This document shows, piece by piece, positions 1 through 64,000 of a stretch of DNA of 64,000 nt. Positions within the stretch are counted from its first letter, which is position 1. Every line of letters starts with the position of its first letter. The notes under the pieces are model-generated. The model had not been told where the DNA came from, searched no databases, and was given only the letters and a program-made list of their open reading frames with translations. This stretch comes from a virus (taxonomy: Duplodnaviria > Caudoviricetes), in IMG/VR virus record IMGVR_UViG_3300005739_000025. One strand, written 5' to 3'. The translations under genes and the position numbers were made by a program.

Positions 1-2644
1 CACCCCTATTTGATATATCTACATCAACGTTAAACGCTCCTATATTTCTTGAATGTCTGTTATATCTAATAGGACCTATAGGGTTTAAGCCTGAACCATC
101 GCCACTTAATACTGCATTATATGCAGTTAAAGAATTAACTTCTATTCTATTTGCAGTAAAATTGTCTAGGTTGACATTTTCTAATGTAAAATTTTTTGTA
201 ACTAAATCAGTAGTAAATATTGATCTTGCGTAAATTGCGTTATTTGCGCTTAAACTATCAACCTCTAATGGTCCGAAGATTTTTCCAGATATAGGAGTAC
301 CCCATGAGCCTACCAAAAATTGATTACTAGCAGAAGCTGTTACGTTAATACCTAAACCTATTACATTGCTATATGTACTACTAGAACCCATTAAAGGTCC
401 ACCCGCGCTTGCACCTATATAGATATTTTGTAAACCTGTTGAATTACTTGAACCTGCAAAAGCTCCTAAAAATACGTTGTCACCACCGTTTGTAGTGTTA
501 AAGCCCGCTCTATCTCCTAATATTGTATTACTATTAGCGTTATTATTTGCAGCTGCACATGTACCTAATATAACGTTATTGTTACCAACATTATTAGAAA
601 ATCTTCCCGCTTGTAACCCTATTAAAACGTTATTGCAACCTGTTGTATTTCCACAACCTACTTCAGAGCCTATAAACACGTTATTGTTTGCTAATGTAGT
701 ATTGACACCAGCTCTTCTACCAAAAAATATGTTGCAAGTACCAACAGTTATATTAGCACCAGCCTCTCTTCCAATAAACAAGTTATCATTTCCAGCTAAA
801 GTTCTAGCATCAGAATTTGAATCTCTAAACCATGTATTAATGTTAAATAAATCTCTATTATATCTAAATGGTCCAATTGGGTTAATTTCCAAACCATCTC
901 CTGATAAGGTTCTTGCACTCAAGGTTCCTGTTACTAATCCCCCAGATAATGATAAGAAATCTGCTGAACTTAAGGCTGATAGTGTTGTAATTACCGTATC
1001 TAGATAAAACACTCTTACTACATGGGATAGAGATGTAAGAGATGTTGTATACATCTCGTATGAGTTTATTCTAGGTGCGAATAATTCTTCTGTAGCTGAA
1101 AATGTACCCCAGAATGTACCGTCATATCTTGATTGGGATCCAAAATCTGGGGCACCTACCACAAATCTATTATTTCTATCAGCAGCCGCGCTGCGTCCTA
1201 ACAATATACTGTTATTCCACCCTCTACTACTTGCGCTATACCCTATAACAATATTTGAAAAGCCTGGTTCTTTGTCCCATTGTTGGGAATGAGCGTATGG
1301 TCCTAATATAATATTATTATTACCACCACCTGATAGATATTCACCAGCTCCTGTACCAATAATTATATTATGATATGAACCTCTATCGCTTGGTCCAGAT
1401 GATCTAAAACCTGCATATGCTCCTATAATAATATTACCATAAGAGGTATTAAATTTGCCTGCTTGTGGTCCTATATGAATATTATTAGAGTTTTGAGTAA
1501 AACTTCCATACCCTATCGTATCTGTATTAATAATAGTATTATTAAAACCTGTTAAAGGGTATAAAGAATTTATTAAAACTTGGCCATCTCCATTTAGTAC
1601 TGTAATTTTTTCGCCAATTATTATATCATTACTACTAACAGCTGTTTTGTTAGTTCCAATTAATACAACATTTGTATTTCTACTAGAATTATTACCATAA
1701 CCTAAAATAACATTTTGAGAATTATTTACTAAGTGGTAACTACCTAATACAACGTTTCTTCTAACTGATGTGTTAATATTTCCAATATTCCAGCCAGATT
1801 CTCTACCAATATATATATTATCTGAACCAAGTTCATTAAATAAACCTGCGTTATAACCTATATAAACGTTATCGCTACTTAAGTTTCTAAATCCTGCGAA
1901 TTTACCAATGTTTATATTGTTGTTTCCTATTTCGTTAATAAAACCAGATTGATAACCTATACCTAAATTATCGTTGGCAGATATTGTAGCAAACGGTGAA
2001 GCGCAAACACCAAAATAAAAGTTATTACTACCACTTATAGGTAGATTAATGGTAAACATTCTAGCTGTACCAACTGGTCTGTTAAAGATAAGTTCCCCTA
2101 CAGGGTTTAAGTTTCTACCGTCACCGGAAAGAGTGTCAAAAGCAATAGTTTGTGATGATAAAGAATCAAATATTCCAAACTTAGCTTTAATGCCGCCTGC
2201 TCCACCACCTCCTAGGTCAAAGTTTAAAGCCGTTAAATTTCTAAAAAAGGCTTTATCAGCAGAGATAAAATTATCTACAAATAAATTTCCAGCTACTGTT
2301 AAGTTACCTGTAACTTCTTGATTTTCTGTTCTTCTGCTTACAAAACTTACACTAAGAGCTGAGAAGTAAGTAGCTATAATACTATAGGCGGAAATAGATT
2401 CAGCTGATAAAGTATTAACTACAAGGTTTTTTGTATCTATCTGTGAAAACTTTATCCACCCTCTTTCAGTACCCTGGTTATTAGACGAAAGAATATATGT
2501 ATCTGTTTGTTCTAAAGGTAAATTTAACGGCGCGCCTAAATTGGGTTCTACTAAATCTAAAGAAATCCATTTATACCTGCTTGCAATTGATTTTGCAGAT
2601 GCAGCTGGTATTAATAACGTTTTATTGGCTAAGGTGTTATTCAT
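1..2644 (-). CDS. Tail fibre/adhesin-like protein with G-x-x-(A/S)-G and N-x-x-I-G repeats (YadA-head-like); runs off the window edge
   Basis: ATG at 2644 overlaps the upstream stop (TAATG). The frame was translated at both ends and in part of the middle without meeting a stop (MNNTLANKTLLIP...; IGYNAGLFNELGSDNIYIGRESG). Absent from the ORF track, consistent with no stop inside the window. Confidence 0.75.
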   Translation of the reverse strand, partial: MNNTLANKTLLIPAASAKSIASRYKWISLDLVEPNLGAPLNLPLEQTDTYILSSNNQGTERGWIKFSQIDTKNLVVNTLSAESISAYSIIATYFSALSVSFVSRRTENQEVTGNLTVAGNLFVDNFISADKAFFRNLTALNFDLGGGGAGGIKAKFGIFDSLSSQTIAFDTLSGDGRNLNPVGELIFNRPVGTARMFTINLPISGSNNFYFGVCASPFATISANDNLGIGYQSGFINEIGNNNINIGKFAGFRNLSSDNVYIGYNAGLFNELGSDNIYIGRESGWNIGNINTSVRRNVVLGSYHLVNNSQNVILGYGNNSSRNTNVVLIGTNKTAVSSNDIIIGEKITVLNGDGQVLINSLYPLTGFNNTIINTDTIGYGSFTQNSNNIHIGPQAGKFNTSYGNIIIGAYAGFRSSGPSDRGSYHNIIIGTGAGEYLSGGGNNNIILGPYAHSQQWDKEPGFSNIVIGYSASSRGWNNSILLGRSAAADRNNRFVVGAPDFGSQSRYDGTFWGTFSATEELFAPRINSYEMYTTSLTSLSHVVRVFYLDTVITTLSALSSADFLSLSGGLVTGTLSARTLSGDGLEINPIGPFRYNRDLFNINTWFRDSNSDARTLAGNDNLFIGREAGANITVGTCNIFFGRRAGVNTTLANNNVFIGSEVGCGNTTGCNNVLIGLQAGRFSNNVGNNNVILGTCAAANNNANSNTILGDRAGFNTTNGGDNVFLGAFAGSSNSTGLQNIYIGASAGGPLMGSSSTYSNVIGLGINVTASASNQFLVGSWGTPISGKIFGPLEVDSLSANNAIYARSIFTTDLVTKNFTLENVNLDNFTANRIEVNSLTAYNAVLSGDGSGLNPIGPIRYNRHSRNIGAFNVDVDISNRG

Positions 2645-3030
2645 TAGTCAGTATTCTTTGTTTCGAGTAAGCCGAGTGATAAAACTAACCCATCGCTATC
2701 AGCTTTCACAACAAGAATATCTGGAGTTGTTATAGAGGCGCCATCAACACCTTGTAATACAACTCTACCTGTTACTAAAGATCTAGCATCTCTTGCAGGA
2801 ATTGGAAAACTACTAACAATAGGGAAAAAAGTATAACCACTTGAACCCGAATATATGTCTACAGCTGACACCATCATTGTAATACTAATATCATTATTTG
2901 TCGGATTAGCGGCATGCGCATTAATAAGAATAGCTGCTCTTTCCTGCGGAGCTGTATATACACCTGATAGACCTGTGGAAACGTTAATATGTCTATTTCT
3001 AAATTTATTTAAAGGTACTCTTGCGGCCAT
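2644..3030 (-). CDS. Hypothetical virion-associated protein
   Basis: 128-aa ORF tightly coupled between two structural-type genes. Confidence 0.6.
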   Translation of the reverse strand: MAARVPLNKFRNRHINVSTGLSGVYTAPQERAAILINAHAANPTNNDISITMMVSAVDIYSGSSGYTFFPIVSSFPIPARDARSLVTGRVVLQGVDGASITTPDILVVKADSDGLVLSLGLLETKNTD

Positions 3031-3051
3031 ATATTATTATTTATAATTTTG

Positions 3052-4911
3052 TTAAATATTACCCGCAATAGCTATACTAAAGGGTGTAATTGTTGTTAAA
3101 ATAGATCTCTGGAAAGTTTCACCTTCAATTGTACCTGTAGCTTGAACAATAGTTAAGCCTTGCCCAATTCTAAAGTCACCAAATTGGTTCGTTGAAGTGA
3201 AGAATACTCTCCCTTCATTATCGAATACAACTTCTTTTGTAACGTCTGTCTGGCCTCCGTTTTGGGGAACTGCTGATAACAATACTGTTCCCGTTCCTAT
3301 ATATTCAAGAGTATGTGCGGAGGCTGTAATTGTACTTCTTATATAAAACTTGACATTTGAATTTATATGATCTATTACAGTAATCCCTGATAAAGAACTA
3401 TCTAAAGTTGGAGCATAGTTAGCATCTAACACTATGCCGCATCTATATTTTGTACTGCCATCTATATCAGTATAAGGTGTAATAGGTGATGCGGATAATA
3501 TACTAAAATAATCATTGGAGTTGTAGGCTGTTAAAGTTTCAGAAACATTTAGAGGGTTTGTAAACTCTATAGCAAATATTTGACCAGGGTACGGTTGAAA
3601 ATCGTCTCTAAATTCTTGTTGCGCAGATTTTCCCGATAAATTTTCAATAAATATAGTATTAGTTAAACCACTAATTGAAGCTGCTAAATTTCCTAATAAG
3701 GTTGGTCTAGGTGATTTACCATATGATACAAGACCTAAATCACCGAACGAACAGTTAGACGTATTAATTGAGCACGTACCCCCAGATTCACAAATAACTC
3801 CTTCTGTACAGCATATGGTAAATGTAGAAACTAGCTGGGCGTAACCGTTTCTTACAATATGGATACCTTTGCCTCCTTCATTAAACTGAGTAAAAGAGTC
3901 CATAACCATAGAACGTAGAGGACCGTCCACCTTATATCCGTCGACTAATACACCTCCACCTGCATCGTTAGCGTTTGCAGAAGTTGCTTGTGTAATGCTA
4001 GAATTTCCTTGGGGGTACGGAGATGTTAAAGTATAAGCTTTATGTACGTTAGCTTCATAATACTCTGTCGTTAAGAGATCATCTGCATCAATATTTTCAA
4101 GCTCTGTAAAAAATGTTGAGTTTAACCCAGTAAAATATCTTCTTAAAAATGCAATTCTCGCTGGGTCTGTAATAATTTGACCAGGAAAATCTTTAGATAA
4201 ATCATCTGGATTGTTAAAACTATCGTATGTGGCTTTAAAATTATTTGGATTTCTTCTCCAATGCCCTTCAGCCCTAGCCGTAGCAGCAACTACTCTTGTG
4301 TCAGGATATTCTGGAACAGGTAAACCGTAATCTATCGATAGCTCTGGATAGGCAATTGCGTAAGATGGGTTTAAATGTCTTCTAAATGTTACACCCCAGA
4401 CATAACAACCATGGTTAACCCATATAATGTCATAAAATCTATTTTTAGGTATAATAGATACAGATCTTAAGTTATCTCCAATAATGGTGCATCGCGGTGG
4501 GAGATAAATTGGATTATCTTCTTCATAAGTACCGGTTCTAATAAAAATGTTTACTTGTCTAGAACCTATACCCCAAGCTGGTTTACCATAACCGTTTGCC
4601 TGACCTACTTGAGCTTCCAGAGCTGTATTCGCACCATCTCTAGAAATTTCTAAGGCCTTAGCACAAGCTCTTTTTAATGTTTTAAAAGCTCTATATTCAG
4701 ATCTACCAGAGTTTGTATCTTTACCGTTAGGGTTAACGTATAAAACTTCAGGGGCAGCTCTTAAATCTACACTTTTTAATAGTTCAATAGTAAGGTCAGA
4801 GATCTTAGTTCTGATCTCTTTATTAAAATCTCTATAACCTACTAAGTAGTCGTCCTGTAATAGATTTTGATTAGGTACATAATCAAAATCACTAAAATTC
4901 TTAAAAGGCAT
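3052..4911 (-). CDS. Virion structural protein with pectate-lyase-like beta-helix
   Basis: 619 aa. LYVNPNGKDTNSG...FKTLKRA, IRTGTYEEDNPI and SFTQFNEGGKG motifs typical of T4-like phage beta-helix proteins; CATAAATA late promoter upstream. Confidence 0.65.
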   Translation of the reverse strand: MPFKNFSDFDYVPNQNLLQDDYLVGYRDFNKEIRTKISDLTIELLKSVDLRAAPEVLYVNPNGKDTNSGRSEYRAFKTLKRACAKALEISRDGANTALEAQVGQANGYGKPAWGIGSRQVNIFIRTGTYEEDNPIYLPPRCTIIGDNLRSVSIIPKNRFYDIIWVNHGCYVWGVTFRRHLNPSYAIAYPELSIDYGLPVPEYPDTRVVAATARAEGHWRRNPNNFKATYDSFNNPDDLSKDFPGQIITDPARIAFLRRYFTGLNSTFFTELENIDADDLLTTEYYEANVHKAYTLTSPYPQGNSSITQATSANANDAGGGVLVDGYKVDGPLRSMVMDSFTQFNEGGKGIHIVRNGYAQLVSTFTICCTEGVICESGGTCSINTSNCSFGDLGLVSYGKSPRPTLLGNLAASISGLTNTIFIENLSGKSAQQEFRDDFQPYPGQIFAIEFTNPLNVSETLTAYNSNDYFSILSASPITPYTDIDGSTKYRCGIVLDANYAPTLDSSLSGITVIDHINSNVKFYIRSTITASAHTLEYIGTGTVLLSAVPQNGGQTDVTKEVVFDNEGRVFFTSTNQFGDFRIGQGLTIVQATGTIEGETFQRSILTTITPFSIAIAGNI

Positions 4912-4936
4912 ATAAACTATTTATGCCTTTTTTAAT

Positions 4937-5122
4937 TTAGCTTTGAGCTTCTTCAGTATTTTTAGCGGCAGGAGCTATATCGATTCTACTAATAGTTCTG
5001 TCGCCATGATGAATGACGATAGGAACCAAAATGATGTTATATTTTTGAAGAGTAGCTTCGATTTCTTGTTTTGCTGCAAGAAGTTGCTCATCTGTTAAAC
5101 CATTTTTGTTGTTTTCTTCCAT
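4937..5122 (-). CDS. Small hypothetical protein
   Basis: 61-aa ORF directly behind a TATAAATA motif. Confidence 0.55.
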   Translation of the reverse strand: MEENNKNGLTDEQLLAAKQEIEATLQKYNIILVPIVIHHGDRTISRIDIAPAAKNTEEAQS

Positions 5123-5163
5123 AGTAATCTTATTTATAAAGGAGTGTAACTTTTCAACTATTT

Positions 5164-5982
5164 TTAAAAGCCTGTTTCAGGAATTATAAAATCTGTAATT
5201 CTTGGAGAACCGGAAATAGAAATAGTGTTACTATATTCTATTAAATTTTCTTGTGTTACATTTAAACCTAAAGAAGACAAAGTAAAATAATTAGCGCTAC
5301 TCAATTCAATATTTGAGCGAACCGCATAAAAATCTATATCCACGTTATAAATGTTTTTTACTGGACCATCTACATATGGAAATAACCAACCTTTAATAGT
5401 AAATGAAGTATCAGCTATTATTTGTGCTTTCTGATTATTGTTTACTTCTACAGGGTAATTTAATGATACATTTCCATCCCATAAAACTTCTGTTCTTATT
5501 TCTTGGGTATAATTAGGTGTAAATTTATCTGGCACCTTCCACGAAATAACAATATATGGGTTATTATAGGGAATAAAATTCCCCAATATTTGATCCATAT
5601 CTAATTGATTTTTTGTCAATACAGACATGTTTACTTTTAAATTTACTGGTATTGGTGTTTTAAAATATGGTGTCTCTCTTAACACTCTCTCACGGGAAAG
5701 GGTTGATGGTGTTAAAAATCCTGAATTTTTACTAAAGACTCTACCTTCATCTCTTGTTACACTTCCTAGTGTTATTGCTATAACTGGCAAAACTAAATTC
5801 TGGCCAGGGTTAATTAAATCATAAAGCACTCTTTGTTTAGGTGCATATACGTACCTAACTTGTAACTTTTGACCCTTAACTCTATTCTTACCTTCATATC
5901 TATCAATTACTACGTTATTGAAGGCTGCTAAAAATTGAGTTATTAAATCTTGAATTTCAAAAGAAAAGCTCTGCTTTCTCAT
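5164..5982 (-). CDS. gp15: Tail sheath stabiliser/terminator (T4 gp15-like)
   Basis: FxxxFNNVVIDR, VRYVYAPKQR, LPVIAITL, QILGNFIPYNNP resemble the gp15 family. Confidence 0.75.
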   Translation of the reverse strand: MRKQSFSFEIQDLITQFLAAFNNVVIDRYEGKNRVKGQKLQVRYVYAPKQRVLYDLINPGQNLVLPVIAITLGSVTRDEGRVFSKNSGFLTPSTLSRERVLRETPYFKTPIPVNLKVNMSVLTKNQLDMDQILGNFIPYNNPYIVISWKVPDKFTPNYTQEIRTEVLWDGNVSLNYPVEVNNNQKAQIIADTSFTIKGWLFPYVDGPVKNIYNVDIDFYAVRSNIELSSANYFTLSSLGLNVTQENLIEYSNTISISGSPRITDFIIPETGF

Positions 5983-5994
5983 TTTAAGTATTTA

Positions 5995-7623
5995 TTAATT
6001 AATACGGTCAAAGAAATGCTCTGGCAACTTATACTTTACTCTTGGCAATACTTTAAATCCGTTACCGTCTAATATATAAGTGCTACTATAGTCTTGTTTA
6101 CTACGCGTGGCTCGACCACACATTTGCACCAATATATTAAGCATTTGATTTTCATACCAGTCCTTATCTATATCAAACAACTTTTTAATTCTCTTATTAC
6201 CAAGAGGTAAAAACGGTAACTTCACTATAATAGAAAATCTAGCTAAATCATCTCTTAAATCTACACCATGGGTCAATGAAGGACTTACTAGTACTGTAGG
6301 ATCCTTACTGTTATAGTGTTTATTGAGTATATCATCATTAACTGACATTTCATTACGAAATAAAAATCTTTTATCTTTTAAATGTTTTCTCAAAATATTT
6401 GTAATGTCCATGCTTTGTGTATGGATGATTCCTTTTTCGTTTTTGTATACATCACAAAGCTCAACTATTTGTTTTGCTATCTTTGGTAGGACTTTTTCTT
6501 TATTAGCATAGTTTATAGGGTTTGTGCTAGATATATAAATTGGACTTTGTTTAGGATCAAAATTACTTTTAGTTTCTATATACTCGTATTTGTTTATGCC
6601 GAGTGACTCAGCAAATTTCTTATGGTCTATGATTGTTGCTGACATTAGAACTATTTGATCCCCGTAATCAAATATATGTTTTGTGAGCGTGTTAACTTTT
6701 AATGGTGTAATACTAATTACACCCCTTTCTGGTTGATCAATAATCCATTCACAAGAGCTCCACTCATTGGTGCATGTGTTAATTTGAAGAAATAAAGTCT
6801 TCAACGTAGAGATTTTATTTTTTTCACCTAAAACTAAATTTGGATTTTTATTATAATCTTTAATGAGCTGTTCTATGTAATCGCTAATTGTCAGTGAGAG
6901 ATTTGTTAGCCAATCAAGCATATCTTTGTTTGTATATGATTTTGGGGATTTTACATCAATTCCAAGCTTATTGAGTTTTTTAAGATCTAGATATAAAGAA
7001 AACATTTTAACCATTTCATTCTCTAACTCTGAAGCTTCATCGCAAATTATATAATTTTTTCTCTTAACATGTCTCGGTAAATGTAAAAACATCTTATAGT
7101 TTAAGACTGTGTGTCTTGATATAAGAGCTACATTTCTACTATTATAGTAAGGACATCTGTTAGCTTTCCAGCAGTCCTCTTTTAGTCTGGGGGCCAGTAG
7201 ACAGGGTGCTGTATCAATAGTAGAGTTGTTATCGACTTCACATATATAATTTGTTTTACCTTTTAAAGTATTAATTTCATTAAATAATCCTTTATATTGA
7301 TCTTGTAAGCTTTTAGTTATTGTTAATGTAAAGCTACCAAAAGGTGGTTCATCTTCACATAATACTTGATTGGTATAATTACCTGAAAAGTCTTGTTTAA
7401 ACGCCTGATAGGATTCAATCAACTCTACAAATTTTTTAGTTGGATCGTTACTCGCATTAGCCAAAGTCATGGATAAAAAACTCTTACCGGTACCTGTTGG
7501 TGCTGATACTATTGCAAATTTGTTATTACTGGAAAAACATTCATCTACCCTTCTTATTATCTCTATTTGACTTGTGGAAGGCTCAAAGTCTTTAGGAAAA
7601 TAGTTAAGAAGCTTTTTTCGCAC
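5995..7623 (-). CDS. DinG/Rad3-family SF2 helicase
   Basis: Walker A APTGTGKS, DEAS motif II, MSAT motif III, GVDL, QMCGRATR motif VI. Confidence 0.85.
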   Translation of the reverse strand: MRKKLLNYFPKDFEPSTSQIEIIRRVDECFSSNNKFAIVSAPTGTGKSFLSMTLANASNDPTKKFVELIESYQAFKQDFSGNYTNQVLCEDEPPFGSFTLTITKSLQDQYKGLFNEINTLKGKTNYICEVDNNSTIDTAPCLLAPRLKEDCWKANRCPYYNSRNVALISRHTVLNYKMFLHLPRHVKRKNYIICDEASELENEMVKMFSLYLDLKKLNKLGIDVKSPKSYTNKDMLDWLTNLSLTISDYIEQLIKDYNKNPNLVLGEKNKISTLKTLFLQINTCTNEWSSCEWIIDQPERGVISITPLKVNTLTKHIFDYGDQIVLMSATIIDHKKFAESLGINKYEYIETKSNFDPKQSPIYISSTNPINYANKEKVLPKIAKQIVELCDVYKNEKGIIHTQSMDITNILRKHLKDKRFLFRNEMSVNDDILNKHYNSKDPTVLVSPSLTHGVDLRDDLARFSIIVKLPFLPLGNKRIKKLFDIDKDWYENQMLNILVQMCGRATRSKQDYSSTYILDGNGFKVLPRVKYKLPEHFFDRIN

Positions 7624-7643
7624 CTATATAGTATATACTAATA

Positions 7644-7982
7644 CTATTGAGTTTCAATAATTTTAACACAGCTATCAAAATACTTCATATGCTTTTCTTT
7701 ATTGTATATAACTTTAGCTCTTTCATGTATTTCTGATAGTCCCTTTGTAAAGGATTTTAGTTTATAATCTAATATTAAAATATTTTTATTCTTTTCATCT
7801 TTATAACAGTTAAATGGATAGGGGAGCTCAAAACTTTTAGTCATATCATTTGTAACAATGATAAAATGAATATAAAAATCTTTTACACTAAAGAGTAAAA
7901 GTTTTCCTTGTCTCAACAATTTATTTTCTAACATTATTGAGATATCTTTTTGAAAGAATGCTTGTAAATTTTTTTCTAACAT
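7644..7982 (-). CDS. Hypothetical protein
   Basis: 112-aa ORF in the minus-strand operon. Confidence 0.6.
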   Translation of the reverse strand: MLEKNLQAFFQKDISIMLENKLLRQGKLLLFSVKDFYIHFIIVTNDMTKSFELPYPFNCYKDEKNKNILILDYKLKSFTKGLSEIHERAKVIYNKEKHMKYFDSCVKIIETQ

Positions 7983-7983
7983 A

Positions 7984-8361
7984 TTAGCTATCCATGTACA
8001 TCATCTTCTGCGCTGGTGACATGGGTAAAAGCTCCTTTCTAAAGTAATCCCAGAACTCTTCATTTGCTGGAACTGTTTTGATCAAGTTACAGCTTTGACA
8101 ATTAATAGTTCTAAAATCTTGCATTAATACATCCCAGGCTACAATAACATTTTTTTGGGCAAAATTATATTTCGGTGGTCCTTTTGGGGGTGAGTAGTTA
8201 AGTGTTAATCTACCATCTACACCTAGAAGTAATGTATTTGAATTTGTTGCGACCATTCTTCTAAAAGGAGGACGACCGGGTTTAGGTCTTCTCCTTAAAA
8301 ATCTAATCTCACAAACATTATTTCTTAGTACTGCGTTTAGACTTGGTTGTGTTATTAACAT
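7984..8361 (-). CDS. Hypothetical protein, possibly WYL/SH3-like fold
   Basis: VCEIRF...RRMVAT...AWDVLMQDFRTI pattern. Confidence 0.45.
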   Translation of the reverse strand: MLITQPSLNAVLRNNVCEIRFLRRRPKPGRPPFRRMVATNSNTLLLGVDGRLTLNYSPPKGPPKYNFAQKNVIVAWDVLMQDFRTINCQSCNLIKTVPANEEFWDYFRKELLPMSPAQKMMYMDS

Positions 8362-8764
8362 CTTTTTTTCTTGGTTTTACTACTCCGAATATTCTATGTT
8401 CGTTTAAGAATTGACCGGACTCAATTGTTCCGTAATCTACTACATCTACTTTGGAAATGTTTATGCCCATATTATTGGGGAAACATATAAAGTCGCCTTT
8501 CTTTACAAGAGAACAGCCCTTACCACATAACACTACTCTACCAATTCTCCATGCATTGGACTGGGCATTGATAGGTACCACCAAACCATTGCGAATTATT
8601 TCATTACCGGTAGCTGTTACATCTACAAATTCAGCTAAAATAATATCGTCTAAAACATCGACTAGATCGTACCCTATTAATGAACTATCTAGTGAGTTTG
8701 AAGGGAAACCAGTAAGATCGATTAAGCTTCTGGTTGGTATTAATTTATCTACGTTTAAGGCCAT
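8318..8764 (-). CDS. GroES-like co-chaperonin (gp31-like)
   Basis: DDIILAE...GLVVP...GRVVLCGKG...VKKGDFICF matches the GroES pattern. Confidence 0.65.
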   Translation of the reverse strand: MALNVDKLIPTRSLIDLTGFPSNSLDSSLIGYDLVDVLDDIILAEFVDVTATGNEIIRNGLVVPINAQSNAWRIGRVVLCGKGCSLVKKGDFICFPNNMGINISKVDVVDYGTIESGQFLNEHRIFGVVKPRKKDVNNTTKSKRSTKK

Positions 8765-8789
8765 ATACTAACTTATGGCCATAGATTAC

Positions 8790-9065
8790 TTAATCAACAG
8801 TTTTACGCTTTATATAATTGATTCTTTGATACTTATAACGTGGTAGTACAGTTTTGAGGAATGTATATTGGTGTTGCTTGGAAGATAATAAATGTCCAAA
8901 TTTATTTGTAGTTTCGTTTATTATCTTAGCGCTATCTTTATCGACCATCGAACACCATCTATTTACCATGTAAATGTCAAAGGTTTTTTCTTCTTCTACT
9001 GTATTAGATGGTATTTGAGTCTTGGTAAATAGAATACCCTTAAGGTAGTCAAAAATGGTAGCCAT
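8790..9065 (-). CDS. Clamp-loader small subunit (gp62-like)
   Basis: IFDYLKGI...YMVNRWCS pattern of gp62-like proteins. Confidence 0.55.
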   Translation of the reverse strand: MATIFDYLKGILFTKTQIPSNTVEEEKTFDIYMVNRWCSMVDKDSAKIINETTNKFGHLLSSKQHQYTFLKTVLPRYKYQRINYIKRKTVD

Positions 9066-9670
9066 TAAGAAATAGTTTTAGAAGAAGCAATAAACATATC
9101 TTCTACAATCATATAAAACGCATTAATAACATCGTTCATAAATGCTGTAACTTGATCGTTTGCTAGTTCCGTACTATAGGCAAACACTGGAGCTGAATTA
9201 CCAGCCTTAACATTAATACCAGTATGACCTAATGTAACGCCGTTTTTTACATGAACTATACTAACACTGGCCTTACCATTAGGTTGTTCAATACCTCTTT
9301 GGGTAAATGATTTATGAACAATCATATCGTCACCTCTCATTTCAATAGGAGCATTGAGATATTTTTGACCTAATATATTAGCTATTTGACTATTGAATAA
9401 TCTTTGAAAAGCTACTGCACCAAAAGGATTATCTAAAATAGGAATCTCATACAAGAAATGCATCATATCGTCACTATAGATAAAATCTCCATTAATAACG
9501 TCCTCCATATCAATCATACCATGGGCCTCAACTTTAGCCGGAGCTCTAAAAGCAATGATATTACCTTGAGGTAAAGTTCTATTCTTAAAATACCTATAAG
9601 CAAACCGGTTGTGGAGTAAGGGGCCGTCGTAAACCCGACATTCAGGATTTTTATTAGGATCAATAATCAT
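9065..9670 (-). CDS. DUF366-family protein (biotin/lipoate ligase-like fold)
   Basis: YDGPLLHNRFAY, MIDMEDV...IYSDDMMHF, AVAFQRL, RGDD...KASVSI, HTGINV. Confidence 0.65.
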   Translation of the reverse strand: MIIDPNKNPECRVYDGPLLHNRFAYRYFKNRTLPQGNIIAFRAPAKVEAHGMIDMEDVINGDFIYSDDMMHFLYEIPILDNPFGAVAFQRLFNSQIANILGQKYLNAPIEMRGDDMIVHKSFTQRGIEQPNGKASVSIVHVKNGVTLGHTGINVKAGNSAPVFAYSTELANDQVTAFMNDVINAFYMIVEDMFIASSKTIS

Positions 9671-9824
9671 ACAAATATACTAACAACTATAAATACAAAA
9701 TCAACTACAAAATACTTTAAAGAGTAATAGTCTTTTCTATATCTAATTTATTTTAACAAAATATTGCAAAAAATCAACTATATTTTATAAAGTAGATAAA
9801 ACTAAATAAACCCTAAATATAAAC

Positions 9825-11624
9825 GTGGCAGAATACGGAAACGCAGCAACAGGTAGAGAATCTACATTTGGTAAATCGTTAATGAATTACATTAACTCTT
9901 ATTTACCATATGGTTCATACAATACTTTAGAAACAATTGATAAGTTAAATCCTAAATTTACTGAATTTCAAGACACAGGTTCTAGACGTACAGAAGCTCT
10001 CGCTAAACAATCAATTTCTTCTTCCACACAATTTAATAATGAATCTCCTGCTGCCTATTTTAATATAGATACCAATTTCTCACAATATATGTATGCCAAT
10101 ATTCAGGCAGACAAAATTGCTAGATTGAGAGATTATAGAGTGATGGGAGCTTTCTCAGAGGTTTCAAACGCGTTAGATGAAATATGTGATGAATGTGTTA
10201 ATAAAAATGATAACGGTCAAATTATAAAGGTAGCGTTTAGAGAAGATGATTTTTCATCAGAAATTAAAACAGCAGTAGAAGAAGAGTTTCAAAATTATAT
10301 TAGATATTTTGAATTAGAAGAAAAAGGCTGGGAGTATTTCCGTAGTGTGCTGACAGATGGTGAGGTTTATTTTGAACACATAATACATAAAGATTATACA
10401 AAAGAGGGTATTTTAGGTGTTGTTATCATACCTACTGAGCTTGTAGATCCCATTTACGGTAACGTACAAAATATGATTGTAAAGGGTTATCTTTTAAGAA
10501 AGCCTGTATTTGATCCTAAGAACCCACAAAAGATTTTAGATTATCAATTAATACCCTTAGATAAAAACCAAGTTACTTACATTAACTCTGGGGTTTGGAA
10601 TGAAAATAGAACAATGCGCATTCCATTTATCGAAAATTGTAGAAGAGCTTATAGACAATTAAGCTTAATTGAAGATTCTGTAGTTATCTATAGATTAGCT
10701 CGCGCCCCTGAAAGATTAGTATTCAACGTTGATGTAGGAACAATGTCCCCACCTAAGGCTGAAGCTTATTTAAAACGTTTAATGACCCAGTACTGGCAGA
10801 AACGTACTTTTGATTCTTCACAAGGTGGTCAAGTAACTAAATTCAACCCTCAAAGCTATCTTGACAATTATTGGTTTGCAAGAAGACAAGGGTCAGAAGG
10901 AACATCAGTAACAAATTTACCTGGCGCTCAAAACCTAGGTGAATTACAGGATTTAAAATATTTTCAAGAGAAGTTATATGAGGCACTTAAAGTGCCCAAG
11001 AATAGACTAAACAAAGAAAGTGCTTATAACGATTCTATTAATATGCTCAGAGAAGAGCTAATGTTTGCAAAGTTTATTGTTAGAGTTCAACAAAAATTTG
11101 CTGCCGGTCTTAAAAATGGCTTTATTACACACTTAAAATTAAAAGAAGTTTGGGAAAAGTATGATCTCAAAGAATCAGCATTTAATTTAGAGTTTACACC
11201 TCCTACCAATTTCTATGAATTAAGAGAGTTTCAAAAATTAGAGATTAAAGCAAACGCTTTTAACACAATGGTTCAAAATGAGTCTATTTCTAAAACATAT
11301 GCTCAAAGAAAATATTTAAAATGGTCAGATAAAGAAGTAGTTCTTAATAGGGAGTTTTTAAGAAAAGATAAAGAATTCGAATGGGAGCTAGCACAAATTA
11401 CGGCTGGTGGTCCCAACTGGAAGCTACAACAAGCACAAGGCGCTGCACCCGCAGAAGGTCAACCAATGGCCGCTGGCGCTCCAACAGGTATGCCCGGTGA
11501 AGGAGAAGTACCACCACCGACCGAGGGTGGGGAGGTTCCACCTGAGTTCGGACCTGCACCAGCTGCTCCTGCTCCAGAAGGAGGTGCAGAGCCTACTACT
11601 ACAGCTCCTACACCTACAACATAA
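9825..11624 (+). CDS. gp20: Portal vertex protein (T4 gp20-like), with a Pro/Gly/Ala-rich C-terminal tail
   Basis: YRLARAPERLVFNVDVGTMSPPKAEAYL, YWFARRQGSEGTSVTNLPG, LYEALKVP, REELMFAKFI; GTG start. Confidence 0.95.
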   Translation: MAEYGNAATGRESTFGKSLMNYINSYLPYGSYNTLETIDKLNPKFTEFQDTGSRRTEALAKQSISSSTQFNNESPAAYFNIDTNFSQYMYANIQADKIARLRDYRVMGAFSEVSNALDEICDECVNKNDNGQIIKVAFREDDFSSEIKTAVEEEFQNYIRYFELEEKGWEYFRSVLTDGEVYFEHIIHKDYTKEGILGVVIIPTELVDPIYGNVQNMIVKGYLLRKPVFDPKNPQKILDYQLIPLDKNQVTYINSGVWNENRTMRIPFIENCRRAYRQLSLIEDSVVIYRLARAPERLVFNVDVGTMSPPKAEAYLKRLMTQYWQKRTFDSSQGGQVTKFNPQSYLDNYWFARRQGSEGTSVTNLPGAQNLGELQDLKYFQEKLYEALKVPKNRLNKESAYNDSINMLREELMFAKFIVRVQQKFAAGLKNGFITHLKLKEVWEKYDLKESAFNLEFTPPTNFYELREFQKLEIKANAFNTMVQNESISKTYAQRKYLKWSDKEVVLNREFLRKDKEFEWELAQITAGGPNWKLQQAQGAAPAEGQPMAAGAPTGMPGEGEVPPPTEGGEVPPEFGPAPAAPAPEGGAEPTTTAPTPTT

Positions 11625-11663
11625 TTACTTGTAATTTAATAAATATATTTTACACTTGCTTTA

Positions 11664-11861
11664 ATGAATAAGTACGAAATAACCATTGAGGATATATACG
11701 ATTCCAAAAAGGCTAAAAAAATAGCTTTAGAAGGTATAAATGTATATATGGTACATAAACAAGGTCTTAAGCATACAAATGCTTTAAGAGAAGAAATTAG
11801 TAAAATTACACTAAATGGTAGAGTTGTTTATACGTTCAAAAGCGGATTTTCCGAAGAATGA
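11664..11861 (+). CDS. Hypothetical protein
   Basis: 65-aa ORF coupled to the next gene. Confidence 0.5.
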   Translation: MNKYEITIEDIYDSKKAKKIALEGINVYMVHKQGLKHTNALREEISKITLNGRVVYTFKSGFSEE

Positions 11862-12112
11862 CTAGCTTAGAAATAGAAGTTAAGGATAAGACTAAATCCG
11901 GAGCCGTGCACTTACAGGTTAAAAGCTCAGGAGATGATTTAGGTATATTATACCTTTCAGAAGATCAATATAACGAATTTGTAAAGATATTAAGAGCCGG
12001 ATGTTTTAATAAAGAAGTTGACTTATCAGTTGTTGATCCTTATAATATAGAGGAAGAATACGAGGACGAAGATGGAAAAGACAATCTTCATTCATTCTTC
12101 TCTATAGACTAA
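11858..12112 (+). CDS. Hypothetical protein
   Basis: 84-aa ORF with ATGA/TAATG overlaps. Confidence 0.55.
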   Translation: MTSLEIEVKDKTKSGAVHLQVKSSGDDLGILYLSEDQYNEFVKILRAGCFNKEVDLSVVDPYNIEEEYEDEDGKDNLHSFFSID

Positions 12113-12813
12113 TGGTAATTTTAGATCCAATAAATCATGTATATTTAGACGCTGATAACAATCAATACGAAAGCGTTACTAGATTTATTAATAAGTTTGT
12201 TCCTCAGTTTGACTTCGAGAATAAAAGTAAGAAGTACGCAGCAAAATATGGTCTAGATGTGGAGGAAGTACGAGAATCCTGGAAACAAAAGAATAAGCAA
12301 AGCACAGATTTTGGAACTCTTATACACGAACAAATAGAAAATAGACTTCTCAAGAAAGAATTCGATTATGAAAGAATTATTGAAGATGTAGCTTTTGAAA
12401 TAGAAGAAAGTTTTGACGGTGAATATCTATTAGAACATACTTTATGGGATACAAAAAATAAAATAGCAGGTACATCAGATTTAATAGTAGATAAAGAAAA
12501 TACATTTAGTATTGTAGATTTTAAAACTAACAAACAGATAAAGTACACAAATGATTTTGAAGATAAGTTTCTTCTTAAACCTGTAGATCATCTACCTAAT
12601 AGTGAGTACTTTAAATATGCCTTACAGCTATCTTTTTACGCTTATTTGTATAATCTTAAAACAAACAAACAATTAGATAGATTATGTTTTTACTGGCTTA
12701 AAAGAAAAAATAATAGTTACGAGAATATGGATAAAGCTAGTTGGATTAGACATAACGTACCATATCTTAAAGAAGAAGTGGGGAAGCTTCTAGAATATGG
12801 AAAAAAGAATTAG
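12112..12813 (+). CDS. PD-(D/E)XK exonuclease (Cas4/lambda-exo-like)
   Basis: SVT, GTLIHE, E..L, IAGTSDL, IVDFKT, QLSFY motifs. Confidence 0.85.
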   Translation: MVILDPINHVYLDADNNQYESVTRFINKFVPQFDFENKSKKYAAKYGLDVEEVRESWKQKNKQSTDFGTLIHEQIENRLLKKEFDYERIIEDVAFEIEESFDGEYLLEHTLWDTKNKIAGTSDLIVDKENTFSIVDFKTNKQIKYTNDFEDKFLLKPVDHLPNSEYFKYALQLSFYAYLYNLKTNKQLDRLCFYWLKRKNNSYENMDKASWIRHNVPYLKEEVGKLLEYGKKN

Positions 12814-13213
12814 TTGGGAAGAATACGCTTTAAGATTAGCTCAAACAGCAGCGCTTAGAAGCGAAGACCCTTATAAGAAAGTCGGGGCATGCGCTCTTTC
12901 TTATGATAACAGGGTTTTGGGTGTTTCGTATAATGGTTTAAAGTCAGGTAAAAAAGTCAAAAAAGACTTTTGGTATAATAGAGAAGAGAGAAGACATTAT
13001 ATGATTCACGCTGAGGCCAATCTTCTTTCACTTTTTAAAAGAAATGAATGTAAAATATTAGCGTGCAATTTATTGCCTTGTGAAAATTGCGCTAAACTTA
13101 TAGCCGCGTGGAATATACCTACTGTAGTTTACAATGAAGAATATAATTTAGCCCCAAAAACCAAAGATATACTTAAATTTTATAATATAAAGATAGTCAA
13201 ATTAACAGTTTAA
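12797..13213 (+). CDS. dCMP deaminase
   Basis: RSED..KVGAC, YNG, HAEAN, PCENC. Confidence 0.9.
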   Translation: MEKRISWEEYALRLAQTAALRSEDPYKKVGACALSYDNRVLGVSYNGLKSGKKVKKDFWYNREERRHYMIHAEANLLSLFKRNECKILACNLLPCENCAKLIAAWNIPTVVYNEEYNLAPKTKDILKFYNIKIVKLTV

Positions 13214-13242
13214 AAAGCCATTTTATAAATAACTAATAATAA

Positions 13243-14418
13243 ATGGCTGCAACAATTTCTATTAATTTTGCTAATGAGCAAGATGTATATGATGAAAGTC
13301 AAGAGACTTTAACGTTAAGAACAAAGAAGAGTGTTAGTGCTAAACTTCTTCAAGACGTTCTAGGTGGTGGTGTAGTTAGTGGTGGTTACGTTCAAAGAAC
13401 GGGTAGTTCGATGACAGGTTTTTTGACACTCACAAGTCTTCCTCCAACCGATCCTTATCACGCCGCTCCAAAAAGTTATGTTGATTCTAGGGCTTACGCG
13501 AGGAGATATTTTTATGAATGTAAAATTCCTGTAACAGGAAGCGGAATAGTTGCACCAAATTCAACAGTACTATCAGGAAGAGATATAAACGACAATCATT
13601 TATATTTCTTTGAAAAGGGTGATACAATGTCTCTTGCGAATATCTCTAGATATATGGATGTTTACAGGGACGGCATCTTACAATCATTTGGTTCTGACTA
13701 TTCTATTATTAACACTTTTGGTAATACTGTATTTTCTGGAATAACAGCAATTAGATTTAATGAACCGTTTGAAAACGGCACAACATTTCAAGTAACAATA
13801 GGAAATGTTGGCGCATTTCCTGCAACCTTTGGAGTACAAGGCTTAAGTGCTGGTAATGGTTTAAATGCTATACCCTACGGAGGCTATACCGCTACTGGCG
13901 CTGTATCAGGTAATGTTAATGTGTACATAGAACCTAGTGAAATTATAGCATCCTCAGAGACAGTAAGGCTGTCATCAGAAATAAATCAATTTTTAACACC
14001 CAGATATCTCTCTGCATATCCCTTAATTCCTAGAGCGTTTGGCCTATTTAGAAAATTAATGGACCCAGAGTGGAATGATATTGAAGGTGGCACAGAAAAA
14101 ACAGCCACTCAACCATATGGTAGTAGTGATGGGTTGTTCATACCAATTGATACAAAGAAAGTAGTTTCAATTCAGAGCGATCCTAATGGTGAATCTGCAC
14201 CTATTAGATTTAGAGTCGTATTAGAAAATGGAATGATGACAGATACAAACTACAACGCTGTAGTTAGTATAAACTCAAGAAATTTTAATACAGAAGAAGT
14301 TGTTTTTGCTACAGTCAATTCTAATACCAAAGAATTAACATCATTTGATTTTTTTGTATATGACGCACTAGGCTCAGCTCCTATTGACGTTTACGAAATA
14401 AGTACTATGGTATACTAA
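13243..14418 (+). CDS. Virion/tail-associated protein
   Basis: GSSMTGFLTL...HAAPKSYVD tail-fibre-type motif; TATAAATA upstream. Confidence 0.6.
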   Translation: MAATISINFANEQDVYDESQETLTLRTKKSVSAKLLQDVLGGGVVSGGYVQRTGSSMTGFLTLTSLPPTDPYHAAPKSYVDSRAYARRYFYECKIPVTGSGIVAPNSTVLSGRDINDNHLYFFEKGDTMSLANISRYMDVYRDGILQSFGSDYSIINTFGNTVFSGITAIRFNEPFENGTTFQVTIGNVGAFPATFGVQGLSAGNGLNAIPYGGYTATGAVSGNVNVYIEPSEIIASSETVRLSSEINQFLTPRYLSAYPLIPRAFGLFRKLMDPEWNDIEGGTEKTATQPYGSSDGLFIPIDTKKVVSIQSDPNGESAPIRFRVVLENGMMTDTNYNAVVSINSRNFNTEEVVFATVNSNTKELTSFDFFVYDALGSAPIDVYEISTMVY

Positions 14419-14419
14419 T

Positions 14420-14911
14420 ATGGGTAATAATATTGCATCAACATTTGTACAAAGATTAAGACGAAGCGGCCTAGGCACCACCCTAGTATCCCAGACATCA
14501 ACCACACCACCTTTATTTTTAGATCCCATTGATATTCCAGGTGTTGTAAGAGCTTATGTAGTTTTTGATGGATATACATTGCCTAATAGAATTTGTAATA
14601 TCATAAAAAAATCTACTAACGTTAATGGAGTAACAGCACAATCCTTAAGAGGGGATTATTTAATAGAATTTTTACCAGGTACATTTTCTGATAGAGATTA
14701 TTTTGTTTCAGGTAATGTATATGCAGATTCTACAGACCCAATAAGCGCTGCAAATACATTTTTTGTTAAAGGATCTGGCTATAGCATGTCAGGCTTTGTT
14801 ACAACAGGTCAACAACAAACAGAAACATTTTTACGTATTCAAACATTAAATCAAACAAACACAGCATTACCTGCTTATGCGAGAAGAGTATCTCTATTAT
14901 TTTATAAATAA
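14420..14911 (+). CDS. Tail-associated protein
   Basis: RAYVVFDG...GDYLIEF beta-sandwich pattern seen in fibre C-terminal domains. Confidence 0.5.
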   Translation: MGNNIASTFVQRLRRSGLGTTLVSQTSTTPPLFLDPIDIPGVVRAYVVFDGYTLPNRICNIIKKSTNVNGVTAQSLRGDYLIEFLPGTFSDRDYFVSGNVYADSTDPISAANTFFVKGSGYSMSGFVTTGQQQTETFLRIQTLNQTNTALPAYARRVSLLFYK

Positions 14912-14919
14912 ATAAATAT

Positions 14920-16224
14920 ATGCCTGTAGTAGCACAAATAAATGTAAATTTTGCATCGTTACCCCAAACGGTTGCCTCTCCAGCAGCTCTACCAACTAAT
15001 ATTAGAGCAGTAAGCCCCCTAACTTTATCTCAATATCTTTTATACAATAGAGATAAACAAGATAATGATGCCCATCTTAGAGATCCCGTGTATATAAATT
15101 ATCAAGGAGGATTTTTAACTGCAGGTGATAAAGTAAACGTAAAGCACGATGGAAACCTACAACTAAGACAAAATCTAGACGTAGAAAAAAGTTTATTTGT
15201 AGATTCTATTTTTAGTAGAAGAAAAGGCGCCACAAACACTACATATCAATCTGATAGATCCGGGGACAGATCTTTAACTTTAGCACCTAACACAGGCGAT
15301 GTTAGTATAACAAATCAATTAAATTTTATAAGATTAAACTCTACAGGAACCTCAAGAAGTATAACTCTTTCTATAAATTTTGGAGCCGCAGCAGATAAAG
15401 AGAATAGTATAACATTAAACAACGATAATAATACTACAAAAACAATGAACCTAAAAACAGGGTTCTTTGAATTAAGGGCAGATGATATTAAAAACTTTGG
15501 TCCTATTTACAATAGCTCAACAGTAGAAATAGAAGGGCAAACTACAATCACTGATAATATTAGAATTACAGGAAATTTATCTTTAGGAGCAGCTTATAGT
15601 AATTTTATAGTAAATGCAGCAACAGGTAATGTTACTCAAACAGGAAGTTTGACCATTAATGTTAATAAATTTACAGTTAATGCAGCAAACGGAAATACAG
15701 TCATTGATGGAACTTTATTAGTGAATGGCGCTACCGTAACAATAAAAGGCGCCACAACCGTAAGCAACTCTATTACATTTGATACCGGGGGGTCAACAGC
15801 TGATTCAAGAATGATTACCGGGTTAAGAAGAGTCGTAGACTTTTCAGATATTACAAGTGTAGGAAGAACCACAAACGCAATGACTATAGGCGATTTTGTA
15901 GATAGGTTTTACCATATACCTAAAAATGAAAATTCTTCTTATACAGTTACTAATTCAGATAGTCAAACTACAATATTATGTAATAATACTAGTAATATTA
16001 ATATATCTCTTCCCGCTGGTCTAAGAGTAGGAACCCAAGTTTCTTTTATTAGACAAAATACAGGTAAAGTGACTTTTGTAGGTGCGGGGACAACTATAAA
16101 ATCCGCTCCCACGGATAGTTTCAGTAGCCTGGCTTTTACAAGTTCTGTAGGAACTTGTTTTTTTGCAGGTATAGTTAACGGACAACCAACTTGGTATTTG
16201 TTTGGCGATTTACTACCACCTTAA
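14920..16224 (+). CDS. Tail fibre protein
   Basis: Thr/Asn/Gly-rich beta repeats; C-terminal SYTVTNSD...LPAGLRVGTQVSFIRQ domain. Confidence 0.6.
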   Translation: MPVVAQINVNFASLPQTVASPAALPTNIRAVSPLTLSQYLLYNRDKQDNDAHLRDPVYINYQGGFLTAGDKVNVKHDGNLQLRQNLDVEKSLFVDSIFSRRKGATNTTYQSDRSGDRSLTLAPNTGDVSITNQLNFIRLNSTGTSRSITLSINFGAAADKENSITLNNDNNTTKTMNLKTGFFELRADDIKNFGPIYNSSTVEIEGQTTITDNIRITGNLSLGAAYSNFIVNAATGNVTQTGSLTINVNKFTVNAANGNTVIDGTLLVNGATVTIKGATTVSNSITFDTGGSTADSRMITGLRRVVDFSDITSVGRTTNAMTIGDFVDRFYHIPKNENSSYTVTNSDSQTTILCNNTSNINISLPAGLRVGTQVSFIRQNTGKVTFVGAGTTIKSAPTDSFSSLAFTSSVGTCFFAGIVNGQPTWYLFGDLLPP

Positions 16225-16235
16225 TAATTATATAT

Positions 16236-17414
16236 ATGGCTACAGCAGTTAGACCCCCAGGTTATTATACATCCTGGTTACATGTTGTCACAGAGATAAA
16301 AGATACCAATTTAGACAAATACAAAAACGGTATCAATCTTTATAATTGGATAGGCGATTGGACACAAGCCAATTATGGCCATAGGTGGACTAACGCTAGT
16401 AAAAAGTTAAATGCAATTTTAACTATAAATTCTGGATCAATAGTTTACGCTCCCAGTTTTGATACACCAATTAGTTCAACATCTACAGGTTTCACAAATT
16501 CACCCACCCCGGCGTCCAGAATTCCAGCTATATTAATTCCTGATGACTTTAGGGATTTTGATAGAATTACTATTATTAATAATGGTATTATTATAGGACA
16601 ATACGGGGTTAGAAGTTATAGTGGTTCCGGTAGCTTTACACCCCCACAAATTAATTCAAGCAGCACTGTTATTGTTACAGATTTTATATCCCCCGCTACT
16701 CTTTCCGTAGCTGGCGGTGGTGGACGCGGTGGTGAAAACGCAGGTTCAGGCTCTGGAGGTGGAGGAGGTGGAGGAGGCGCCGGCGGACTAAGTACTAAAA
16801 CTGTTACAGTTGCCCCAGGGGTTCCTGTAGTAGCAAGTATAGGTGGGGAAGGGCAAGGATCATCATATTCTCAAAGTGGAAAAGTATTAGTTTCTGCTGG
16901 AGGGGGTGGTGCTGGTGGGAATGGCTTTGGAGGTAACAGAGGTAGATACTGTGGAGGTTTTAATATAGCAGGAATATGTTTTAATTGGTTTAATACTTGG
17001 GCTGACGGCGAAGGTGGCGAAGGCGGAAGAGGGGGTAGCCCTGGGGGACGAGACGGACAAAAAGGAGGGAGCGGGGGATATAGGTATGATAGATCGGGCA
17101 TGCAAAGAAATAGTGGGGGAGGATCCGGTGGCCAAGGAACGGGGGGTAATGGGGGTAAGGGAGCTGATGAACCTAAAGGAAATGCTGGGTCTGGATCCAG
17201 AGGTTGGGCCGACTGGTCGTACAATAGAAGAGAACTTTACGGACCAGCAATAGTTAATTTTCACGATAATGTAAGAATTATTAATAATTCTGTAATAGCA
17301 GGTGGATACGCACAGAGACCGGTATATGCTGTTTACGGAACAGGTCTAATGGAAGCGCCTCCTACTGGAATTATAATAGGAGGCTCATTCTCGGGACCCC
17401 CTCCTAATACTTGA
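16236..17414 (+). CDS. Glycine-rich tail/receptor-binding protein
   Basis: Start reassigned to ATG 16236; long GGGGGG/GGxGG tracts. Confidence 0.6.
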   Translation: MATAVRPPGYYTSWLHVVTEIKDTNLDKYKNGINLYNWIGDWTQANYGHRWTNASKKLNAILTINSGSIVYAPSFDTPISSTSTGFTNSPTPASRIPAILIPDDFRDFDRITIINNGIIIGQYGVRSYSGSGSFTPPQINSSSTVIVTDFISPATLSVAGGGGRGGENAGSGSGGGGGGGGAGGLSTKTVTVAPGVPVVASIGGEGQGSSYSQSGKVLVSAGGGGAGGNGFGGNRGRYCGGFNIAGICFNWFNTWADGEGGEGGRGGSPGGRDGQKGGSGGYRYDRSGMQRNSGGGSGGQGTGGNGGKGADEPKGNAGSGSRGWADWSYNRRELYGPAIVNFHDNVRIINNSVIAGGYAQRPVYAVYGTGLMEAPPTGIIIGGSFSGPPPNT

Positions 17415-17445
17415 TATTTTTAAATTTTATATCAAAATATATTAT

Positions 17446-18009
17446 ATGAATTTAAATGTAGAAATGCCTAAAACATTTCCAAACGTATTAACATCAGAGC
17501 TGTTTAAAAGAGTTAAGGATGATGTGGAATCTAATGGATGGATTTTTAAAAATAGATCTTACGATGGGGATACAATTTTAAGCTGGACACAAAAAAGAAA
17601 TGATAGATCTATTATTTTAGAGGCAGGAAATTACATAAAAGGTGTTATAGAGAAGTATCTAGATGATAAATTTACTCTAATGCGAATACATTTTAACGGT
17701 CAAACCTACGGTCAAAACGGTAAAAGTCATCAAGATTATTATATTCCAGGCATAGTTACCTTCATACTTTATGTAAACGAAGACTGGGAGTATGAATGGG
17801 GAGGTGAAACATATGTAATAGATGATAAAAACAAATTAACTATAAATCCAGTAATTCCCAATTCAGGCATTCTCATTCCCGCTTTTTGGTATCATTGGGG
17901 AAACGCCCCTACAGTTACAAATAAATTAAGAATAACAATAGCCTTTTCGTATTGTTTAGAGGAAATATTTGACACAGTTAAAGAAAATCTAGAAATATTA
18001 ATAGATTAA
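17446..18009 (+). CDS. 2OG-Fe(II) oxygenase (prolyl-hydroxylase-like)
   Basis: HQD, W.YEWGGET, HWG..P, RITIAF. Confidence 0.85.
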   Translation: MNLNVEMPKTFPNVLTSELFKRVKDDVESNGWIFKNRSYDGDTILSWTQKRNDRSIILEAGNYIKGVIEKYLDDKFTLMRIHFNGQTYGQNGKSHQDYYIPGIVTFILYVNEDWEYEWGGETYVIDDKNKLTINPVIPNSGILIPAFWYHWGNAPTVTNKLRITIAFSYCLEEIFDTVKENLEILID

Positions 18010-18056
18010 ACTTGCAATATTCTAACATTCCTTTATAAATATATGTACATTCAAAA

Positions 18057-18131
18057 ATGAAACTACATACATCAATTATGGATTCAGGTCGACCAAGTCT
18101 CTTTGGGAAATGGACAACCTGTATCTTTTAA
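18057..18131 (+). CDS. Leader peptide 1, MKLHTSIMDSGRPSLFGKWTTCIF
   Basis: 24 codons; its stop abuts the antiterminator 5' strand; codons match the array-1 anticodons. Confidence 0.7.
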   Translation: MKLHTSIMDSGRPSLFGKWTTCIF

Positions 18132-18159
18132 GCGGGTATATAGTAGAACTTTTTGTACC

Positions 18160-18191
18160 CGCTACCTAATTAAATAGGTAGCGTTTTTTTT
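18160..18191 (+). terminator. Intrinsic terminator
   Basis: CGCTACCTA-attaaa-TAGGTAGCG followed by T8. Confidence 0.85.
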
Positions 18192-18290
18192 AATCAATAA
18201 AGGCTTTATAGGAGGTGAGCCTGAATCACTGAAACAGCCACCGTGAAACCGTGGGTTCGATAAACGAAGAGGTGTATCGTTCTTTTTTTT

Positions 18291-18361
18291 GCGGGTATAT
18301 CATAGTGGTAATGAGTCTGCTTGCCAAGCAGATTAGAGGAGTTCGATTCTCCTTACCCGCT
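18291..18361 (+). tRNA. trnG: tRNA-Gly(GCC)
   Basis: GCGGGTA/TACCCGC acceptor, TCTGC-TTGCCAA-GCAGA, TTCGA T-loop. Confidence 0.93.
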
Positions 18362-18417
18362 TTTTTACAGTCCCGGGGTAATCCCTCTTAACAATGGATC
18401 CCGGGTAAGATTTCAAT

Positions 18418-18488
18418 GCCTGGTTAGTTTAATGGTAAAACGGTTGATTTGTAATCATCTGACGTCAGTTCGATTCTGTCACTGGGCT
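18418..18488 (+). tRNA. trnT: tRNA-Thr(TGT)
   Basis: Cloverleaf with anticodon loop TTTGTAA. Confidence 0.88.
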
Positions 18489-18501
18489 CATTTTTTTTTA
18501 T

Positions 18502-18577
18502 TGCGGAGTCGACAAGGGGTTAAGTCAGAAGTCTCATAAGCTTCTATGCGCTGGTTCGAATCCAGCCTCCGCAACCA
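18502..18577 (+). tRNA. trnM: tRNA-Met(CAT), initiator-like body lacking the three G-C anticodon pairs
   Basis: TGCGGAG/CTCCGCA-ACCA, A11-U24, loop CTCATAA. Confidence 0.85.
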
Positions 18578-18582
18578 TTTTT

Positions 18583-18666
18583 ATGTCCGCTCACAAGTGG
18601 GATTGTAGACGGTCTCCAAAACCGTTGTCGTTTGACTAAGGGGTTCGATTCCTCACGGACATGCCA
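18583..18666 (+). tRNA. trnW: tRNA-Trp(CCA) with extended variable arm
   Basis: ATGTCCG/CGGACAT-G-CCA, ACGGT-CTCCAAA-ACCGT, ~13-nt variable region. Confidence 0.75.
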
Positions 18667-18670
18667 TTTC

Positions 18671-18741
18671 GCGGTGGTAGTATAATAGTAGTACAGGAGT
18701 CTTCCAAACTTCGGGCCTCGGAGCGTAACCGTGTCACCGCA
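18671..18741 (+). tRNA. trnG: tRNA-Gly(TCC), non-canonical T-loop
   Basis: GCGGTGG/TCACCGC, loop CTTCCAA, T-loop AGCGTAA. Confidence 0.8.
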
Positions 18742-18775
18742 TTTGATTTTACGTTATAATATACTATAATAAATT

Positions 18776-19540
18776 ATGTTTTTTAAGAAAACCAAAACAC
18801 CCTATATAAAGTTTATTCCCATAGTCGAGGGTTTAAAAGAATTTATCCCCATAATACCAGCTAAAAGTTATTTACCTGATTGGTGGGAAAAAATAAACAT
18901 AAACGAAAATGTTAAATTTGCTAATAAACGTCCTGTTTCTACTGGTACAGTTAGAAAATGTCCAGGTATAATGGATTTTTTAAAAACAGGCTATATTATA
19001 CCCGCCTGGACTGATATATATATTACAGTTAAAGGTAGAGAAAGTATAGAATTTGAACTATCCGATAAAAGATTTAATGCTCGTATACACAGCAATGATC
19101 AATTTTTAAACTATATACCTGAACATTCAAAAACAGAGTATCTTTGGACTTTGAAGTTACAGAGTCCTTGGTTTATACAAACCCCACCAGGTTATAGTGT
19201 TATGTATATAAACCCGTATTATCACTTTAACAAATATTATGATATTGCCCCTGGTATACAAGATACAGATATATATCATGATTCCAACCAATTTTTGTTA
19301 ATTAAAAAAGAAGGAGAATTTTTAATAGAACGAGGTTCTCCACTTAGCATAGTTTTTCCTTTTAAACGAGAAGACTATGACTTTACGATGGAAGATTATG
19401 ATTTTTTTAAAACAGAGAAATATAAATCTAGAGAAGAATTTGTATCGTTTTCAAAATTTTCATCAATGCTTTCTTATAAAAAAGAACAACAAAAACAAAG
19501 AAAATGTCCTTTTTTATGGAATCATAGCTCAATCGGTTAG
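18776..19540 (+). CDS. Conserved phage protein (DUF6065-like), paralogue of 22109-22840; stop codon lies inside tRNA-Asp
   Basis: RKCPGIMDFLKTGYIIPAWTD, W.IQTPPGYS, PGIQDTD. Confidence 0.7.
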   Translation: MFFKKTKTPYIKFIPIVEGLKEFIPIIPAKSYLPDWWEKININENVKFANKRPVSTGTVRKCPGIMDFLKTGYIIPAWTDIYITVKGRESIEFELSDKRFNARIHSNDQFLNYIPEHSKTEYLWTLKLQSPWFIQTPPGYSVMYINPYYHFNKYYDIAPGIQDTDIYHDSNQFLLIKKEGEFLIERGSPLSIVFPFKREDYDFTMEDYDFFKTEKYKSREEFVSFSKFSSMLSYKKEQQKQRKCPFLWNHSSIG

Positions 19541-19591
19541 AGCACTGCCCTGTCACGGCAGGGGTTGCGAGTTCGAGTCTCGTTGATTCCG
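19518..19591 (+). tRNA. trnD: tRNA-Asp(GTC)
   Basis: GGAATCA/TGATTCC, loop CTGTCAC. Confidence 0.93.
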
Positions 19592-19596
19592 TGAAT

Positions 19597-19671
19597 GTCT
19601 GTGTAGTGTAATAGAGAGCACGAGAAGCTACGAACTTTTTAGTGTGGGTGCAAATCCTGCCATAGACACCA
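19597..19671 (+). tRNA. trnR: tRNA-Arg(ACG), non-canonical T-loop
   Basis: GTCTGTG/CATAGAC-ACCA, loop CTACGAA, T-loop TGCAAAT. Confidence 0.85.
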
Positions 19672-19678
19672 TTTTAAC

Positions 19679-19755
19679 GCTCTGGAAGCTAAAGTAGTCG
19701 AAGCGTTAGTCTGCAAAACTTTCATTAGTCGGTGCGAGTCCGACCCAGAGCTCCA
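19679..19755 (+). tRNA. trnC: tRNA-Cys(GCA), non-canonical T-loop
   Basis: GCTCTGG/CCAGAGC-TCCA, loop CTGCAAA (weak anticodon stem), T-loop TGCGAGT. Confidence 0.8.
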
Positions 19756-19762
19756 TTTTATA

Positions 19763-20023
19763 GATCTGGCCGTAGCAAATGATATCCAGATCAGGGTGTG
19801 TTCCCTTTGCCTGTTAGTGTGTTGGGGGTGCTCATCTGGGCTAGTCGAGCTAGGCTACATAAAGCTATGACGCTATGCATTAGTACAACACAGGCTATTG
19901 GACGGAAGTATCTGGCTCCAGGCCAGACTCCGTTAAGGAAGGGACAAAATCCGGAACAAAACCCTTCAGCACTAATAATTTAGTAGACCCGTTATGCCTC
20001 TTAGCAATGCACACTTAACGGGT
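19763..20023 (+). ncRNA. Unassigned ~260-nt structured RNA inside the tRNA array
   Basis: GC-rich, no credible ORF, at least six stems (GATCTGG/CCAGATC, GTGTTG/CAACAC, TCTGGC/GCCAGA, GAAGGG/CCCTTC, ACCCGTTA/TAACGGGT). Confidence 0.55.
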
Positions 20024-20028
20024 ATTTT

Positions 20029-20099
20029 CCCTCCTTAGTATAGTAGCATTACAATCGGTTGATAACCGATAGAACTAGGGGCAGTACCTAGAGGAGGGA
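20029..20099 (+). tRNA. trnI: tRNA-Ile(GAT), non-canonical T-loop
   Basis: CCCTCCT/AGGAGGG, ATCGG-TTGATAA-CCGAT, T-loop GGCAGTA. Confidence 0.85.
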
Positions 20100-20135
20100 C
20101 TATTGACTTTTCAAAAGGCGTGATATAATTACTTT

Positions 20136-20351
20136 ATGTACGAGACCGATCTCACATATAAGAGAAAAAAATATAAAATTAAAATAAAAACCATTTTCGA
20201 GGTAGGGGATGGTAAAGAACATTATGATTTAGAAGTCTCAACAAATAAAAGAATGTCTGGTAATGAATTTTTAGCGCTAAGAAAATATCTAGAAGATGAG
20301 GGTTATATAGAACAAGCAAGAATTTATAATGAGGAACTTTATGCCGATTAA
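20136..20351 (+). CDS. Hypothetical protein
   Basis: 71-aa ORF with a sigma70-like promoter upstream. Confidence 0.55.
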   Translation: MYETDLTYKRKKYKIKIKTIFEVGDGKEHYDLEVSTNKRMSGNEFLALRKYLEDEGYIEQARIYNEELYAD

Positions 20352-20497
20352 AGATTGGACAAAAATGACTAAAGATGAACTCTTATATACCTTTGAATGG
20401 GCACAAAAAATAGGTTTTCACTTTTTAGCTAAAGAAGTGTATAATCAATTAAAAGTTAAGGGTCTCATTAAAGAGGATAAGAGCGAAAAATAATTTA

Positions 20498-20569
20498 CGG
20501 GCACGAGGAAGATAGTAATCCGCCAGTTTTGGGAACTGGAAATACTCGGGGCGGAACCGAGGTGCCCGA
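20498..20569 (+). tRNA. trnP: tRNA-Pro(TGG), non-canonical T-loop
   Basis: CGGGCAC/GTGCCCG, CCAGT-TTTGGGA-ACTGG, T-loop GGCGGAA. Confidence 0.85.
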
Positions 20570-20572
20570 TTT

Positions 20573-20647
20573 CGCTGCTTAGCTGAGATAGATTAGCACG
20601 AGTCTGAAGAACTTGATAGGTTGGAGCGTTACCAACAGCAGCGGCCA
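20573..20647 (+). tRNA. trnF: tRNA-Phe(GAA), non-canonical T-loop
   Basis: CGCTGCT/AGCAGCG-G-CCA, loop CTGAAGA, T-loop AGCGTTA. Confidence 0.82.
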
Positions 20648-20650
20648 TTT

Positions 20651-20726
20651 TTGGAGCAACCACAAACCCACTGGTATTAGGCGTTGAGAGTAATTGGAAA
20701 GCGCTCTCGAGTAAGTCCTGCTCCAA
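20651..20726 (+). ncRNA. Unassigned tRNA-sized structured element A
   Basis: TTGGAGCA/TGCTCCAA closing stem, internal GAGAG/CTCTC, flanked by T-tracts; resembles 21552-21617. Confidence 0.45.
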
Positions 20727-20736
20727 TTTTTTAAAC

Positions 20737-20808
20737 GTGGCTCGTGGTGTAATAGAAGCATTAGAGATTGTGACTCTCTCGGTGAGGGGGCAGAACCCTT
20801 CGAGCCAA
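20737..20808 (+). tRNA. trnH: tRNA-His(GTG), non-canonical T-loop
   Basis: G-1, TGGCTCG/CGAGCCA, AGAGA-TTGTGAC-TCTCT, T-loop GGCAGAA. Confidence 0.85.
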
Positions 20809-20848
20809 TTTAGTAGAAAAAAACATTTTTTATTATATAATTCTTTTT

Positions 20849-21550
20849 ATGCGCATTTTATCTATTGATATGGATTTTATCACAACTAGATATGGGCAAT
20901 ATATTATAAACAATTATGATGAGGTTTATAATAAAAATGCCAATATGCATTGGGAAAATATTAGACTACAGTATGGTGACATACACGAGGATTTTAAACC
21001 TGATATTCAAAATTTAGTTTATATATTCGAAGTTTTTTCTAATGCGATTTTGAATAGTAAAAAAGTAGTTTTTAGCAATTATCATGACTGTATTCTAAAT
21101 GAATTAGATTTTAATAAAACTCATTCAATTATTAATATAGATCATCATCACGATTTGTTTTATTTTAACTCACAAAAAGAAAAAGTAGAAAGATATAGTG
21201 TCGTAAGTGATGCTGATTGGGTATGGTATCTATTAAAAAATAATTATTTGATGTCCTATACCTGGATTCACAACCCAACATCTTCTATGCCTAAAGATTC
21301 ATTTTATAGTGACGATAAAAGGATGATTTGTAAGTTTTTATTAAAAGGAGATTACACCTTTAAAAGCTATGATTTCGATTTAGTTTTTGTATGTTTAAGT
21401 CCTATTTATATAAGTCCTATACACTGGCATTATTTTGAACTGCTTAAAGTAATATATAAAAATACTCTAAAAAAAGATTTAATAATAAACAATAAAAGAT
21501 ACGAAATCGATTTTCAAATTGGTTTAAATAATTCTGGGTCATTCTTGTAA
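20849..21550 (+). CDS. UPF0489/arginase-like metalloprotein
   Basis: LSIDMDF, NIDHHHDL, DLVFVCLSP.Y motifs. Confidence 0.65.
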   Translation: MRILSIDMDFITTRYGQYIINNYDEVYNKNANMHWENIRLQYGDIHEDFKPDIQNLVYIFEVFSNAILNSKKVVFSNYHDCILNELDFNKTHSIINIDHHHDLFYFNSQKEKVERYSVVSDADWVWYLLKNNYLMSYTWIHNPTSSMPKDSFYSDDKRMICKFLLKGDYTFKSYDFDLVFVCLSPIYISPIHWHYFELLKVIYKNTLKKDLIINNKRYEIDFQIGLNNSGSFL

Positions 21551-21551
21551 A

Positions 21552-21617
21552 TGGAGCCGACATTCCAATGCTATTGGTTGAGATTAACCCTGGAGCGTCG
21601 CGGGTAAACTTGCTCCA
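21552..21617 (+). ncRNA. Unassigned structured element B (related to A)
   Basis: TGGAGC/GCTCCA closing stem; CGACATTCCA/TGGAGCGTCG; 3' CGRGTAAR segment shared with A. Confidence 0.45.
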
Positions 21618-21624
21618 CTTTTTT

Positions 21625-21708
21625 AGACACACTGACAGAAATGTCTTGGGCGCATGTGCCGCTACAGACTCGTAAGAGTTCATTGAAAGTTATAGCACAA
21701 GTGTGTCT
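21625..21708 (+). ncRNA. Unassigned multi-hairpin RNA
   Basis: 9-bp AGACACACT/AGTGTGTCT stem enclosing GACA-GAAA-TGTC and GACTC-GTAA-GAGTT GNRA hairpins. Confidence 0.55.
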
Positions 21709-21712
21709 TTTC

Positions 21713-21784
21713 GGGGAATTAGTTAAGTGGCTATAACTCCTGATTTGCATTCAGGTGTCACCGGTTCGACTCCGGTATTCTCCA
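21713..21784 (+). tRNA. trnA: tRNA-Ala(TGC)
   Basis: G3-U70 pair, CCTGA-TTTGCAT-TCAGG. Confidence 0.93.
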
Positions 21785-21791
21785 TACTTTA

Positions 21792-21873
21792 GCTCTAGTG
21801 GTGAAATTGGCAGACACGACAGACTTAGGATCTGTTGCTTTACGGCATGGGGGTTCGAGTCCCTCCTGGAGCA
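21792..21873 (+). tRNA. trnL: tRNA-Leu(TAG)
   Basis: Type II cloverleaf, loop CTTAGGA. Confidence 0.93.
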
Positions 21874-21879
21874 TATTTT

Positions 21880-21966
21880 GGAAGTGTGGCCGAGCGGTTT
21901 AAGGCAGAAGTTTACTAAACTTCCGAGGTATCCATTCCTCCGTGGGTTCGAATCCCACTGCTTCCA
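21880..21966 (+). tRNA. trnS: tRNA-Ser(ACT), unusual A34 anticodon
   Basis: Ser-type body with long variable arm; GAAGT-TTACTAA-ACTTC. Confidence 0.85.
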
Positions 21967-21982
21967 TATTAATAATTTTTAT

Positions 21983-22074
21983 GGGCAGATGGCTGAGTCC
22001 GGTCTAAGGCGTCCGACTTGAAATCGGAAGTGGGGGAAACCTCACCGTGGGTTCGAATCCTACTCTGCCCGCCA
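21983..22074 (+). tRNA. trnS: tRNA-Ser(TGA)
   Basis: Type II cloverleaf, loop CTTGAAA, G73-CCA. Confidence 0.95.
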
Positions 22075-22108
22075 TTGAATTTTAAAAATTATAAGTTAAA
22101 ATAATATA

Positions 22109-22840
22109 ATGTTTAATTTGTTTAAAAAGGAAATAGAATTTTTTCCAACAACTTTAGAAATAGATAAAGTAGCTCCTATTGTTCCAGCTAGCAAATTTCT
22201 CCCAAAATGGTGGACGGATATTGATCCAAATAAACATGTAAATTTAGTAAATAATGTACCTGTTATAAGAGGCAATATTAAAAAATGTCCAGGTGTATCA
22301 GATTTTTTAACTAAGGGTTTTATATTACCCGCCTGGACAGATTTTTATTTTTGCTATGAAAATGGTAAAATGAAAAAAATCTCATCGTTACAATCCCACG
22401 GAATAATACACCAACCAGACACATCATTTATTGATTTTTTACCAGATAATATAAAATTTAAAAAACCCATTTCATATAAATTATTAACCCCCTGGCTTAT
22501 CAAAACCCCTCCCGGCTATAGCAGTTTAATTTTAAACCCAACATTTCATTTTAACGATAATTTCGACACTATGCCCGGTATACTCGATACCGACATTTTT
22601 CATACCCTATCTATTGAAATTCTAGTTAAAGAATCAAAAACTTTTACTATACCTTTTAACACTCCATTATGTATAATAGTTCCTTTTAAAAGAAATAAAT
22701 TTAAATATAAAATTAATTTAAATAAAGCAGTAATGGAGAAATTGTCTTCTCTTTCAAATCTTATATCTTTTGCAAAATTTTCTTCTAGCGCTATGTATAA
22801 TTATGTAAGAAGATCAAAATGCCCTTTTAATAATAAATAA
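22109..22840 (+). CDS. Conserved phage protein (DUF6065-like), paralogue of 18776-19540
   Basis: KKCPGVSDFLTKGFILPAWTD, W.IKTPPGYS, PGILDTD, C-terminal KCPF. Confidence 0.7.
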   Translation: MFNLFKKEIEFFPTTLEIDKVAPIVPASKFLPKWWTDIDPNKHVNLVNNVPVIRGNIKKCPGVSDFLTKGFILPAWTDFYFCYENGKMKKISSLQSHGIIHQPDTSFIDFLPDNIKFKKPISYKLLTPWLIKTPPGYSSLILNPTFHFNDNFDTMPGILDTDIFHTLSIEILVKESKTFTIPFNTPLCIIVPFKRNKFKYKINLNKAVMEKLSSLSNLISFAKFSSSAMYNYVRRSKCPFNNK

Positions 22841-22844
22841 TTTT

Positions 22845-23102
22845 ATGAATTTTGAAATTTTAATAAATGACTTATTAAAAAAGAATTATAAAATTAATGA
22901 GCAGTTAGCTAAAGGTAAAACTTTAGAAGATATATCTAAAGAGACAGAAACATCAAAAGAAATATTAAATAAAGAACTTAAAAAAGGAATAGAAATAGAA
23001 AAAGAACATACACCATCAGAAAAAAAAGCTAAAACCATAGCTAAAGATCATCTTATTGAAAATCCTAAATATTATACTAAATTAAAGAAAGTAGGATTAT
23101 AG
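22845..23102 (+). CDS. DUF5661-like small protein
   Basis: ELKKGIEIEKEH...IAKDHL.E.PKYYTKL. Confidence 0.65.
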   Translation: MNFEILINDLLKKNYKINEQLAKGKTLEDISKETETSKEILNKELKKGIEIEKEHTPSEKKAKTIAKDHLIENPKYYTKLKKVGL

Positions 23103-23176
23103 ACCCTGTAGTGTAATGCAAAGCACGTTATGCATATAGCATAAAGATAGAGGTTAGAATCCTTTCAGGGTCGCCA
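23102..23176 (+). pseudogene. tRNA-like gene with collapsed anticodon loop (no reliable anticodon)
   Basis: GACCCTG/CAGGGTC-G-CCA; anticodon arm TTATGC-ATATA-GCATAA, A at position 33; T-loop TTAGAAT. Confidence 0.7.
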
Positions 23177-23902
23177 TTAATTGTTTTTAGTCGCAAAATT
23201 ATTCCACCTTTCTGTATTACTTAATTCCTGCTTGGAGTTTAACTCTACATGTCCATCAAAATAAGCCACTACGGCTTTATTATTATACCTATAATCTACC
23301 TCCCCGACAGCTCCTCTAGTTTCAGGACCCGCCACATCAAAACACCCCCTATGTTCTGCTCCTTCCATTTTACTAATCGCAAATACAACTAGTTTAGAAG
23401 GTTCATTAACCTGAGTGATATTAGTTACTACTGATTTATTGCCTCTATCTGGTGAAACAGGAGTACCGTACTTACCCCCAACATAAGTACCATTCATACC
23501 AAATGTTGTAAAAACTGTTACTAGATAAGAATACATACTATCATCTGGAGGAGCAGCTTTCTGATTGTTAACCATTAAGATGTTAATACTATAATCTATA
23601 TAAGGCGCAAGTCTCCATGGCCATCTTTTTGCAGCATGGGACATGACTGGCTTACCTTTATCGTCTAATACTTTACCTGGTTTAGGGTCCATAGCTTTAA
23701 TTAATCGCCCTCCATTATCAGCTGCGTAAGCATGAAACCCTGCCATTAATGCTCTACCTGCATGAACCTCTCTTCCCTTTTCAGCAGATTTTATATAACT
23801 AGAATAACCTGAAAAACCAATAGCAGCTAAAATGGTTATAACTGCTATAGATACTAATAGTTCAATTAACGTAAAAGCCCTTGCATATCTTAAAAAGTTC
23901 AT
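23177..23902 (-). CDS. Prepilin-type N-terminal cleavage/methylation protein with H-X9-DG-type C-terminus
   Basis: AFTLIELLVSIAVITILAAI; YRYNNKAVVAYFDGHVE. Confidence 0.9.
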   Translation of the reverse strand: MNFLRYARAFTLIELLVSIAVITILAAIGFSGYSSYIKSAEKGREVHAGRALMAGFHAYAADNGGRLIKAMDPKPGKVLDDKGKPVMSHAAKRWPWRLAPYIDYSINILMVNNQKAAPPDDSMYSYLVTVFTTFGMNGTYVGGKYGTPVSPDRGNKSVVTNITQVNEPSKLVVFAISKMEGAEHRGCFDVAGPETRGAVGEVDYRYNNKAVVAYFDGHVELNSKQELSNTERWNNFATKNN

Positions 23903-23918
23903 ATATTATATATATACT

Positions 23919-24680
23919 ATGAAAATATTATTTCTAGGAATTACATATTTTTTTACTTTAATTTCTATTCTACACTCTCAAATTATTACTGTAAATATGG
24001 GAGGAACTACTAGTTTTTCTTCTTGGTCTAATATAAATTCTTTTAACTATTCAGGCTACGGCTCATTTCCAGGAAACACTCCATGGCCTGCACCTATAAG
24101 AGCTACACAAGGTTCAACAAATTCAACTTTAAATAGAGTTACTGGTTCCCCAACAGGTGGAGGACCATTTCTAGCATCAGAATCAATATATTTTGGCAAT
24201 TTCAGTCAAATTCCAAATGCATTAGGAGGAACACTTAGACTGTCTAATTCTATTTCTTTAACAAATATTAAAACTCTTGTACTGCAAATACAAATAGGAG
24301 AAGCAACAGGGTATGATTTCTTTACACCTACTGGTTTTCCTAAACTCTCTTTAAACGGAATAACAAATTTTGCTGCTTACACCAATCTTGTTAATAGATA
24401 TCAAAATGGTACATTTCCTAGTCCTGAAACAGGGTTAGATGAACCCGTATATGTTAATACATGGGCGTACCAATGGAAAATTACAAATGCATCAGTAAAC
24501 AGCTATTTTGTAGATTTTAGCGCGGTAACACACGCCCAGGTCTACAACATCAGATGGGATAGCTCTTCCATGGCATATAACACGCCAGTTATTCCTGAAC
24601 CATCTACTATTGGTTTGCTGGCCTTTAGCGCTGCTGGGTTTGCCGTTTACATTTATAGAAAGAGAAAAAGAAGTAAATAG
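23919..24680 (+). CDS. PEP-CTERM sorting-domain surface protein
   Basis: Start reassigned to ATG 23919 (signal peptide MKILFLGITYFF); C-terminal VIPEPSTIGLLAFSAAGFAVYIYRKRKRSK. Confidence 0.9.
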   Translation: MKILFLGITYFFTLISILHSQIITVNMGGTTSFSSWSNINSFNYSGYGSFPGNTPWPAPIRATQGSTNSTLNRVTGSPTGGGPFLASESIYFGNFSQIPNALGGTLRLSNSISLTNIKTLVLQIQIGEATGYDFFTPTGFPKLSLNGITNFAAYTNLVNRYQNGTFPSPETGLDEPVYVNTWAYQWKITNASVNSYFVDFSAVTHAQVYNIRWDSSSMAYNTPVIPEPSTIGLLAFSAAGFAVYIYRKRKRSK

Positions 24681-24699
24681 CAGCATAATAAATAATTAA

Positions 24700-25113
24700 A
24701 TGAATTGGCTACCATTAGTAATTTTGGTAGCCTTTTTTGTTTTTATTATACCCAATTATAAAGAATTTGAAAAGCCGGAATTAAAAATTTTACCCGATGG
24801 ATGTGTAGTATATTCTATATATCATAAAATGGCTTTAGAGGCTAATGAAAAATTAGAACCTTATCTCTGGTCTAGAGTGCTCGCTATACACTTTTATAAC
24901 AAAGTAGGTCACGCTGTTAATGTATTTGTCTACAAGAATAATACCTTTGTTTATAACCCAGGACTTGGTACTTATCCTATATATGAGAGACCTATATATG
25001 ATCCATTACAATTAGCGGAAATAATTTTTCCAGATACACCTATTAGAAGAGCGTATTTTTTAGAACCCACATTGTTATTGCAATATCAAAAAGAATATCA
25101 TATTATAGAGTAA
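24700..25113 (+). CDS. Secreted papain/transglutaminase-like protein (Cys-His)
   Basis: Signal-like N-terminus; LPDGCVVY...GHAVNVF...YNP; similar to 51717-52094. Confidence 0.45.
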   Translation: MNWLPLVILVAFFVFIIPNYKEFEKPELKILPDGCVVYSIYHKMALEANEKLEPYLWSRVLAIHFYNKVGHAVNVFVYKNNTFVYNPGLGTYPIYERPIYDPLQLAEIIFPDTPIRRAYFLEPTLLLQYQKEYHIIE

Positions 25114-25409
25114 TGCAAGAAATTATTAAGGAAATAGCAGGAGCTATTATGACTATAAGTTTTATGTTTTGCTATGTACCGCAAATAATTAAAATTTTTA
25201 AAAATAAATCCTCTAGAGATGTTTCGTTGATGTTAATAATTATGTCTATGATAGGTTATATTTCAGGAATGGTTTATTTATTTTTAGGTACATTTGGTAT
25301 ATGGTGGTTTTTAAATTACTGCGTAGGGTTAATAATGTGCTCGATTTTAATATACTCTTGGTTTAAATATAGAAAGAACAGCGATACTGATAATTGCTGG
25401 AATAGTTAA
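25113..25409 (+). CDS. PQ-loop/SemiSWEET-family small membrane protein
   Basis: YVPQIIKIFKNKSSRDVS and three TM helices. Confidence 0.8.
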   Translation: MQEIIKEIAGAIMTISFMFCYVPQIIKIFKNKSSRDVSLMLIIMSMIGYISGMVYLFLGTFGIWWFLNYCVGLIMCSILIYSWFKYRKNSDTDNCWNS

Positions 25410-25434
25410 ATAGGTATTTTAAATATAATACACC

Positions 25435-25659
25435 ATGAAATTAAAAATACCTTTTATTAAAAATAATTACTATTTAACACTTAAATCTTACTATTGTGGG
25501 GCTGTAGTAGAGAGTAAAACATCGAGAGCAGGCGAAGATTGGCTAAGAGGTAATGATTTAATTGATGGAAAACTCTGGGCGTTACCTAAAACACTTTGGG
25601 ATATTATTTGCTATGAATTCTATCTTGGCAGATGGTCTAATAAATGTAAAAATAATTAA
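25435..25659 (+). CDS. Hypothetical protein
   Basis: 74-aa ORF. Confidence 0.45.
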   Translation: MKLKIPFIKNNYYLTLKSYYCGAVVESKTSRAGEDWLRGNDLIDGKLWALPKTLWDIICYEFYLGRWSNKCKNN

Positions 25660-26066
25660 TTTAGTTTTCTAAGACGGTACCTTTGATTGTACTGAGAGCG
25701 TTTAGAGTTCTTTTTATTTCTCCCACAAAAAGTTTCTGTTTGAGAATGACAATTTGGGCATAATAATCGAATATTACTAGGTATGTTGTTGTCTGAGTTA
25801 CCATCTATATGATCAAGATGTAACGATATCGGTTTATTGTTCCATTCAGCTATATTACAAGAAACACATTTATACCCTGCTGTTTTAGATAAAAAACTTT
25901 TTAATGTATTAGGTTCGCTGCATTTATTTTCTTTTATTTTTTTTACCGTTACATTTTCAAACCGATAATTTGCTTGACATTTATTATTACAAAATTTGCC
26001 TTTTGAACTAGATGTTTCATAAGTAAAAAAGACGTTGCAATATAAACAGCTTGACTCTTTTTTCAT
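25656..26066 (-). CDS. Free-standing HNH endonuclease
   Basis: CxxC...KFCNNKC; CVSCNIAEWNNKPISLHLDHIDGNSDNN...LCPNCH. Confidence 0.9.
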   Translation of the reverse strand: MKKESSCLYCNVFFTYETSSSKGKFCNNKCQANYRFENVTVKKIKENKCSEPNTLKSFLSKTAGYKCVSCNIAEWNNKPISLHLDHIDGNSDNNIPSNIRLLCPNCHSQTETFCGRNKKNSKRSQYNQRYRLRKLN

Positions 26067-26125
26067 AACATTTATATTTATACGAGCACTTCTAATAAAT
26101 GAACAGGTCTGAATTAATAATTTAC

Positions 26126-26199
26126 GGGGGGTTGTTGTAATGGTAGCGATTCGCGTTTACACCGCGACAGAAGAGGTTCGATCCCTCTACCCCCTACCA
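26126..26199 (+). tRNA. trnV: tRNA-Val(TAC)
   Basis: TCGCG-TTTACAC-CGCGA, ACCA end. Confidence 0.92.
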
Positions 26200-26216
26200 C
26201 CACTTTAAATAAAACA

Positions 26217-26615
26217 ATGAAAGTACTAACAGTAGATTTTGACGAATGTTTAGCTGAAAATAAAATAACAGCTTGGGGTGGTTCTTCTCTAGTTCCGGTA
26301 GAAAGAGTGATTAATTACGTTAAACAAAAGCATAAAGAAGGATATGAGCTTTATTGTGTTACCTTTAGGGGAACTCTAGCAGCTAAAAAAGAAGCCGAAA
26401 GCTTTATCAAAAAGCATTTAATTCCAATAAGATCTGTAATATGTACTGATGGGAAGAATAAAGTTCCTTTTATTCAAAAATTAAACAGTATTCTTCATAT
26501 AGACGATAGTGTTGAGGTTTGTACGCTTTGTGTAATGGCAGGAATCAATGTTCTCCTAGTTGATTGGGGACAAGATAAGAATAACACAACAGCTCAATTT
26601 TTACCTAAAATTTAA
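26217..26615 (+). CDS. HAD-superfamily protein
   Basis: VDFDECL motif I, HIDDS motif IV. Confidence 0.7.
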   Translation: MKVLTVDFDECLAENKITAWGGSSLVPVERVINYVKQKHKEGYELYCVTFRGTLAAKKEAESFIKKHLIPIRSVICTDGKNKVPFIQKLNSILHIDDSVEVCTLCVMAGINVLLVDWGQDKNNTTAQFLPKI

Positions 26616-26713
26616 GTTCCGATAAGTTCCTTATTTTTTTGTTGCAATTCCTTGTAGACACTCTACAATAAATTTGTTGACAATCAACAAAGAAAGGAAA
26701 TAATAACAAACAT

Positions 26714-27748
26714 ATGGCACATCAACTAGACTTCAGTAAAGGTACAGCGGCTATCGCCTACACGGGAGAAACACCCTGGCACCGTTACGGAAATCGATTC
26801 GAAAAAGCTTTTACTTCACAGGAAGCTTTGAAACACGCAGGACTCAATTATGAGGTCGAACTCCAAGAACTATCCACGGGTTCGCAAGTACTTGAGTCGC
26901 ATAAGGCAGTCGTCCGCACAGACACCGATACGGTTCTGGGCGTTGTCGGCAACGGATATGAACCCTTGCAGAACAGAGATGCTTTCCGCTTCTTTGATGC
27001 AGTGGTTGAAGGAAAAGAGGCTCGTTACGAGACAGCTGGCGCACTCAAGGGTGGTCGTCAGATCTGGTTGCTTGCTAAGATTAAAGGACAAATTCCCATT
27101 CTTAAAGACGATGTTATCGACAAGTATTTCTTGTTGACCAATCGTCATGACGGAATGGGTTCGGTTTCTGGACGCGTTACACCTATTAGAGTTGTTTGCG
27201 ATAACACGCTTACAGCTGCTATGAACCGTAACGTCAAGGAAGAGATTCGTATTGTCCATCGCGGTAATGTTGCAGATCGCTTGGAGTTCGCTGGAACTCT
27301 TCTCGCTCGTCTCGGTGCATTCTATGATGAACTCTCTGAGGTTTATCGAAAGTTTGCTAAGATCAACATTAAGGAGAAGCAGATGAAGGCTTATATCGCT
27401 GAAGCTCTTCGTCCTTACAGCGGTGTTCAAACCGAGCAACAGATGATTGAGATGAAAGAAGAAATTGAACCTTCTACTCGTCTTATTACGGAAGTTAACC
27501 GTGTTATGGAGCTCGTTGAGACTGGACGTGGAACAGACTTGAAAGGTGTTCGTGGTACTCTTTGGGGTACTTACAACGCTATTACAGAGTACGTTGATCA
27601 CGTTAAAGTACCTCGCGCTGGCGAAGAAGCCCGTATTCAGTATATGGGATTCGGAACCGGTAAGATGGTAAAAGACGCAGCTCTTAAGCTCGGCGTTCGT
27701 ATTGCTAAACACGGGTTCGTTGAAAAGAACCTAACGTTGCTGAACTAA
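26714..27748 (+). CDS. DUF932/phage-plasmid protein (TIGR03299-like)
   Basis: PWH..G, YEPLQNRDAF.FFD, ETAGALKGGRQIW, TPIRVVCDNTL, GTLWG.YNAITEYVDH; SD AAGGAAA. Confidence 0.9.
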   Translation: MAHQLDFSKGTAAIAYTGETPWHRYGNRFEKAFTSQEALKHAGLNYEVELQELSTGSQVLESHKAVVRTDTDTVLGVVGNGYEPLQNRDAFRFFDAVVEGKEARYETAGALKGGRQIWLLAKIKGQIPILKDDVIDKYFLLTNRHDGMGSVSGRVTPIRVVCDNTLTAAMNRNVKEEIRIVHRGNVADRLEFAGTLLARLGAFYDELSEVYRKFAKINIKEKQMKAYIAEALRPYSGVQTEQQMIEMKEEIEPSTRLITEVNRVMELVETGRGTDLKGVRGTLWGTYNAITEYVDHVKVPRAGEEARIQYMGFGTGKMVKDAALKLGVRIAKHGFVEKNLTLLN

Positions 27749-27775
27749 ATACTTAAGATAGATTTAGTTCTATCA

Positions 27776-27812
27776 CCCCTGGTGGCCCGGGCTGCCAGGG
27801 GTACGTATTTTT
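27776..27812 (+). terminator. Probable intrinsic terminator after the DUF932 gene
   Basis: ACCCCTGGTGGC/GCTGCCAGGGGT hairpin, with a T-tract a few nt later. Confidence 0.55.
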
Positions 27813-27847
27813 ATTGACCGTATTAAAGTTTCCTATAACATATATGT

Positions 27848-28114
27848 ATGCTTTGCTACAATTGCAGCGATGTTATAGAACAAGAAAGATTAGATATTCT
27901 TCCGGAAACTAAAGTATGCTCTCTTTGTGCAAAACAATACGTAAACGTTTCTAAACCTAAAGGAATTATGGTTTGGGGTCATAAAACAGCAGGCGAGATA
28001 CAAATAGTATCTCAAGAAAGTTTTAGAGATTATCGTCGCCATAATCCTTATGGCCGCTATACTGGTAGAGGTTCAGGAATTCATAGAGTTACTAAAGCTA
28101 CAGAATATATTTGA
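27848..28114 (+). CDS. DksA/TraR-type C4 zinc-finger protein
   Basis: CYNCSDVIEQERLDILPETKVCSLCA. Confidence 0.75.
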   Translation: MLCYNCSDVIEQERLDILPETKVCSLCAKQYVNVSKPKGIMVWGHKTAGEIQIVSQESFRDYRRHNPYGRYTGRGSGIHRVTKATEYI

Positions 28115-28512
28115 TGATTAATTACGTTTTTAACGACGCAGGCTCTCCAAGTTATGAGAGAAACGATTGTACAGTTAGAACATTAGCCATAACCACAAAG
28201 ACGCCTTATCTTAGAGCATTTGCTATTCTAAGTAACGCTGGTAGAAAACGGAATAGAGGTTTTCATATTCAAAAATTTTTAAAAACTAATAAAAGAGTTT
28301 GTAACCACTTTTTTAGAAAGCTATCTTTTCGTAATCCTATTACGGTAAATAAATTCGTTAAAAGATACCCCAAAGGTACATATTACGTTTTAATTAGAGG
28401 GCATGTATTTGCTATAATAGATGGTACAGTTTACGACGTGATTCAACCTAAACCAGGACAAAGGATTAAGGTGGCATGGCGCGTTGAGTCTATAGATAAC
28501 ATTTGCATATAG
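28111..28512 (+). CDS. Hypothetical phage protein
   Basis: RNDCTVR...GHVFAIIDG, possible Cys-His catalytic pair. Confidence 0.55.
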   Translation: MMINYVFNDAGSPSYERNDCTVRTLAITTKTPYLRAFAILSNAGRKRNRGFHIQKFLKTNKRVCNHFFRKLSFRNPITVNKFVKRYPKGTYYVLIRGHVFAIIDGTVYDVIQPKPGQRIKVAWRVESIDNICI

Positions 28513-28711
28513 AATAAATATATATGCAGTATGAGCTCCAAAAAAGAAGGGGTAATTCCTTTGTCTTCTGTAGAAGAAGATAAAAAAGAAAAACCATCCT
28601 TAGTAGAAAAAATTGTAGACTCTATTCATCAAGATATTATCGATGTTATAGAAACAATTAAAGAAACAGAAAAATCTTGACTGTCCTATAAAAGTAAATA
28701 CTATATACAAG

Positions 28712-29290
28712 ATGAGTTTTTTGTATAAAGATATAGTATTGGTTCTTAATAGAAACTGGCAGGCTATTGGTGTCAAGACACCAGCTGATACATTCGGGAT
28801 GCTTATGACCGATGCCGCAACAGCTTTGTTTATAGATGGTGAAGCTGCAATGCTTCCTATGAAATGGAAAGACTGGATCAAGCAACCTATAACAGAAGAT
28901 GATCTAACAGTTAATACCCCAAAAGGTAAAATTAAAATACCTAAGGTTATCGTACTATGTAAGTTTGATAGAGTGCCTAAAAAACGTCCAAGGTTTTCTT
29001 CTAAAAACGTTTGGATTAGAGAGCAAGGACGTTGTGCTTATACAGGCAAAAAGCTCAAACCAGATGAAGGTAATATAGATCATTTAGTACCGAAGAGTAG
29101 AGGAGGTAAAACAGATTGGCTTAATTGTGTTCTGGCATGTAAAGAGATTAATTCTAAAAAAGCTAACTTGACTCCTGAAGAGGCTGGATTAAAATTATTA
29201 ATAACACCTACAGTTCCAAAAGAAATGCCAACCTATTTCTATATTAGAAATAAACACAACATTAAGGAATGGAACTACTTTTTAAAATGA
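28712..29290 (+). CDS. HNH endonuclease (McrA-like)
   Basis: LVLNRNWQ, CAYTG...NIDHLVPKSRGG...NCVLAC..N..K. Confidence 0.9.
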   Translation: MSFLYKDIVLVLNRNWQAIGVKTPADTFGMLMTDAATALFIDGEAAMLPMKWKDWIKQPITEDDLTVNTPKGKIKIPKVIVLCKFDRVPKKRPRFSSKNVWIREQGRCAYTGKKLKPDEGNIDHLVPKSRGGKTDWLNCVLACKEINSKKANLTPEEAGLKLLITPTVPKEMPTYFYIRNKHNIKEWNYFLK

Positions 29291-29440
29291 AAGACTCAAC
29301 AAAATTAGTAGACAAGATAATGGAACTTGAAAAAGAAGTAGACTCCATGGTATCATTAAGTAGTAAAGATCTTTCTTACTTCTCTAAAAAATATCTAGAT
29401 CTGCTGGAATTAAAAGAATTAGAGTATAATCTTAGAGAAT

Positions 29441-30073
29441 ATGCCTCTCTCTGACGAAGATCTTTATAAAATAATGGGTCCTACTTCTATTGCTCCAGAT
29501 GAGAGAAGTTTCGTTAATGAAATAACAAATCAGGTAATTGTAAGAAAAGGCTCTTTTGACGCCGGTCATAGAGTAATGAATGAAAGACTTAAATGTTTTA
29601 ATATTCATGGTCATACCTATCTTTACGAGTTGGCGTTTAATTTTAGTAAATCAAAAGATATAGGATATAATATAGATTTTAAAGAAATTAAAAGAGTAGG
29701 CTGTCAATGGATAGACGATCATCTTGATCACGCTTTAATAGTAAACCCTAACGATCACTTTTTAATTCAAGCGGGTATAGGTTTAAAATCTAAAATGTGG
29801 TTTATGTCTCTAAATGGGGTTGGTAAATATTGTAACCCTACAGTAGAGAACATAGCCAAAGAAATATTTCTAGCTATTCAGTTTCTATTAAATGATAAAG
29901 ACTTACATTTACAACATATTAGACTCTATGAGACCCCTAACTGCTATACAGAATGTTATAGACATAGTATATCACCTAGTGAGAAAAATAATTTCTTAGA
30001 TAGATACAAAAAAGATTTAGAAAAATATAAGCAAGAGAAAGGAACAATTGAATATGACGATAGAAAGCTCTGA
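29441..30073 (+). CDS. queD: 6-carboxytetrahydropterin synthase (QueD/PTPS family)
   Basis: FDAGHR...C.NIHGHTY, DFKEIK...LDHA, NPTVENIA, LYETP. Confidence 0.85.
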   Translation: MPLSDEDLYKIMGPTSIAPDERSFVNEITNQVIVRKGSFDAGHRVMNERLKCFNIHGHTYLYELAFNFSKSKDIGYNIDFKEIKRVGCQWIDDHLDHALIVNPNDHFLIQAGIGLKSKMWFMSLNGVGKYCNPTVENIAKEIFLAIQFLLNDKDLHLQHIRLYETPNCYTECYRHSISPSEKNNFLDRYKKDLEKYKQEKGTIEYDDRKL

Positions 30074-30515
30074 TCCAACTAAACATTTTTTTTATTGGGA
30101 AGCTTATTATTCCCTTGTAAAAGGGCTAAAAAATAAAATAGAATCAAAGCCTGATATTATTGTTTCGATAGGTAAAGGAGGTTCTATTCCAGGCGTTATT
30201 TTAGCTGAACATTATAATATTAATAATTTAAATTTTGGTATTAAATCCTACGTTGGGTTTAATCAATCCAAGATACTAGAATATCAATCAATTCCCAGTT
30301 ATGAGAGCTTAAGAGGTATGAAAGTATTGTTGGTTGATGATTTAGCAGATTCAGGTGATACATTCATGTATGCATTAGATAAGTTTAAACAAAATTTTGT
30401 TGATAATGTTGAGACTGCCTCAGTGTTTAAAAAATCAAAGTCAAAATTTGTTCCTAATTATTATGCCCAAGAAATTGATAGTGAAATATGGATTGTTCAA
30501 CCTTGGGAAATTTAA
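30048..30515 (+). CDS. Purine phosphoribosyltransferase
   Basis: IGKGGSIPG, VLLVDDLADSGDT PRPP loop, W..QPWE. Confidence 0.85.
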   Translation: MNMTIESSDPTKHFFYWEAYYSLVKGLKNKIESKPDIIVSIGKGGSIPGVILAEHYNINNLNFGIKSYVGFNQSKILEYQSIPSYESLRGMKVLLVDDLADSGDTFMYALDKFKQNFVDNVETASVFKKSKSKFVPNYYAQEIDSEIWIVQPWEI

Positions 30516-30549
30516 TTGATTTTTTACTAAGTTCCTTCATAATATATTA

Positions 30550-31143
30550 GTGACTGAAGGTATAAAAAAATTAATTGCAGATATATCTCTTAACTGCATA
30601 AAAAATAACATATCCCTTAGGTTTGAGAACAAGCATTTGGTAGATATGGATAATCTTCCATGCAGCGGATATTTTGATGAATCTAGCCTTGTTGTGGCTA
30701 CTAAGAAGTCTAAAACATCAGAATGGGTCACAACTCTACTTCATGAGTCCTGTCACATGGATCAATATCTTGAAAAATCTAAAGTTTATATTTCTGATAA
30801 TGCCGGTCTTAATATTGTAGAAGATTGGATTAATAAGAAATCAATTAGCAAAAACAGACTTTTTAACGGGTTTAAGAATACAATACTATTGGAGCTTGAT
30901 TGTGAAAAAAGAACCGTAAAGAAAATTAAAAAATATAAACTTAATATTTCTATTCCCACATACATTCAAGAAGCTAACGCATATTTGTTTTCCTACATTT
31001 ATGCATTGGAAGAAAAAACTTGGTATGAAGCTCCGTATGAAAATTTGAAAATAGTTAAAGTTATGCCTAAGACATTTCTTACAATAGATGAATATTTTGA
31101 AAAGTTTAAAAATTATAAAAAATATTTTGTTAAAAAATCTTGA
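30550..31143 (+). CDS. Hypothetical protein with HExxH motif
   Basis: LLHESCHMDQ. Confidence 0.55.
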   Translation: MTEGIKKLIADISLNCIKNNISLRFENKHLVDMDNLPCSGYFDESSLVVATKKSKTSEWVTTLLHESCHMDQYLEKSKVYISDNAGLNIVEDWINKKSISKNRLFNGFKNTILLELDCEKRTVKKIKKYKLNISIPTYIQEANAYLFSYIYALEEKTWYEAPYENLKIVKVMPKTFLTIDEYFEKFKNYKKYFVKKS

Positions 31144-31171
31144 TATAATTTATACTAATATATAATAAAGT

Positions 31172-31495
31172 ATGGAAAAATTTAAAACAGTAAAAGAAAA
31201 ACGTGATTTATATATAGATTTTTCTGAAGAAGAAATTGCAGAATTAGGCTGGAAGGATAATCAAAGACTTTCTATTGATATTAAAGATGATGGTTGTATC
31301 GAAATAAAGCCATGGAAGACTATAGAGCTAGACACCACATCTTGGGATCCTAGCATTTTTAGAATGCTTGTTGATATATCCCTAGAACAAGATAAATCTG
31401 TTAATGATGTGATTGTTGATATTATCACCACATCAATAAATAGAGAGACAGCTACAACAAATACACAATTGCTTTGCGAAAATGGGACTGTTTGA
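31172..31495 (+). CDS. AbrB/MazE-like DNA-binding protein (tentative)
   Basis: LYIDFSEEEIAELGWKDNQRLSIDIKDDGCIEIKP. Confidence 0.45.
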   Translation: MEKFKTVKEKRDLYIDFSEEEIAELGWKDNQRLSIDIKDDGCIEIKPWKTIELDTTSWDPSIFRMLVDISLEQDKSVNDVIVDIITTSINRETATTNTQLLCENGTV

Positions 31496-32063
31496 TAGAG
31501 TTATAATAAATTATCCATTACCACTACCGTTAGAAGTGGTTGATTATATACCAGATATATACCAAAAAGAGTTTCAAACCAAAGATTTGTCTAACTTTTT
31601 AGAAGATTATATATTAGAAGAAGATGGGAGGTTGATAGAAGTATCCGTCAAAAGAGAGTGGGTTGACGATGATGACTCTTTTTTAAAGGGCTATTTTAAG
31701 GTAATAGATCAAAAGAATATACCCACAAATTATCACGGTGTTTTAGAATTTTATGCTTATGAAAGAATTCATACCGGAGATGGTAAAGGAACAGATATAA
31801 GTATTGACTATTTAGCCAAATTTAATGATGGAACCTTAACAGATATAGATCTCTTAGAATATGAAGTAAGAGATTCATCTGAAGATATTAAAAGAACTAA
31901 TGAATTTTTTAAACAATTAGAAAATAAAAGAAGTAAATGGTATAATAAGTATTTTTTTGGAACAAAACTAGTAGTTTTCTTTAGAAGAAAAATAGTAAGA
32001 ATATTTGGATCCTTACATAATTTTACAGGAAAGCTACATTCCTTTATTATTAGACATTTATAG
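31482..32063 (+). CDS. Hypothetical phage protein
   Basis: MGLFD...EFQTKDL family pattern. Confidence 0.55.
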   Translation: MGLFDRVIINYPLPLPLEVVDYIPDIYQKEFQTKDLSNFLEDYILEEDGRLIEVSVKREWVDDDDSFLKGYFKVIDQKNIPTNYHGVLEFYAYERIHTGDGKGTDISIDYLAKFNDGTLTDIDLLEYEVRDSSEDIKRTNEFFKQLENKRSKWYNKYFFGTKLVVFFRRKIVRIFGSLHNFTGKLHSFIIRHL

Positions 32064-32080
32064 AATAAATATTCTATAGT

Positions 32081-32740
32081 ATGCCGTTATCATTTGATCC
32101 TTATCACCTTACGTTAATTTTTGTTGCATTAATTACTGGTGTTATATCCCCAGTTGTTATACAGGTTACGAAATATTACCTTTCTCTATTAAGACACCCT
32201 AAAATTAATCAAAGATCTGAAATTGTAAATGTTCTAAAGTTAGAAGAAAAAATTACTTTAAAACTTGAGTCAATTTTAAATAGATATAAAGCTGATAGAG
32301 TATGGGTTGTAGAGTTTCACAATGGAGGACACACATATACAGGTAGAGGAATGCAAAAGTTTTCAGAGACTTACGAGGTATCTAATAAAGGTATATCTTT
32401 AGAAAGTAACAACACTCAAAATCTTCCTACATCATTGTTTAGTACTTCTCTAGTTGCAATTAGTAATAATTATTTGTATATTGAAAATGTAAATGATGAT
32501 GAAAAAAAAATTGTTACATCTACAGCATTTAAAGAATTTTTATTAAATAGAGGAGTTAAAAGTTTTATAGGTCTTCCAATCAAAAATATAGAAAATAACC
32601 TTGTTGGGATTCTTTGTTTAGATAATGTTTTAAACACTTTTCAGCTTAAAGATGCCGAAATTTATGAGCTTAAACAAGACGCCAGTATATTGGCCGGTTA
32701 TTTGGAATCTATTTTAAAATATGTACAAAATAAGGAATAA
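32081..32740 (+). CDS. Putative T4 gpT-like holin (one TM helix plus GAF-like domain)
   Basis: N-terminal TM helix, then ADRVWVVEFHNGG...KSFIGLPI...VGILCLD. Confidence 0.55.
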   Translation: MPLSFDPYHLTLIFVALITGVISPVVIQVTKYYLSLLRHPKINQRSEIVNVLKLEEKITLKLESILNRYKADRVWVVEFHNGGHTYTGRGMQKFSETYEVSNKGISLESNNTQNLPTSLFSTSLVAISNNYLYIENVNDDEKKIVTSTAFKEFLLNRGVKSFIGLPIKNIENNLVGILCLDNVLNTFQLKDAEIYELKQDASILAGYLESILKYVQNKE

Positions 32741-32972
32741 AATCTATTTACTTCTTACTCCAAAACAATCAGTGAAGACTCTCTCTGTACTTTTATTTTT
32801 TATTGGATTGACATGTATTCCTGCTTCTTTGTTTGTTGTGTTATCGTCAGGTTATAATTTAGACAATAAAATTATGGGACTATTTATAGGTCTTTGGGCT
32901 CCTACATTAATAAGTATAGCTAATTTTTTTAAAAATAATTGATTTATAAAAAATTATAATTAATATATAGGA

Positions 32973-34118
32973 ATGGAATATAAAATTTACCGTCTACCGG
33001 AATCCATAACAAAAAATATTAAAGATCTCTCTATAGCATATGGAAGCTCTAATAATATTATTCCAAAATTTTTAATTACCTATCTCACAGGTCTAGGCGT
33101 TCATACAAAAAATTATTCTGACTATTTTAAATCTGATAAGGTTTTAGAAAAACTATTTAAAGAAGGTGAAATTATAGAAATGAGTGAAACTAAAACTCTT
33201 AAAAATGAGTTAATTAGTAGGGATTTATACCCAGGCGATGAATTTATAGACTCAGATAAAAATTATATGTTCTTTTATAAGGATAATATTATTAGAGTAT
33301 GCATGAACGAAGAGGTGAGCTTTGCAACAAACAAAAAGGAAAACTGTAATATTATCTTTTACTACTCTTTAGATAAACAATGCGCTGATGTTGATTTCTT
33401 TGAATTTATTAACAAATCAAAAGAACCAAAAGTATTTTTACTTAATCAAGAATTTGGAGATTATGTATTTTCTAAATTTACTATTTCACTTCCTAAGACT
33501 TTTGATCTTAAATTAAACTATGGAGATGAATTTGAAAAAACTAGTAAAAAACTTATCGAGTCTATTAACTCTAATCATTCTGGTTTATACATGTTTCATG
33601 GACCTCCCGGTACAGGTAAATCTACATATATAAAATATCTGTCTTCAATTTTAAAAAAGGACGTAATATTTTTTCCAACTAGTTTAGTTGGTAATATTAC
33701 TAGCCCTGAAATTGTTAATTTACTAACAAGAAAACAAAATTGTGTTTTGGTTTTGGAAGACGCGGAAAAAGCTATTATTAAAAGAGACTCTAATAATGAC
33801 TCATCTTTAGTTTCAACCCTCTTAAATATGACAGACGGTATCTTAGGTGACGTACTTAAACTTAATGTTATAGTTACCTATAATTGTGATAGAACAGAAA
33901 TAGATGAAGCATTATTAAGAAAAGGTAGATTAAAAGCAGAACACTCATTTAAAGCATTGAGCAAAGAGAATGCTATTAGGTTAGCTAAAAAACTTAAACT
34001 TGACATAAATGTAGAAAGTGAGATGACACTTGCTGATATCTTTAACTACAAGAAAGATGAAGAACTAATAGGCAATAGAGAGACGTTAACTGAAAAGAAA
34101 AGAATAGGGTTTATTTAA
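32973..34118 (+). CDS. AAA+ ATPase
   Basis: HGPPGTGKS, LVLEDAE, LLNMTDGILG, IDEALLRKGRL. Confidence 0.9.
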   Translation: MEYKIYRLPESITKNIKDLSIAYGSSNNIIPKFLITYLTGLGVHTKNYSDYFKSDKVLEKLFKEGEIIEMSETKTLKNELISRDLYPGDEFIDSDKNYMFFYKDNIIRVCMNEEVSFATNKKENCNIIFYYSLDKQCADVDFFEFINKSKEPKVFLLNQEFGDYVFSKFTISLPKTFDLKLNYGDEFEKTSKKLIESINSNHSGLYMFHGPPGTGKSTYIKYLSSILKKDVIFFPTSLVGNITSPEIVNLLTRKQNCVLVLEDAEKAIIKRDSNNDSSLVSTLLNMTDGILGDVLKLNVIVTYNCDRTEIDEALLRKGRLKAEHSFKALSKENAIRLAKKLKLDINVESEMTLADIFNYKKDEELIGNRETLTEKKRIGFI

Positions 34119-34509
34119 TTCTTTTTCTTTTTACCTTCAATCTTTTATACGGTCCTATATCCACTTTAGTAAAGAATATTGATAGTAATTTCCATATATC
34201 ATATGGAGTAAGAATATTAACAATTTTCAATTCTATTCTAGCTACCCAGCCTTCCCAATTTTTAGGGTACAAGTCATGAAGAACTTCATGTATTATTGTT
34301 GGAATTAATTGCTTTCTATGATCTATTTTTATAGATTCATCCCAACAATATTCTCCACAGATTCCTCTCATTCTTTTAAAAACAAAGTAACCTCTAGGTT
34401 TTTCTGAAATTCTTTTAATAATTCTTCTAAAAATATATCTTAATTGAGATCTTGTATATTCTTTAGGGTCTCTATTATGCATGTTTTTATTATAACGTTT
34501 AGAACCCAT
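34111..34509 (-). CDS. Hypothetical protein with HExxH motif
   Basis: IIHEVLH. Confidence 0.5.
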   Translation of the reverse strand: MGSKRYNKNMHNRDPKEYTRSQLRYIFRRIIKRISEKPRGYFVFKRMRGICGEYCWDESIKIDHRKQLIPTIIHEVLHDLYPKNWEGWVARIELKIVNILTPYDIWKLLSIFFTKVDIGPYKRLKVKRKRIK

Positions 34510-34539
34510 ATATCAATATTTACAAAAAAAACTTGACTT

Positions 34540-35124
34540 TTGTTTTTGTTCCGTTATAATATGTTTATGAAAGCTAAAAAACTAATTGATAATTCTAAGA
34601 TTAGTCATTTGCTAGATGGAGTTAATACTAATAATAAACTCTCAGTTTGGTGGTATGATCTTAAGAAATCTATTAGATATATGATACCCTATCAAATAGT
34701 TGACTTTTATAATAAAAAAATTGAAACTATTTGGAAACCAAGACATTCCAGAATCAGAAAAGCTATTCCAAAATACTGGATGGATTTAGATTATGTAATT
34801 GTAGAAGTTAATTTTGAGATTATTAAATCATTTTACGAGGATGAATATAAAGAAGGTTTAGTTGATTGGACCGTAGATAAAAGTCACTCAGAATTTGCTA
34901 ACTGGCTTGAAAGTTCTTATCGCTATATTAAATACATAAAACCGGAATTAGAAAAAGAAAAGGAGGCAGCATATCCAAGCAATGATATCTCAATCAAACA
35001 AAGAGAGAAAATGTCCTATAACGAGCTTTATGGAGAGGTGGACAAAATTGAAAAACACATTCATAGGATGGATACTAAAATTCTAACCGATCTAATAAAG
35101 TATAGAGATTTTCTTTGGACATGA
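34540..35124 (+). CDS. Hypothetical protein (true start probably 34561 or 34567)
   Basis: ORF behind the early promoter at 34533-34560. Confidence 0.55.
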   Translation: MFLFRYNMFMKAKKLIDNSKISHLLDGVNTNNKLSVWWYDLKKSIRYMIPYQIVDFYNKKIETIWKPRHSRIRKAIPKYWMDLDYVIVEVNFEIIKSFYEDEYKEGLVDWTVDKSHSEFANWLESSYRYIKYIKPELEKEKEAAYPSNDISIKQREKMSYNELYGEVDKIEKHIHRMDTKILTDLIKYRDFLWT

Positions 35125-35441
35125 AAAGATTAGACGAAATAGTATTAATTATATTATTATTTGTAGGTTTTGCTGTTGTAGCTTGGTCTATTCCAATAAT
35201 ACTATATAATATAAAGTATATAGCCTATTAATGAATATTGGAAAAATTAATATATGGGTAGGGTGGGTGAGGTTTTTTAAAACCTATTGGGTTCCCAAAT
35301 TTTCTTTTTTTAATGGAGGTAAGTACTGGAAAATAGGATTTTATTGGTTAAAATATTTAATAGAATTATCGGGACCTAAAAAAGATAACACTATTTATAA
35401 AAGAGTTACTTCTGAAGAACTTGATAAAATTTTAAACGAAC

Positions 35442-35852
35442 TTGATGACTATGCAAACTAAAGATACAAATTTAATTAATAATAAAGCGTTAAGACAGAT
35501 TTGGTTTGTCTGTGGACTGATTTGCGTTGGATTGGGTATTATTGGATATATTTTACCGGTAATGCCTGGAACTACATTTATGATTATTGCTTTGTATTGC
35601 TTTGCAAAAAGCAATGAAAGATGGCACCGATGGATGTTAAACAATAAATATTTTGGACAAACATTGAGAGATTTTAAAGCAGGTAAAGGTATGTCACTAA
35701 CAGCTAAAATAACAGCCTACACATCTATTTTTGTTAGCATTGCTATAAGTATGTTTTTTGCTTCCAATTTTTATGTTCGTGTATTTCTTATATTTTGTTT
35801 TGTTTTCGCAACTACATGTGTAGTATTGCAAAAAACTAAAAAGACAAAATAA
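35442..35852 (+). CDS. DUF454/YbaN-family membrane protein
   Basis: LGIIGYILPVMPGTTFMIIALYCFAKS.ERWHRWMLNNKYFG. Confidence 0.85.
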   Translation: MMTMQTKDTNLINNKALRQIWFVCGLICVGLGIIGYILPVMPGTTFMIIALYCFAKSNERWHRWMLNNKYFGQTLRDFKAGKGMSLTAKITAYTSIFVSIAISMFFASNFYVRVFLIFCFVFATTCVVLQKTKKTK

Positions 35853-35882
35853 TTAATTATAAATCTTCTTGGTTATATAAAA

Positions 35883-36746
35883 ATGAGGTCTATAGTTATA
35901 GCTGATATTCATCAACGAATAGATTCGGTAAAGAGAATTTTAGAAACTGAAAAAAATTACGATGAAGTAGTCTTTCTTGGTGATTGGTTTGATTCTTTCT
36001 ACGAACCACCTAGAGTAGCAGGCATGGAAGAGACTGCTGAGTATCTTCGGTATCTTGTTATGGATCACCCAGACAAGTCAAAGTTTACTTTCTTAATTGG
36101 TAATCACGATCTTTCTTACATCTATAACAATAGAGCCTCTTCAACAGCTTCTATTCATAAGTCAATTAAATTTTATTGCTCTGGCTTTTCCACTTCAAAA
36201 GCTAAAAAGTTTCGTAAAGTTTTTTACGATGAAGGTTTAAAAGATGACTTCTTTTATAAAAACTTTAAAATTGCTCATCAGACTCAAGGGTGGACTTTAT
36301 CTCATGCTGGTCTTCATGAAGGGTACATCCCGGTAGGTAAAAATGCAGACATACTAGTTAATGAAATTATTCCTCATGTTTGGAAGAACTTTAGAGACTT
36401 TACTATCCCACATCATTGGCTTATTTCAGGTGCCGGGCATTATAGAGGAGGCGATTGCCCAATTGGAGGCGCTCTTTGGCTTGATTGGCGAGCTGAATTT
36501 GAAGCTTCTGAACATATTGGAAAACAAATTGTTGGACATACTACAATTAAAATGCCAGAAGTAATTCACATGAATACAAACAAAGAGTCATGGAATCTTG
36601 ATACAGAAAAAGATTATGGTGTTATTATTGGGGGAATGATGACAACTAAGCCTATTCCTATTCCAGAACAAAAAAACTATAAATTAAACAAAAATGTCTT
36701 GAGTGTTTCTCAAAATACTCTAAAATGGGATCATTATGACGGTTAG
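35883..36746 (+). CDS. Calcineurin-like metallophosphoesterase
   Basis: DIH, GDWFD, GNHD, SHAG, VGHT. Confidence 0.9.
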   Translation: MRSIVIADIHQRIDSVKRILETEKNYDEVVFLGDWFDSFYEPPRVAGMEETAEYLRYLVMDHPDKSKFTFLIGNHDLSYIYNNRASSTASIHKSIKFYCSGFSTSKAKKFRKVFYDEGLKDDFFYKNFKIAHQTQGWTLSHAGLHEGYIPVGKNADILVNEIIPHVWKNFRDFTIPHHWLISGAGHYRGGDCPIGGALWLDWRAEFEASEHIGKQIVGHTTIKMPEVIHMNTNKESWNLDTEKDYGVIIGGMMTTKPIPIPEQKNYKLNKNVLSVSQNTLKWDHYDG

Positions 36747-37173
36747 AGAATTGATAGAAGAGCTACAAAAACATTCTCCAGATAAGATGGTATTGGTTTC
36801 TGGTTATGAAGAAGGGTATGATGTTCTTAAAAACGTTTATGAGATTAAGGTAAAGCATGATCCTTCTGCAAAAGATAAACATTGGAAGGGTGAATATACC
36901 GATTACCCTCTTGACGAATGCTTAATAAACGCTATACTATTACCTAGATAATATGGCTGGTATATCAGAAAAAGAATATAACGAACAGGTTGACGAGTCA
37001 CTAGTTCTATTTGGTGGAGGCGCCCCGTGCGCTAATATTGATCCTAGAATGTGGGATGACTTTAAGCAACTATATAAACAATACAACGATTCTGTTCCCA
37101 GGGTAGTCGATTGGTCTTACGATCAAGTCTTTGAGTGGGTAGAAGCATATAACGAAAGTAATGAGGGAAATTA

Positions 37174-37725
37174 ATGAGCCCAGAATTAGAGAATAAACTT
37201 ATAGAAAAGTATCCAATACTTTTTAAAGGTGTCAACGAGCCTGTAACTAGATCATGCATGGCTTTTGGTTGTGAGTTTGATGATGGATGGTATAAGCTTT
37301 TAGATGAGCTTTGCGAATATCTTACTAAGCTCTCAAAAAGAGAAGACCTTCTCAAGCTTAATAAGAAATATCACACTGAAGAAAATCACGGTTTTATGTA
37401 TCTTAAGCGACCTACAATCACCTTCACACAAGTTAAAGAGAAGTTTGGGTTAATGAGAATTTACTGGACGGGTAATGGTGTTGAGAATTGGGAAGAGGTT
37501 TGTGCCAAAGTTCATCAAGATGATAGAGAGAAAGCGGTGAACAAATATTATGATGAGGTACAGAACGCTATTGACTATGTTGAGTTTCTTTCTTCTAAAG
37601 TCTGTGAGGTATGCGGTGAGCCTGGAAAGCTCTACACTAACGGTTGGTATATGACAAAATGTAAAAAGCATATTATCGAGCGTTATGGCTTTGATCCAGA
37701 TGAAGGCGAGCAAAAAGAGTTTTAA
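37174..37725 (+). CDS. Hypothetical phage protein
   Basis: GWY..L, QVKEKFGLMRIY, CEVCG.PG. Confidence 0.6.
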   Translation: MSPELENKLIEKYPILFKGVNEPVTRSCMAFGCEFDDGWYKLLDELCEYLTKLSKREDLLKLNKKYHTEENHGFMYLKRPTITFTQVKEKFGLMRIYWTGNGVENWEEVCAKVHQDDREKAVNKYYDEVQNAIDYVEFLSSKVCEVCGEPGKLYTNGWYMTKCKKHIIERYGFDPDEGEQKEF

Positions 37726-37726
37726 T

Positions 37727-38731
37727 ATGAAGAGATCTCTTAACTATAAAGATATACATTTAATTCCAAATTACTCGAGACTTAAATCAAGATCTCAAGC
37801 TGACACTTTTGTCGATTGGGGTAAGTTTACGTTTAAGCTTCCTATCGTCCCAGCCAACATGGCGTCTTGTATTAGCTATGAGAAAGCAACATGGCTAGCT
37901 CAAAACGGATACTTCTACATCATGCATAGGTTTTATGATTATGATGAGATTTTAAACTGGATGCGAAGGATGAATAAATGTAATGATCTTCTACCGTTTA
38001 TCTCAATTTCCGTTGGTATTAAAGAACGTGATGTTAAATTGTTAGAGACAATTGTAGATGAAAAATTACGTTTAGATTTTGTTACTGTAGACGTAGCTCA
38101 TGGAGACCATGAAGAGGTTATTGATATGCTCAAATATCTTAGAGAGCTTAAGAGATTACTTTATCCTGAACTTTTTATTATAGGTGGTAATATCGCTACC
38201 TCTGATGCTTATCTTAGGATGATACCTTATTGTGATGCAGTTAAAGTTGGTATTGCTTGTGGCGCTAGCTGTATAACTTATAATAAGACGGGCTTTTCTT
38301 CTCCTATGTTCTCAACCGTACAAGCAATCGCTAATGAAAGAAGAGAGCTTGGTATAAGTGATTATGATATTTTACCTAAACCTCTACCCTTTATCATAGC
38401 TGATGGGGGTATTAGCTGTAATGGTGATATAGCCAAAGCTCTTGTTGCGGGTGCTGATATGGTTATGGCAGGATCTATGTTCGCTAGATGTATTAATTCA
38501 CCTGCTATAGTTGATCCCACAGATCCAACTAAGAAGCTTTATTTTGGATCAGCATCATCAATGAATGGTAATAAAAAGAATATTGAAGGAAGAACTATAT
38601 CAATGCCTATGAATGGTATGACGTATGAGCAAAAGATGAATGAGATTAAACAAGATTTAACATCAGCTATATCTTATGCAGGTGGAAATGATCTTGACGC
38701 CTTTAAAGATGTGGAATTTAATTTAATTTAA
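37727..38731 (+). CDS. guaC: GMP reductase (IMPDH/GMPR family)
   Basis: Start reassigned to 37727; PIVPANM, VDVAHG, GGNIAT, KVGIACGASCIT, IADGGI, YFGSAS. Confidence 0.85.
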   Translation: MKRSLNYKDIHLIPNYSRLKSRSQADTFVDWGKFTFKLPIVPANMASCISYEKATWLAQNGYFYIMHRFYDYDEILNWMRRMNKCNDLLPFISISVGIKERDVKLLETIVDEKLRLDFVTVDVAHGDHEEVIDMLKYLRELKRLLYPELFIIGGNIATSDAYLRMIPYCDAVKVGIACGASCITYNKTGFSSPMFSTVQAIANERRELGISDYDILPKPLPFIIADGGISCNGDIAKALVAGADMVMAGSMFARCINSPAIVDPTDPTKKLYFGSASSMNGNKKNIEGRTISMPMNGMTYEQKMNEIKQDLTSAISYAGGNDLDAFKDVEFNLI

Positions 38732-39859
38732 TTTGCTTTCTAGATCTTTAATTTTTAAAGATAATTCTTTAATTGATTCTATTATTAAAGGTATAATTTT
38801 TTCATATCTTACCCCGTAGTATCCATTATCTTTTAGAGTCACTGCTTCAGGTAAAACTTCTAAAATTTCTTGAGCTAAAACACCTACATCTTTACTAGGT
38901 AAATCTTTTATATTTTCTATTTTTTTATAAGTTTCATTCCAATTAAAAGTTACTCCTGAAATTTTATCTACTTTTTCTAAAGGATCTGCTATTTTAACAA
39001 TATTATCTTTTAATCTTTTATCTGATGTATTAAAAGCGGTAATATCTCCAGTTGCAGTAATATTTCCCGTTACTGCTAAACCACCATTAGAAATTGTTAA
39101 ACCACCAGCTGTTACTGTTAAACCACCAGCTGTTACTGTTAAACCACCAGCTGTTACTGTTAAACCACCAGATCCTACTGTAATATTAGAAGATGTAGAG
39201 ATGGACCCGTTTATAGAAATACCTGTATTGCCTGTATTGTTTGAAATTCTATCTATTGATAAAGCAGTTCGAATACCGGCAATTGATGTTTGACCTGTCC
39301 CCCCTCTCCCAACTGGCAAGGTACCATCCGTTAATTTATCCGTGCTTAAATTAGCAATATAAGCAGCGGCTACAGCACCAGCTGTTATTTTTCCTCCATC
39401 TATTCCCGTTGCTAGTTTTGCATTTGTAACAGTACCATCTGTTAGTTTAGCTCCATCTATTCCCGTTGCTAGTTTTGCATTTGTAACAGTACCATCTGTT
39501 AGTTTAGCTCCATCTATTCCAGAAGCAATTTTTTCATTAGTAATATTGCCATTTGTTATATTTCTTGATACCACACCATTATTAGCTATGTCTTGTTCAG
39601 TAATTGAAAATCTAGCTATTTGTCCTCCCGCAAAATTAGATCCAGATAAAGTAGCAGTTTGAATTTTATTAGCCGGCAAGGGTCTGATGGCTGCTGCTGG
39701 AATAGAGCCTGTACCAGCTTGACTTAGTAACCCCCCAAAGTTAGGATCTCTAACAAAATCGTAAACTGTTTGAGCTAAAACAACAAAATTAGTAAGTCCT
39801 GTACCTGTAATTAAATTCTGAGGATTGTTTAATGCATTTATTGAAATTTGTGTAGCCAT
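38723..39859 (-). CDS. Tail fibre with C-terminal peptidase S74 intramolecular chaperone
   Basis: SDKRLKDNI...GVTFNW...GVLAQEI..V.PEAV...GVRYEKI. Confidence 0.9.
   Translation of the reverse strand: MATQISINALNNPQNLITGTGLTNFVVLAQTVYDFVRDPNFGGLLSQAGTGSIPAAAIRPLPANKIQTATLSGSNFAGGQIARFSITEQDIANNGVVSRNITNGNITNEKIASGIDGAKLTDGTVTNAKLATGIDGAKLTDGTVTNAKLATGIDGGKITAGAVAAAYIANLSTDKLTDGTLPVGRGGTGQTSIAGIRTALSIDRISNNTGNTGISINGSISTSSNITVGSGGLTVTAGGLTVTAGGLTVTAGGLTISNGGLAVTGNITATGDITAFNTSDKRLKDNIVKIADPLEKVDKISGVTFNWNETYKKIENIKDLPSKDVGVLAQEILEVLPEAVTLKDNGYYGVRYEKIIPLIIESIKELSLKIKDLESKLN
39096..39171. repeat. 21-bp tandem repeat x3.6 (GGLTVTA)
   Basis: GTTAAACCACCAGCTGTTACT exact copies. Confidence 0.9.
39394..39520. 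repeat. 57-bp tandem repeat x2.2 (19 aa, GIDGAKLTDGTVTNAKLAT)
   Basis: Exact copies at 39394-39450 and 39451-39507. Confidence 0.9.
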
Positions 39860-40226
39860 TTATAATATTTAGTAAAAGTTTATTTTTTGTGTAATTAACA
39901 TAATTATTTATATGGACAACGAAATATCCTTTATAAAGCTTATAAATGCATTAAGTAGATGCAAGGACACAGTTCAATTATATATTAAAAAATCTGAACA
40001 CTTAGGAAATATTAATGGAAGAGATTCTAATTATTTTTTATCTATTCAACAAAAATTAGATGATATTATAAAGGAGTTGAATGGGTAAAGGATCAAAGTG
40101 GAGAAAAACAGATTTTAAGAAGTTTTTTAGCAACTTCGATGGAATCAAACCTGCAAACAAAAAACTTCATAAAGAAGAGGTTAAGAAAGCTGGAAAGACA
40201 ATTTATAAGTATTAATAAATACTTTA

Positions 40227-40877
40227 ATGGTTTTTAACTATAAAAAGCTTTTTGAACAGCTATTAAAAGAAATTGATGTAAAAAATATAGGATTTTTTCC
40301 AGGCAAATTTAAACCACCCCATAAAGGTCATTTTAAAACAGCCTCTGTTGCAGCAAAACAAAACGATGTTGTTGTTGTTTTAATATCTGATAAAGAACAT
40401 GAAGGTTATACCGCGGAGAAATCTTTTAATATATGGTCAATATACAAAAAATATATACCAAACATTTTTCCCTATATAGTATCACCAACCCCCGTGCTAG
40501 CGTGTTATGATTTAGCCAATATCTTAAACAATGGAGAATATAAAGCTTCTCCTAAATCACCAACTATTAAATCAAACGCAAATGAAATAGTAGATAACGT
40601 TCAAGAGATTAAATCATACATTAATGTTGGAAATAATATAAATCTTAATCTTTATTCATCTCCAGAAGATCAAAGCAGATTTAAAAATATCTTAAAGGCT
40701 CCATATATGGGCAGAAGTATTATGAAAATAGAATTTAAACCTGTAGATAGACTAACAAGTGCTACCGCGTTCAGAACAGCGCTAAAAACTAAAAAAGGAA
40801 TTAATAATTTCCTTCCAAGTAACATATCTAACGACGATAAATTAAAAATTATAAATATATTAAATGATTCCGTTTAA
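40227..40877 (+). CDS. Cytidyltransferase-like (HIGH-motif) nucleotidyltransferase
   Basis: FPGKFKPPHKGH, TSATAFR. Confidence 0.75.
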   Translation: MVFNYKKLFEQLLKEIDVKNIGFFPGKFKPPHKGHFKTASVAAKQNDVVVVLISDKEHEGYTAEKSFNIWSIYKKYIPNIFPYIVSPTPVLACYDLANILNNGEYKASPKSPTIKSNANEIVDNVQEIKSYINVGNNINLNLYSSPEDQSRFKNILKAPYMGRSIMKIEFKPVDRLTSATAFRTALKTKKGINNFLPSNISNDDKLKIINILNDSV

Positions 40878-42198
40878 AAAATTTCTACATTTAGATAATT
40901 GTATTTTATTAGAATCAAATACAACTTCAAAGCAAATGGAAACTCATTTGACTCATTTAGAAGATTTAGCAATTGAAAGAGGCAAACAGGGGTTTAATGA
41001 TTTTGTTTCAACTGTATCTCAATTTATAAAAAAAATTGAAGGACAGGAGTCTGATATAGATATTAATGCAAAAATAGATGGTTCACCGGCTTTATTATTT
41101 GGAAGAGATCCTAGAAAAGAATTTGAAGGTCAATTCTTTATAGCGTTGAAGTATGCTGTGGACGCTACAAAAGGTATAATAAAAGAAGGAGCTAAGTTAT
41201 TACACTCAGATAGAGAGATTCAACAATTTTATGGGGATAGACCAGATTTTGCTAAGCGATTATCAAACTTACTAAGAGAGTTAAATAGAGCTTATGACAA
41301 CTCTGGACTAATCTATCAATGTGATGTATTGTATGCAGCTGCTACAGACAAACAAGTTCAGGAAATAGATGGTGAGGATTATATAATCTTTAAGCCTAAT
41401 GTAATCGTATATGCTATTCCAGTAGATGAGAAGAGCGAGTTGTTTAACCAAGTTAACAATAGTGAGATAGGGGTTGTGGTTCACGATTCCTTTGAAGGTA
41501 TTCCTAAAGACAGTTATATTAAATTAAAACAAAAGACTAGAAGAATTACCAAATTAGTAAATTTTGCAAAAAACGCTAACGTGTTTATTATGGGAGCTAA
41601 TTTTTCTCAAGTTGATGTAAATGTTAATAACAAATTTACATTTCAAATTAATAGTTTACTAGGAGAGTGTGCACAATTAGTAGCCCAAATACCAGACGAA
41701 TTTAACAATACATATGTTAATAGTCAGATAATGGAATATCTAAAAATCTACATTAACAAACAAGTTGATATGCCAACAGGAGGTATTTTTGGTAAAGACT
41801 TTAAAGATAAAGACGTAAACAGATTTATAAAAGGTTTTATAGTATTTTTAGAAAATAGATTTAAAGTTATAATTGGAAAAAAGAAAACAGAAAGAGGTAG
41901 AATGGGTCAAACAGAAAAATTAAATTCGTTGATCGATTATATCAATAGCAATATTGAAAGTATGTTTTATCTATTAAAGTTGTTTTCCTTAATGATTAAG
42001 ATTAAAAAGCTCATTATGTCTCTAATAGAGCAATTAACTTATGCTCTTAAAAGATCATTCTTTCAAGCTCCAGATGGAACTTTTGTAGCAACTAAAGGCG
42101 AAGGTCACGTTCTCTTTAACGGTGATACCCATGTTAAGATAGTTGACAGATTAGAATTTACAAAAGTAAATAGAGCTGCCGGTGGAAAAAGAGGTTGA
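40864..42198 (+). CDS. DUF6267-like protein with ligase-type KxDG motif
   Basis: THLTHLED, KIDGSPALLFG, FKPNVIVY, EGHV, KIVDRLEF. Confidence 0.7.
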   Translation: MIPFKKFLHLDNCILLESNTTSKQMETHLTHLEDLAIERGKQGFNDFVSTVSQFIKKIEGQESDIDINAKIDGSPALLFGRDPRKEFEGQFFIALKYAVDATKGIIKEGAKLLHSDREIQQFYGDRPDFAKRLSNLLRELNRAYDNSGLIYQCDVLYAAATDKQVQEIDGEDYIIFKPNVIVYAIPVDEKSELFNQVNNSEIGVVVHDSFEGIPKDSYIKLKQKTRRITKLVNFAKNANVFIMGANFSQVDVNVNNKFTFQINSLLGECAQLVAQIPDEFNNTYVNSQIMEYLKIYINKQVDMPTGGIFGKDFKDKDVNRFIKGFIVFLENRFKVIIGKKKTERGRMGQTEKLNSLIDYINSNIESMFYLLKLFSLMIKIKKLIMSLIEQLTYALKRSFFQAPDGTFVATKGEGHVLFNGDTHVKIVDRLEFTKVNRAAGGKRG

Positions 42199-42414
42199 TT
42201 TACACAAATATTCCTATATTATTTTAACAATGGGACACGGAATATTTCCAAATTACGGAAAGCAATGGATTAAGTCTGGAGAATTTAATAGACTTTCTCA
42301 TGCTGAAAAAAGCGCAGTATTTTTTCCTAGACATAAAAAGAAAGTAACCAGAAACATTAAATCGGAAGAAGAAGATGATTCATTTGCTAAGCGTAATAAT
42401 AAGAAAAAATAATT

Positions 42415-42603
42415 ATGTATATTGTTAAAGTAGGAAAAGAAGAAGGGGCTCTTGAAAAAGCTCTTAAAAGGTTGAAATCTAAGATAATAGAAGATGGTCT
42501 TATGGAAGAATTATATAGACTTAGAGCTTTTGAGACCCCCAAGGAAAAGAAAAAGCGAAAACTTAGAATTAGATCTAAAGTATTTACTCGAAATAAATCT
42601 TGA
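42415..42603 (+). CDS. rpsU: Ribosomal protein bS21
   Basis: LEKALKRLKSK...GLMEEL...AFETPKEKKKRK. Confidence 0.85.
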   Translation: MYIVKVGKEEGALEKALKRLKSKIIEDGLMEELYRLRAFETPKEKKKRKLRIRSKVFTRNKS

Positions 42604-42634
42604 CTAAATTTGTAATTCCTCGATAATAGGTACA

Positions 42635-43471
42635 ATGAAAATTGACCTAGAAAAAACAAGCTTCATTAATGTAGAGGAAGTTGAAATTCCTTCCTCTTTT
42701 TACAATCGATTTAAGACTGAAAACAATCTTATCGATACTTTGTTCGGAGGCGGTGGCTTCCTCCCCGGTACTTCTTTCGCTCTAGCCGGGGGCCCCGGTT
42801 CTGGTAAATCTACTTTTCTTCTCCAGATTGGTGGTATTCTAGCTTCTCAAGGCAAGAACGTAGCTTATATTTCTGGCGAAGAGAGTGTTGTTCAAATCTC
42901 GTTTAACTGTAAGCGAATGAACATTAAGGGGGTCAAGGTGTCTAATATGACAGATGTTGACGAAATTTGTCAACAACTTGAAAAGAATAAATTTGACTTT
43001 GTTGTTATTGACTCTTTCCCGACTATCACTGCTAAGAGGGCTAAGTCGTTCAAGAAGCGCGAAGAGTATGTTATTAGTCGCTTGTGCAGTACTGCTAAGA
43101 AGACAGATACAGTCATTGGTTTTATTCAGCACGTTACTAAACAAGGCAATTATAAAGGGTCAACTCTTCTTCCTCACTCTGTTGATATGACCATTAAACT
43201 TACAAAGAACGAGGACGATCCTCAGAATCTTAACCTTCGTGACTTTATGGTCACTAAGAATCGTTTTGGGTCTAATGCGTTTATATCGCTCAATCTCACT
43301 CAACATGGATTTGATCTTGACAAAGACGTTAAAGCTAATGACCCTCTTGAAGGTGTGAGAGCTATTACTATGCAGCAAGCGGTTAGTATGTTCGGAACAT
43401 ACTACAAAGCCCATAAGATTCTTCAGCAGAAGGGTTTTGTTAAGAAGAGTAAGAAGTTTGTTAGAAACTAA
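42635..43471 (+). CDS. RadA/Sms-like RecA-family ATPase (no Zn finger or Lon-like domain)
   Basis: GGPGSGKST, YISGEES, VVIDS, HVTKQG.YKGST.LPHSVD, KNRFG. Confidence 0.8.
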   Translation: MKIDLEKTSFINVEEVEIPSSFYNRFKTENNLIDTLFGGGGFLPGTSFALAGGPGSGKSTFLLQIGGILASQGKNVAYISGEESVVQISFNCKRMNIKGVKVSNMTDVDEICQQLEKNKFDFVVIDSFPTITAKRAKSFKKREEYVISRLCSTAKKTDTVIGFIQHVTKQGNYKGSTLLPHSVDMTIKLTKNEDDPQNLNLRDFMVTKNRFGSNAFISLNLTQHGFDLDKDVKANDPLEGVRAITMQQAVSMFGTYYKAHKILQQKGFVKKSKKFVRN

Positions 43472-43883
43472 ATCTTAATGGCTTTTTACCAGCAGTAGGA
43501 GCTACAGGTTTTGAAGTAGGAGCAGGAGTAGATGTCGGTTGATTATAACCTGTTGCTGAAGGCGAACCAGGCTCACTTACTGATCCAGCTTGAAGGTTTA
43601 CTAAGTCAGGATTACTTTGAGCAGCTGCTGGAATACCCTTAATTTGTTTATAGATAGATAAAACATTACCATTTTGAAGTAATTGTTGCATAGCTTTTTT
43701 AACATCAGCACTTAAATTTGAACCTTGTACTAATGCTAATACTTGAGCAATATCTTTTCCTTCAACTTCTTGTTTAATTTGTCCTACAATATTTTGAACA
43801 TCGTCTTGTTGAACATTCTGCAAATTACTTTGCTCCTTAAGTGCTTTGTAGCTTTCAAAAATAAATTTACTGTCTCTATGCAT
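43461..43883 (-). CDS. Hypothetical late protein
   Basis: TATAAATA upstream; N-terminus MHRDSKFIFESYKALKE resembles a cleavable propeptide. Confidence 0.6.
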   Translation of the reverse strand: MHRDSKFIFESYKALKEQSNLQNVQQDDVQNIVGQIKQEVEGKDIAQVLALVQGSNLSADVKKAMQQLLQNGNVLSIYKQIKGIPAAAQSNPDLVNLQAGSVSEPGSPSATGYNQPTSTPAPTSKPVAPTAGKKPLRFSF

Positions 43884-43941
43884 AATTATATTTATAAAAA
43901 AAGCTTTATCTTTTACAGGGTTCTAGTATAATATATCGTAT

Positions 43942-44027
43942 GCCCGAGTGGTGGAATGGCAGACACAACGGACTTAAAATCCGTTGGCTTCACGGCCGTG
44001 TGGGTTCGAGTCCCACCTCGGGTACCA
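43942..44027 (+). tRNA. trnL: tRNA-Leu(TAA)
   Basis: Type II cloverleaf, loop CTTAAAA, ACCA end; own GTTCT-N2-TATAAT promoter. Confidence 0.95.
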
Positions 44028-44048
44028 TTTTAGACTAAATAAAATAGT

Positions 44049-44102
44049 ATGACACTTTACATACAAAATAAACAATATAGAATAGAACAGCTCCTGGGCT
44101 GA
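44049..44102 (+). CDS. Leader peptide 2, MTLYIQNKQYRIEQLLG
   Basis: 17 codons; an 11-codon run matches the array-2 anticodons. Confidence 0.7.
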   Translation: MTLYIQNKQYRIEQLLG

Positions 44103-44123
44103 GTTCTAACGTTGTTTACTTGG

Positions 44124-44156
44124 AACCCCGGCCTGTATAACAAGCCGGGGTTTTTT
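44124..44156 (+). terminator. Intrinsic terminator
   Basis: AACCCCGGC...GCCGGGGTT followed by a T-tract. Confidence 0.9.
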
Positions 44157-44172
44157 ATTGATCTTTGACAAT

Positions 44173-44340
44173 TTATAATATGAAAGAGAGGAGGTATTTA
44201 ATAGCCCAAGAAAACTTTCTTTTACTAAATCTCTTTTTACGAGGTTTACTTAAAGACTGTTCTCTGCTATTAATATAGCCAATCCCCCCATACATGCTAT
44301 AAACCAGACCAAGACCATTTGTGTAGTGGTGTGTGTTCAT
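44173..44340 (-). CDS. 55-aa basic protein, antisense to the array-2 leader region
   Basis: MNTHHYTNGLG...PRKKRFSKRKF; AATAAATA upstream on the minus strand. Confidence 0.45.
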   Translation of the reverse strand: MNTHHYTNGLGLVYSMYGGIGYINSREQSLSKPRKKRFSKRKFSWAIKYLLSFIL

Positions 44341-44428
44341 AACATGTATATTTATTGAAAAGATAAAGTAAATAAAGTTGAAACAAGTTTAAGATTTCTT
44401 AATACTTGTAGACATCAGTATTAAATTA

Positions 44429-44512
44429 GGGAGTCCGGTAAAGTTGGAGAGTTACTGTGGACTGTAAATCCACCGCCACTTGGCTAAATAGGTTCGAATC
44501 CTTTGGCTCCCA
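44429..44512 (+). tRNA. trnY: tRNA-Tyr(GTA)
   Basis: GTGGA-CTGTAAA-TCCAC with long variable arm. Confidence 0.9.
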
Positions 44513-44517
44513 TTTAT

Positions 44518-45519
44518 ATGAAAACTGCTAAAATTATAGGTTGTGGGTTATCTGGCATTACTTCAGCCGTTCTCTTAAAGGAGAAAGATTATAAGGTAAC
44601 TATATTTGAACAGAGAAACCATATTGGAGGCAATTGCTTTGATCAAGAAATAAACGGAGTTAACGTACACAAATACGGGCCTCATATCTTTCATACTAAT
44701 GATGAAGAAGTATTTGCTTTTCTTAGCAGGTTTACAGGTTGGTTTCCATTTAAGAACCAGCCATTAGGTATAACTGATATAGGTCCTATTCCCTTACCAT
44801 ATAGTCGTAAGACAGTTAAAGTTATAGGTAGAGAGTTATCTCAAGAAGAAATTGTAGATTTGATCTTTAAAGGGTATTCAGAAAAACAATGGGGTGTTCC
44901 ATTTGATCAGATACCAAAGTCTATTACAAATAGAATACCTAAAACAAAAGATTGTGACGATCCTACATGGTATGAAGGAGAGAAGTATCAGTGTCTTCCT
45001 TATCCAAGCTATACAAAGATGATGGAAAATATGTTAGAGGGAATAGAGGTTAGACTTGGTTGTTCTGAAAACGATTGGAAAGAATATAATGCTGATCTAA
45101 CAGTCTATACAGGAAAAATAGATCAATACTTTAACTTCTGTTTTGGTAAACTTCCATATAGATCATTGGATTTTGATTTTAAAATCAATTCTAATAGATT
45201 AGATAACTCTATTTTAAATTACAATCAAAAAGAAAAACCTTATACCAGGGTAGTAGATTATGGTTATTTTACATACAATTACGATAAACCTGAAACAGTA
45301 GTTGTTGCAGAATACCCAAAAGAATGCGGTGATAGTAATATTCCTTACTATCCAATCCCTTTTGGTAATGGAATAGAAATATATAACAAATACAAAGAGC
45401 TTGCAGATAAAGAAGAAAATACTATATTTGTAGGAAGATTAGCTACCTATACATATCTGGATATGTGGATGGCAGTTAGGCAAGCAATGTTGAAAATTAA
45501 AAATTACCTCGTGGTGTAA
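44518..45519 (+). CDS. glf: UDP-galactopyranose mutase; stop codon inside tRNA-Gln
   Basis: Start reassigned to 44518; GCGLSG, E.RNHIGGN, HKYGPHIFHT, PYYP, FVGRLATY.Y.DM. Confidence 0.92.
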   Translation: MKTAKIIGCGLSGITSAVLLKEKDYKVTIFEQRNHIGGNCFDQEINGVNVHKYGPHIFHTNDEEVFAFLSRFTGWFPFKNQPLGITDIGPIPLPYSRKTVKVIGRELSQEEIVDLIFKGYSEKQWGVPFDQIPKSITNRIPKTKDCDDPTWYEGEKYQCLPYPSYTKMMENMLEGIEVRLGCSENDWKEYNADLTVYTGKIDQYFNFCFGKLPYRSLDFDFKINSNRLDNSILNYNQKEKPYTRVVDYGYFTYNYDKPETVVVAEYPKECGDSNIPYYPIPFGNGIEIYNKYKELADKEENTIFVGRLATYTYLDMWMAVRQAMLKIKNYLVV

Positions 45520-45578
45520 TGGTAACACAGAAGCCTTTGGAGCTTTTATTCATAGTTCGAGTCTATGCGAGGTAGCCA
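45505..45578 (+). tRNA. trnQ: tRNA-Gln(TTG)
   Basis: TACCTCG/CGAGGTA-G-CCA, loop CTTTGGA. Confidence 0.92.
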
Positions 45579-45882
45579 TAAATAATTTTTGTGGAATATT
45601 TTAAAACTATCTTTAAACTAATAGGCGAAATGTTTGAAGAGCTGTTTGGAAAATGAATAAACAATCATTAATTATGGAGCTTGCTAAGCTTCAATTAGAA
45701 TACCAACAAGCTGTCAACTCTTTTAGTAACAAAGGGGTTTTTATAGACTTAGAGTCCCGCACACAAAAGGCTTATGGTTCGCTGATGAAGCTTGGAATGA
45801 ACCCTAAAGATATTAAAGAAGAAGTAGAAGAAATGATAAGAAATAGCTGGTAAGTTTTAAAGGTTCCTATATACTATAGATA

Positions 45883-46068
45883 ATGAAATTCGAAAACGCA
45901 TTGCTTATTTTTATAGCCATTTATATTATTATAGATTCTATTCTTTCAGTACTAGATTCTAATAAGATTAATAATCTTCAAACACAAATCGATGAGCTTA
46001 AAATTATTGTTGATCAGAAGTTTTTATCTTCGATGGTTTTAGACACATACAATTTAATGCCCCGATAG
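45883..46068 (+). CDS. Small membrane-anchored protein; stop codon inside tRNA-Ile(TAT)
   Basis: N-terminal TM helix; GTTCC-N2-TATACT promoter upstream. Confidence 0.55.
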   Translation: MKFENALLIFIAIYIIIDSILSVLDSNKINNLQTQIDELKIIVDQKFLSSMVLDTYNLMPR

Positions 46069-46151
46069 TTTAATGGCAGAACACAGGTCTTATACACCTG
46101 AAGCTGGGAGACGCTGGCGTAGTGAAGGTTCGAGTCCTTCTCGGGGTACCA
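46059..46151 (+). tRNA. trnI: tRNA-Ile(TAT) with long variable arm
   Basis: GCCCCGA/TCGGGGT-ACCA, CAGGT-CTTATAC-ACCTG, 23-nt extra arm. Confidence 0.82.
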
Positions 46152-46157
46152 AAAATT

Positions 46158-46298
46158 ATGGCACAGAAAACTAAAAATAACATTATAGGAAAAAGTTCTT
46201 TGGGAACTCATTACACTCAAGCAAAGAACGTTCGTCAGTTCTATAATAAGAATACTAGAGCTCAACGTTCTGATGCTGGTAAACGTAGGAAACCTTAA
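46158..46298 (+). CDS. 46-aa basic RSDAG-motif peptide 1
   Basis: MAQKTK...RAQRSDAGKRRKP. Confidence 0.7.
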   Translation: MAQKTKNNIIGKSSLGTHYTQAKNVRQFYNKNTRAQRSDAGKRRKP

Positions 46299-46299
46299 T

Positions 46300-46434
46300 A
46301 TGGCTAAAAATAAAATTGTAGGCGATTGGGGTGCATGGAGTGCTGGTAATAAGCAGACAGCGGCTAGCCTTAGAAAAGTTGGTATTAAAGCTCGTGCGCG
46401 AAGGTCTGACGCTGGTAAAAAGAGAAAGCCTTAA
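46300..46434 (+). CDS. 44-aa basic RSDAG-motif peptide 2
   Basis: MAKNK...RARRSDAGKKRKP. Confidence 0.7.
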   Translation: MAKNKIVGDWGAWSAGNKQTAASLRKVGIKARARRSDAGKKRKP

Positions 46435-46435
46435 T

Positions 46436-46573
46436 ATGATTATTCAAGCCTGGGGACATAAAAACGCATCTAAAAATGCCGCAAAACAAGCTAGAGCATT
46501 TGGTTATAAGGCGCGTGCAAAAAGATCTGATGCAGGTTACAAGCGCATGCGCAAGCCTAGACCGCCAAAATAA
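46436..46573 (+). CDS. 45-aa basic RSDAG-motif peptide 3
   Basis: MIIQAWG...RAKRSDAGYKRMRKP. Confidence 0.7.
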   Translation: MIIQAWGHKNASKNAAKQARAFGYKARAKRSDAGYKRMRKPRPPK

Positions 46574-46579
46574 AATTAC

Positions 46580-46652
46580 GGCCTTGTAGCTCAATGGTTA
46601 GAGCAGTCGGCTCATAATCGATTGGTTGTAGGTTCGAATCCTACCGGGGCCA
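46580..46652 (+). tRNA. trnI: tRNA-Ile2(CAT) (lysidine type; Met not excluded)
   Basis: GGCCTTG/CGGGGCC-A body resembling ileX, loop CTCATAA. Confidence 0.85.
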
Positions 46653-46656
46653 CAAT

Positions 46657-46777
46657 TTGGCTAGGCGCATGCTCCAAAGGATCCAAATGCTACGGAGACT
46701 CCCGCGCTAGAGACGATGCAATGTTTGCGCAAACAACATCTAATTCTAGAGGAAGGAACTTAAGACCTTCTAGCCAA
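46657..46777 (+). ncRNA. Unassigned structured RNA
   Basis: TTGGCTAG/CTAGCCAA enclosing GCAT/ATGC, TGTTTG/CAAACA and GAAGG/CCTTC stems. Confidence 0.5.
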
Positions 46778-46783
46778 TATTTT

Positions 46784-46857
46784 TTCTTACTTGCATACTC
46801 GGGGTCTTCCATGTAATATTGGAGCTAGTCTAACCCATAAGGTGTTGCAAGTAAGAA
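46784..46857 (+). ncRNA. Unassigned structured RNA
   Basis: Perfect 12-bp TTCTTACTTGCA/TGCAAGTAAGAA closing stem. Confidence 0.45.
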
Positions 46858-46868
46858 CTTTTTTCGTA

Positions 46869-46940
46869 GGGTCGGTAGCTTAATGGTAAAGCAGCTGGCT
46901 TTTAACCAGTTGAGTGCGAGTTCGACTCTCGCCCGACCCA
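46869..46940 (+). tRNA. trnK: tRNA-Lys(TTT)
   Basis: GGGTCGG/CCGACCC, loop CTTTTAA. Confidence 0.93.
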
Positions 46941-46983
46941 TACCAATATCCATATAAGGCACTACTTAAGAATAAATAATAGT

Positions 46984-47400
46984 ATGAAACTTCATAATAA
47001 ACAAAAAGGTAATATAGGAGAAGCTGCTACTGCTCTTTTTTTGCTCAAAAAAGGCTACCCAGTGTTTAAAGAGCTAGGAGATTTATCTAAAGTAGATTTG
47101 TTGACAATTATTAATAACAGATGTTATAAAATACAAGTTAAAAATGCATCACGCGAAACTAACAAAGGTTCATTTACTTTTAATACTATTAAATATGGAC
47201 CAAATTATTCTTACAAATATAAAAAAGAAGATGTAGATATTTTTGCAGTCTATATTTCAACCATAGATGAATTAGTATTTTTGGGTTGGGGTGATTTAAA
47301 AAATGATACCCTTAATATTAGATATAAAAAAAGCTTGAACAACCAAAGTAAAAATATAAACTGGTATGAAGATTTTAAAAATTTTGATAGATTAATTTAA
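46984..47400 (+). CDS. PD-(D/E)XK homing-type endonuclease (PDDEXK_5-like)
   Basis: KGNIGE...VDL...YKIQVK...YKKEDVDIFAVY. Confidence 0.8.
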   Translation: MKLHNKQKGNIGEAATALFLLKKGYPVFKELGDLSKVDLLTIINNRCYKIQVKNASRETNKGSFTFNTIKYGPNYSYKYKKEDVDIFAVYISTIDELVFLGWGDLKNDTLNIRYKKSLNNQSKNINWYEDFKNFDRLI

Positions 47401-47435
47401 GGTATTGGTTCTGGGTTCGAGTCCCACCCGTTCCA
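47396..47435 (+). pseudogene. Orphan 3' half of a tRNA (anticodon to acceptor)
   Basis: TTTAA-GGTAT-TGGTT-CTGGG-TTCGAGT-CCCAC-CCGTTCC-A. Confidence 0.7.
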
Positions 47436-47446
47436 TAAATATTCAT

Positions 47447-47839
47447 ATGCCAGTTTGTACATCTTTTGATTTTATATCAGTAAAAAGCGCAGGACAAGGA
47501 TTGTTTAATGGATACTATGTTCCTATTTCCGGATTTAAAACTACAGAAGATGGGCTAGAGAGATATAGTCATTATGTTTTAAATTTCTTTCAAAATGAAG
47601 GATATCCTAGATTAGAAGTAACAAATTTATCAGGTACACACTATGTGTGGGCTTTAAAATCTGACCCATCTACAATAGTTTATAGAACAAATGCAGTTAC
47701 AACTTCTACAACTATTTCCCAATGTCCTAATGGTCTAACCTGGATGTGGGGCCCCAATACTTCTTCAGGTTCGATACCTTCCTCTTCAGGTAAAACAAAT
47801 AAAAGTATTGCAGCAGAAATGGCAGCTCTCATTTCTTAG
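47447..47839 (+). CDS. Hypothetical late protein
   Basis: Start reassigned to ATG 47447 behind CATAAATA. Confidence 0.55.
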   Translation: MPVCTSFDFISVKSAGQGLFNGYYVPISGFKTTEDGLERYSHYVLNFFQNEGYPRLEVTNLSGTHYVWALKSDPSTIVYRTNAVTTSTTISQCPNGLTWMWGPNTSSGSIPSSSGKTNKSIAAEMAALIS

Positions 47840-47873
47840 TTGATAAAATACCAATTTCTTTTAAACTAATTTT

Positions 47874-48158
47874 ATGATTTATGAAAATTATGGCATTGTT
47901 AGAACTGATGCCCCAGATCAACAGCTTATCAATTTAATTGAGTCCATGAGCAAATGTGTTAGAGAGACCGAAGGACACTTTTCTTACAGCAGATGGAATA
48001 GACTCGTGGAGATTTATTATTATCTTAGATATGGTCTTTATGGAGATGCATGGATTAAGATTAATGATTTAAGAGATGACTTAAGATGGAGAATTCCCGA
48101 GGACGTCTATCACACATTAAAAGACATTTGCAAGGGAATGAATGTTCGAATAGCATAA
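47874..48158 (+). CDS. Hypothetical protein
   Basis: 94-aa ORF. Confidence 0.55.
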   Translation: MIYENYGIVRTDAPDQQLINLIESMSKCVRETEGHFSYSRWNRLVEIYYYLRYGLYGDAWIKINDLRDDLRWRIPEDVYHTLKDICKGMNVRIA

Positions 48159-48164
48159 TTTAAA

Positions 48165-48239
48165 ACCTAGGTAGCTCAATGGTAGAGCTAGCGGCTGTTA
48201 ACCGCTCGGTTGTAGGTTCGAATCCTACCCTAGGTGCCA
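48165..48239 (+). tRNA. trnN: tRNA-Asn(GTT)
   Basis: AGCGG-CTGTTAA-CCGCT, G-CCA end. Confidence 0.93.
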
Positions 48240-48243
48240 TTAC

Positions 48244-48319
48244 GCGTTGGTAGCTCAGTGGATAGAGCAGTAGCCTTCTAAGCTATTGGTCGCAGGTTCG
48301 ATCCCTGCCCGACGCGCCA
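48244..48319 (+). tRNA. trnR: tRNA-Arg(TCT)
   Basis: GTAGC-CTTCTAA-GCTAT, G-CCA end. Confidence 0.95.
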
Positions 48320-48723
48320 TTTTTACTTGCTCTTTAATGAAGAGCTTATAAACTAAAATATATGAATAAATTAATTACCTTTCCAGATGAAAGCAAGTTT
48401 GAACTTATTTTTTGCGTGGAACATCCCAATCAATCGTTTCATGTTAAATATAAAGATAACAATATAGTTCAAGAGCTATTTGTTCCAAAAGATTTTATTT
48501 CTAATGAAAAGTAATTGGAAGGATATTAATATAGGAGACTTTTTTATTCCTGATTTAGTCTTAAACGGAGATACATTTTTGTATCAAAAGATTGACGAAC
48601 AAAAGCATAATGGCTATAATTGTATTTTGTTAAATACCGGGGAGCTTTGCAATATTTTTATTAATCCAACCTTACAAGAGCATTTTGTTAAAGTCGAAGT
48701 AACATTTAATTTAAGGGAGTTTA

Positions 48724-48870
48724 ATGGCTAGTAGAATAATTAAAGGATCAAATCATAGATACGAGACTGCTTCGTGGCTTAGAAAGCAAATCAATGCTGG
48801 TGTACCTAAGGGTTGTAAGATAAAGTTTAGAGCACAACGCAAAGACGCAGGTACCAAGCGAAGTAAATAA
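48724..48870 (+). CDS. 48-aa basic RKDAG-motif peptide 4
   Basis: MASRIIKG...RAQRKDAGTKRSK. Confidence 0.65.
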   Translation: MASRIIKGSNHRYETASWLRKQINAGVPKGCKIKFRAQRKDAGTKRSK

Positions 48871-48876
48871 TATTAC

Positions 48877-48948
48877 GTCGCCATCGTCTAACGGTTAGGA
48901 CACATGGTTTTCATCCATGCAATCGGAGTTCGATTCTCCGTGGCGATG
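48877..48948 (+). tRNA. trnE: tRNA-Glu(TTC)
   Basis: CATGG-TTTTCAT-CCATG. Confidence 0.93.
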
Positions 48949-48992
48949 CTTATAGCTTGCACTATTCTTATCATATATTAAAATACTGGTCT

Positions 48993-49532
48993 ATGATTAA
49001 GAACATTATATATAGTGTTTTGGCAGCTGTAGCTATGGTTACCGTAGCTGTTGCCGGAACTGATTACAAAAAGAATGTTATTGAGGAAGACTGTAACTTT
49101 CGCAATAACGAGTGGCAAATTGATGCATATGGTGCTGGTGCCTTCTATAAGAACGGCCGTCCCGGTTGGGGTGGAGGAATCGGTGTTAACTATATCTTTG
49201 CCCGGTACTTTGGTATCGGAGTCGAGCAAGATTTAGTTGGACGTAATAGTACTGGTTCTAGTGCTTATGCTGAATGGGCTACCCTTGGTAACCTATTCCT
49301 CCGTTATCCAATCTGTTCTTTCAATCTCGCCCCCTACGCGATGGTAGGTGGGGGCGCGATTTACGGAACAAACAAAGGTATCGGCGTTGGGACAGTCGGT
49401 GGAGGCCTTGAGTGGCGCTTTGATGAAAACATTAGTGTTTTCTCAGACGCTCGTTGGCTTTATACCGGCAATGGAAACAACGACCACAGCGGTGCTATTC
49501 TTGGTCGCGCTGGTGTTCGCGTTGCATTCTAA
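48993..49532 (+). CDS. Outer-membrane beta-barrel protein (Verrucomicrobia-style)
   Basis: Signal peptide, AGTDYKK, alternating beta strands, C-terminal GVRVAF. Confidence 0.8.
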   Translation: MIKNIIYSVLAAVAMVTVAVAGTDYKKNVIEEDCNFRNNEWQIDAYGAGAFYKNGRPGWGGGIGVNYIFARYFGIGVEQDLVGRNSTGSSAYAEWATLGNLFLRYPICSFNLAPYAMVGGGAIYGTNKGIGVGTVGGGLEWRFDENISVFSDARWLYTGNGNNDHSGAILGRAGVRVAF

Positions 49533-49549
49533 TTAAATAGAAAAACAAG

Positions 49550-49581
49550 TTAAGAGCCAGTCGAAAGACTGGCTCTTTTTT
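49550..49581. terminator. Bidirectional intrinsic terminator
   Basis: AAGAGCCAGTC-GAAA-GACTGGCTCTT followed by a T-tract, between convergent genes. Confidence 0.9.
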
Positions 49582-49820
49582 TACCAAAAATATATTTCGT
49601 AAGAAGATTCGTAATAAGATGGTTTATCTGGAACTAATTTATCAAAGTTAACTTTATTTCTTATTTTATAATCGTAGTCATTTATTTTTCCTTTATAAGT
49701 TAAGACTAATTCATTCTTATGACTCTCTCTATCTCCTTGCTTTTCATAAGCATAATTACCTGACACGGTACACCCAGTTAAAAATACAACTAAAACTATT
49801 TGCATTAACTTTAAATGCAT
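49581..49820 (-). CDS. Small lipoprotein
   Basis: Lipobox FLTGC. Confidence 0.55.
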   Translation of the reverse strand: MHLKLMQIVLVVFLTGCTVSGNYAYEKQGDRESHKNELVLTYKGKINDYDYKIRNKVNFDKLVPDKPSYYESSYEIYFW

Positions 49821-49833
49821 CTATAATGTATTT

Positions 49834-50226
49834 ATGAACGCTAAACACCAATTCAAATACACTTTTTCAGAATCTAATATGGAAGAATTCTCTCCTGTTG
49901 AGATTACATTTGAAGTTCCAGGAGATATTACAATTCCGCAGATGTTATATAACTTCGAATCATATCTTAAAGCCTGCGGTTTTTATTTTGATGGTCATTT
50001 AGAAATTGTTGATGAGACTTTAAATAATATCGATATAGCCGATGAAGTGTATGGCTATGTGGCTGACTTTGACAAAGAGTGTGGTTGTAAGACTACTTCT
50101 AGTCCTTTAGAGAAGTTTAACGAGGATCTATCTAAGCTTGAAAAAGAAGTAAAGAAAAATAAATGGGTACACGGTATTTGTAACCCTCCTTCATCTGATT
50201 GGAAAGTAACAAATAATGGAATATAG
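49834..50226 (+). CDS. Hypothetical phage protein
   Basis: FESYLKACGFYFDG motif. Confidence 0.55.
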   Translation: MNAKHQFKYTFSESNMEEFSPVEITFEVPGDITIPQMLYNFESYLKACGFYFDGHLEIVDETLNNIDIADEVYGYVADFDKECGCKTTSSPLEKFNEDLSKLEKEVKKNKWVHGICNPPSSDWKVTNNGI

Positions 50227-50709
50227 AATTAAAGAAGAAAAAGTTAACGGACAATTATACTTCTATCCTCAATGGAAGAAAAGATGGTTTTGGCGTAGAT
50301 TTGTATGGTGGGGAGGGGAAGATGGAACTACTCCCCATACAGCCTTTTATAGAGATATGGCTGGTGCTTTGAGAGAGATAGCTGAAGATAAAGAAAATAG
50401 AAAGAAAAAAGCTATGGAAACGCCAAATAAACCGATTTATCATTATATACAATAATAAACCATGATTACAAATAAACATTTTACAAAATTTAAAGAACAC
50501 CCAGAGGATAGAATTTATAGAGATAGAGAATTTATTAAAAGGTTAAATAATTATATTCATTCTGTATTTGATTTACTGGCATATGATTTAAGACTAAACG
50601 AAGAAGGTAAAGACTTCTTGTTTGATTATGTCTTTAATGAAGAAGCAGATATTGATTTTAGTGATTTTTTAAGAAAGTATAAAAGAAAGTATAGCGACTT
50701 TTATAAAAA

Positions 50710-51708
50710 TTAATCGTATCTAAATCTTATAGCTGCAATACCGTTTTGCCCATTATGAGGGCCATTATTTAAACCACTTCTCCAACCATTACCCCCACTT
50801 CCAGGAGCTGACGAACCCCCAGTTACATCACTTCCATAACCTCCTTGACAGATATAGCCTATTAAGCTACTATTTATTCCCGATCTAGGATTATAAGGAG
50901 CTCCCTCAAAGCCTCCAGGACCCCCTCCCCCTCCAGCCCATTGAGCTGAAGGGCTTGAAGTCGCTCCCCCACCTCTTCCTTCCCTTCCAGGAGAATTTCC
51001 CTCAGCTCCCCCTCCTCCATAATTACCTGAGGATCTACCCCCTCCTCCCCCGGACCCACCCCCTGTTCCTGAATTTCCGTTTTGCCCAGGTCTAACTGCA
51101 TTATCAGAAGATCCTCCTCCCCCACCTCCCCCTGCTGTTATTGAACCTCTAGAAGGGTTAGAAGTTATAAGAAAGGTTGTTTCACCCATAGACCCCCTAA
51201 CACTTTGACTTGTAGCTCTAGCCCCCCCTCTTCCGACATCAAATCTCCAAGTTTCTCCTGTAAAAGTTCGCCCTATATTACTTTCTACATACCCCCCGGC
51301 ACCCCCTCCACCACCATCCGTAGAAATTGTATTTCCTCTTCCTCCGCCCCCGCCTCCTGCGACTATTAAATAATCTATTTGTGTAAAACCTGTAATACCT
51401 GGATCTACAATTAATACATTACCTGAGCCAAATCCTGTATTACCAAATCTTACTGTTCTTCTTCCTGTGTTGCCAGCATTAGGATCCAAACCAGAGTCAG
51501 ATTCACTTGTTGATCCGGAATAGGATATTGTAGGGCATTTTGATTTACCAGCTAAATCACTTATTTTTATTGTTGTATCTGCTGTTGTTTTTCTTCCCAA
51601 TTCTCTAAATAAAGACTCATTAAAGTTCGCTTGAGCGTTTGATGTTCTGCCCAGATACGAATTAATCATAGACATTGATATAGGAACATTTGTATTAGGT
51701 AATGGCAT
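50710..51708 (-). CDS. Glycine-rich tail/receptor-binding-like protein
   Basis: Start reassigned to 51708 (MPLP...ISMS); YLIVAGGGGGG...GGGGAGG; GIAAIRF end. Confidence 0.7.
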   Translation of the reverse strand: MPLPNTNVPISMSMINSYLGRTSNAQANFNESLFRELGRKTTADTTIKISDLAGKSKCPTISYSGSTSESDSGLDPNAGNTGRRTVRFGNTGFGSGNVLIVDPGITGFTQIDYLIVAGGGGGGRGNTISTDGGGGGAGGYVESNIGRTFTGETWRFDVGRGGARATSQSVRGSMGETTFLITSNPSRGSITAGGGGGGGSSDNAVRPGQNGNSGTGGGSGGGGGRSSGNYGGGGAEGNSPGREGRGGGATSSPSAQWAGGGGGPGGFEGAPYNPRSGINSSLIGYICQGGYGSDVTGGSSAPGSGGNGWRSGLNNGPHNGQNGIAAIRFRYD

Positions 51709-51716
51709 AAAAGTAT

Positions 51717-52094
51717 TTATTTGATCCAACTAGCATCAAACACTTTCTCTCTCCCCTCTCGAATTGAATGAGAGAGTTGAGCTATTGAAGTAACATTATT
51801 TGTATATGCTCTTATTCTCCAAGATCCCATATTATCATAGGTAAAGAGCTGATTTTTTCCTGGAGGGTATAGATAGGCCACCATGGCATGTCCTCTTAAT
51901 TTACCTGTATCATTATCTTTCCAGGAATATCTAAATACTTCAGACCAAACACCATATTTGTTTAATGATTGTTTAAAAATAATGGCTGTAGGCAAGCAGG
52001 CATTTACTTCTCTCTCCATCCAATATTCGGGATTTTGGGGTGTAGTTTCGCATCCCGTTAACGCTAGAAGAATAAAAACCACCAAAATTTTCAT
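51717..52094 (-). CDS. Lipoprotein with Cys-His motif, similar to 24700-25113
   Basis: LTGC lipobox; NACLP...GHAMV...TYD. Confidence 0.55.
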   Translation of the reverse strand: MKILVVFILLALTGCETTPQNPEYWMEREVNACLPTAIIFKQSLNKYGVWSEVFRYSWKDNDTGKLRGHAMVAYLYPPGKNQLFTYDNMGSWRIRAYTNNVTSIAQLSHSIREGREKVFDASWIK

Positions 52095-52587
52095 AAAAAG
52101 TATTTATCGGAGTATAAATAAAAAAACATGATACTTGTAATATCTTGTTTAATTAGTTTTAGTATTGGCTTTTGTATAGGAAGAAAAAGCTTAAAGCTTA
52201 TTTTCTAGTTGCTTTATATGAAAAGATTTCTATACTTAAAGTATGGATATATCTTTCATGGTTTTAATTTTTACATCGCTCGTAGTTGTAGCAACATGTT
52301 CTTATTGGTGGGGTCACTTTTCAGCAGCAAAATGCAAAAAAAAGAAAAAATCAAAAAAGAAGAAAAAGTAGAAAATTTTTCTGTTAAAACTTTAATTCTT
52401 TTATCTACTCGTCTAGATGAGATAGTAGGTAAGTCTGAACTTATTAATGAGTTACTAGAAGAAGAAGATGACCCTAGACTAATAAAGCTTTTAGATAAAA
52501 AACTTACAAAGTTAGAAAACGAATTAGAATATATAGGAAACAAGATTAGAATAGAGCAAGAGATCATTAAAAACTCTAAATAATCTG

Positions 52588-53169
52588 ATGGAACAAGATC
52601 CTATAACAGGGTTAAAATATAAATTTGTAAAACCTAGCGAGTTCAATTACGCTTATCATGTAGCTGGATCTTTATTTTATAAGATATCAAAAGCGCCAGG
52701 CAATAACACATTTGTTTCTTTTAATGAAGTGCACCCCTCTAGAGATAAAGAATTGCAAGATATATTAAGAAAAGATTTAGGTTACGGTATTCATACAAAA
52801 GGGTTTAATACAACTAATCTTGGAGCTCAAGAGATTAAATCATTGGAAAATTCTAAAGACTGGAACAACTATTATGTAAAGAGTACTCAAGATCTAATAG
52901 ATAAAGGTTTTTTATCTAAAACAAATTATAAAAACCATGGGTGGTCTATTGTGTATCCAGATACCATTCAGACTATTGCACCTTCTGCTCCACCTTGGGT
53001 TAAGGATAAATTAAACATTCTAAAACAAGCTAGTAAAACAAAAATTAATAGAAATATTCTTTCAATGTTTTTAGAGCGTTTATGCGAATTTATGATGCTT
53101 CATGAAGCATGGACTAATTTAAGACCTAAAACGAAAGAAGTGTTTAAAGACATTTTATCTGAGCTATGA
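52588..53169 (+). CDS. Hypothetical protein with shared C-terminal tag
   Basis: ends LRPKTKEVFKDILSEL. Confidence 0.7.
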   Translation: MEQDPITGLKYKFVKPSEFNYAYHVAGSLFYKISKAPGNNTFVSFNEVHPSRDKELQDILRKDLGYGIHTKGFNTTNLGAQEIKSLENSKDWNNYYVKSTQDLIDKGFLSKTNYKNHGWSIVYPDTIQTIAPSAPPWVKDKLNILKQASKTKINRNILSMFLERLCEFMMLHEAWTNLRPKTKEVFKDILSEL

Positions 53170-53579
53170 AACAGAAAGCGCCAAAGATGGAACTTATTCC
53201 AATTACGTCTGAGAACTACGAAAGAGTTTCTTGGCCAGCGCCTCATGGTACATCTTTTAAATTAACAAAAGATAAAAAATATGGAGTTACAAAGTTTACA
53301 GAGATGGGTCCTCTCGGTAAAGATTATATGCTAAAAAACGGGTACAGAAGAATATATTACTTTGATGGAGATGATGTATTAAAGTACTATGTCTATAATT
53401 CTATTCCCCTACCCCACCCCATTGATGCTAAAACAATGTATGAAATTGTTGATAAAAATACCGTTCCTAAAGCTTTAAGAAACGAAATTATGATTGCGTA
53501 TGTTATAGATAACTTAGGAAGACTTCTAAAGCCTAAAACTAGAGAGCATTTTGGGGATATTTTTAGCGAATTATCTTGA
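53166..53579 (+). CDS. Hypothetical protein with shared C-terminal tag
   Basis: ends LKPKTREHFGDIFSELS. Confidence 0.7.
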   Translation: MKQKAPKMELIPITSENYERVSWPAPHGTSFKLTKDKKYGVTKFTEMGPLGKDYMLKNGYRRIYYFDGDDVLKYYVYNSIPLPHPIDAKTMYEIVDKNTVPKALRNEIMIAYVIDNLGRLLKPKTREHFGDIFSELS

Positions 53580-54554
53580 CTAAATTCTGGGTTCCTTCAT
53601 AATAGGCACAATGAAAGATTACCTTTTATTGTTTATTGAATGTGTCTACCATCTTTTTAATGATAATAGACCCTTTAAAAAGAAAATTGAGCCATCATTA
53701 TTGGCAGAAAATATCTCATGGTTTAATAATTGTTCTTGGATCGAACAATTGATTGCATTTAAACAAATTTCCCGTTATTATACTTTTAAATGACATACGA
53801 AGAACAAATAGAACAGGTGCAAAGCGCTCTCAATTATCTCATTGCAGAGGGTATTGCTGTAGAAGATGGAAAAGGTCTCTATAGGCTTAAAACTGATAAA
53901 GAACTTAAACTAGAAATAGAGAGTCTTATTAATGAGTAATAAAGAAAAGATTATTAGAATTGGTACCTGGTTAACTATTTTTACTTTTTCTGTTGCCTTT
54001 TGGGTAGTTATAACTTATTATTCTTATCACTTTGTAAGAAATCTTATAATGTCTAACTAATATGAATAAAGAAACAATCGATTTGTTCAAACAATACGTG
54101 GTAGCAACATTAGATGAGCCTAACGGTATTTCTAAAGAAGCATATTCTTCGCTAATTAACCTTATGCAAGTTAATAGAGATTTTGCTCAAGAAATGCATG
54201 ATGTTGTAGATAAAATTGACTCACATGATAATAGATACTTCCTATTGGAAGATAACGAAGAGGAGTTTTCTTACGAGGAATGATCAAGCTTTCAAATATT
54301 AATGAGGTAGCAGATAAGCTAAAAGAACTTAAAGAGGCTGTTGCTGTTTGCCAGAAAATAGAAGATCAAGTTTCGTGGGCTTGTGACTTTACAACTTATA
54401 GAACTATATCTGATGCCTTAGAGCCTATTTATGAGGCTGTAGATAGTGCAAAAGATTCAATTAATCAAGAAATAAATTATATTGAAGATCGTTTAGAAGA
54501 TTACAAGTGCAAACTTGATATTTTTGAACACGAAAATAAGATAGAAGTAAACGA

Positions 54555-55634
54555 TTGAGTATATGTCTTAACATGATTGTTAAGGATGAATCTAAAAACA
54601 TCCTTAGATGTTTAGATTCAGTCTCACCCTATATAAACTATTGGGTAATTTGCGATACAGGTTCAAGCGATAATACAGTTGAAACTATTAAGAACTACTT
54701 TAACCAGAAAAATATTCCAGGAGAGATTCATGGTCATGGTTGGGTAAATTTTGGAGTTAATAGAAATTTAGCTTTAGAGTTAGCAAAAGATAAAGCGGAT
54801 TATATATTGCTTTGTGATGCTGATATGGAAATGGTAGTTAATCAACCAGATTTCTTTTCTAATATTAATAGCTATGGTTTTGATGAAGCTACTATTATTC
54901 AGGAATCTGATCATTTATCATATCACAACATAAGAATTGTAAGCGGTAAGAAAGATTTCAATTATGTTGGTCCTACTCATGAGTATATAACCGCTAAATT
55001 CAAAGATGTAAACAGATTAGATATAGATAAATCTGTACTATATTTCAAGGATCATGCTTCAGGATTTAATAGAACAAACAAATTTCAAAGAGACATAGAG
55101 TTGTTGGAAAACGAGCTGCTAAAGTTTCCATCCAATCAAAGATATAGATTTTACCTGGCCCAAAGCTACAGAGATAACAACGATAAAGATAACGCCATTG
55201 CCAATTACAAAAAGGTTCTTTATTGTAATGGCTATGTTCAAGAGAAGTACATATCTTGTTTAAATTTAGGTAGATTATATAAAGATAAAGGAGAAAAAGA
55301 ATTAGCAGTCTTTTACTACTTAAAATCTATAGAGTTTGATAGTTCTAGAATAGAGTGTATGGTAGAGGCTACAACTATTCTTAGAGAATTAAATCAACAT
55401 AATTTGGTTTGTTTGCTCTATGATAGATATAAAAATTACTCTAAAAATATACAGCACGCATTATTTCTAGAGCCAAAACTATATAATAACGAGCTTGAAT
55501 TTAATTTTTCAATTTCAGCCTTTTATGTTAATAGAAAGGAAGAAGGTTTACAAGCTATTAAAAAAATACTTGAATCTCCAGATAGTTCAGATCATATTAG
55601 ATTTTTAAGTGAAAAAAACTTGAAATTTTTTTAA
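54555..55634 (+). CDS. Family-2 glycosyltransferase with TPR repeats
   Basis: ICLNMIVKDE, ICDTGSSD, W.NFG.NRN, DAD, HEY, FYLAQSY. Confidence 0.9.
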   Translation: MSICLNMIVKDESKNILRCLDSVSPYINYWVICDTGSSDNTVETIKNYFNQKNIPGEIHGHGWVNFGVNRNLALELAKDKADYILLCDADMEMVVNQPDFFSNINSYGFDEATIIQESDHLSYHNIRIVSGKKDFNYVGPTHEYITAKFKDVNRLDIDKSVLYFKDHASGFNRTNKFQRDIELLENELLKFPSNQRYRFYLAQSYRDNNDKDNAIANYKKVLYCNGYVQEKYISCLNLGRLYKDKGEKELAVFYYLKSIEFDSSRIECMVEATTILRELNQHNLVCLLYDRYKNYSKNIQHALFLEPKLYNNELEFNFSISAFYVNRKEEGLQAIKKILESPDSSDHIRFLSEKNLKFF

Positions 55635-55677
55635 AATTTTAGTTGAGGTTCCTTAGAAAGACTATATATTAATAGAA

Positions 55678-56063
55678 GTTCTTTGACATTTAAGGGGGTA
55701 GCAGATAGCCGGTTGAGTCGTGCACTGCTTTAAACTGATCTTGACTCGATCAAGCCTTCTTAACAACGGTAAGGTATGGTGTTTAACGTCCCTAACAAAA
55801 TGTATCACCTTATAAATGGTATGCGAACTCTACCACTCTTAAGATCTAAAGAGTCTTCACAGTAAGATAAGCCGCAACAGGCTAAAAAATAGAGCGTGTC
55901 GGTTCTAGGTAAGTACCAAGCCGAAGACTATAGATGGTCAAAAACCTATGTAAAATACGGTTAGGTGTTCTTCGAGTGAGTGTATAAAAATATGCTAGGC
56001 ATTACTCACTCGATACCAGATAAGGCGCAACTTAATCTGGTCCGAAGTGCGATAAAAACACCC
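55678..56063 (+). ncRNA. Large (~370-nt) unassigned structured ncRNA with its own promoter and boxA-like leader
   Basis: No ORF; many stems, e.g. TCGAGTGAGT/ACTCACTCGA, ACCAGAT/ATCTGGT, GGTGTT/AACACC, AGCC/GGCT. Confidence 0.65.
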
Positions 56064-57213
56064 AATTTTCCATGCATAGATTAGCTTATTCAATTCTAGC
56101 GTTTTTATTTGGATTCTGGTTATGTGAATTCATAATTAGTTTATTCTTGAAGAAAGATAAAATTCCTTTAGAATAAGAATATGAAAGTAAAACCAGCTTA
56201 CATGTCATTAATGATTTCCTTTGCACTATTTGCTATTTTAGTCTATCTTGTTAGTAGACTTTAATATGACTCAGGAAGAAAAAATATATCAACTTCGCGC
56301 TCTTCTCTCTTACATTAATATGAGAGTAGGGGAGTTTTATAGTATGGGACTCTACAATAACAACCCGACTAGAAAAGAACTATTCTTTATTCTTAAAGAT
56401 ATAAAAAAAACATTAGAACAGACAAGTAATTAATTGCATTTTTATTAAAGTTCCTACATACTTTTAACAATGAAAGAGCTAAACAAATTAAGGGAAGAAG
56501 TAGCTGATCAAGAATTACATAAATATGATTTTTATGGGTACGTAGAGGATTCCAGTAATTGGGTAAAAGATGGAGATGTGTGGTCCTGTAAGGTCTATCT
56601 TGAAAATGAAGATGAGTATGAAGAAGAGGGAACTACTATTCCTTATTCCTTTACAGTATTTTTCGAAGAAGGTACCACCGAGGTTGAGTCTGTAGAATCA
56701 GAGTGTTTAGCTTAATGGCAAAATATAAAAAAGATTTTCAAACTATAATCTACAAAGGTTATAAAATAGAACAAGTTATTAATCACAATCCTTATCTTTT
56801 CTATGGAGGATATGGTTATCCTGAGAATCACCCTAAGCGTAGATATATGAAACCTATATACGCTGTTCAATGGGCTGATAAGAAGGAAGGTTATTGTTAC
56901 GAAACATACTACTATACTTCTTTAGTTGCCGCAAAGAGAATGATAAATTTTACTGTTAATCGCAATAAGGTCCCTGCATAATATTAACAATGACGAAATA
57001 CGATATTAATTCCCAAGTGGAAGAGTACTTTGGTACATTTGCTGCTGAACCTGCTAATGAAGACATGGTCAGTCTTAGCAGCTATTCTATTGAAGAATAC
57101 GAAGAGTATATTTCAAAAGAATCCCAAGAAAATAGTGAAATTTAATTTAGTTGCTGTTCCTATAAGGTTCCTGTACAATATTTACATAATCAAGAAAGGA
57201 GGTGAAACAAATA

Positions 57214-57546
57214 ATGGAAAACGTTATCAAAGTCGAGCGTAAGAACGGTAAGATCGTTCGTCAGACCGAAGGTAAACGCCGTGGACGCCCTAGTGGTTCT
57301 GGCAACCCTTCGCTTAAGTTGACCTGCTTGGTCACGGGTAAGTCCCGTGCTACCAATCAGAAGTATCTCCAGGCTAAGGCTGATCGTTTGGGCGTTACTG
57401 TTGACGAAATCGTTAACAACTATGTCTCTAAGGACGGTCTCAAGCAGATGGATACTTTCAATCACGCTAACAAAGAGTTGCTACGTCGTATCAATGGTGG
57501 AACTCGCATTAGCTCTGAGAAGGTCGCTGTTGCTAAAGCTGCTTAA
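57214..57546 (+). CDS. AT-hook DNA-binding early protein
   Basis: SD AAGGAGGTGA; KRRGRPS; host-like codon usage. Confidence 0.65.
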   Translation: MENVIKVERKNGKIVRQTEGKRRGRPSGSGNPSLKLTCLVTGKSRATNQKYLQAKADRLGVTVDEIVNNYVSKDGLKQMDTFNHANKELLRRINGGTRISSEKVAVAKAA

Positions 57547-58045
57547 TCAATAGAGCGTCTCCAGTTCAATCCTGCAGACGCTTCTATCTTATGAAAAAAC
57601 AAATTCAAAAACAATTAAAGTTTGCTTCTAAACTCTTACAAGAAATTTCCCGGGAACATAAAAAGGGAAACTACTATAGGTTTGGTTATTTGGCATATGA
57701 TGTTCAATTAAAAGAGTACGAAAGACTTAAAGCATTATATGAAAAGCATCGCTAGTATTCTTTGTTTACTGATTACTGGTTGTGCTACCAATCCAGTAGG
57801 AGCGGGATTTCAAAAAGAGTTTCCTTATAAATTTAGACCATATCCTGAATCTCCAGACATTTATAATTTCTCTCTTAATAATATTATCGATTTAACTCCA
57901 TACATATGGTTCCCACAAAAAGATACGCCTATATTTTCACCATTTTAATATTAGTGGTTCTAGTATCGTGTTGCTCAATAAATAATTCAAATAACAACAT
58001 GGACAAAGAGGTCCGTAAGATGTTTGAATTTATTGAACGACCACT

Positions 58046-58402
58046 ATGCGAAAAGAAGCCTTCGTTAAAAGATTAGAAAGCGGAAGACTAGTTTTTAGTT
58101 TTTACCCTCCTTTAAAAGACCTAGGAGGTAATCATTATTTTGATAAGCTTATCGTTGATTTAAACGATAAAAAGGTATATAAAGAGCTAGGAAAAACCAA
58201 AGTAGGTTATTTTTCTGAAGCTAGAGTTATAGAAGACGATGGAAGCGTGGGTAGATCTCTACTTCAAATAACTCATAGTACCCCATTTTCCTTTCAAGAG
58301 TTTGTAGATTTTCTACCTAAAGTTAAAGGTGAATATAAAGTTGTAGAGCTTAAACCTAAGACCGAAGAACACTTCGGAGATATATTGAGAGGACTATCGT
58401 AA
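58046..58402 (+). CDS. Hypothetical protein with shared C-terminal tag
   Basis: ends LKPKTEEHFGDILRGLS. Confidence 0.7.
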   Translation: MRKEAFVKRLESGRLVFSFYPPLKDLGGNHYFDKLIVDLNDKKVYKELGKTKVGYFSEARVIEDDGSVGRSLLQITHSTPFSFQEFVDFLPKVKGEYKVVELKPKTEEHFGDILRGLS

Positions 58403-58803
58403 TGAAACTTAAAGGAAAAGCATATTTTGTAAAAAAATTCTCAAATAATATATTTGGAAGCGATGAAGCTGATAGAATTATAAAATCTTCCAAAAATGTT
58501 AAAGGTAAAAGAAATATAGCACTCTATAAAGTATCTCCCCCCATTAAAGGACATCAATATGTTGTAGTTAGTAGTGTTAAAATAGAGATACCTATGAACA
58601 AAAAAGAAAGTCATATTATTCAAGAGACAATGGTATTTTTTTCTAATCATAAAGGGGATGTGGAATTTGGTCAAGAGTTTAAAACCTTTTACGGCTTCTT
58701 ACCCCATGATAAAGTGTTAATGGATATCGGCTATGAGCTTGTAGAGTTTAAGCTTAAACCAGAAACAGAAAAATATTTTGGAGACATTTTAAGAGAACTA
58801 TGA
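58402..58803 (+). CDS. Hypothetical protein with shared C-terminal tag
   Basis: ends LKPETEKYFGDILREL. Confidence 0.7.
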   Translation: MKLKGKAYFVKKFSNNIFGSDEADRIIKSSKNVKGKRNIALYKVSPPIKGHQYVVVSSVKIEIPMNKKESHIIQETMVFFSNHKGDVEFGQEFKTFYGFLPHDKVLMDIGYELVEFKLKPETEKYFGDILREL

Positions 58804-59222
58804 GTAAAAAATTAGAAGATGGTTATTTTTTAGACGATGGAAGAACGGGTATTGTTTATAAACCTATAAAATTAGGAGATTATGATGTATTTTTTAGTAA
58901 CGGTCTATTTTTTACTTTAGTAAAAGATGAAATAGTTACAGGTTACAAGTTTTACTCGTTAATGCACATAACCGCAAAAAAACATGGATTAAGTATAAAG
59001 TCTGTTCCAAAATGGCCCAAAGAAACGTTAATGTGGGGTCATGACTTTTTAAATAAGTTTGATCAAAATTTACCATATTTGTGTATAGTTAAACCTTGGA
59101 CGGTTCCGAGAAAATATTTTGATACAGGAGCTGCTCAATACTATAGTTTATACAAAAAGCCTTCTAAATTAATGAAACCTAAAACAAGAAAACATTTCGG
59201 AGACATAATAGATAATTTATGA
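58800..59222 (+). CDS. Hypothetical protein with shared C-terminal tag
   Basis: ends MKPKTRKHFGDIIDNL. Confidence 0.7.
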   Translation: MSKKLEDGYFLDDGRTGIVYKPIKLGDYDVFFSNGLFFTLVKDEIVTGYKFYSLMHITAKKHGLSIKSVPKWPKETLMWGHDFLNKFDQNLPYLCIVKPWTVPRKYFDTGAAQYYSLYKKPSKLMKPKTRKHFGDIIDNL

Positions 59223-59332
59223 GTGATAAAGTAGAAGAGATTAAAGAAGCTATTTCTAAACTAACTATTGAAGAGGTAAATGAATTAGCCGAAAAGCTAA
59301 AAGATATACTTAAACTAGATGAAGACATTTAA
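59219..59332 (+). CDS. 37-aa peptide resembling the N-terminal dimerisation domain of ribosomal protein bL12
   Basis: MSDKVEEIKEAISKLTIEEVNELAEKLKDILKLDEDI; ATGA overlaps on both sides. Confidence 0.6.
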   Translation: MSDKVEEIKEAISKLTIEEVNELAEKLKDILKLDEDI

Positions 59333-59780
59333 GACATTTATAACCGAGAATGTGATACAAATGAGTGCTACTAGAGCTACTAAAGAGTATCCTTTTGTTT
59401 CTGAGCTAGACGATCAAAGTATAAAAGAGCTTTTATTAATTAGAAAGCCTGAAGACATTAAATCGGTATCTCTTGAAGCTATGTGGATGGATGATAGTGT
59501 AGAGTGTTACGGTATTATATTAAATGGAGTAGTTATGGGATTGTGGTGGTACGGACCTCATATTAAGGGATATCTACAAAAATTTAACGATAAACTAGAC
59601 GCTAAGAACAGAGCATTTCTACAAAAAGAAGTATTTGAAATTTTAGAAAATGAAAAACAGAGAATATACGATGAAGCAGGAGATGAAAGATTAGATAGAA
59701 TAGAAAAAGAAATAGAAATGCTTGATAAAATGAAACCTAAAACAAAAGAGTATTTCTATGACATAATGAAAGAACTATGA
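59319..59780 (+). CDS. Hypothetical protein with N-terminal MKTFKTFITE propeptide and shared C-terminal tag
   Basis: ends MKPKTKEYFYDIMKEL. Confidence 0.7.
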   Translation: MKTFKTFITENVIQMSATRATKEYPFVSELDDQSIKELLLIRKPEDIKSVSLEAMWMDDSVECYGIILNGVVMGLWWYGPHIKGYLQKFNDKLDAKNRAFLQKEVFEILENEKQRIYDEAGDERLDRIEKEIEMLDKMKPKTKEYFYDIMKEL

Positions 59781-60223
59781 CAAGAGGTAAAGCTATTTTA
59801 ATTAAAGATCTTACCCCTAGAAGTAAGGAAGATTTTCAAAGAGTGGTAAAAAGTGTTCCTAGATTTGATTATCTTTTTAGTAAGTTTGAGGGTCTTAATA
59901 TAGATCATATGGAGCTTAAAGTGTATAAGCTTAACCCAAAGCTATTTGTTGATAATGTTATTAAAGATTGTGAATATGTATTAATAGCTACAATATTCAT
60001 ATCAAAACATAATGAAAACAGATACAAGTATGAGTATAAAGAATCATCTGTTTATAAGAGTAATAAAAATGGAAAGATTTTAAACACCGATGAAATTTAT
60101 ATGACCCATAGAAACACTGATCATGAAGATGTGTTAAATGATATGGGAAGAGAGTGGTATGATCTAATAAAGCTTAAGCCTAAAACATCAGAACACTTTG
60201 GAGATATATTAATGAATATATGA
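59777..60223 (+). CDS. Hypothetical protein with shared C-terminal tag
   Basis: ends LKPKTSEHFGDILMNI. Confidence 0.7.
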   Translation: MTRGKAILIKDLTPRSKEDFQRVVKSVPRFDYLFSKFEGLNIDHMELKVYKLNPKLFVDNVIKDCEYVLIATIFISKHNENRYKYEYKESSVYKSNKNGKILNTDEIYMTHRNTDHEDVLNDMGREWYDLIKLKPKTSEHFGDILMNI

Positions 60224-60651
60224 ACAAATACTTTCAAGCTTTAAATAGGGGTTGGGACGTAGATGAAGATTCAGGGTTTAAATTTAAACATATAAATCCT
60301 TATGAATATGACATGATATATTTTCCATATATTCAAGGTTTTTATAAAATTATAAAGAATAAAAAATTTAAAATGTCTTTCGAGCCTCCTTGGTTTATAG
60401 CGCCTGTTAAGCTTTCTGAATCTTTATTAAATGATGCTAAAAAATGGGAAAAAGCTCATTTAATTCTTCTTAGAGAAATTAACCCAGATACGTTATGGGA
60501 GGATCTTTATATGATAGCTGATAAGTCAAGCACCCCCAACCATTTAAAATCTCAAATACTATCTGCTTCTTTACGTCCTAACTTTATAAAAAGAATGAAG
60601 CCAGAGACTCAAAAACATTTTAAAGATATTTTTATAGGATTAGAAGATTAG
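60220..60651 (+). CDS. Hypothetical protein with shared C-terminal tag
   Basis: ends MKPETQKHFKDIFIGLED. Confidence 0.7.
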   Translation: MNKYFQALNRGWDVDEDSGFKFKHINPYEYDMIYFPYIQGFYKIIKNKKFKMSFEPPWFIAPVKLSESLLNDAKKWEKAHLILLREINPDTLWEDLYMIADKSSTPNHLKSQILSASLRPNFIKRMKPETQKHFKDIFIGLED

Positions 60652-62041
60652 ATCAAGTATTCTATAAAGTCTAGGAACATCAAGCTTAAAATGATAGTTG
60701 ATAAAATTTAGAGTTCCTTTATACTTCTATTAAATCTACAGATCTAATAGCGGGGTTGCTCTATTAGCTCCCCCGCACGCTAATAGATACACATACACAT
60801 ATACGATATAACATTATGCACGTTAACGGATACATGCCTTACGTTGGAATAACGGCCAGTGATATGATTAAAAAACTGGATATACATTTTGTCTCTACAA
60901 AGGATGGATTAATGAAGGTAGATGAGTCTACCAAAGAGTTCAATCCAGTAAATAATTATGAACGGAAACTGTACTATCAGTCCGAGTGGGAAAAGAACGG
61001 ATACAGAGTATATTGATACTCTCTATTGCGATTGTAAGATAGAAGATATTAATAGAGCTTTAGATGAGCTTGATAACTATCTTGGCATCAATCCATTTGC
61101 TACTATAAGTAAAATAAATAGAGACAAGCTTAATAATGTTCTAGATAAAATGTATGAAACCCACGGACGACTCAAACAAAGATTATACAGTTGATTGGTT
61201 AAAATCTAAAGAAGATTTTCCAAAATGGCTTTCTAAGATTTTCTGCTCTAAAGAGTATGAGCTCCGTATGCAGGCCCTCAAAAGAATTAATTCTGAGAGT
61301 ATGAACGTGGATGTAGAGAAGAATTAAGTCTGAACAAACCCTATACCTTACTCTTAATTGATTGTAAATTTTTAATCTAGGAACCTCAACACCATAAATA
61401 ATATGGTGATCAAGATGTATGAGGTTACCGTTAAAGGTAGTTGGGGCTCAAGGAGTTACACAGTAGGTAAAATAGAGAAGGATTTGTTAGTACGTGTATT
61501 TAAAGGTGTTACAAAAGTGAAAGAAATAGAGTTGCCGGATCAGGAAAAAGCCTCCATAATTCCTGGTGATGAATAAGAGAAACACATTCGAAGAAGCCAT
61601 GACAGCTTATAGGCTTCGTTCAGATCAAATGCGCGGTATTCTCCGTAGAATTGCTTCTGCAAGATTAGTTAATGGGGGAGCTGAGGAGGTTGGATCCTCA
61701 GACATCAACCATGAACTCCATGCTATGTATAATGAGTATGGAGGAGATTTCGACGCCATTCTACTTGATTCTCTCTCTGAGTATGCAGCCTGAAACAGCT
61801 ATTGAAAACTTAGGAACGATCTTTGCTTATGACGCCGATGGGTATGAAATCTGCGTTGGAGATTATGTATCCCATAATAGGAAGCTCTATAGAGTGCAAA
61901 AGCTTAAGTGGGATGTTTCCGGTGATGGACTTTATCGTGAGACTGTTTACCTAGAGCTCATACACGTCAAATCAACAAGGATTAAAATTGTTGAGGACAA
62001 AGATGTTGAGCTCCTCAACTAGTTCCGGCATAATAAGGACA

Positions 62042-62332
62042 ATGAAGATCAAAAACGTCAAAAAGTATACGATTAGTGAACCGAAGCGCACTACAAGTCA
62101 TGCGTATTTCTTTCATGATAAAGAGTCTATAGCAGATAACTTTGTCAATAGACGTCAACGTCCCTATGAGGTGTATAAGTATTTGCTTCTTGAACTACTT
62201 CATAAGGAAGGCATTACAGGTGTCAAACCACAATGGAGACAGCGCTGTGGATGTTCCTGTGGCTGTTCGCCTGGGTTTGTTCTCCAGGGCCTGAACAACT
62301 TCCATAAGGACTTCTTTATTGACGTCGAATAA
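62042..62332 (+). CDS. Small early protein with CGCSCGCSPG motif
   Basis: Behind the early promoter at 62006-62034, AGGA SD. Confidence 0.55.
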   Translation: MKIKNVKKYTISEPKRTTSHAYFFHDKESIADNFVNRRQRPYEVYKYLLLELLHKEGITGVKPQWRQRCGCSCGCSPGFVLQGLNNFHKDFFIDVE

Positions 62333-62596
62333 AGGTTCCGATATACTGTTAGGTGATGAATAAGAAACGCGACTACAGGGTCGTTTATTATGACTGGAAG
62401 GAAGATGCACCTGTGGGGGATATTATCCGTTACGGAAGGAAATACAAGAACTTCTTCCAGCTCCCCTATGATGATGGGAACTATATCGTGTTTTCCAACT
62501 TTAAAATCAAGTCCGGAGAGGACTGTGAAAAGCTAATCTTTCTGGACGTCTCAGAATTTTGTTGATCTAATAAAAGGTTCCGGTATAATAAATTGT

Positions 62597-63088
62597 ATGA
62601 ACATCAAAGAAGAATTGAAATTGTTGAAGGCTACTGGACGGCTCTCTACCCACCCGCACATTCATTGTTGTAAGTGTAATGGGAAGACCACGGCTTTTGG
62701 CACTAATCTGCAGGGCAAGATTCAGAAAGCCGGTGGATTAGAAGAACTTCTATCAACTTTTGAGTGTAGAAGTTGTAGAAACGCTGGAAAACCAGTCATC
62801 GTAAAAGTAAATACTGGGATGAAGAAAAAGCGTAAACCCAAGGAGCTCAGGACTTCTGAGCTTTTGAAGAATCCACCAAAGATGAACTTTTCCCCGCGGG
62901 CCCGCTTGAGTCTCTTAGAGCATCCAGAGATTACAGCTGAGTTGACGTCTGTGGCTTGTGTTCGTCCTGATATTTATCTAGATTCTGAACGCACATGTGA
63001 TTACTGCAACCTTTATCAATTGTGCAAAGCACCTTGCCGGAAGCTCTCCAAACATGGATGGCAGGTTAAGGAGCTAATAAATGCATAG
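62597..63088 (+). CDS. Cys-rich zinc-finger early protein
   Basis: CCKC, CRSC, CxxxxxxxxxxxxCDYC..YQLC. Confidence 0.6.
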   Translation: MNIKEELKLLKATGRLSTHPHIHCCKCNGKTTAFGTNLQGKIQKAGGLEELLSTFECRSCRNAGKPVIVKVNTGMKKKRKPKELRTSELLKNPPKMNFSPRARLSLLEHPEITAELTSVACVRPDIYLDSERTCDYCNLYQLCKAPCRKLSKHGWQVKELINA

Positions 63089-63656
63089 AACTATTATTCT
63101 TATTGGACCAGAGGGGGTAGGGAAGTCCTCGGTAAGTGATATATTATCCAAAAGACTTAATTTACCTATGGCCTTCTCTGACTATTTTGTCAGGACAAGG
63201 ATCAACGAATCAAAGAAATTCTCTACCTTAAAAGCCCTATATTATCGTCTAGTCAAAGGCTTCTGGACTTTTTACAAATACATAAAGCCTTTTGAGGCTG
63301 ATGTTGTTGTAGAGGTATTGAATAAGACAAAGAATGGGATTATTGATTTTGGTGCCGGGCATTCTGTTTTTGACGACGAAAAGCTGTTTGATAGGGTAAA
63401 AAAAGCCTTTGAGCCCCATAGATTTGTTTTTTTACTACTACCATCCCCGGACTTAGACAAATCAATTAAAATACTAAATGATGCCAATCCTCACCTCTTA
63501 AAAATCAAACCAAACATAACCGAACACTTTATTAAGAGCAAGTGTAATTACGAATTGGCCAAATATGTTATATACACCAAAGACAAGCTTTTTGATAAAG
63601 TAGCCCAAGAGATCATAGACATCATTCTTAAAGAGGAACGCAAAAAAGAGGAATAG
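63081..63656 (+). CDS. Shikimate-kinase-like P-loop kinase
   Basis: LIGPEGVGKSSV...LS.RL...SD, IIDFGAGH. Confidence 0.75.
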   Translation: MHRTIILIGPEGVGKSSVSDILSKRLNLPMAFSDYFVRTRINESKKFSTLKALYYRLVKGFWTFYKYIKPFEADVVVEVLNKTKNGIIDFGAGHSVFDDEKLFDRVKKAFEPHRFVFLLLPSPDLDKSIKILNDANPHLLKIKPNITEHFIKSKCNYELAKYVIYTKDKLFDKVAQEIIDIILKEERKKEE

Positions 63657-64000
63657 TTCAAAGGACCCTTGAACTTCTCACGAAAAACTACTTTCTGGTT
63701 GACTTTCTTTTCGGTTCCGCAATAATATTAACAATGAACAGATACGAAAAGTATGAATGGTTGGAGCAAACGTGCTCGGAGAAGTTTATGAAAGAAGAGT
63801 TCGTTCTTGAGCTTCTTCATTATATGGGCGAGGATGACTTTGAAGATTTCTACGACAGATTGTGCAGGCTTTGGGATATTGCCAAGAGCCCGGAAGAGCT
63901 GGAGAAACAATTTGCCTAAGATTAAAGGTTCCGGTAATATATTAGGTATGATAATGACACCGAAAGCAAAGCAATACGGACGTAAGCTCCAGGAGATCTC

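Follow-up and report, generated by a model that had tools for sequence, protein, structure and literature searches.

A probable leader-peptide transcription attenuator at the entry of a phage tRNA array

Gene order around the element

The window analysed here is a 64-kb stretch of AT-rich DNA (GC ~33%) from an uncultured large phage. It carries phage-type genes—including those for a DUF6267 protein, a KaiC/DnaB-like ATPase, and S21—and 21 tRNA genes, which ARAGORN calls in two groups. The phage-encoded gene for ribosomal protein S21 (42415–42603, plus strand) lies just 5′ of the ATPase gene and is kept in all relatives. Two JGI metagenome contigs (L001 and L002) share 100% identity with the window, represent the same phage and were uninformative as relatives. 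No named close phage was found, the phage collection giving matches at the tRNA level only, and in IMG/VR neither an exact 33-mer scan nor a scan with the DUF6267 protein returned a match. A search for RNA runs turned up two, stored as contigs, with shares of 0.04 and 0.19 of the sampled words.

The element described below follows a tRNA-Leu(TAA) gene (43942–44027, plus strand; called by ARAGORN, 59.6 bits with the Rfam tRNA model). Both are fed by a sigma-70-like phage promoter (43904–43932, plus strand) that combines a weak −35 box (CTTTAT) with a conserved spacer element (GGTTCTAG) and TATAAT. GGTTC-N3-TATAAT occurs 57 times on the plus strand against 39 occurrences expected, a count found in 0 of 100 shuffles, and other copies of the promoter carry TTGACN 16–17 nt 5′ of the −10 box. 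The promoter family (TTGACN, ~8 nt, GGTTCC, 2–3 nt, TATAAT) is almost restricted to the plus strand, with examples at 34530–34560, 53573–53603, 62317–62347, 62560–62589, and 63697–63726. The next copy after 43904–43932 is at 45862, and no copy of the motif was found in the window between the terminator of the element and tRNA-Tyr, the first gene of the downstream array. A weak sigma-70-like site is present at 44378–44406, and in relatives without the ~270-nt insert described below a TAAATA-like motif sits immediately 5′ of tRNA-Tyr, where it could act as a late promoter bypassing the putative gate. Given this motif and the weak site, the array may also be transcribed independently of the gate. 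Many phage genes have ATAAATA 5–11 nt 5′ of their ATG, a position that suggests late mRNAs with a very short 5′ leader or none.

The region between tRNA-Leu and the element varies among relatives. One of them carries a tRNA-Leu(TAA) gene with a ~160-nt insert in the anticodon region (L003, 4611–4852; not called by ARAGORN), possibly a group I intron, and another has a degenerate tRNA-Leu-like sequence at the matching spot (L008, ~11243–11315). In several relatives (L003, 4893–5348; L004, 11082–11540; L006, 11463–11924; L007, 5276–5731), an ORF of ~151 residues for an HNH-type endonuclease separates tRNA-Leu from the leader or from tRNA-Tyr; this ORF is missing from the window, and, judged by sequence, its presence or absence suggests mobile-element turnover in this interval.

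The element itself starts with a short leader ORF (44049–44102, plus strand), whose ATG lies 21 nt 3′ of tRNA-Leu and whose 17 codons, encoding MTLYIQNKQYRIEQLLG, are followed by TGA at 44100–44102. Downstream is an intrinsic terminator (44123–44156, plus strand), identified earlier from its GC-rich stem and U6 tract and folding at −20.1 kcal/mol, with a 10-bp stem (arms at 44123–44132 and 44144–44153), an 11-nt loop, and the U6 tract at 44151–44156. Directly after it, 3 nt past the U-tract, we found a boxA-like motif, GATCTTTGACA (44160–44170, plus strand; GAUCUUUGACA as RNA). In the eight variants found via the neighbouring protein (see below) this motif is invariant but for C or T at one position, GATCTTTGA[C/T]A, and it agrees at ~9 of 11 positions with the boxA of E. 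coli rrn operons, the NusB/NusE site. As it lies past the U-tract, the motif would be transcribed only by read-through; if it acts as a boxA, a long untranslated unit would have a gate and, behind it, a signal for antitermination. A copy with one mismatch is found at 55678–55688. We also considered GATCTTTGACA as a −35 box and discarded this assignment, as no variant has an acceptable −10 box at 16–18 nt and the window shows no enrichment of the motif (27 hits against 22 expected).

Eight tRNA genes interspersed with protein genes follow on the plus strand (44429–48949; ARAGORN): tRNA-Tyr-GTA (44429), tRNA-Gln-TTG (45505), tRNA-Ile-TAT (46059), a tRNA with a CAT anticodon (46580), tRNA-Lys-TTT (46869), tRNA-Asn-GTT (48165), tRNA-Arg-TCT (48244), and tRNA-Glu-TTC (48877). 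A UDP-galactopyranose mutase gene (44518–45519) lies within this array. ARAGORN labels the CAT tRNA (46580–46653) as Met; its 5′ half resembles that of E. coli tRNA-Ile, and it may be a lysidine tRNA-Ile2 rather than a tRNA-Met. Another CAT tRNA, at 18502–18577, resembles elongator Met tRNA.

The full series of eight tRNAs is found in the same order 3′ of the element in three relatives (L006, L007, and L022), with partial sets in others. In seven relatives, 25–36 nt separate the U-tract from tRNA-Tyr; the window and six relatives have an insert of ~270 nt between the gate and this gene. A minus-strand ORF is called within the insert in four of them, with clear kinship only among the window, L005, and L006. 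In the window it spans 44173–44340, encodes 55 residues and has a TAAATA motif 8 nt before its ATG; identity is 91% in L005 and 65% in L006, and the ORF is missing from seven relatives. A bidirectional terminator that would also serve this ORF was rejected: its strand has no U-tract, and the element is present in relatives without the ORF.

Conservation of the leader ORF and of three alternative helices

Our comparison covers 14 distinct variants of the element, namely the window and 13 variants from metagenomic relatives. One set was collected via the neighbouring ATPase (L003, L005, L006, L007, L008–L010, L012, and L015), the other by scanning IMG/VR with two conserved flanking motifs (L016, L017, L018/L024, L019, L022, and L023), from which the false hits of the pattern scan—L020, L021, L025, L026, and L027, with neither ORF nor tRNAs—were excluded. 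Invariance of the flanking motifs is built into the six variants of the second set by the search itself; their ORF, helices, and tRNAs are free of such selection. The element is absent from L004 and L013/L014, whose neighbouring ATPase is 65–71% identical, and is therefore lineage-specific.

All 14 variants contain an ATG, 15–18 codons, and then GGC TGA; examples of the encoded peptides are MTYKQNIQIRENSLMG (L007), MTHKQCIQIRENSHTG (L003), and MFYYIQNEYRILTRKG (L017). ORF length is 48, 51, 54, or 57 nt and so changes in multiples of three only, unlike the adjacent spacer (19–23 nt) and terminator (25–33 nt), which show single-base shifts. The codons from the ATG to a conserved TAC ATA CAA are highly diverse, with the frame always intact; in nine of the 14 variants the in-frame ATG is the sole ATG nearby, and in L005 the ancestral ATG is gone and replaced by a new one in frame. 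The encoded residues change radically (I/K/M, N/C, Y/H), and the changes are compensated on the opposite strand of helix 1:2 (see below). Sequence comparison thus shows a leader whose reading frame is conserved and whose peptide is not.

These patterns bear on the idea that the leader specifies a short peptide with a function of its own, the hairpins doing no more than terminating its mRNA. Conservation of the frame in 14 variants would agree with such a role, as would a 34–38-residue lipoprotein-like ORF that is itself conserved and adjoins the leader in several relatives. The nature of the substitutions argues against it: radical replacements track changes on the facing RNA strand, the final four positions vary freely, and groups differ in the order of their residues while retaining the class of codon. 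We consider a functional peptide very improbable.

The lipoprotein-like ORF (signal peptide plus lipobox Cys) directly precedes the leader ORF in five relatives (with positions 11389–11505 in L008, 9898–10002 in L015, and ~5378–5494 in L003) and is missing in the window. In these five, the leader ATG is 4–7 nt past its stop codon, so that translational coupling would be possible. The leader itself has no Shine-Dalgarno sequence. As the genes of this phage generally lack one (an SD-like motif precedes 7 of 67 genes, against a background of 12.6%), its absence is not evidence against translation of the leader.

RNAfold predicts the same architecture for every variant, with three mutually exclusive helices designated 1:2, 2:3, and 3:4. 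In the minimum-free-energy structure of the element in the window, region 1 (44064–44092, plus strand) lies inside the ORF and forms the 5′ arm of helix 1:2. Region 2 (44094–44122) provides both the 3′ arm of this helix and the 5′ strand of the antiterminator, and it holds the invariant GGGCTGAGTTCT with the stop codon. Region 3 (44120–44134), the 3′ strand of the antiterminator, overlaps the 5′ arm of the terminator. Across variants, helix 1:2, which joins the codon run to the spacer after the stop codon, folds at −13 to −22.6 kcal/mol, and terminator 3:4 at −16 to −20.6 kcal/mol with a U5–U8 tract in each case. The earlier note had proposed a CAGC/GCUG hairpin as anti-antiterminator; that helix exists, but is merely the tip of the much longer 1:2 helix formed by the codon run.

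With region 1 masked and region 4 not yet transcribed, helix 2:3 forms at −11.6 to −21.1 kcal/mol in the 14 variants and at −15.5 to −16.3 kcal/mol in the window. The antiterminator pairing that had been drawn by eye, CUGGG..GUUCUAA with UUGGAAC-CCCGG, is the RNAfold structure of the nascent RNA (−16.3). In helix 2:3, GGGCUG and GUUC, with a bulged A between them, pair with bases just before and inside the terminator 5′ arm, tying up eight to nine of the first ten bases of that arm. Shuffling region 2 gave an equal or better helix in 16 of 1000 trials for the window. Helix 2:3 outperforms its shuffled counterparts in 12 of 14 variants (at most 16 of 1000 shuffles as good) and is weak in L003 and L008, where ~40 of 1000 shuffles were as good.

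The terminator stem exists in three versions among the relatives, which offer CGGCC(U), UGGCUC, or CGGCCC for pairing with the invariant GGGCUG; this part of region 3 shows only C–U exchanges, in either direction, each facing an invariant G. We scored the helices on a covariance-model alignment; MAFFT had misaligned the low-complexity 5′ parts. On this alignment, which is fitted to the model and so favours structure, pairing holds in 92.7% of cells, compared with no more than 57.6% for slid partners, and 15 pairs are changed on both sides (reached in 0 of 500 shuffles), among them 11 of the 13 pairs of helix 1:2 and 3 of the 9 pairs of the terminator; the same compensations are seen ungapped in L007, L012, L015, and L003/L008. 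That the locus holds a real, selected RNA element with a terminator is, in our estimate, virtually certain.

Covariation establishes RNA helices only, and this leaves room for a structured RNA that ends the upstream unit independently of translation—an element for RNA processing or stability, for instance, or a small RNA, or a switch with a protein or RNA ligand—with the ORF being incidental. The missing Shine-Dalgarno sequence at the leader points the same way, and in the five relatives with the lipoprotein-like gene the element directly follows it like an operon-end terminator. Such an RNA would leave several features of the ORF unexplained, however: the unpaired 5′ tail retains an ATG in frame despite sequence turnover (as in the L005 replacement), ORF lengths change by 3n next to non-coding parts that shift by 1–2 nt, the stop codon lies within invariant region 2, and the alternative 2:3 helix is kept through three terminator versions. 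There is also no match to an Rfam family. A cmscan of 40000–52000 (E up to 1) returned tRNAs and sub-threshold chance matches only, with nothing at 44030–44170; curated Rfam leader and riboswitch families (His, Thr, Trp, Leu, and Phe leaders; T-box) do not match the element, and a covariance-model search found no second copy in the window. We give a translation-independent RNA little credence. Taken as sequence evidence, the comparative data—an ORF in 14 of 14 variants, covarying helices 1:2 and 3:4, and a helix 2:3 kept across three terminator stems—lend support to the attenuator interpretation put forward in the earlier note.

Codon content, ribosome position, and the leader of the first tRNA array

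Codons 4–14 of the leader (44058–44090) read TAC ATA CAA AAT AAA CAA TAT AGA ATA GAA CAG. As the earlier note had observed, these 11 consecutive codons are all read by the eight same-strand tRNAs that ARAGORN calls downstream. Its further claim that every tRNA of the array is represented holds at the level of amino acids, all seven classes being present in the run, and for the CAT tRNA depends on taking it as Ile2 where ARAGORN's label is Met. A six-frame survey of the window yields just two runs of at least 11 such codons, and only the leader run contains all seven classes. Codons readable by the array make up 35% of those in the phage's own genes.

To relate codon position to RNA folding, we scanned the A site codon by codon, masked a footprint extending 12 nt past it, and folded the RNA under this constraint. 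In all variants, helix 2:3 stays at or below −10 kcal/mol when the ribosome stalls at codon 3 to approximately codon n−5, and is lost when it stalls on the stop or on any of the four codons before it. In every variant this boundary is also where the stretch of matching codons ends; codons of the tail (Ser, Leu, Pro, Thr, His, Gly) are unconstrained. The view of the whole run as a sensor therefore needs trimming at its 3′ end: most of its codons are in the sensing window, but GAA is at the limit (−10.8 kcal/mol) and CAG outside (−6.2 kcal/mol). A ribosome on the stop codon inside GGGCUGAG leaves just 0 to −3.3 kcal/mol of competing structure. In these constrained folds, the stop codon is placed such that a terminating ribosome would mask region 2, whereas one stalled in the run would leave it free, as the earlier note had anticipated. 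Control of the element by translation of its leader, as modelled here, strikes us as quite likely.

How far the codon match exceeds what an A-rich sequence yields by itself can be gauged with composition fixed. For the window, 6.9 of 11 matches are expected against 10 of 11 observed in the sensing window (P ~0.005), and in 11 of the 14 variants 9–10 of ~10 sensing-window codons match where 6–7 are expected (P 0.001–0.012 each). The match is not absolute in relatives: L003, L008, and L012 have 7–8 of 10, with two to three non-matching codons (CAC, TGC, ATT, or ATG) within the sensing window. The caveat raised beforehand, that A-rich codons are common in an AT-rich genome, was well placed: local A-richness accounts for about two thirds of the match, which is real and partly compositional.

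These numbers frame a third alternative, namely a translation-coupled attenuator that reports general translation capacity or ribosome–polymerase coupling (upon ribosome shutdown, host takeover, or a change in temperature), with the codon match a by-product of an A-rich region 1. In its favour, composition alone yields 6–7 of 10 matches, and three variants tolerate non-matching codons in the sensing window. Each sensed codon is present only once or twice, and if one tRNA ran mildly short the leader would respond less sensitively than his or phe leaders do. Small differences between the tRNA sets of partial contigs are not mirrored in leader content; the leader of G003, for instance, has Lys and Asn codons, yet the stretch examined has no Lys or Asn tRNA. 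On the other side stand the in-frame match above the compositional expectation in 11 of 14 variants, the end of the matching run at the edge of the sensing window in all of them, and a second leader that is not A-rich and matches the other array.

This second leader, attenuator 1, precedes the first tRNA array (ORF 18057–18131; whole element 18057–18190) and had been cited beforehand as an independent instance of the same logic. We found it conserved in three relatives (L032, ~1460–1600; L033, ~1144–1280; L029, ~641–780), with an ATG-to-TAA frame of 22–24 codons, directly followed by GCGGGTA. In the relatives, the terminator is CCCGCUG/CAGCGGG, and CCCGC of its 5′ arm is complementary to GCGGGTA; attenuator 1 of the window has a different terminator hairpin, with only 2–3 bases of overlap with the GCGGG/CCCGC helix. 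A peptide scan with the gene upstream of attenuator 1 found no relatives. The codons of this leader are mainly for Thr, Ser, Asp, Ala, Gly, Cys, Trp, Pro, His, and Arg (CGN), which are those of the array-1 tRNAs. When codons are assigned to tRNAs by strict wobble rules, the division of codons between the two leaders follows that of tRNAs between the two arrays in four genomes (Fisher p 0.012, 0.015, 0.0002, and 0.005), with tRNA lists that are incomplete in two of the four. Because a leader that is not A-rich carries the complementary codon set, the codon match is not simply a matter of A-richness. We consider a sensor of general translation capacity unlikely, and lean towards sensing of slow decoding of the codons served by the array.

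A proposed switch and its known counterparts

Where transcription enters its second tRNA array, this phage probably has a transcription attenuator of the leader-peptide type, operated by the ribosome. From the computed structures and ribosome positions we infer the following sequence of events. The leader RNA would be transcribed from upstream, starting at the tRNA-Leu promoter here and from the operon of the small lipoprotein gene in several relatives. With no ribosome on the leader, A-rich region 1 would pair with region 2 and terminator 3:4 would form. With fast translation of the 17 codons, the ribosome at UGA would mask region 2, so that the terminator would again form and RNA polymerase would stop at the U-tract. 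A ribosome delayed with its A site on approximately codons 3–13 (Tyr, Ile-AUA, Gln, Asn, Lys, Arg-AGA, Glu) would instead melt helix 1:2 and leave region 2 free. Its GGGCUG and GUUC could then pair with the terminator 5′ arm, and polymerase would read into tRNA-Tyr and the seven further tRNAs. Since the codons in the sensing window are those read by the tRNAs of the array, tRNA output would follow decoding demand: slow decoding of these codons would yield more tRNA, and sufficient supply would turn the circuit off.

A more specific version casts the attenuator as an OR-gate alarm for tRNA attack, in which the complete loss of any one targeted tRNA would halt the ribosome at the one leader codon for it and so switch on replacement tRNAs. 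This reading is motivated by the finding that phage tRNAs can replace those destroyed by host defences; the usual targets of anticodon nucleases in phage defence (PrrC, AriB of PARIS, retron PtuAB, and the colicin E5/D types) are Lys, Tyr, Asn, Gln, Glu, and Arg tRNAs (PMC10264068, PMC11555353, PMC11464382). We hold the alarm to be a speculative and rather unlikely refinement. If it were true, the phage would possess two circuits that supply tRNAs on demand, each leader and its array serving its own share of the genetic code.

If the attenuator reading in its general form is correct, this phage would measure decoding capacity and make tRNAs on demand, and attenuation of the trp/his type would extend to tRNA genes and to viruses. 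The role of phage tRNA genes has been debated for decades between codon compensation and the replacement of tRNAs destroyed by host defences, and to our knowledge almost nothing is known about their regulation. The codons of a leader would name the shortages that a phage is built to sense, which would make the two hypotheses experimentally separable by reporter fusions. For annotation, modules of a mini-ORF and a terminator could serve to delimit the functional units of phage tRNA arrays.

A literature search found no published leader-peptide attenuator before tRNA genes. Short ORFs may also lie in the tRNA region of phage T5. A close likeness is to the classical enterobacterial trpL, hisL, thrL, ilv, and pheL leaders, which share the short ORF, regulatory codons in region 1, the 1:2, 2:3, and 3:4 helices, and the intrinsic terminator. 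As in trp-type leaders, the stop codon is located where a finishing ribosome would block the antiterminator, and, as in the thr and ilv leaders, several amino-acid classes would be sensed. However, trp-type leaders regulate biosynthetic enzymes rather than phage tRNA genes and contain runs of one codon, in contrast to the seven classes present once or twice each here; furthermore, the phage leader lacks a Shine-Dalgarno sequence and has no sequence or Rfam family relationship to them.

The pheST attenuator of E. coli, with its pheM leader, places a component of the decoding machinery under control of charged-tRNA supply. It is likewise a leader-peptide attenuator for a translation component, but controls a synthetase instead of tRNA genes, responds to a single amino acid, and is cellular rather than viral. 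T-box riboswitches, too, are attenuators that read tRNA status and adjust genes of the translation apparatus. They bind uncharged tRNA directly and without a ribosome, whereas the phage element has an ORF and lacks a specifier loop, a T-box sequence, and an Rfam match. In the drug-responsive bmrCD and msrD attenuators, stalling on a short leader ORF turns a terminator off (PMC4191407; bioRxiv 10.1101/2021.11.29.470318). Stalling there is brought about by antibiotics and specific nascent peptides, in contrast to the phage leader, in which the peptide is free to vary and it is the codon class that is conserved.

Follow-up and report, generated by a model that had tools for sequence, protein, structure and literature searches.

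[quoted passage not shown] The DBD1-DBD2 linker of Tn7 TnsB also lies in the minor groove (PMC9308760). AT-hooks and extended AT-hooks (HMGA; PMC4615771, PMC11354804), as well as the AT-hook-like grips of H-NS and Lsr2, are short Arg/Gly peptides that bind the minor groove in an extended form. Some AT-hook-type peptides also bind RNA, and extended AT-hooks bind RNA better than DNA (PMC4615771). Here we describe four phage genes, A to D, that belong to an undescribed family of microproteins of ~45 residues ending in a hook of the transposase type; literature searches for the motif and for the family found no description.

Four microprotein genes in the tRNA array of a T4-like phage

The window, by which we mean the whole 64,000-nucleotide stretch that was analysed, has a GC content of 33.6%, contains 21 tRNAs and encodes a gp20-type portal; its source is a large T4-like phage. 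The preliminary description had reported four small basic ORFs with a shared C-terminal motif among these tRNAs, and our analysis agrees with it in coordinates, junctions and tRNA adjacency (Table 1). The four peptides (44-48 aa, pI 11.5-11.9) each contain 12-14 Lys and Arg residues and 1-2 acidic residues, and all carry R..R(S/K)DAG..R. A six-frame search of the window gave exactly four matches to the pattern RA.R.DAG, and 300 residue shuffles gave none; the looser pattern R.D.G..R has four matches compared to 0.33 expected. Codon comparison of the four copies bore out the claim that the motif differs synonymously between them. Both tandem junctions (A/B and B/C) read TAA-T-ATG, and each of the four genes ends in TAA, 1-6 nt ahead of the next gene or tRNA. 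A 244,006-nt contig encodes protein C without a single difference, and all three tandem genes are called in an identical JGI contig.

Table 1. Microprotein genes and neighbouring features, in window coordinates.
Feature	Position	Strand	Remarks
Microprotein A	46158-46298	+	46 aa, pI 11.5; hook codons 46257-46289
Microprotein B	46300-46434	+	44 aa, pI 11.9; Trp-rich loop subtype; hook codons 46393-46425
Microprotein C	46436-46573	+	45 aa, pI 11.8; longer Lys/Arg/Pro tail; hook codons 46514-46546
Microprotein D	48724-48870	+	48 aa, pI 11.5; longer helix-loop insert; RKDAG variant; hook codons 48829-48861
tRNA-Ile(UAU)	46059-46151	+	long variable arm; A starts 6 nt downstream
tRNA-Met(CAU)	46580-46653	+	C ends 6 nt upstream
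tRNA-Glu(UUC)	48877-48949	+	D ends 6 nt upstream
bS21, phage-encoded ribosomal protein	42415-42603	+	Pfam PF01165, 37.7 bits, above cut-off; TIGR00030
Terminator hairpin	44122-44154		z -3.1, folded stretch; ahead of the tRNA array holding A-D
boxA-like words	44160 and 48329

A conserved accessory family with many subtypes

Profile searches yielded 31 relatives and then 134, giving at least 134 stand-alone homologues, nearly all of 41-52 aa. A search for longer forms returned three matches, all of them mis-called starts running through tRNA genes, and revealed no fused homologues. Two further matches were rejected as artefacts, a repeat protein (P0045) and a TypA GTPase in a cluster list (P0140). 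No relatives were found among 50,697 records of isolate phages, in plasmids or in GTDB genomes, and the family had no significant match in Pfam, PHROGs or NCBIfam, no match among the defence proteins of PADLOC and none in PDB sequence searches. An ESM Atlas feature search returned unnamed clusters only, at a score of 0.81, which is chance level. Public gene calls also miss members, leaving two of three uncalled in one relative (L004) and one of two in another (L009). At 42 distinct loci, a single copy is present in 32, two copies in seven and three in two, and the window is the only locus with four. The family was absent from all 16 clade fragments picked through other genes, which are 12-57% complete and biased to the portal region. 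Since it was found neither in these fragments nor in isolates, plasmids or GTDB genomes, the family looks accessory rather than core, a suggestive observation.

One subtype carries the JGI label 'ribosomal protein S26'. A Y-C-V-S word in one subtype resembles eS26 (PF01283), but the match, at E=0.039 in 2 of 110 sequences, falls well short of the Pfam cut-off, and the zinc-binding cysteines typical of eS26 are missing, there being no conserved Cys column in the 110 members. Likenesses seen by eye to bL33, bL34, eL37 and the tail of uL2 had no profile support. This is thus a widespread phage microprotein family that is missing from family libraries, often missed by gene callers and mislabelled S26 by one pipeline.

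Genuine coding by the ORFs is supported by the size of the family and by its substitution pattern. Ten of 11 orthologue pairs show pS of 0.57-0.90 compared to pN of 0.05-0.23, and the eleventh, a close pair, shows 0.22 compared to 0.01. The values for genes of the window are 0.68 and 0.05 for A and 0.74 and 0.13 for B, each compared with its orthologue in L004, a 237-kb relative, and 0.75 and 0.11 for D. The family is therefore under strong purifying selection. In a family tree, which was built on few columns and does not resolve deep branches, A forms its own subtype with P0006 and P0084 (support 98/91), C forms another (100/99) and D falls in a third (99/81), whereas B lies in a weakly resolved group. 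Because A, C and D fall into different subtypes, each well supported, whose orthologues are found in other phages, the tandem is an assembly of old subtypes; the four window copies are old and distinct rather than fresh duplicates. Gene order varies as well, from A-B-C in the window to B-A in L004, and orthologues of D precede tRNA-Glu in both L004 and L007. A single gene-sharing network connects the window with each of the 34 family loci tested, and for 25 of these the link is direct. On these comparative grounds, A to D are shown to be conserved coding genes of an accessory family with many subtypes, carried by one clade of large T4-like phages.

The predicted fold and the C-terminal hook

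A column profile of 110 family sequences revealed that R25, R32, R35, D37 and G39 are invariant, that A21, S36, A38, K41 and R42 each occur in at least 90%, and that K3, N4, I6, K18 and G28 are kept in 73-87%, whereas residues 8-17 vary by subtype. The N-termini, previously described as divergent, are so in part: K-N-x-I-I near the start and the K..A...R stripe of the helix are kept in the family. The protein ends 4-5 residues past G39 in 101 of the 110 sequences. The AlphaFold2 model of B has a strand at residues 5-7, a helix at 14-26 and a strand at 31-33, followed by an extended tail, and two alignments gave the same fold with mean pLDDT of 81 and 85 (85 for B), predicting a small strand-helix-strand head with an extended tail. 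In the model, K18, A21 and R25 lie on one face of the helix and hydrophobic residues at 20, 24 and 27 on another. Fold searches with the 44-residue model (PDB, VIA-wide, Atlas, BFVD) returned generic strand-helix-strand pieces only (Z up to 3.8, E above 2); for so small a unit these searches are uninformative, indicating neither kinship nor a new fold.

The comparison of the motif with the R..RSD.G-type hook of transposase minor-groove linkers, made in the preliminary description, stands: R35, D37, G39 and R42 of the peptides match the spacing of R99 to R106 in ShTnsB, both having R-x-D-x-G-x-x-R, with the arginines seven apart, after a helix. Six cyanobacterial Mu-like transposases keep R.D.G..R, five of them with the upstream Arg as well. 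Their hooks score -1.6 to 14.9 bits on a matrix of the peptide hooks, compared to -11.3 for the 99.9th percentile of 18,670 window 11-mers, a comparison that is partly circular because the six were retrieved with a motif-containing query. In contrast to Mu-like and TnsB transposases, the peptides, at 41-52 aa, have neither HTH domains nor an RNase H-fold DDE domain, and the hook forms the end of a free protein of 45 residues whose head is strand-helix-strand. Around the peptide genes, neither repeats nor transposase genes were identified. The 8-11 shared residues fit inheritance and convergence alike, and the resemblance to TnsB may be convergent. The family also differs from AT-hooks, in that its 110-member profile shows S-D-A-G rather than a G-R-P core and its invariant Asp is not part of AT-hooks, and from H-NS and Lsr2, whose silencer-type oligomerisation domain the peptides lack. 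It would resemble the TnsB minor-groove linker or the AT-hook in its working while being a member of neither.

When viral contigs were scanned for the motif, the same hook turned up in many basic proteins that are unrelated to one another, some of them low-complexity proteins of large viruses. These included an HNH endonuclease (L112) and a viral protein with 26% K+R in which the hook stands beside two GRP AT-hook-like motifs (L085). The hook therefore seems to be a portable means of gripping nucleic acid, with one solved example, which is on DNA, and these findings suggest that a transposase minor-groove hook also serves as a free-standing nucleic-acid-binding motif across viruses.

We favor, at a probability of roughly one half, the reading that A to D are paralogous stand-alone accessory DNA-binding microproteins. 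The tail R-x-x-R-S-D-A-G-K-K-R would run along the minor groove as the TnsB linker does, with R35 and R42 contacting bases, and the helix stripe K18-A21-R25 together with K3 would hold the DNA backbone. The subtype-specific loop, residues 8-17, would set the DNA site or partner preferred by each paralog. More tentatively, the peptides could be made abundantly early or in the middle of infection, transcribed either along with the tRNAs or from a host-type promoter of their own, and could occupy AT-rich DNA, which would protect the phage genome against DNA-binding silencers or nucleases of the host, or adjust transcription. The tRNA array would then be a strongly expressed insertion site rather than the target of the peptides. 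Neither an operator-like repeat nor a target site was found. Several observations count against a DNA ligand: AT-hook-type peptides can prefer RNA (PMC4615771), the hook is short and basic, tRNA adjacency is enriched, and the phage has genes for translation, bS21 among them. In addition, one relative keeps an intact head with the hook missing.

tRNA proximity, expression signals and alternative readings

A tRNA lies within 50 nt of the family genes at 11 of the 42 distinct loci and within 500 nt at 16, compared to a background of 4-8% of positions within 500 nt in three long records. At 23 of the 42 loci there is no tRNA in the available DNA, which for 11 of the 23 extends at least 3 kb on both sides, and searches of whole records revealed copies whose nearest tRNA is 16 kb, 50 kb or more away. 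The identity of the adjoining tRNA also varies (Ile, Leu, Arg, Glu, Val, Gly or Met). The enrichment is real but loose, and the related phages that contribute to it are not independent. A TATAAT-like box stands 4-13 nt before the ATG at 15 of 26 tRNA-free loci, 10 of which have a TTG -35 too, and at one of 16 tRNA-adjacent loci; AT-rich DNA matches this promoter pattern easily, and the tRNA-adjacent loci that served as the control have a higher GC content. Upstream signals are mostly of the host type, TTG/TATAAT, rather than late TATAAATA, and Shine-Dalgarno-like words are present at two of the 42 loci. From the TATAAT-like boxes at tRNA-free loci and the scarcity of Shine-Dalgarno-like words, we infer that the common feature is a start codon near the 5' end of the transcript, made by a promoter or by tRNA processing.

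The preliminary description had suggested from the tRNA location that the peptides may bind RNA or ribosomes. Adjacency to tRNAs is indeed enriched, and it is so for several subtypes, but the step from location to ligand is weak given the 23 loci without a tRNA, the distant copies and the changing neighbour. A role of this kind, in which the basic helix and the hook would enter rRNA or tRNA like the extension of a ribosomal protein and, jointly with the phage tRNAs and bS21, bias translation or protect it, is possible at perhaps half the weight of DNA binding. It would fit the placement of all four window copies in a tRNA array that follows a terminator hairpin and boxA-like words, the presence of bS21 in the window and in three of five family-bearing genomes, a size and charge like those of small ribosomal proteins, and the RNA preference of extended AT-hooks noted above. 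Against it, the sole solved example of the hook is on DNA, and no ribosomal-protein match was significant, with the eS26 value given above, E=0.77 for eL40 and a probability of 0.3% for bS21. Phage bS21 (PMC9723584) is itself small and basic, and the peptides occur in phages that carry it, but bS21 here is encoded by a gene of its own, which lies outside the structural-gene block described in PMC9723584. The ArfA and BrfA rescue peptides are similarly short and basic, whereas every member of our family ends at a stop codon of its own ahead of the tRNA (no non-stop layout), and there was no profile match. A fuller form of the translation reading is somewhat more doubtful still: the paralogs would be a diversified panel of ribosome- or tRNA-binding proteins, co-controlled with the tRNAs, made from short-leader mRNAs freed from the tRNA precursor and acting with bS21 to remodel or protect host translation. 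If true, phages would possess a new class of translation factor, based on a hook that has until now been known from proteins that bind DNA.

The variable loop could instead recognise a host protein, such as a defence sensor, a nuclease or RNA polymerase, with the basic tail blocking an acidic surface. Such counter-defence or host takeover is unlikely in our estimation. It would suit an accessory family of variable copy number that is missing from the 16 clade fragments, in which old subtypes differ in the loop and gene order is shuffled, and T-even tRNA regions are known to carry and amplify counter-defence genes (PMC13096335); a PD-(D/E)XK endonuclease also lies 400 nt from C. However, the invariant residues, which are those of the hook and basic ones present in every subtype, suit a shared nucleic-acid ligand better than different protein targets, and no family library gave a match. 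Less probable again is a place in the virion core, where the peptides would neutralise packaged DNA in the manner of protamines. The peptides are very small and basic, as that role would require, and the hook recurs in basic low-complexity proteins of large viruses. T4 encodes small basic internal proteins near its tRNA genes, and IPI-IPIII and other small basic T-even genes resemble our family in being variable accessory genes in such a position. The peptides differ from IPI-IPIII in their strictly conserved C-terminal hook; neither sequence comparison nor PHROGs gave a match, a capsid-targeting leader of the T4 type is lacking, and A to D do not carry the C-terminal tag common to eight ORFs at 52588-60651. 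Host-type rather than late upstream signals and a patchy rather than core distribution also argue against a virion role. That the ORFs arose by chance or are untranslated tRNA spacers, for which the two Shine-Dalgarno-like sites among 42 loci might be cited, is very improbable in view of pS of 0.6-0.9 compared to pN of 0.05-0.2, starts and stops kept in more than 100 sequences, and a confidently predicted fold.

The preferred DNA-binding reading, if true, would provide a 45-residue sequence-selective DNA binder with natural subtypes, and the ribosomal alternative a new ribosome-binding phage factor, either of them relevant to host takeover. The peptides are short enough for chemical synthesis, so the choice between DNA and RNA is answerable without culturing the phage.

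The phages that bear the family are uncultured, T4-like and large, about 220-245 kb, often with bS21; CheckV-implied sizes of relatives are ~220 kb, and three of them share a 60% identical portal. All family records are metagenomic, and sample labels suggest that most are of lake origin. A search for the host through bS21 found no match in GTDB contigs; the phage bS21 may resemble that of Verrucomicrobia.

The C-terminal hook with and without its head

The motif R-K-x-R-S-D-(A/K)-G-K-x-R, which corresponds to the hook of the microprotein family, was seen across many unrelated basic viral proteins in a motif scan of viral contigs (L067-L144). Some of these proteins carry the hook twice, and searches of the hook-bearing basic proteins from these contigs against Pfam returned no match. 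A motif model of its own may be warranted for the hook. The family member encoded in L151 retains an intact head and lacks the hook, stopping soon past R32 with a different tail. This protein, which makes a handy control, represents one of two things: an allele in decay or a naturally hookless variant.

Clusters of the P0063 subtype of the family are labelled 'ribosomal protein S26' by JGI. This label is false and could inflate tallies of viral ribosomal proteins.

Features of the window and its relatives
Feature	Sequence	Position	Remark
bS21	window	42415-42603	
tRNA-Ile, UAU anticodon, long variable arm	window	46059-46151	
GC-richer non-coding stretch	window	46655-46778	3' of tRNA-Met
Long hairpin	window	46784-46857	tRNA-Met/tRNA-Lys interval; z -2.6
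PD-(D/E)XK endonuclease	window	46984-47436	PF11645, E 6e-19
Secreted-looking protein	window	48957-49532	immediately after tRNA-Glu
tmRNA	L061	8651-9116	~900 nt upstream of L061's microprotein copy
Hookless family member	L151 (record G005)	12331-12426	- strand

RNA elements and protein genes of the tRNA region

Comparison with relatives revealed both kept and missing elements. The tRNA-Ile(UAU) with its long variable arm is kept in L003, L004 and L007 (gene length 93-95 nt), and the long hairpin, for which Rfam gave no match, is found at the same location in the 237-kb relative L004. Missing from L004 are the endonuclease insert, whose gene is directly followed in the window by an orphan tRNA 3' half, and, at the corresponding place, the GC-richer stretch. 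The termini of this stretch are able to pair and it ends with CCA; the part tested folded no more strongly than shuffles did.

The secreted-looking protein had no match in family-library searches. With a C-terminal Phe and a high content of Gly and aromatic residues, it resembles an outer-membrane barrel.

Whereas the phage bS21 of PMC9723584 occupies a structural-block position, bS21 lies close to the tRNA region in this clade (window, L004 and L148-L150), with a RadA-like ATPase adjoining it in the window and L004.

Non-coding stretches beside stand-alone copies

In L018, L047 and L054, stand-alone microprotein copies are adjoined by non-coding stretches containing G, C, T and A runs as well as CCTATATAGG-like palindromes, which are possibly genome-end or origin features.

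Follow-up and report, generated by a model that had tools for sequence, protein, structure and literature searches.

An unusual C-terminal peptide is shared by eight predicted proteins in the 64,000-nt stretch of phage DNA analysed here (the window). The peptide comprises 16 residues with the consensus [L/M]-K-P-[K/E]-T-x-[K/E]-H-F-G-D-I-Φ-x-x-L (hereafter the tag), and it most likely labels a group of proteins loaded into the capsid, in a manner not described before. Sequence comparison indicates that the tag is portable and is carried by many, mostly unrelated bodies. The more specific reading, in which tagged units are head-internal cargo and the helix at the end of each one is a portable docking element for a common partner, is given about an even chance of being correct.

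Tag sequence and the eight window genes

A regular expression for the core motif, applied to all six frames of the window, yielded exactly eight matches, each starting 14-16 residues and ending 0-2 residues before the stop codon (8/8). Using a tag HMM, the eight copies scored 26-38 bits while the next best match in the window scored 3 bits. Both results bear out the original prediction of eight proteins with a common tag, always at the extreme C-terminus. The invariant columns (Pro, Thr, Phe, Asp, and Ile) are each encoded by 2-4 codons across the eight copies, with Thr represented by all four, and differing codon pairs comprised 140 synonymous and 182 non-synonymous cases. The varied codons of invariant columns, together with these codon-pair differences, show that selection acts on the peptide, in agreement with what had been proposed from the many synonymous differences. 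The tag is thus conserved as a peptide rather than as DNA, and codon usage of the copies rules out a DNA repeat.

All eight genes are encoded on the + strand. The first, o52588 (52588..53169; 193 aa), is stand-alone, carries the most divergent copy of the tag (RPKTKEVFKDILSEL, 53119-53166) and has its own signal, TAAATA + 5 nt + ATG, at 52577. It is followed by o53166 (53166..53579; 137 aa; tag 53526-53573), whose start overlaps the preceding stop (ATGA) and whose orthologues include P0005, P0006, and P0009. Both belong to a run of genes (52128-53579) headed by a T4 late-promoter-like sequence, TATAAATA (52113..52120, + strand). A second cluster (58046-60651) contains o58046 (58046..58402; 118 aa; tag 58349-58396), with an orthologue in the sister phage L003, o58402 (58402..58803; 133 aa; tag 58753-58800), o58800 (58800..59222; 140 aa; tag 59172-59219), o59319 (59319..59780; 153 aa; tag 59730-59777), o59777 (59777..60223; 148 aa; tag 60173-60220), and o60220 (60220..60651; 143 aa; tag 60595-60642, followed by ED). 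No Pfam or PHROGs family was found for any of the eight proteins.

Distribution of the tag

Two contigs, L027 and L029, overlap the window or one another without a single mismatch (over 3,289 and 3,979 nt). They contain 15 further tag copies on eight minus-strand proteins at ~68-81 kb in extended window coordinates (7-17 kb downstream), so the eight window proteins are not the full set. This genome encodes at least 23 copies on 16 proteins. An exhaustive search of 1.84 billion proteins gave 69 matches, including 66 genuine tagged representatives, all of which were metagenomic and phage-like. The clade total was 161 tag copies on 105 proteins, of which 82 were terminal and 79 internal.

The tag bearers are T4-like jumbo phages, all uncultured, that form a small clade. 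No deposited phage carried the tag, and neither o59777 nor the four-tag protein P0015 was matched in deposited phages by tblastn (E <= 10). IMG/VR likewise yielded no copy, and a JGI pattern scan returned 20 loci, three of them genuine and the others high-GC chance matches. In a search of sequencing runs, one lagoon metagenome contained a small share of the words.

Conservation of the tag columns across the 161 copies was K 91%, P 83%, T 93%, H 88%, F 99%, G 82%, D 84%, I 93%, and L 84%; these copies include orthologues and paralogues and are therefore non-independent, which inflates p-values calculated on them. The pattern reads as a self-capped amphipathic helix in which K-P-x-T serves as the N-cap, the residues F, I, Φ, and L make up a hydrophobic stripe, and the C-cap is often G-L. 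Basic residues lie toward the N-terminal end of the helix.

Polyproteins, leaders, and head machinery

Tagged modules occur in two arrangements: some are genes of their own that stop at the tag, and others are joined into polyproteins with internal tags. Fusion or fission is apparent for o58800, which is stand-alone in this genome; in L003 the orthologue (49% identity) forms one protein with a second module, and its tag, internal there, is followed by SLTE|S. Glutamate was found at position +2 after the tag (Φ-x-E) in 57/79 internal copies compared to a background of 8%, usually with serine next. The T4 prohead protease gp21 cleaves after L/I-X-E (PMC9026906). The Φ-x-E following the tag could also represent a helix cap and linker habit and not a cut site.

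Leaders resembling the T4 capsid-targeting sequence (CTS), MKTYQEFIAE (PMC8442874), were detected by a crude definition on 39/105 tagged proteins (~40%) versus 8/62 control ORFs. They fall into three types, all ending in Φ-x-E. Among the eight window proteins only o59319 has such a leader (MKTFKTFITE|N, 59319-59348), and it is kept in the orthologues P0010, P0011, P0043, and P0069, which upholds the earlier observation of a head-type leader on one member. The proposal that these proteins are virion-delivered effectors therefore draws on the protein's own leader for o59319; for the other seven, which are leaderless, it rests on the tag that they have in common with leader-bearing relatives.

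The window encodes a T4-type (gp20-type) portal (phrog_213 at 5e-104; ~30% identity to T4-like portals), and no prohead protease, scaffold, or capsid gene was found in the window or in the further loci of this genome that were examined. Based upon these features, tagged proteins may be head-internal cargo similar to the T4 internal proteins (IPs). Leaders would bring them to the prohead core, where a putative T4-type prohead protease would strip the leaders and cut polyproteins after each tag; mature units of both kinds, those released by cutting and those made singly, would then have the tag at the C-terminus. The tag itself would act as a docking peptide for one common partner, which most likely belongs to the prohead or to the inside of the virion. 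The tag alone would have to suffice for the seven leaderless window proteins, unless these act unpackaged. The original view of the tag as an address label is supported to the extent that the peptide is portable over 45 body families, is detached in a structural model, and occurs in a T4-type head-processing context given by Φ-x-E after internal tags, CTS-like leaders, and late-promoter-like signals ahead of several tagged operons. A stricter version is tentative and is given well below an even chance: the tag would be a second capsid address, C-terminal and retained, and the head protease would cut bead-like polyproteins so that each bead ends in its address. Were the polyproteins already loaded by their leaders, a second loading signal would look redundant.

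The same cut-type sites could be read in another way. The tag may serve as an exosite, recognised by a processing enzyme whose cut falls just downstream; this would be either the prohead protease or a vWA-metallopeptidase working with a MoxR ATPase, and terminal copies on stand-alone proteins would then be relics of once-fused modules. Consistent with this, the cut-type site lies two residues past the tag in most internal copies, and genes for a MoxR AAA_5 and a DUF2201_N/vWA metallopeptidase flank the tagged array in L001, where both begin with leaders; in this genome at least the AAA_5 flanks it. A role of the pair in virion protein processing has been predicted (Iyer et al. 2021, PMC7824862). 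However, the 82/161 terminal copies have nothing beyond them to cut and are conserved as well as internal ones, and none of 427 deposited phages with the vWA-metallopeptidase carries the tag. The common gene order is also weak evidence because L001 is a close relative (its AAA_5 is 80% identical to that of this genome). Overall, the exosite function is considered unlikely. Binding of the tag Asp by the VWA MIDAS was weakened as a candidate by the replacement of this residue with G, N, K, or H in ~16% of copies. Complex prediction for the L001 vWA-metallopeptidase with the tag-LxE-tag segment of P0012 scored 0.00, with the partner itself poorly modelled (pLDDT 34), and so counts neither for nor against binding.

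Expression and rates of evolution

Several tagged operons begin with TAAATA-type, late-promoter-like signals. No such signal of its own precedes the second window cluster (58046-60651), so its genes may be expressed early or in the middle phase and act inside the cell. Scans for σ70-type promoters and terminators from 51.5 to 61.5 kb gave nothing above chance. Bodies evolve rapidly and tags slowly: bodies averaged 39% identity, with 6/14 lacking a match, compared to 68% for tags and 80% for the neighbouring AAA_5.

These observations are relevant to a role in the infected cell, where the tag would dock injected or newly made modules onto one host hub protein or onto the membrane. Such a role is rather unlikely, although it accords with the seven leaderless window proteins, the lack of a late-type signal for the second cluster, bodies that evolve like arms-race effectors, and an amphipathic helix with basic residues at its N-terminal end. 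Plain lipid binding would hardly explain why certain polar residues (P, T, H, G, and D) are so strongly conserved, and the motif was found in no known host protein, the search of 1.84 billion proteins having recovered phage-like proteins only.

Relationships among the tagged bodies

The 176 tagged modules had a median length of 124 aa (IQR 106-143 aa) and formed 45 BLAST families. Within the window, o58402 and o59777 are paralogues that align from end to end; across eight family members, 22 columns are invariant. A two-module protein of L003 joins o58800 and o60220 as distant full-length paralogues, and o52588 and o53166 showed a faint relationship to this group (HHalign probability 10-21%). 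No match to any other of the eight was found for o58046 or o59319. The statement that the eight have no visible similarity apart from the tag thus holds for o58046 and o59319 and fails for the o58402/o59777 and o58800/o60220 pairs. Pfam and PHROGs searches of 69 tagged proteins, multi-module relatives included, gave essentially nothing.

The AlphaFold2 (AF2) model of o59777 (pLDDT 75, pTM 0.72) was confident for body residues 1-130 and fell below a pLDDT of ~50 only at residues 132-138 and 145-148, in the tag region. For this one modelled body family, the tag is thus predicted to be detached from a well-folded body. Comparison of the model with the PDB, BFVD, and AFDB clusters gave no significant fold match, and the best VIA-align results were cystatin/NTF2-like rolls at Z ~5, below the noise guide of the tool, so these comparisons point to no function. 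A single-sequence AF2 model of a four-module, 530-aa polyprotein placed a helix at each tag but was otherwise too poor for use (pLDDT 36). The ESM Atlas model of o52588 (pLDDT 0.37) was too poor for use.

An absence of any address function would be expected if all bodies belonged to one old, very divergent paralogue family in which the last helix is the slowest-evolving structural element. The uniform module size and the paralogy of some of the eight agree with a single family, and shallow alignments restrict the power of HHalign to detect one. Against this, no profile-profile link was found between families (24 families and two singletons; maximum HHalign probability 35%), and the tag is the sole low-confidence, non-packed part of the o59777 model. 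Furthermore, tag-only mini-units exist, namely a leader plus tag in a 397-aa protein of L029 and two P0012 tags separated by a 21-aa spacer. A single family is therefore quite improbable. Profile comparison, which the original prediction had named as the check for full-length paralogy, leaves some of the eight paralogous and the 45 body families without a profile-level link. A C-terminal degron for a host or phage protease, suggested earlier and matched by the extreme C-terminal position of 82 copies, is very improbable: the free ends would differ between processed (...L-x-E) and stand-alone (...L) proteins, internal copies are conserved equally, and the tag is presumably unlike known ssrA-type ends.

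Significance and comparison with known systems

Should the tag serve in loading or docking, it would define at once the full set of proteins that this clade packs or sends to a single site, and dozens of unassigned, fast-evolving modules would become good candidates for anti-defence or host-takeover functions. It would also complement the T4 CTS, which is N-terminal and removed, with a C-terminal signal that is retained, and if polyproteins are cut into individually addressed beads, it would represent a modular loading system for a fast-changing arsenal of injected proteins. A portable 16-residue tag that comes with a protease site of its own could help to load T4-type capsids with foreign proteins. 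Whatever its mechanism, the tag offers a clean sequence-level marker for such cargo in metagenomes.

The closest parallel is the CTS of T4 with its cargo (IPI-III and Alt), where a short conserved peptide is likewise common to diverse, fast-evolving small proteins of a T4-type phage. The leader of o59319 and those of many relatives are close to MKTYQEFIAE (PMC8442874), and the L/I-x-E rule of gp21 (PMC9026906) matches the Φ-x-E after internal tags. The CTS is N-terminal and removed, whereas the tag is C-terminal and probably retained; moreover, the tag co-exists with CTS-like leaders and punctuates polyproteins, while each internal protein of T4 is a single unit.

Polyvalent proteins (Iyer et al. 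2017, PMC5512222) similarly combine unrelated modules in one polypeptide, are thought to be packaged, cut, and delivered, and are associated with a zincin-like metallopeptidase. Their modules are known conflict domains (2-15 per polypeptide), often with the peptidase in the chain, and no end-tag has been described for them. In contrast, each module here has a tag, the peptidase is a separate gene, the eight window proteins are single modules, and the multi-module relatives lack Pfam or PHROG domains.

By analogy, the tag resembles encapsulin cargo-loading peptides, short C-terminal peptides on unrelated cargo that suffice for loading into an HK97-fold shell (PMC7355545). The peptide sequence differs, and no encapsulin shell-type gene was found near the tagged clusters. 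The HK97 protease is also said to have a C-terminal targeting signal (Duda et al., 2013). T4 replication and transcription proteins, such as the DNA polymerase, gp33, and gp55, likewise carry a C-terminal peptide, by which they bind the clamp; no polymerase, sigma, or other known domain was detected in the 69 tagged proteins scanned.

Finally, the MoxR/vWA pair is a feature of T4-like 'group 2.2' jumbo phages (PMC7824862), which the flanking pair in L001 and the AAA_5 in this genome recall. Since hundreds of deposited phages carry this pair without the tag, the tag is a clade-specific addition.

The C-terminal tag in the window

The window comes from a tailed phage, encoding a T4 gp20-type portal (phrog_213, 5e-104) about 30% identical to portals of T4-like cyanophages and Klebsiella phages, together with tail-fibre genes, a helicase and 21 tRNA genes. 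Megablast returned no close deposited relative, and metagenomic contigs of up to 244 kb carry the window's proteins.

The ORFs starting at 52588, 53166, 58046, 58402, 58800, 59319, 59777 and 60220 have a common ending, (L/M)(K/R)P(K/E)Txx(H/Y/V)Fx-D-I-Φ-x-x-(L/I), where Φ is hydrophobic. A regular expression for the core motif gave exactly eight matches across all six frames, each followed by a stop codon after 0-2 residues, and a tag HMM scored these copies at 26-38 bits against at most 3 bits for the rest of the window, in agreement with the extreme C-terminal position originally predicted. The invariant columns (Pro, Thr, Phe, Asp and Ile) use two to four codons each, with all four for Thr, and mean nucleotide identity over the 48-nt tag stretch is 65% among the eight copies; selection therefore acts on the peptide, as had been proposed, and a DNA repeat is ruled out. 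At four junctions the last Leu/Ile codon and the TGA stop form the ATG of the next gene, so these genes are translationally coupled. A P-loop kinase-like protein (63081-63656, + strand) contains an internal 'KIKPNITEHF' resembling the first half of the tag; it gave no score with the tag HMM, and the resemblance is therefore most likely due to chance.

The original prediction described eight unrelated proteins, which holds for some of them. o58046 and o59319 matched none of the other six tagged window proteins, and o52588 and o53166 showed only faint links to the o58800/o60220 group (HHalign probability 10-21%). o58402 and o59777, however, are full-length paralogues (BLASTP 4e-5, tags removed) from a family with 22 invariant columns across eight members. 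o60220 and module 1 (a module being a body plus its tag) of a 279-aa protein in the sister phage L003 aligned over their full lengths with 25% identity, and that module is 49% identical to o58800; judging from these alignments, o58800 and o60220 are distant paralogues. None of the eight proteins has a Pfam or PHROG family.

Distribution and evolution of the tag

From position 60712 on, the window and contig L027 are identical, and L027 overlaps L029 over 3,979 nt with no mismatch, L029 representing extended window coordinates 67,714-81,149. Eight further tagged proteins are encoded there on the minus strand (146, 180, 200, 236, 317, 364, 397 and 530 aa) and contain 15 more tags, bringing the total for this genome to at least 23 copies on 16 proteins. 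The same arrangement was observed on related contigs L001/L002, L003/L004 and L014/L016/L023. A 30-column profile from 64 tag copies, searched against 1.84 billion representative proteins, yielded 69 proteins at E <= 1e-3, three of which lacked a tag copy by the tag HMM and were taken as false. IMG/VR contained no copy, and deposited phages gave none either, including when a query with four tags was run at E <= 10.

An AlphaFold2 model of o59777 from its family alignment (pLDDT 75, pTM 0.72) comprised a compact α/β domain (residues 1-130) with no significant structural relative in fold searches, and a short separate helix at 141-146. Values of pLDDT below 50 were confined to 132-138 (the K-L-K-P-K-T-S linker) and 145-148, so in this model the tag is an appendage outside the fold. 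The AAA_5 proteins of this genome and L001 are 80% identical and the tags of compared proteins 68%, while tagged bodies average 39% where a counterpart exists and six of 14 have none. These identities indicate fast turnover of cargo under a retained label, a pattern also seen at the T-even internal-protein locus (PMC3012670).

Modular architecture and leaders

Across 161 copies in 105 proteins, the tag profile was [L/M]-K91-P83-[K/E]-T93-x-[K/E]-H88-F99-G82-D84-I93-Φ-x-x-L84 (numbers in %). Cutting proteins at their tags gave 176 modules in 45 BLAST families, strikingly uniform in length (median 124 aa, IQR 106-143). No pair exceeded 35% probability when 24 families and two singletons were compared profile against profile, and Pfam and PHROGs recognized essentially nothing in 69 tagged proteins scanned. 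These data show the tag to be a portable terminal helix, detached and highly conserved, that is carried by many fast-evolving modules unrelated to each other.

Modules occur as stand-alone genes or in polyproteins of up to five tags, internal tags being followed by a site of the T4-protease type: 82 copies lie within three residues of a stop and 79 are internal, between modules. Glu occupies position +2 in 57 of the 79 internal tags compared with 8% background Glu, although the copies are mutually related and a nominal p-value overstates their independence; the pattern holds in many module families. With the tag's final Leu and one intervening residue of any kind, this Glu makes up Φ-x-E, most often followed by Ser; five more internal copies, in the five sources scored, carry NFNE. 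T4 gp21 cuts after L/I-X-E (PMC9026906). One module can be stand-alone or fused, as o58800 stops at its tag and its L003 orthologue continues via SLTE↓S (↓, predicted cut site) into a second module. Tag-only units were also found: at the start of the 397-aa protein (L029 7201-7320, + strand) a tag and LNE↓S come almost immediately after a leader, and in the tagged protein P0012 (residues 152-190) a 21-aa spacer separates two tags. If cut, such units would free peptides little larger than the tag.

N-terminal leaders resembling the T4 capsid-targeting sequence (CTS) are frequent on tagged proteins. Three recurring types ending in Φ-x-E occur on approximately 40% of them (by a crude leader definition, 39 of 105, versus 8 among the 62 window ORFs that have no tag): MKTFKSFITE↓S, MGFYKTANALLE↓S and MDKQSKLIFE↓S. 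The first type includes o59319 (MKTFKTFITE↓N), the member correctly singled out as having a head-type leader, and closely resembles the T4 CTS, MKTYQEFIAE (PMC8442874); in IPIII, the first ten residues are enough for head targeting (PMC9026906). CTS-like leaders were also noted on untagged window proteins at 43883 (-), 40227 (+) and 22845 (+) (MHRDSKFIFESY..., MVFNYKKLFEQLLKE... and MNFEILINDLL...), that at 40227 having a weak cytidylyltransferase-like match. Three adjacent untagged genes (L029 10001-11685, + strand, corresponding to the minus strand at about 69.5-71.1 kb of the extended window) have a common head, M(N/K)FD..V..LLE(N/Q), another leader variant.

Tagged proteins would be head-internal cargo units whose mature forms always end in the tag, by which they would dock to one common partner; we give this overall picture about an even chance. 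The narrower reading, that the tag itself is the capsid-loading address, is possible but doubtful.

Neighbouring genes, expression signals and alternative readings

In L001 the gene order is vWA-metallopeptidase (DUF2201_N/VWA), AAA_5, two small genes and tagged genes, and the part of it observed in this genome is AAA_5, two small genes and tagged genes; common order proves little, since the two are close relatives. Both L001 enzymes have third-type leaders at their N-termini. T4-like jumbo phages are known to encode this pair, for which a role in processing virion proteins has been predicted (PMC7824862). The tag could be a recognition element for the protease or the vWA-metallopeptidase, a reading compatible with this neighbourhood and with the sites after internal tags; 427 deposited phages encode the enzyme pair without the tag, and we regard it as unlikely.

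Slightly less likely again is that the tag acts on a target in the host, either once delivered or when expressed early. TATAAATA or TAAATA lies 5-11 nt upstream of ATG in many genes, including tail-fibre genes and genes beside the portal (e.g. 13226, 14905, 40852, 43894(-), 4923(-), 39871(-) and 52577, structural genes included). One signal at 52113 heads the run 52128-53579, another is directly upstream of o52588, and several tagged operons in L029 and L001 are headed likewise; none heads the second window cluster (58046-60651). Should these be late promoters of the T4 type, the mRNAs would have little or no leader. Scans of 51.5-61.5 kb for σ70-type promoters and terminators were at chance level.

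A conserved 28-nt intergenic motif, GTTCCTnCATAnT...ACAATGA (53591-53618, 56450-56477 and 56970-56997, + strand), extends into the start codons of three small ORFs; it is a possible early or middle promoter, and its first copy overlaps a σ70-like TTGACT-16-CATAAT. A 37-aa ORF (59219-59332, +) between o58800 and o59319, overlapping both, has a sub-threshold match to PF16320, the dimerisation domain of ribosomal protein L7/L12 (E 1e-4, 22.3 bits, cut-off 25); the corresponding interval in L003 is a gap of only 55 nt, and conservation of the tag thus does not extend to this ORF. A glycine-rich-domain protein (50710-51729, -; PF21722, 6e-11) lies beside the tag clusters, and between them is a protein that joins a family-2 glycosyltransferase to TPR repeats (54555-55634, +).

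A purely structural remnant of one old family is improbable: the window paralogues and uniform module size would suit it, set beside profile comparisons that join no families. A degron, in keeping with a terminal peptide but also retained inside polyproteins, is very improbable.

Comparison with known systems

A literature search with the motif string gave no match, and we found no description of the present tag, its retained C-terminal position, or its use as polyprotein punctuation beside separate N-terminal leaders. The concept of a short peptide common to diverse phage cargo has precedents in the T4 CTS, in polyvalent proteins and in encapsulin loading peptides.

What the first reader, a model, noticed from the sequence alone, without database searches (positions are those of the whole stretch)
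55643..56063. Stand-alone ~370-nt ornate ncRNA with own promoter and boxA
TTGAGG-N16-TATATT promoter, then a boxA-like motif, then an ORF-free, GC-enriched RNA with about 10 stems. Domain 1 is closed by GGTAG/CTACC; the 3' domain is closed by GGTGTT/AACACC and contains a 10-bp and a 7+3-bp GNRA-type hairpin. It lacks the tmRNA ends and the RNase P GAGGAAAGUCC core. It may be a new member of, or a class akin to, the large phage RNAs (GOLLD/ROOL).
Basis: partly seen in the sequence, partly recalled or inferred. Interest (0 to 1): 0.7.

Follow-up and report, generated by a model that had tools for sequence, protein, structure and literature searches.

The report
New pseudoknotted RNA of freshwater phages
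The gene-free gap encodes a real, elaborately folded RNA of about 370 bases that founds an undescribed RNA family in uncultured freshwater T4-like phages. The RNA always begins with a ribosomal-RNA-style anti-termination signal and in some relatives sits directly in front of a tRNA, but its job is still unknown.

Summary
Window 55643-56071 carries a sigma-70-type promoter, an rrn-type boxA (55678-55688) and an ORF-free, GC-enriched RNA on the + strand. Nothing in Rfam 15 matches it or its relatives, and ARAGORN finds no tmRNA. I collected 13 distinct homologues from metagenomic phage contigs. They share a constant core of about 245 nt (window 55818-56062) with seven hairpins and two pseudoknots. 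The 5' part is swappable; in the window it is a three-way junction with kissing loops. Covariation is strong: 87-97% of cells pair, and no shuffle of 500 reached the observed covariation score in any domain. G.U pairs outnumber A.C 32 to 5, which points to the + strand. In all 10 loci checked, the boxA sits at the 5' edge of the RNA, and where there is room a promoter precedes it. The downstream neighbour varies: a 34-aa membrane peptide, a tRNA-Met 6 nt away, or a new promoter. The RNA is therefore an autonomous unit, not a leader of one gene. Contigs from metatranscriptome libraries of two studies cover it. Function is unknown; most likely it is a processed, stable, trans-acting RNA made under Nus-factor antitermination. 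Earlier notes of this scan describe comparable but different RNAs in other phages.

The parts
55643..55670 (+). sigma-70-type promoter: TTGAGG, 16 nt, TATATT
   Evidence: 9 of 12 matches, not above chance alone. Near-identical promoter in L009. TTGACA-N17-TATATA/TATAAG in L029/L031, and other -10 boxes in L034/L035, all at the same distance before boxA.
55678..55688 (+). boxA-like motif GTTCTTTGACA, about +2 to +12 of the predicted transcript
   Evidence: The motif lies on the RNA strand at the 5' edge of the RNA in 10 of 10 loci. It occurs 3 times in the window against 0.81 expected. It matches 10 of 11 positions of the gamma-proteobacterial consensus GYTCTTTAANA (PMC5725501); L030 matches it exactly.
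55694..55759 (+). 5' module: three-way junction. P1 55694-98 x 55755-59; H1 55700-04 x 55725-29; H2 55737-40 x 55748-51; kissing loops GAGUC 55715-19 x GACUC 55743-47
   Evidence: Plain MAFFT alignment A13: 97.5% of cells paired, 8 pairs changed on both sides against 3.2+-1.3 in shuffles (0/500). Helix versions verified. Module present in the window, L004 group, L009, L028 and L034; replaced by other modules elsewhere.
55778..55809 (+). hairpin H4 (GGUG x CACC) with an 18-20 nt loop conserved in the closer relatives
   Evidence: Stem GGUG/CACC in the window, GAGGUU/AACCUC in L004, GGCAGA/UCUGCC in L007.
55818..55883 (+). core, first part: H5 55818-21 x 55831-34 (loop UGCGAACUC); H6 55836-40 x 55849-53; conserved strand 55854-69; H7 55870-73 x 55880-83
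   Evidence: H5 pair 3 is U-A in 8 and C-G in 4 distinct sequences. H6 has 4 of 5 pairs changed on both sides. Model R2 hits all 15 loci.
55884..55963 (+). core, pseudoknot domain: conserved AGAGCG strand; H8 55899-904 x 55919-24; H9 55926-30 x 55935-39; pseudoknot PKb UAGGU 55906-10 x ACCUA 55944-48
   Evidence: PKb keeps complementarity in the same register in six versions: UAGGU/ACCUA, CUAGGU/ACCUAG, CCGGGU/ACCUGG, CUGAGU/ACUCAG, UGGGU/ACCCA, GGGU/ACUC (plus the sequences). H8/H9 counts.
55964..56062 (+). 3' domain: H10 55964-69 x 56057-62 (invariant); H11 55972-81 x 56004-13; H12 56016-25 x 56031-40; pseudoknot PKc CGCA 56026-29 x UGCG 56048-51
   Evidence: Model R1 finds one copy in the window and one in every relative. 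On A16 (13 distinct sequences) 87.4% of cells pair, and 62 cells changed on both sides against 22+-3.8 (0/500). RNAalifold predicts the same three helices by itself. In L014, PKc is GCACGA x UCGUGC, two compensatory pairs.
56063..56071 (+). conserved A/U-rich tail (CAAUUUUCC) after the last helix
   Evidence: AUUUUC-like tail in all relatives. Followed by an ATG (window), a tRNA-Met after 6 nt (L029, L031) or a new promoter (L030). No canonical terminator.
56072..56176 (+). 34-aa single-pass membrane peptide gene, a frequent but not constant neighbour
   Evidence: Homologous peptides follow the RNA in L003, L004, L009, L027 and L028, but not in L029-L031, L034 or L035.

Best explanation
Window 55678-56071 (+ strand) encodes the founding example of an undescribed family of phage stable RNAs.

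Shown:
- A constant core of about 245 nt (55818-56062) has seven hairpins and two H-type pseudoknots. It is preceded by an exchangeable 5' module, here a three-way junction whose two hairpin loops kiss.
- The unit always begins with a boxA-like motif, preceded by a sigma-70-type promoter wherever there is room for one.
- The gene that follows the RNA varies between relatives.

Inferred:
- The host RNA polymerase starts about 7 nt after TATATT.
- The first transcribed nucleotides (boxA) recruit host NusB/NusE and the other Nus factors, as at rRNA operons. This makes transcription resistant to Rho and helps co-transcriptional folding across a long untranslated, structured RNA and whatever follows it (tRNAs or small genes).
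- The RNA is then cut out of the primary transcript. The 5' cut lies near 55700. The 3' cut lies just after the last helix and is made by RNase P where a tRNA follows.
- The excised RNA accumulates as a compact stable RNA that acts in trans on a still unknown protein or RNA partner.
For: Real RNA structure:
- Covariation in all three domains. A13 (unfitted alignment): 97.5% paired, 8 double-sided pairs against 3.2. A16: covariation score 0.411 against 0.148, 0/500, slid controls <=0.089. A17: 0.337 against 0.171, 0/500.
- RNAalifold recovers the 3' helices independently.
- Two pseudoknots are kept by compensatory changes.

Strand: 32 G.U cells against 5 A.C cells in helices; the fold z-score is better on the + strand.

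Family: one core per locus in 15 loci, 13 distinct sequences. No Rfam family matches.

Autonomy: the downstream neighbour is a membrane peptide, a tRNA-Met 6 nt away, or a new TTGACA-N17-CATAAT promoter.

boxA and promoter: the motif lies at the RNA's 5' edge in 10 of 10 loci, even where it overlaps the stop codon of the upstream gene. It also stands before a tRNA cluster at 44160. The consensus comes from PMC5725501.

RNA libraries: contigs from metatranscriptome libraries of two studies cover 55701-56026 (one 349-nt contig) and 55824-55993. A read-1 adapter abuts 55701, the first base of helix H1 but one, in the orientation expected for a + strand RNA in a dUTP-stranded library.
Against: - No experiment shows the transcript ends, its stability or any partner. 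Library contigs can contain DNA and cannot give ends or levels.
- The window has no terminator, and an ORF starts 9 nt after the last helix, so a leader role is not excluded for this copy.
- No helix joins the 5' and 3' ends, so the 'one molecule' reading rests on constant order and adjacency, not on a closing stem.
- The host is unknown, so its own boxA cannot be compared. Position 8 of the motif is G, where the gamma-proteobacterial consensus has A.
- Most alignments used for counting were fitted to the model structure, which inflates pairing.
- The fold z-scores of the relatives are only about -1.7.
Confidence: 0.55

Rival explanations
1. Cis-acting processive antitermination device. The whole RNA, boxA included, stays on the nascent transcript and modifies RNA polymerase (as HK022 put or the eps-associated RNA do), so that downstream tRNAs or small early genes are transcribed. 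It has no trans function.
For: It always lies at the very start of a transcription unit, right after a promoter and a boxA. Varied cargo follows without a terminator. The conserved junction strands could contact polymerase.
Against: It is five to eight times larger than known put/EAR elements (my recollection of their sizes). In L030 a fresh promoter follows it, so nothing needs read-through there. No Rfam family matched.
Confidence: 0.15
2. It is not one RNA but a string of separately folding small stable RNAs (5' module, H4-H7 block, pseudoknot block, 3' domain). These are processed apart, like the small RNAs and tRNAs of the T4 tRNA cluster.
For: Every domain is closed locally and no long-range terminal helix was found. 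The 5' modules recombine freely: H1/H2, X, Y and Z occur in different combinations.
Against: The core blocks are always present, adjacent and in the same order in 13 distinct sequences. PKb ends 15 nt before the closing helix of the 3' domain. One 349-nt contig from an RNA library spans H1 to H12.
Confidence: 0.15
3. Ribozyme or RNA machine tied to the phage's translation set, for example one acting on the phage's 21 tRNAs or on the ribosome.
For: The fold is compact and multi-pseudoknotted, with invariant single strands: the UGCAACUCU loop, CACAGUGAAUAAG and AAAGAGCG. It is directly linked to tRNA-Met in two lineages and lies near tRNA arrays in others.
Against: No match to any ribozyme family in Rfam. 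No cleavage site or substrate is identified. This is pure inference.
Confidence: 0.1
4. Structured 5' leader (riboswitch-like or type-I-toxin-like) that gates translation of the 34-aa membrane peptide that follows.
For: The ATG lies 9 nt after the last helix, so a fully folded 3' domain would overlap the ribosome landing site. The peptide follows the RNA in six lineages, together with a conserved cassette of small genes.
Against: In L029/L031 a tRNA follows, in L030 a promoter, and in L034/L035 unrelated ORFs. The RNA is far more conserved than the peptide gene.
Confidence: 0.08
5. Not an RNA at all: a chance GC-rich spacer or a DNA-level element such as an origin or a protein-binding site.
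For: Promoter-like hexamers are as frequent as chance in this AT-rich DNA. There is no direct transcript proof.
Against: Compensatory changes occur in about 12 helices and two pseudoknots. There is a strand-specific excess of G.U pairs. The stretch is present in RNA-library contigs.
Confidence: 0.02

Closest known systems
GOLLD (RF01998) and ROOL (RF03087) large ornate RNAs
   Same: Large, multi-helix, pseudoknotted RNAs of unknown function carried by phages or prophages and often next to tRNA genes. The location near tRNAs is shown here; the properties of GOLLD/ROOL come from the bioRxiv preprint 10.1101/2024.12.08.627333 listed and from my own knowledge.
   Different: No sequence or structure match. 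This RNA is smaller (core 245 nt), has no terminal closing helix and has exchangeable 5' modules. It has an obligatory boxA at its start, which to my knowledge is not described for those RNAs. Multimeric cage formation is untested.
Phage T4 small stable RNAs rnaC (species 1) and rnaD (species 2)
   Same: Stable RNAs of unknown function in a T4-type phage, co-transcribed with tRNA genes and presumably freed by tRNA-processing enzymes. The arrangement next to tRNA-Arg is seen in NC_000866.
   Different: Models R1 and R2, run with filters off, give only noise on the T4 region (best 8 bits). The T4 RNAs are 119-139 nt. rnaC carries a T-arm-like GGGUUCGAAUCCC that is absent here.
rrn operon leader / lambda nut boxA (NusB-NusE site)
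   Same: An 11-nt motif matching GYTCTTTAANA at 10 of 11 positions (exactly in L030). It lies just downstream of a promoter at the head of an untranslated transcription unit that can continue into tRNAs.
   Different: No boxB- or boxC-like partner was identified. Binding of Nus factors is untested and the host is unknown. In the L004 lineage the motif overlaps the stop codon of the upstream gene and no separate promoter is visible.
Purine-riboswitch-type three-way junction with kissing loops (architecture only)
   Same: The window's 5' module is a P1-closed three-way junction whose two hairpin loops are complementary, GAGUC x GACUC. The comparison with purine riboswitches is from memory.
   Different: No Rfam match. 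The loops are 7 and 20 nt. The module is dispensable and is replaced by unrelated modules in relatives.

Membership tests
tmRNA | tRNA-like domain made by paired 5' and 3' ends, with a T-arm and 3' CCA | tested here: not met
   ARAGORN finds 21 tRNAs but no tmRNA. No tmRNA model matches. The 5' and 3' ends are each closed locally by P1 and H10.
tmRNA | Conserved tag reading frame | tested here: not met
   ORFs are 34 aa or shorter and their frames are broken by 1-2 nt indels between relatives.
RNase P RNA | P4 core / GAGGAAAGUCC-type conserved regions, and a match to the Rfam RNase P models | tested here: not met
   No RNase P model matches at E<=10 in the window or in four relatives. The motif is absent from the sequence.
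GOLLD / ROOL | Match to the family covariance model | tested here: not met
   no hit.
manA / Polynucleobacter-1 and other Rfam phage RNA motifs | Match to the family covariance model | tested here: not met
   no hit at E<=10. These families were leads from earlier scan notes.
Group I intron | Match to the Rfam intron model and a split host gene | tested here: not met
   No model match. The upstream glycosyltransferase gene ends with its own stop, and the downstream genes are unrelated small ORFs.
rrn-type boxA antitermination signal | Sequence GYTCTTTAANA (gamma-proteobacterial consensus) | tested here: met
   The window motif GTTCTTTGACA matches 10 of 11 positions; L030 GTTCTTTAAAA matches all 11. 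The host's own consensus is unknown.
rrn-type boxA antitermination signal | Lies near the 5' end of an untranslated transcript, downstream of a promoter | tested here: met
   It lies 7-20 nt after the -10 box in the window, L009, L029, L031, L034 and L035, and at the RNA's 5' edge in 10 of 10 loci.
rrn-type boxA antitermination signal | Binds NusB-NusE and confers resistance to Rho | not testable with these tools
   Needs binding or termination assays.
T4 rnaC / rnaD | Sequence and structure similarity | tested here: not met
   R1 and R2 with filters off on NC_000866 70.5-72.7 kb give best scores of 6.8 and 8.1 bits, at unrelated places.
Cis-regulatory leader (riboswitch-like) | Constant association with one downstream gene class | tested here: not met
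   The downstream neighbour is a peptide gene, a tRNA, a promoter or other ORFs.

The most novel reading that the evidence does not exclude
These phages build miniature rrn-style operons (promoter, boxA, structured RNA, then tRNAs) to make a new RNA machine. This would be a ribozyme or RNA-only assembly that acts on the phage's own tRNA set or on the host ribosome during takeover, with exchangeable 5' modules that tune its target or partner.
Probability: 0.12. Interest if true: 0.9.

Novelty: new variant of a known kind. Interest (0 to 1): 0.64.

Why it matters
Large, intricately folded RNAs without a known job are rare, and they have repeatedly led to new biochemistry. This one adds a well-supported family with three unusual traits:
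- an obligatory rRNA-type boxA as its first transcribed nucleotides;
- a fixed double-pseudoknot core combined with swappable 5' modules;
- direct fusion to a tRNA gene in some phages.

If the boxA is functional, it would be a case of a virulent T4-like phage borrowing the host's rRNA antitermination and folding machinery for its own non-coding RNAs. That can be tested with existing Nus-factor assays. The core is small enough (about 245 nt) for structure probing or cryo-EM.

Tried and rejected
Searches that found nothing:
- blastn against GenBank phages: no match.
- No whole genome is held for the window.
- IMG/VR scans with window-specific or over-strict patterns and the first GTDB scan found nothing. 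Only the looser 3'-domain pattern worked.
- The search for related loci with the glycosyltransferase gave nothing useful.
- Several glycosyltransferase homologues (L008, L011, L012) carry no RNA.
- Literature search for core motifs: none.

RNA runs:
- In the laid RNA runs, no contig was laid on the flanks 54600-55700 and 56079-57200.
- For the downstream flank 56080-57000, no RNA holder was listed.
- By the tools' own rules, neither blank is evidence about expression.

Structural ideas rejected:
- An inner GG/CC pairing in H8, which is absent in L003 and L009.
- A local AACC/GGUU hairpin instead of PKb. It is invariant, whereas PKb covaries.
- The MFE closure UUUGAC/GUCAAA, which is not conserved.
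- 'Twin boxes' of the kind noted in other phage RNAs. Only a shared GCAACUCUG in L004/L026 turned up.
- A possible H5-loop x AGAG pairing could not be tested because both sides are invariant.

Other ideas rejected:
- A prfB-like CUU-UGA frameshift site at boxA. The motif is out of frame or intergenic in other lineages.
- The 55-aa neighbour as a UpxZ-like antitermination antagonist. The Atlas score of 0.77 is at noise level and there is no Pfam hit even at E<=10.
- The 55-aa neighbour's predicted helical hairpin (pLDDT 93.6) has only non-significant Rop-like matches, E=3.
- T4 rnaC/rnaD homology.

Full report
**What is at the locus**

The window is part of a large, AT-rich, uncultured T4-like phage. 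It has a T4-type portal gene at 9825-11624, whose best cultured relative is only 32% identical, and 21 tRNA genes. A glycosyltransferase-TPR gene lies at 54555-55634 and a 34-aa membrane-peptide ORF at 56072-56176. Between them is a 437-nt gap with no + strand ORF above 34 aa. Its GC content is 0.39-0.41 against 0.25-0.33 around it. The + strand folds at -105.2 kcal/mol (z -3.43, 0 of 100 shuffles as good); the - strand gives z -1.25.

**Known families**

Rfam 15 gives only tRNAs at gathering score. Nothing relevant appears at E<=10 on the locus or on four relatives. ARAGORN finds no tmRNA. GenBank phages have no similar DNA. A literature search for the core motifs finds nothing.

**Relatives**

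Look-ups through the neighbouring glycosyltransferase and a conserved 55-aa neighbour gave homologous gaps in metagenomic contigs: L003, L004/L006, L014-L022 and L009, plus partial copies in L005, L007 and L023-L027. A degenerate pattern taken from the 3' domain then found seven IMG/VR phage contigs of 32-170 kb (L028-L034) and one 3-kb contig binned into a MAG (L035). Covariance models built from the window alone (R1 for the 3' domain, R2 for the core) hit every one of these loci once. The two hits are adjacent and in the same order, giving 13 distinct sequences. The window itself holds one copy.

**Structure**

Comparative analysis gives the following for the window.

| Element | Coordinates |
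|---|---|
| P1 | 55694-98 x 55755-59 |
| H1 | 55700-04 x 55725-29 |
| H2 | 55737-40 x 55748-51 |
| Kissing loops (GAGUC x GACUC) | 55715-19 x 55743-47 |
| H4 | 55778-81 x 55806-09 |
| H5 | 55818-21 x 55831-34 |
| H6 | 55836-40 x 55849-53 |
| H7 | 55870-73 x 55880-83 |
| H8 | 55899-904 x 55919-24 |
| H9 | 55926-30 x 55935-39 |
| Pseudoknot PKb (UAGGU x ACCUA) | 55906-10 x 55944-48 |
| H10 | 55964-69 x 56057-62 |
| H11 | 55972-81 x 56004-13 |
| H12 | 56016-25 x 56031-40 |
| Pseudoknot PKc (CGCA x UGCG) | 56026-29 x 56048-51 |

The covariation counts are:

- **5' junction.** On a plain MAFFT alignment (A13), 97.5% of cells pair. Eight pairs changed on both sides against 3.2+-1.3 in shuffles (0/500), and slid controls give 0-2.
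- **3' domain.** With 13 distinct sequences (A16), 87.4% of cells pair. Sixty-two cells changed on both sides against 22+-3.8. The covariation score is 0.411 against 0.148 (0/500), and slid controls are <=0.089 (smaller set). RNAalifold predicts H10, H11 and H12 on its own.
- **Core.** On A17, 91.9% of cells pair. Forty-six cells changed on both sides against 17.7+-3.5, and the score is 0.337 against 0.171 (0/500) (smaller set).
- **PKc.** In L014 it is rewritten as GCACGA x UCGUGC.
- **PKb.** It appears in six complementary versions in the same register.
- **Strand.** Helices hold 32 G.U cells against 5 A.C cells, so the + strand is the RNA.

Caveats apply. A16 and A17 were fitted to the model's structure. 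The sequences are related. H10 and the H5 loop never vary, so they say nothing either way. The relatives' fold z-scores are only about -1.7.

CUACC (55830-34) is the 3' strand of the local hairpin H5, whose third pair switches U-A to C-G in independent lineages. It is therefore not the closure of a 130-nt 'domain 1'. The loop of H12 is not a GNRA loop but one strand of a pseudoknot.

The RNA is modular. The 5' part is built from a three-way-junction module, an optional extra hairpin and three other recurring modules. I call these X (L003, L013, L009, L028, L034), Y (L028, L035) and Z (L029-L031). They occur in different combinations, so total length runs from about 330 to 600 nt or more, while H5-H12 stay constant.

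**Signals and neighbours**

In 10 of 10 loci a boxA-like motif (G-W-TCTTT-R-A-N-A) lies on the RNA strand at the RNA's 5' edge. In 117 kb of loci only four other matches to this loose pattern occur, and one of them heads a tRNA cluster at window 44160. Where upstream sequence is intergenic, a sigma-70-type promoter ends 7-20 nt before the motif. Examples are TTGACA-N17-TATATA in L029 and a stretch in L009 that is nearly identical to the window's. In the L004, L003 and L013 lineages the motif overlaps or abuts the stop codon of the glycosyltransferase gene in different frames, so it is not kept by coding constraint. The motif fits the published consensus GYTCTTTAANA at 10 of 11 positions, and exactly in L030 (PMC5725501).

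What lies downstream varies:
- the 34-36-aa membrane peptide in six lineages;
- a tRNA-Met gene starting 6 nt after the 3' domain in L029 and L031;
- a new TTGACA-N17-CATAAT promoter in L030, and unrelated ORFs in L034 and L035.

No canonical terminator follows the RNA in the window, only a conserved AUUUUC tail.

**RNA libraries**

Parts of the stretch are held by runs from 10 studies of fresh or other waters. I laid four runs. Two are metatranscriptome libraries from different studies, and they contain contigs on 55701-56026 (349 nt, from a relative) and 55824-55993 (98% identical). An 81-nt contig of depth 132 lies on the most conserved part, 55884-55932. A read-1 adapter abuts 55701, one base into helix H1, in the orientation expected if a + strand RNA ended there in a dUTP-stranded library. 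This is consistent with a processed + strand RNA but is not proof, because contigs give no levels and DNA can be present in such libraries.

**Interpretation**

The evidence establishes a new, conserved, multi-pseudoknotted phage RNA family that is an autonomous unit and not the leader of a particular gene. The mechanism is inferred. The unit is promoter, then boxA, then structured RNA, then optionally tRNAs, which copies the logic of rRNA operons. I therefore take boxA to recruit the host Nus complex for Rho-resistant, folding-competent transcription. I take the RNA to be cut out, with RNase P making the 3' cut where a tRNA follows, and to accumulate as a stable trans-acting RNA.

Its target is unknown. 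Candidates are a host or phage protein, the translation apparatus (given the tRNA linkage), or self-assembly as in ROOL/GOLLD. The rivals are a cis antitermination element, a chain of separate small RNAs, a ribozyme, and a peptide leader; they are weighed in the rival section.

The neighbouring 55-aa protein is a confident helical hairpin without a significant structural relative and gives no functional clue.

**Novelty**

No described family matches. T4 rnaC/rnaD, the closest analogues by position, are not related by models R1/R2. Earlier notes of this scan report other undescribed large RNAs in freshwater phages, but none shares sequence with this one. I rate it a new family within the known kind 'large structured phage RNAs of unknown function'. 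It is distinguished by its obligatory boxA, its modular 5' end and its fusion to tRNA genes.

Noticed in passing
window 44126-44170: A strong terminator hairpin (CCCCGGC...GCCGGGG plus a T-run) is followed at once by a second boxA-like motif, GATCTTTGACA, ahead of a tRNA cluster. The phage seems to mark untranslated operons with this motif.
   Followed up: partly
window 56072-56433; L003 5458-6103; L004 4524-5051; L009 6297-6687: A conserved cassette of tiny genes follows the RNA in several lineages: a 34-aa membrane peptide (ends ...FFLNKxxxPLE), a 53-aa coiled-coil protein (replaced in the window by a 27-aa membrane peptide) and a 55-aa helical-hairpin protein with an invariant GLYNNNPTRKE loop. 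Only 14 relatives of the 55-aa protein exist among 5.8 billion proteins.
   Followed up: partly
L023, L024, L025, L026, L027 (contig ends): Five independent metagenomic contigs of relatives begin inside the RNA. This suggests that assemblies break at this highly conserved stretch, which is shared by co-occurring strains.
   Followed up: no
L028 4330-4650 (- strand), L035 2592-2690, L029 230-318, L003 5089-5197, L013 1330-1431: Three further recurring 5' RNA modules (X, Y, Z) replace or join the window's three-way junction. Each looks like a small folded domain of its own and none matches Rfam.
   Followed up: partly
L004 4099-4109 and L014 1313-1323: In this lineage the boxA motif contains the glycosyltransferase stop codon as CUU-UGA-A, which resembles the prfB +1 frameshift site. 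In other lineages the motif is out of frame or intergenic, so this is probably a coincidence.
   Followed up: partly
L035 (CALBDR010000484.1, 3.1 kb): A copy of the RNA lies on a short contig binned into a 'Candidatus Melainabacteria' MAG. It may be a binning artefact or a faint hint about the host.
   Followed up: no
L004 4271-4279 and 4480-4488; L026 72-80 and 282-290: The H5 loop and the H12 loop with its 3' strand share the 9-mer GCAACUCUG. The H5 loop could in principle compete for the PKc partner UUGCG, but not in L014.
   Followed up: no
window 54555-55634: The upstream gene is a family-2 glycosyltransferase fused to TPR repeats (PHROG: beta-1,4-glycosyltransferase). It has more than 1000 bacterial relatives at 35-40% identity and is adjacent to the RNA in only some lineages.
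   Followed up: partly
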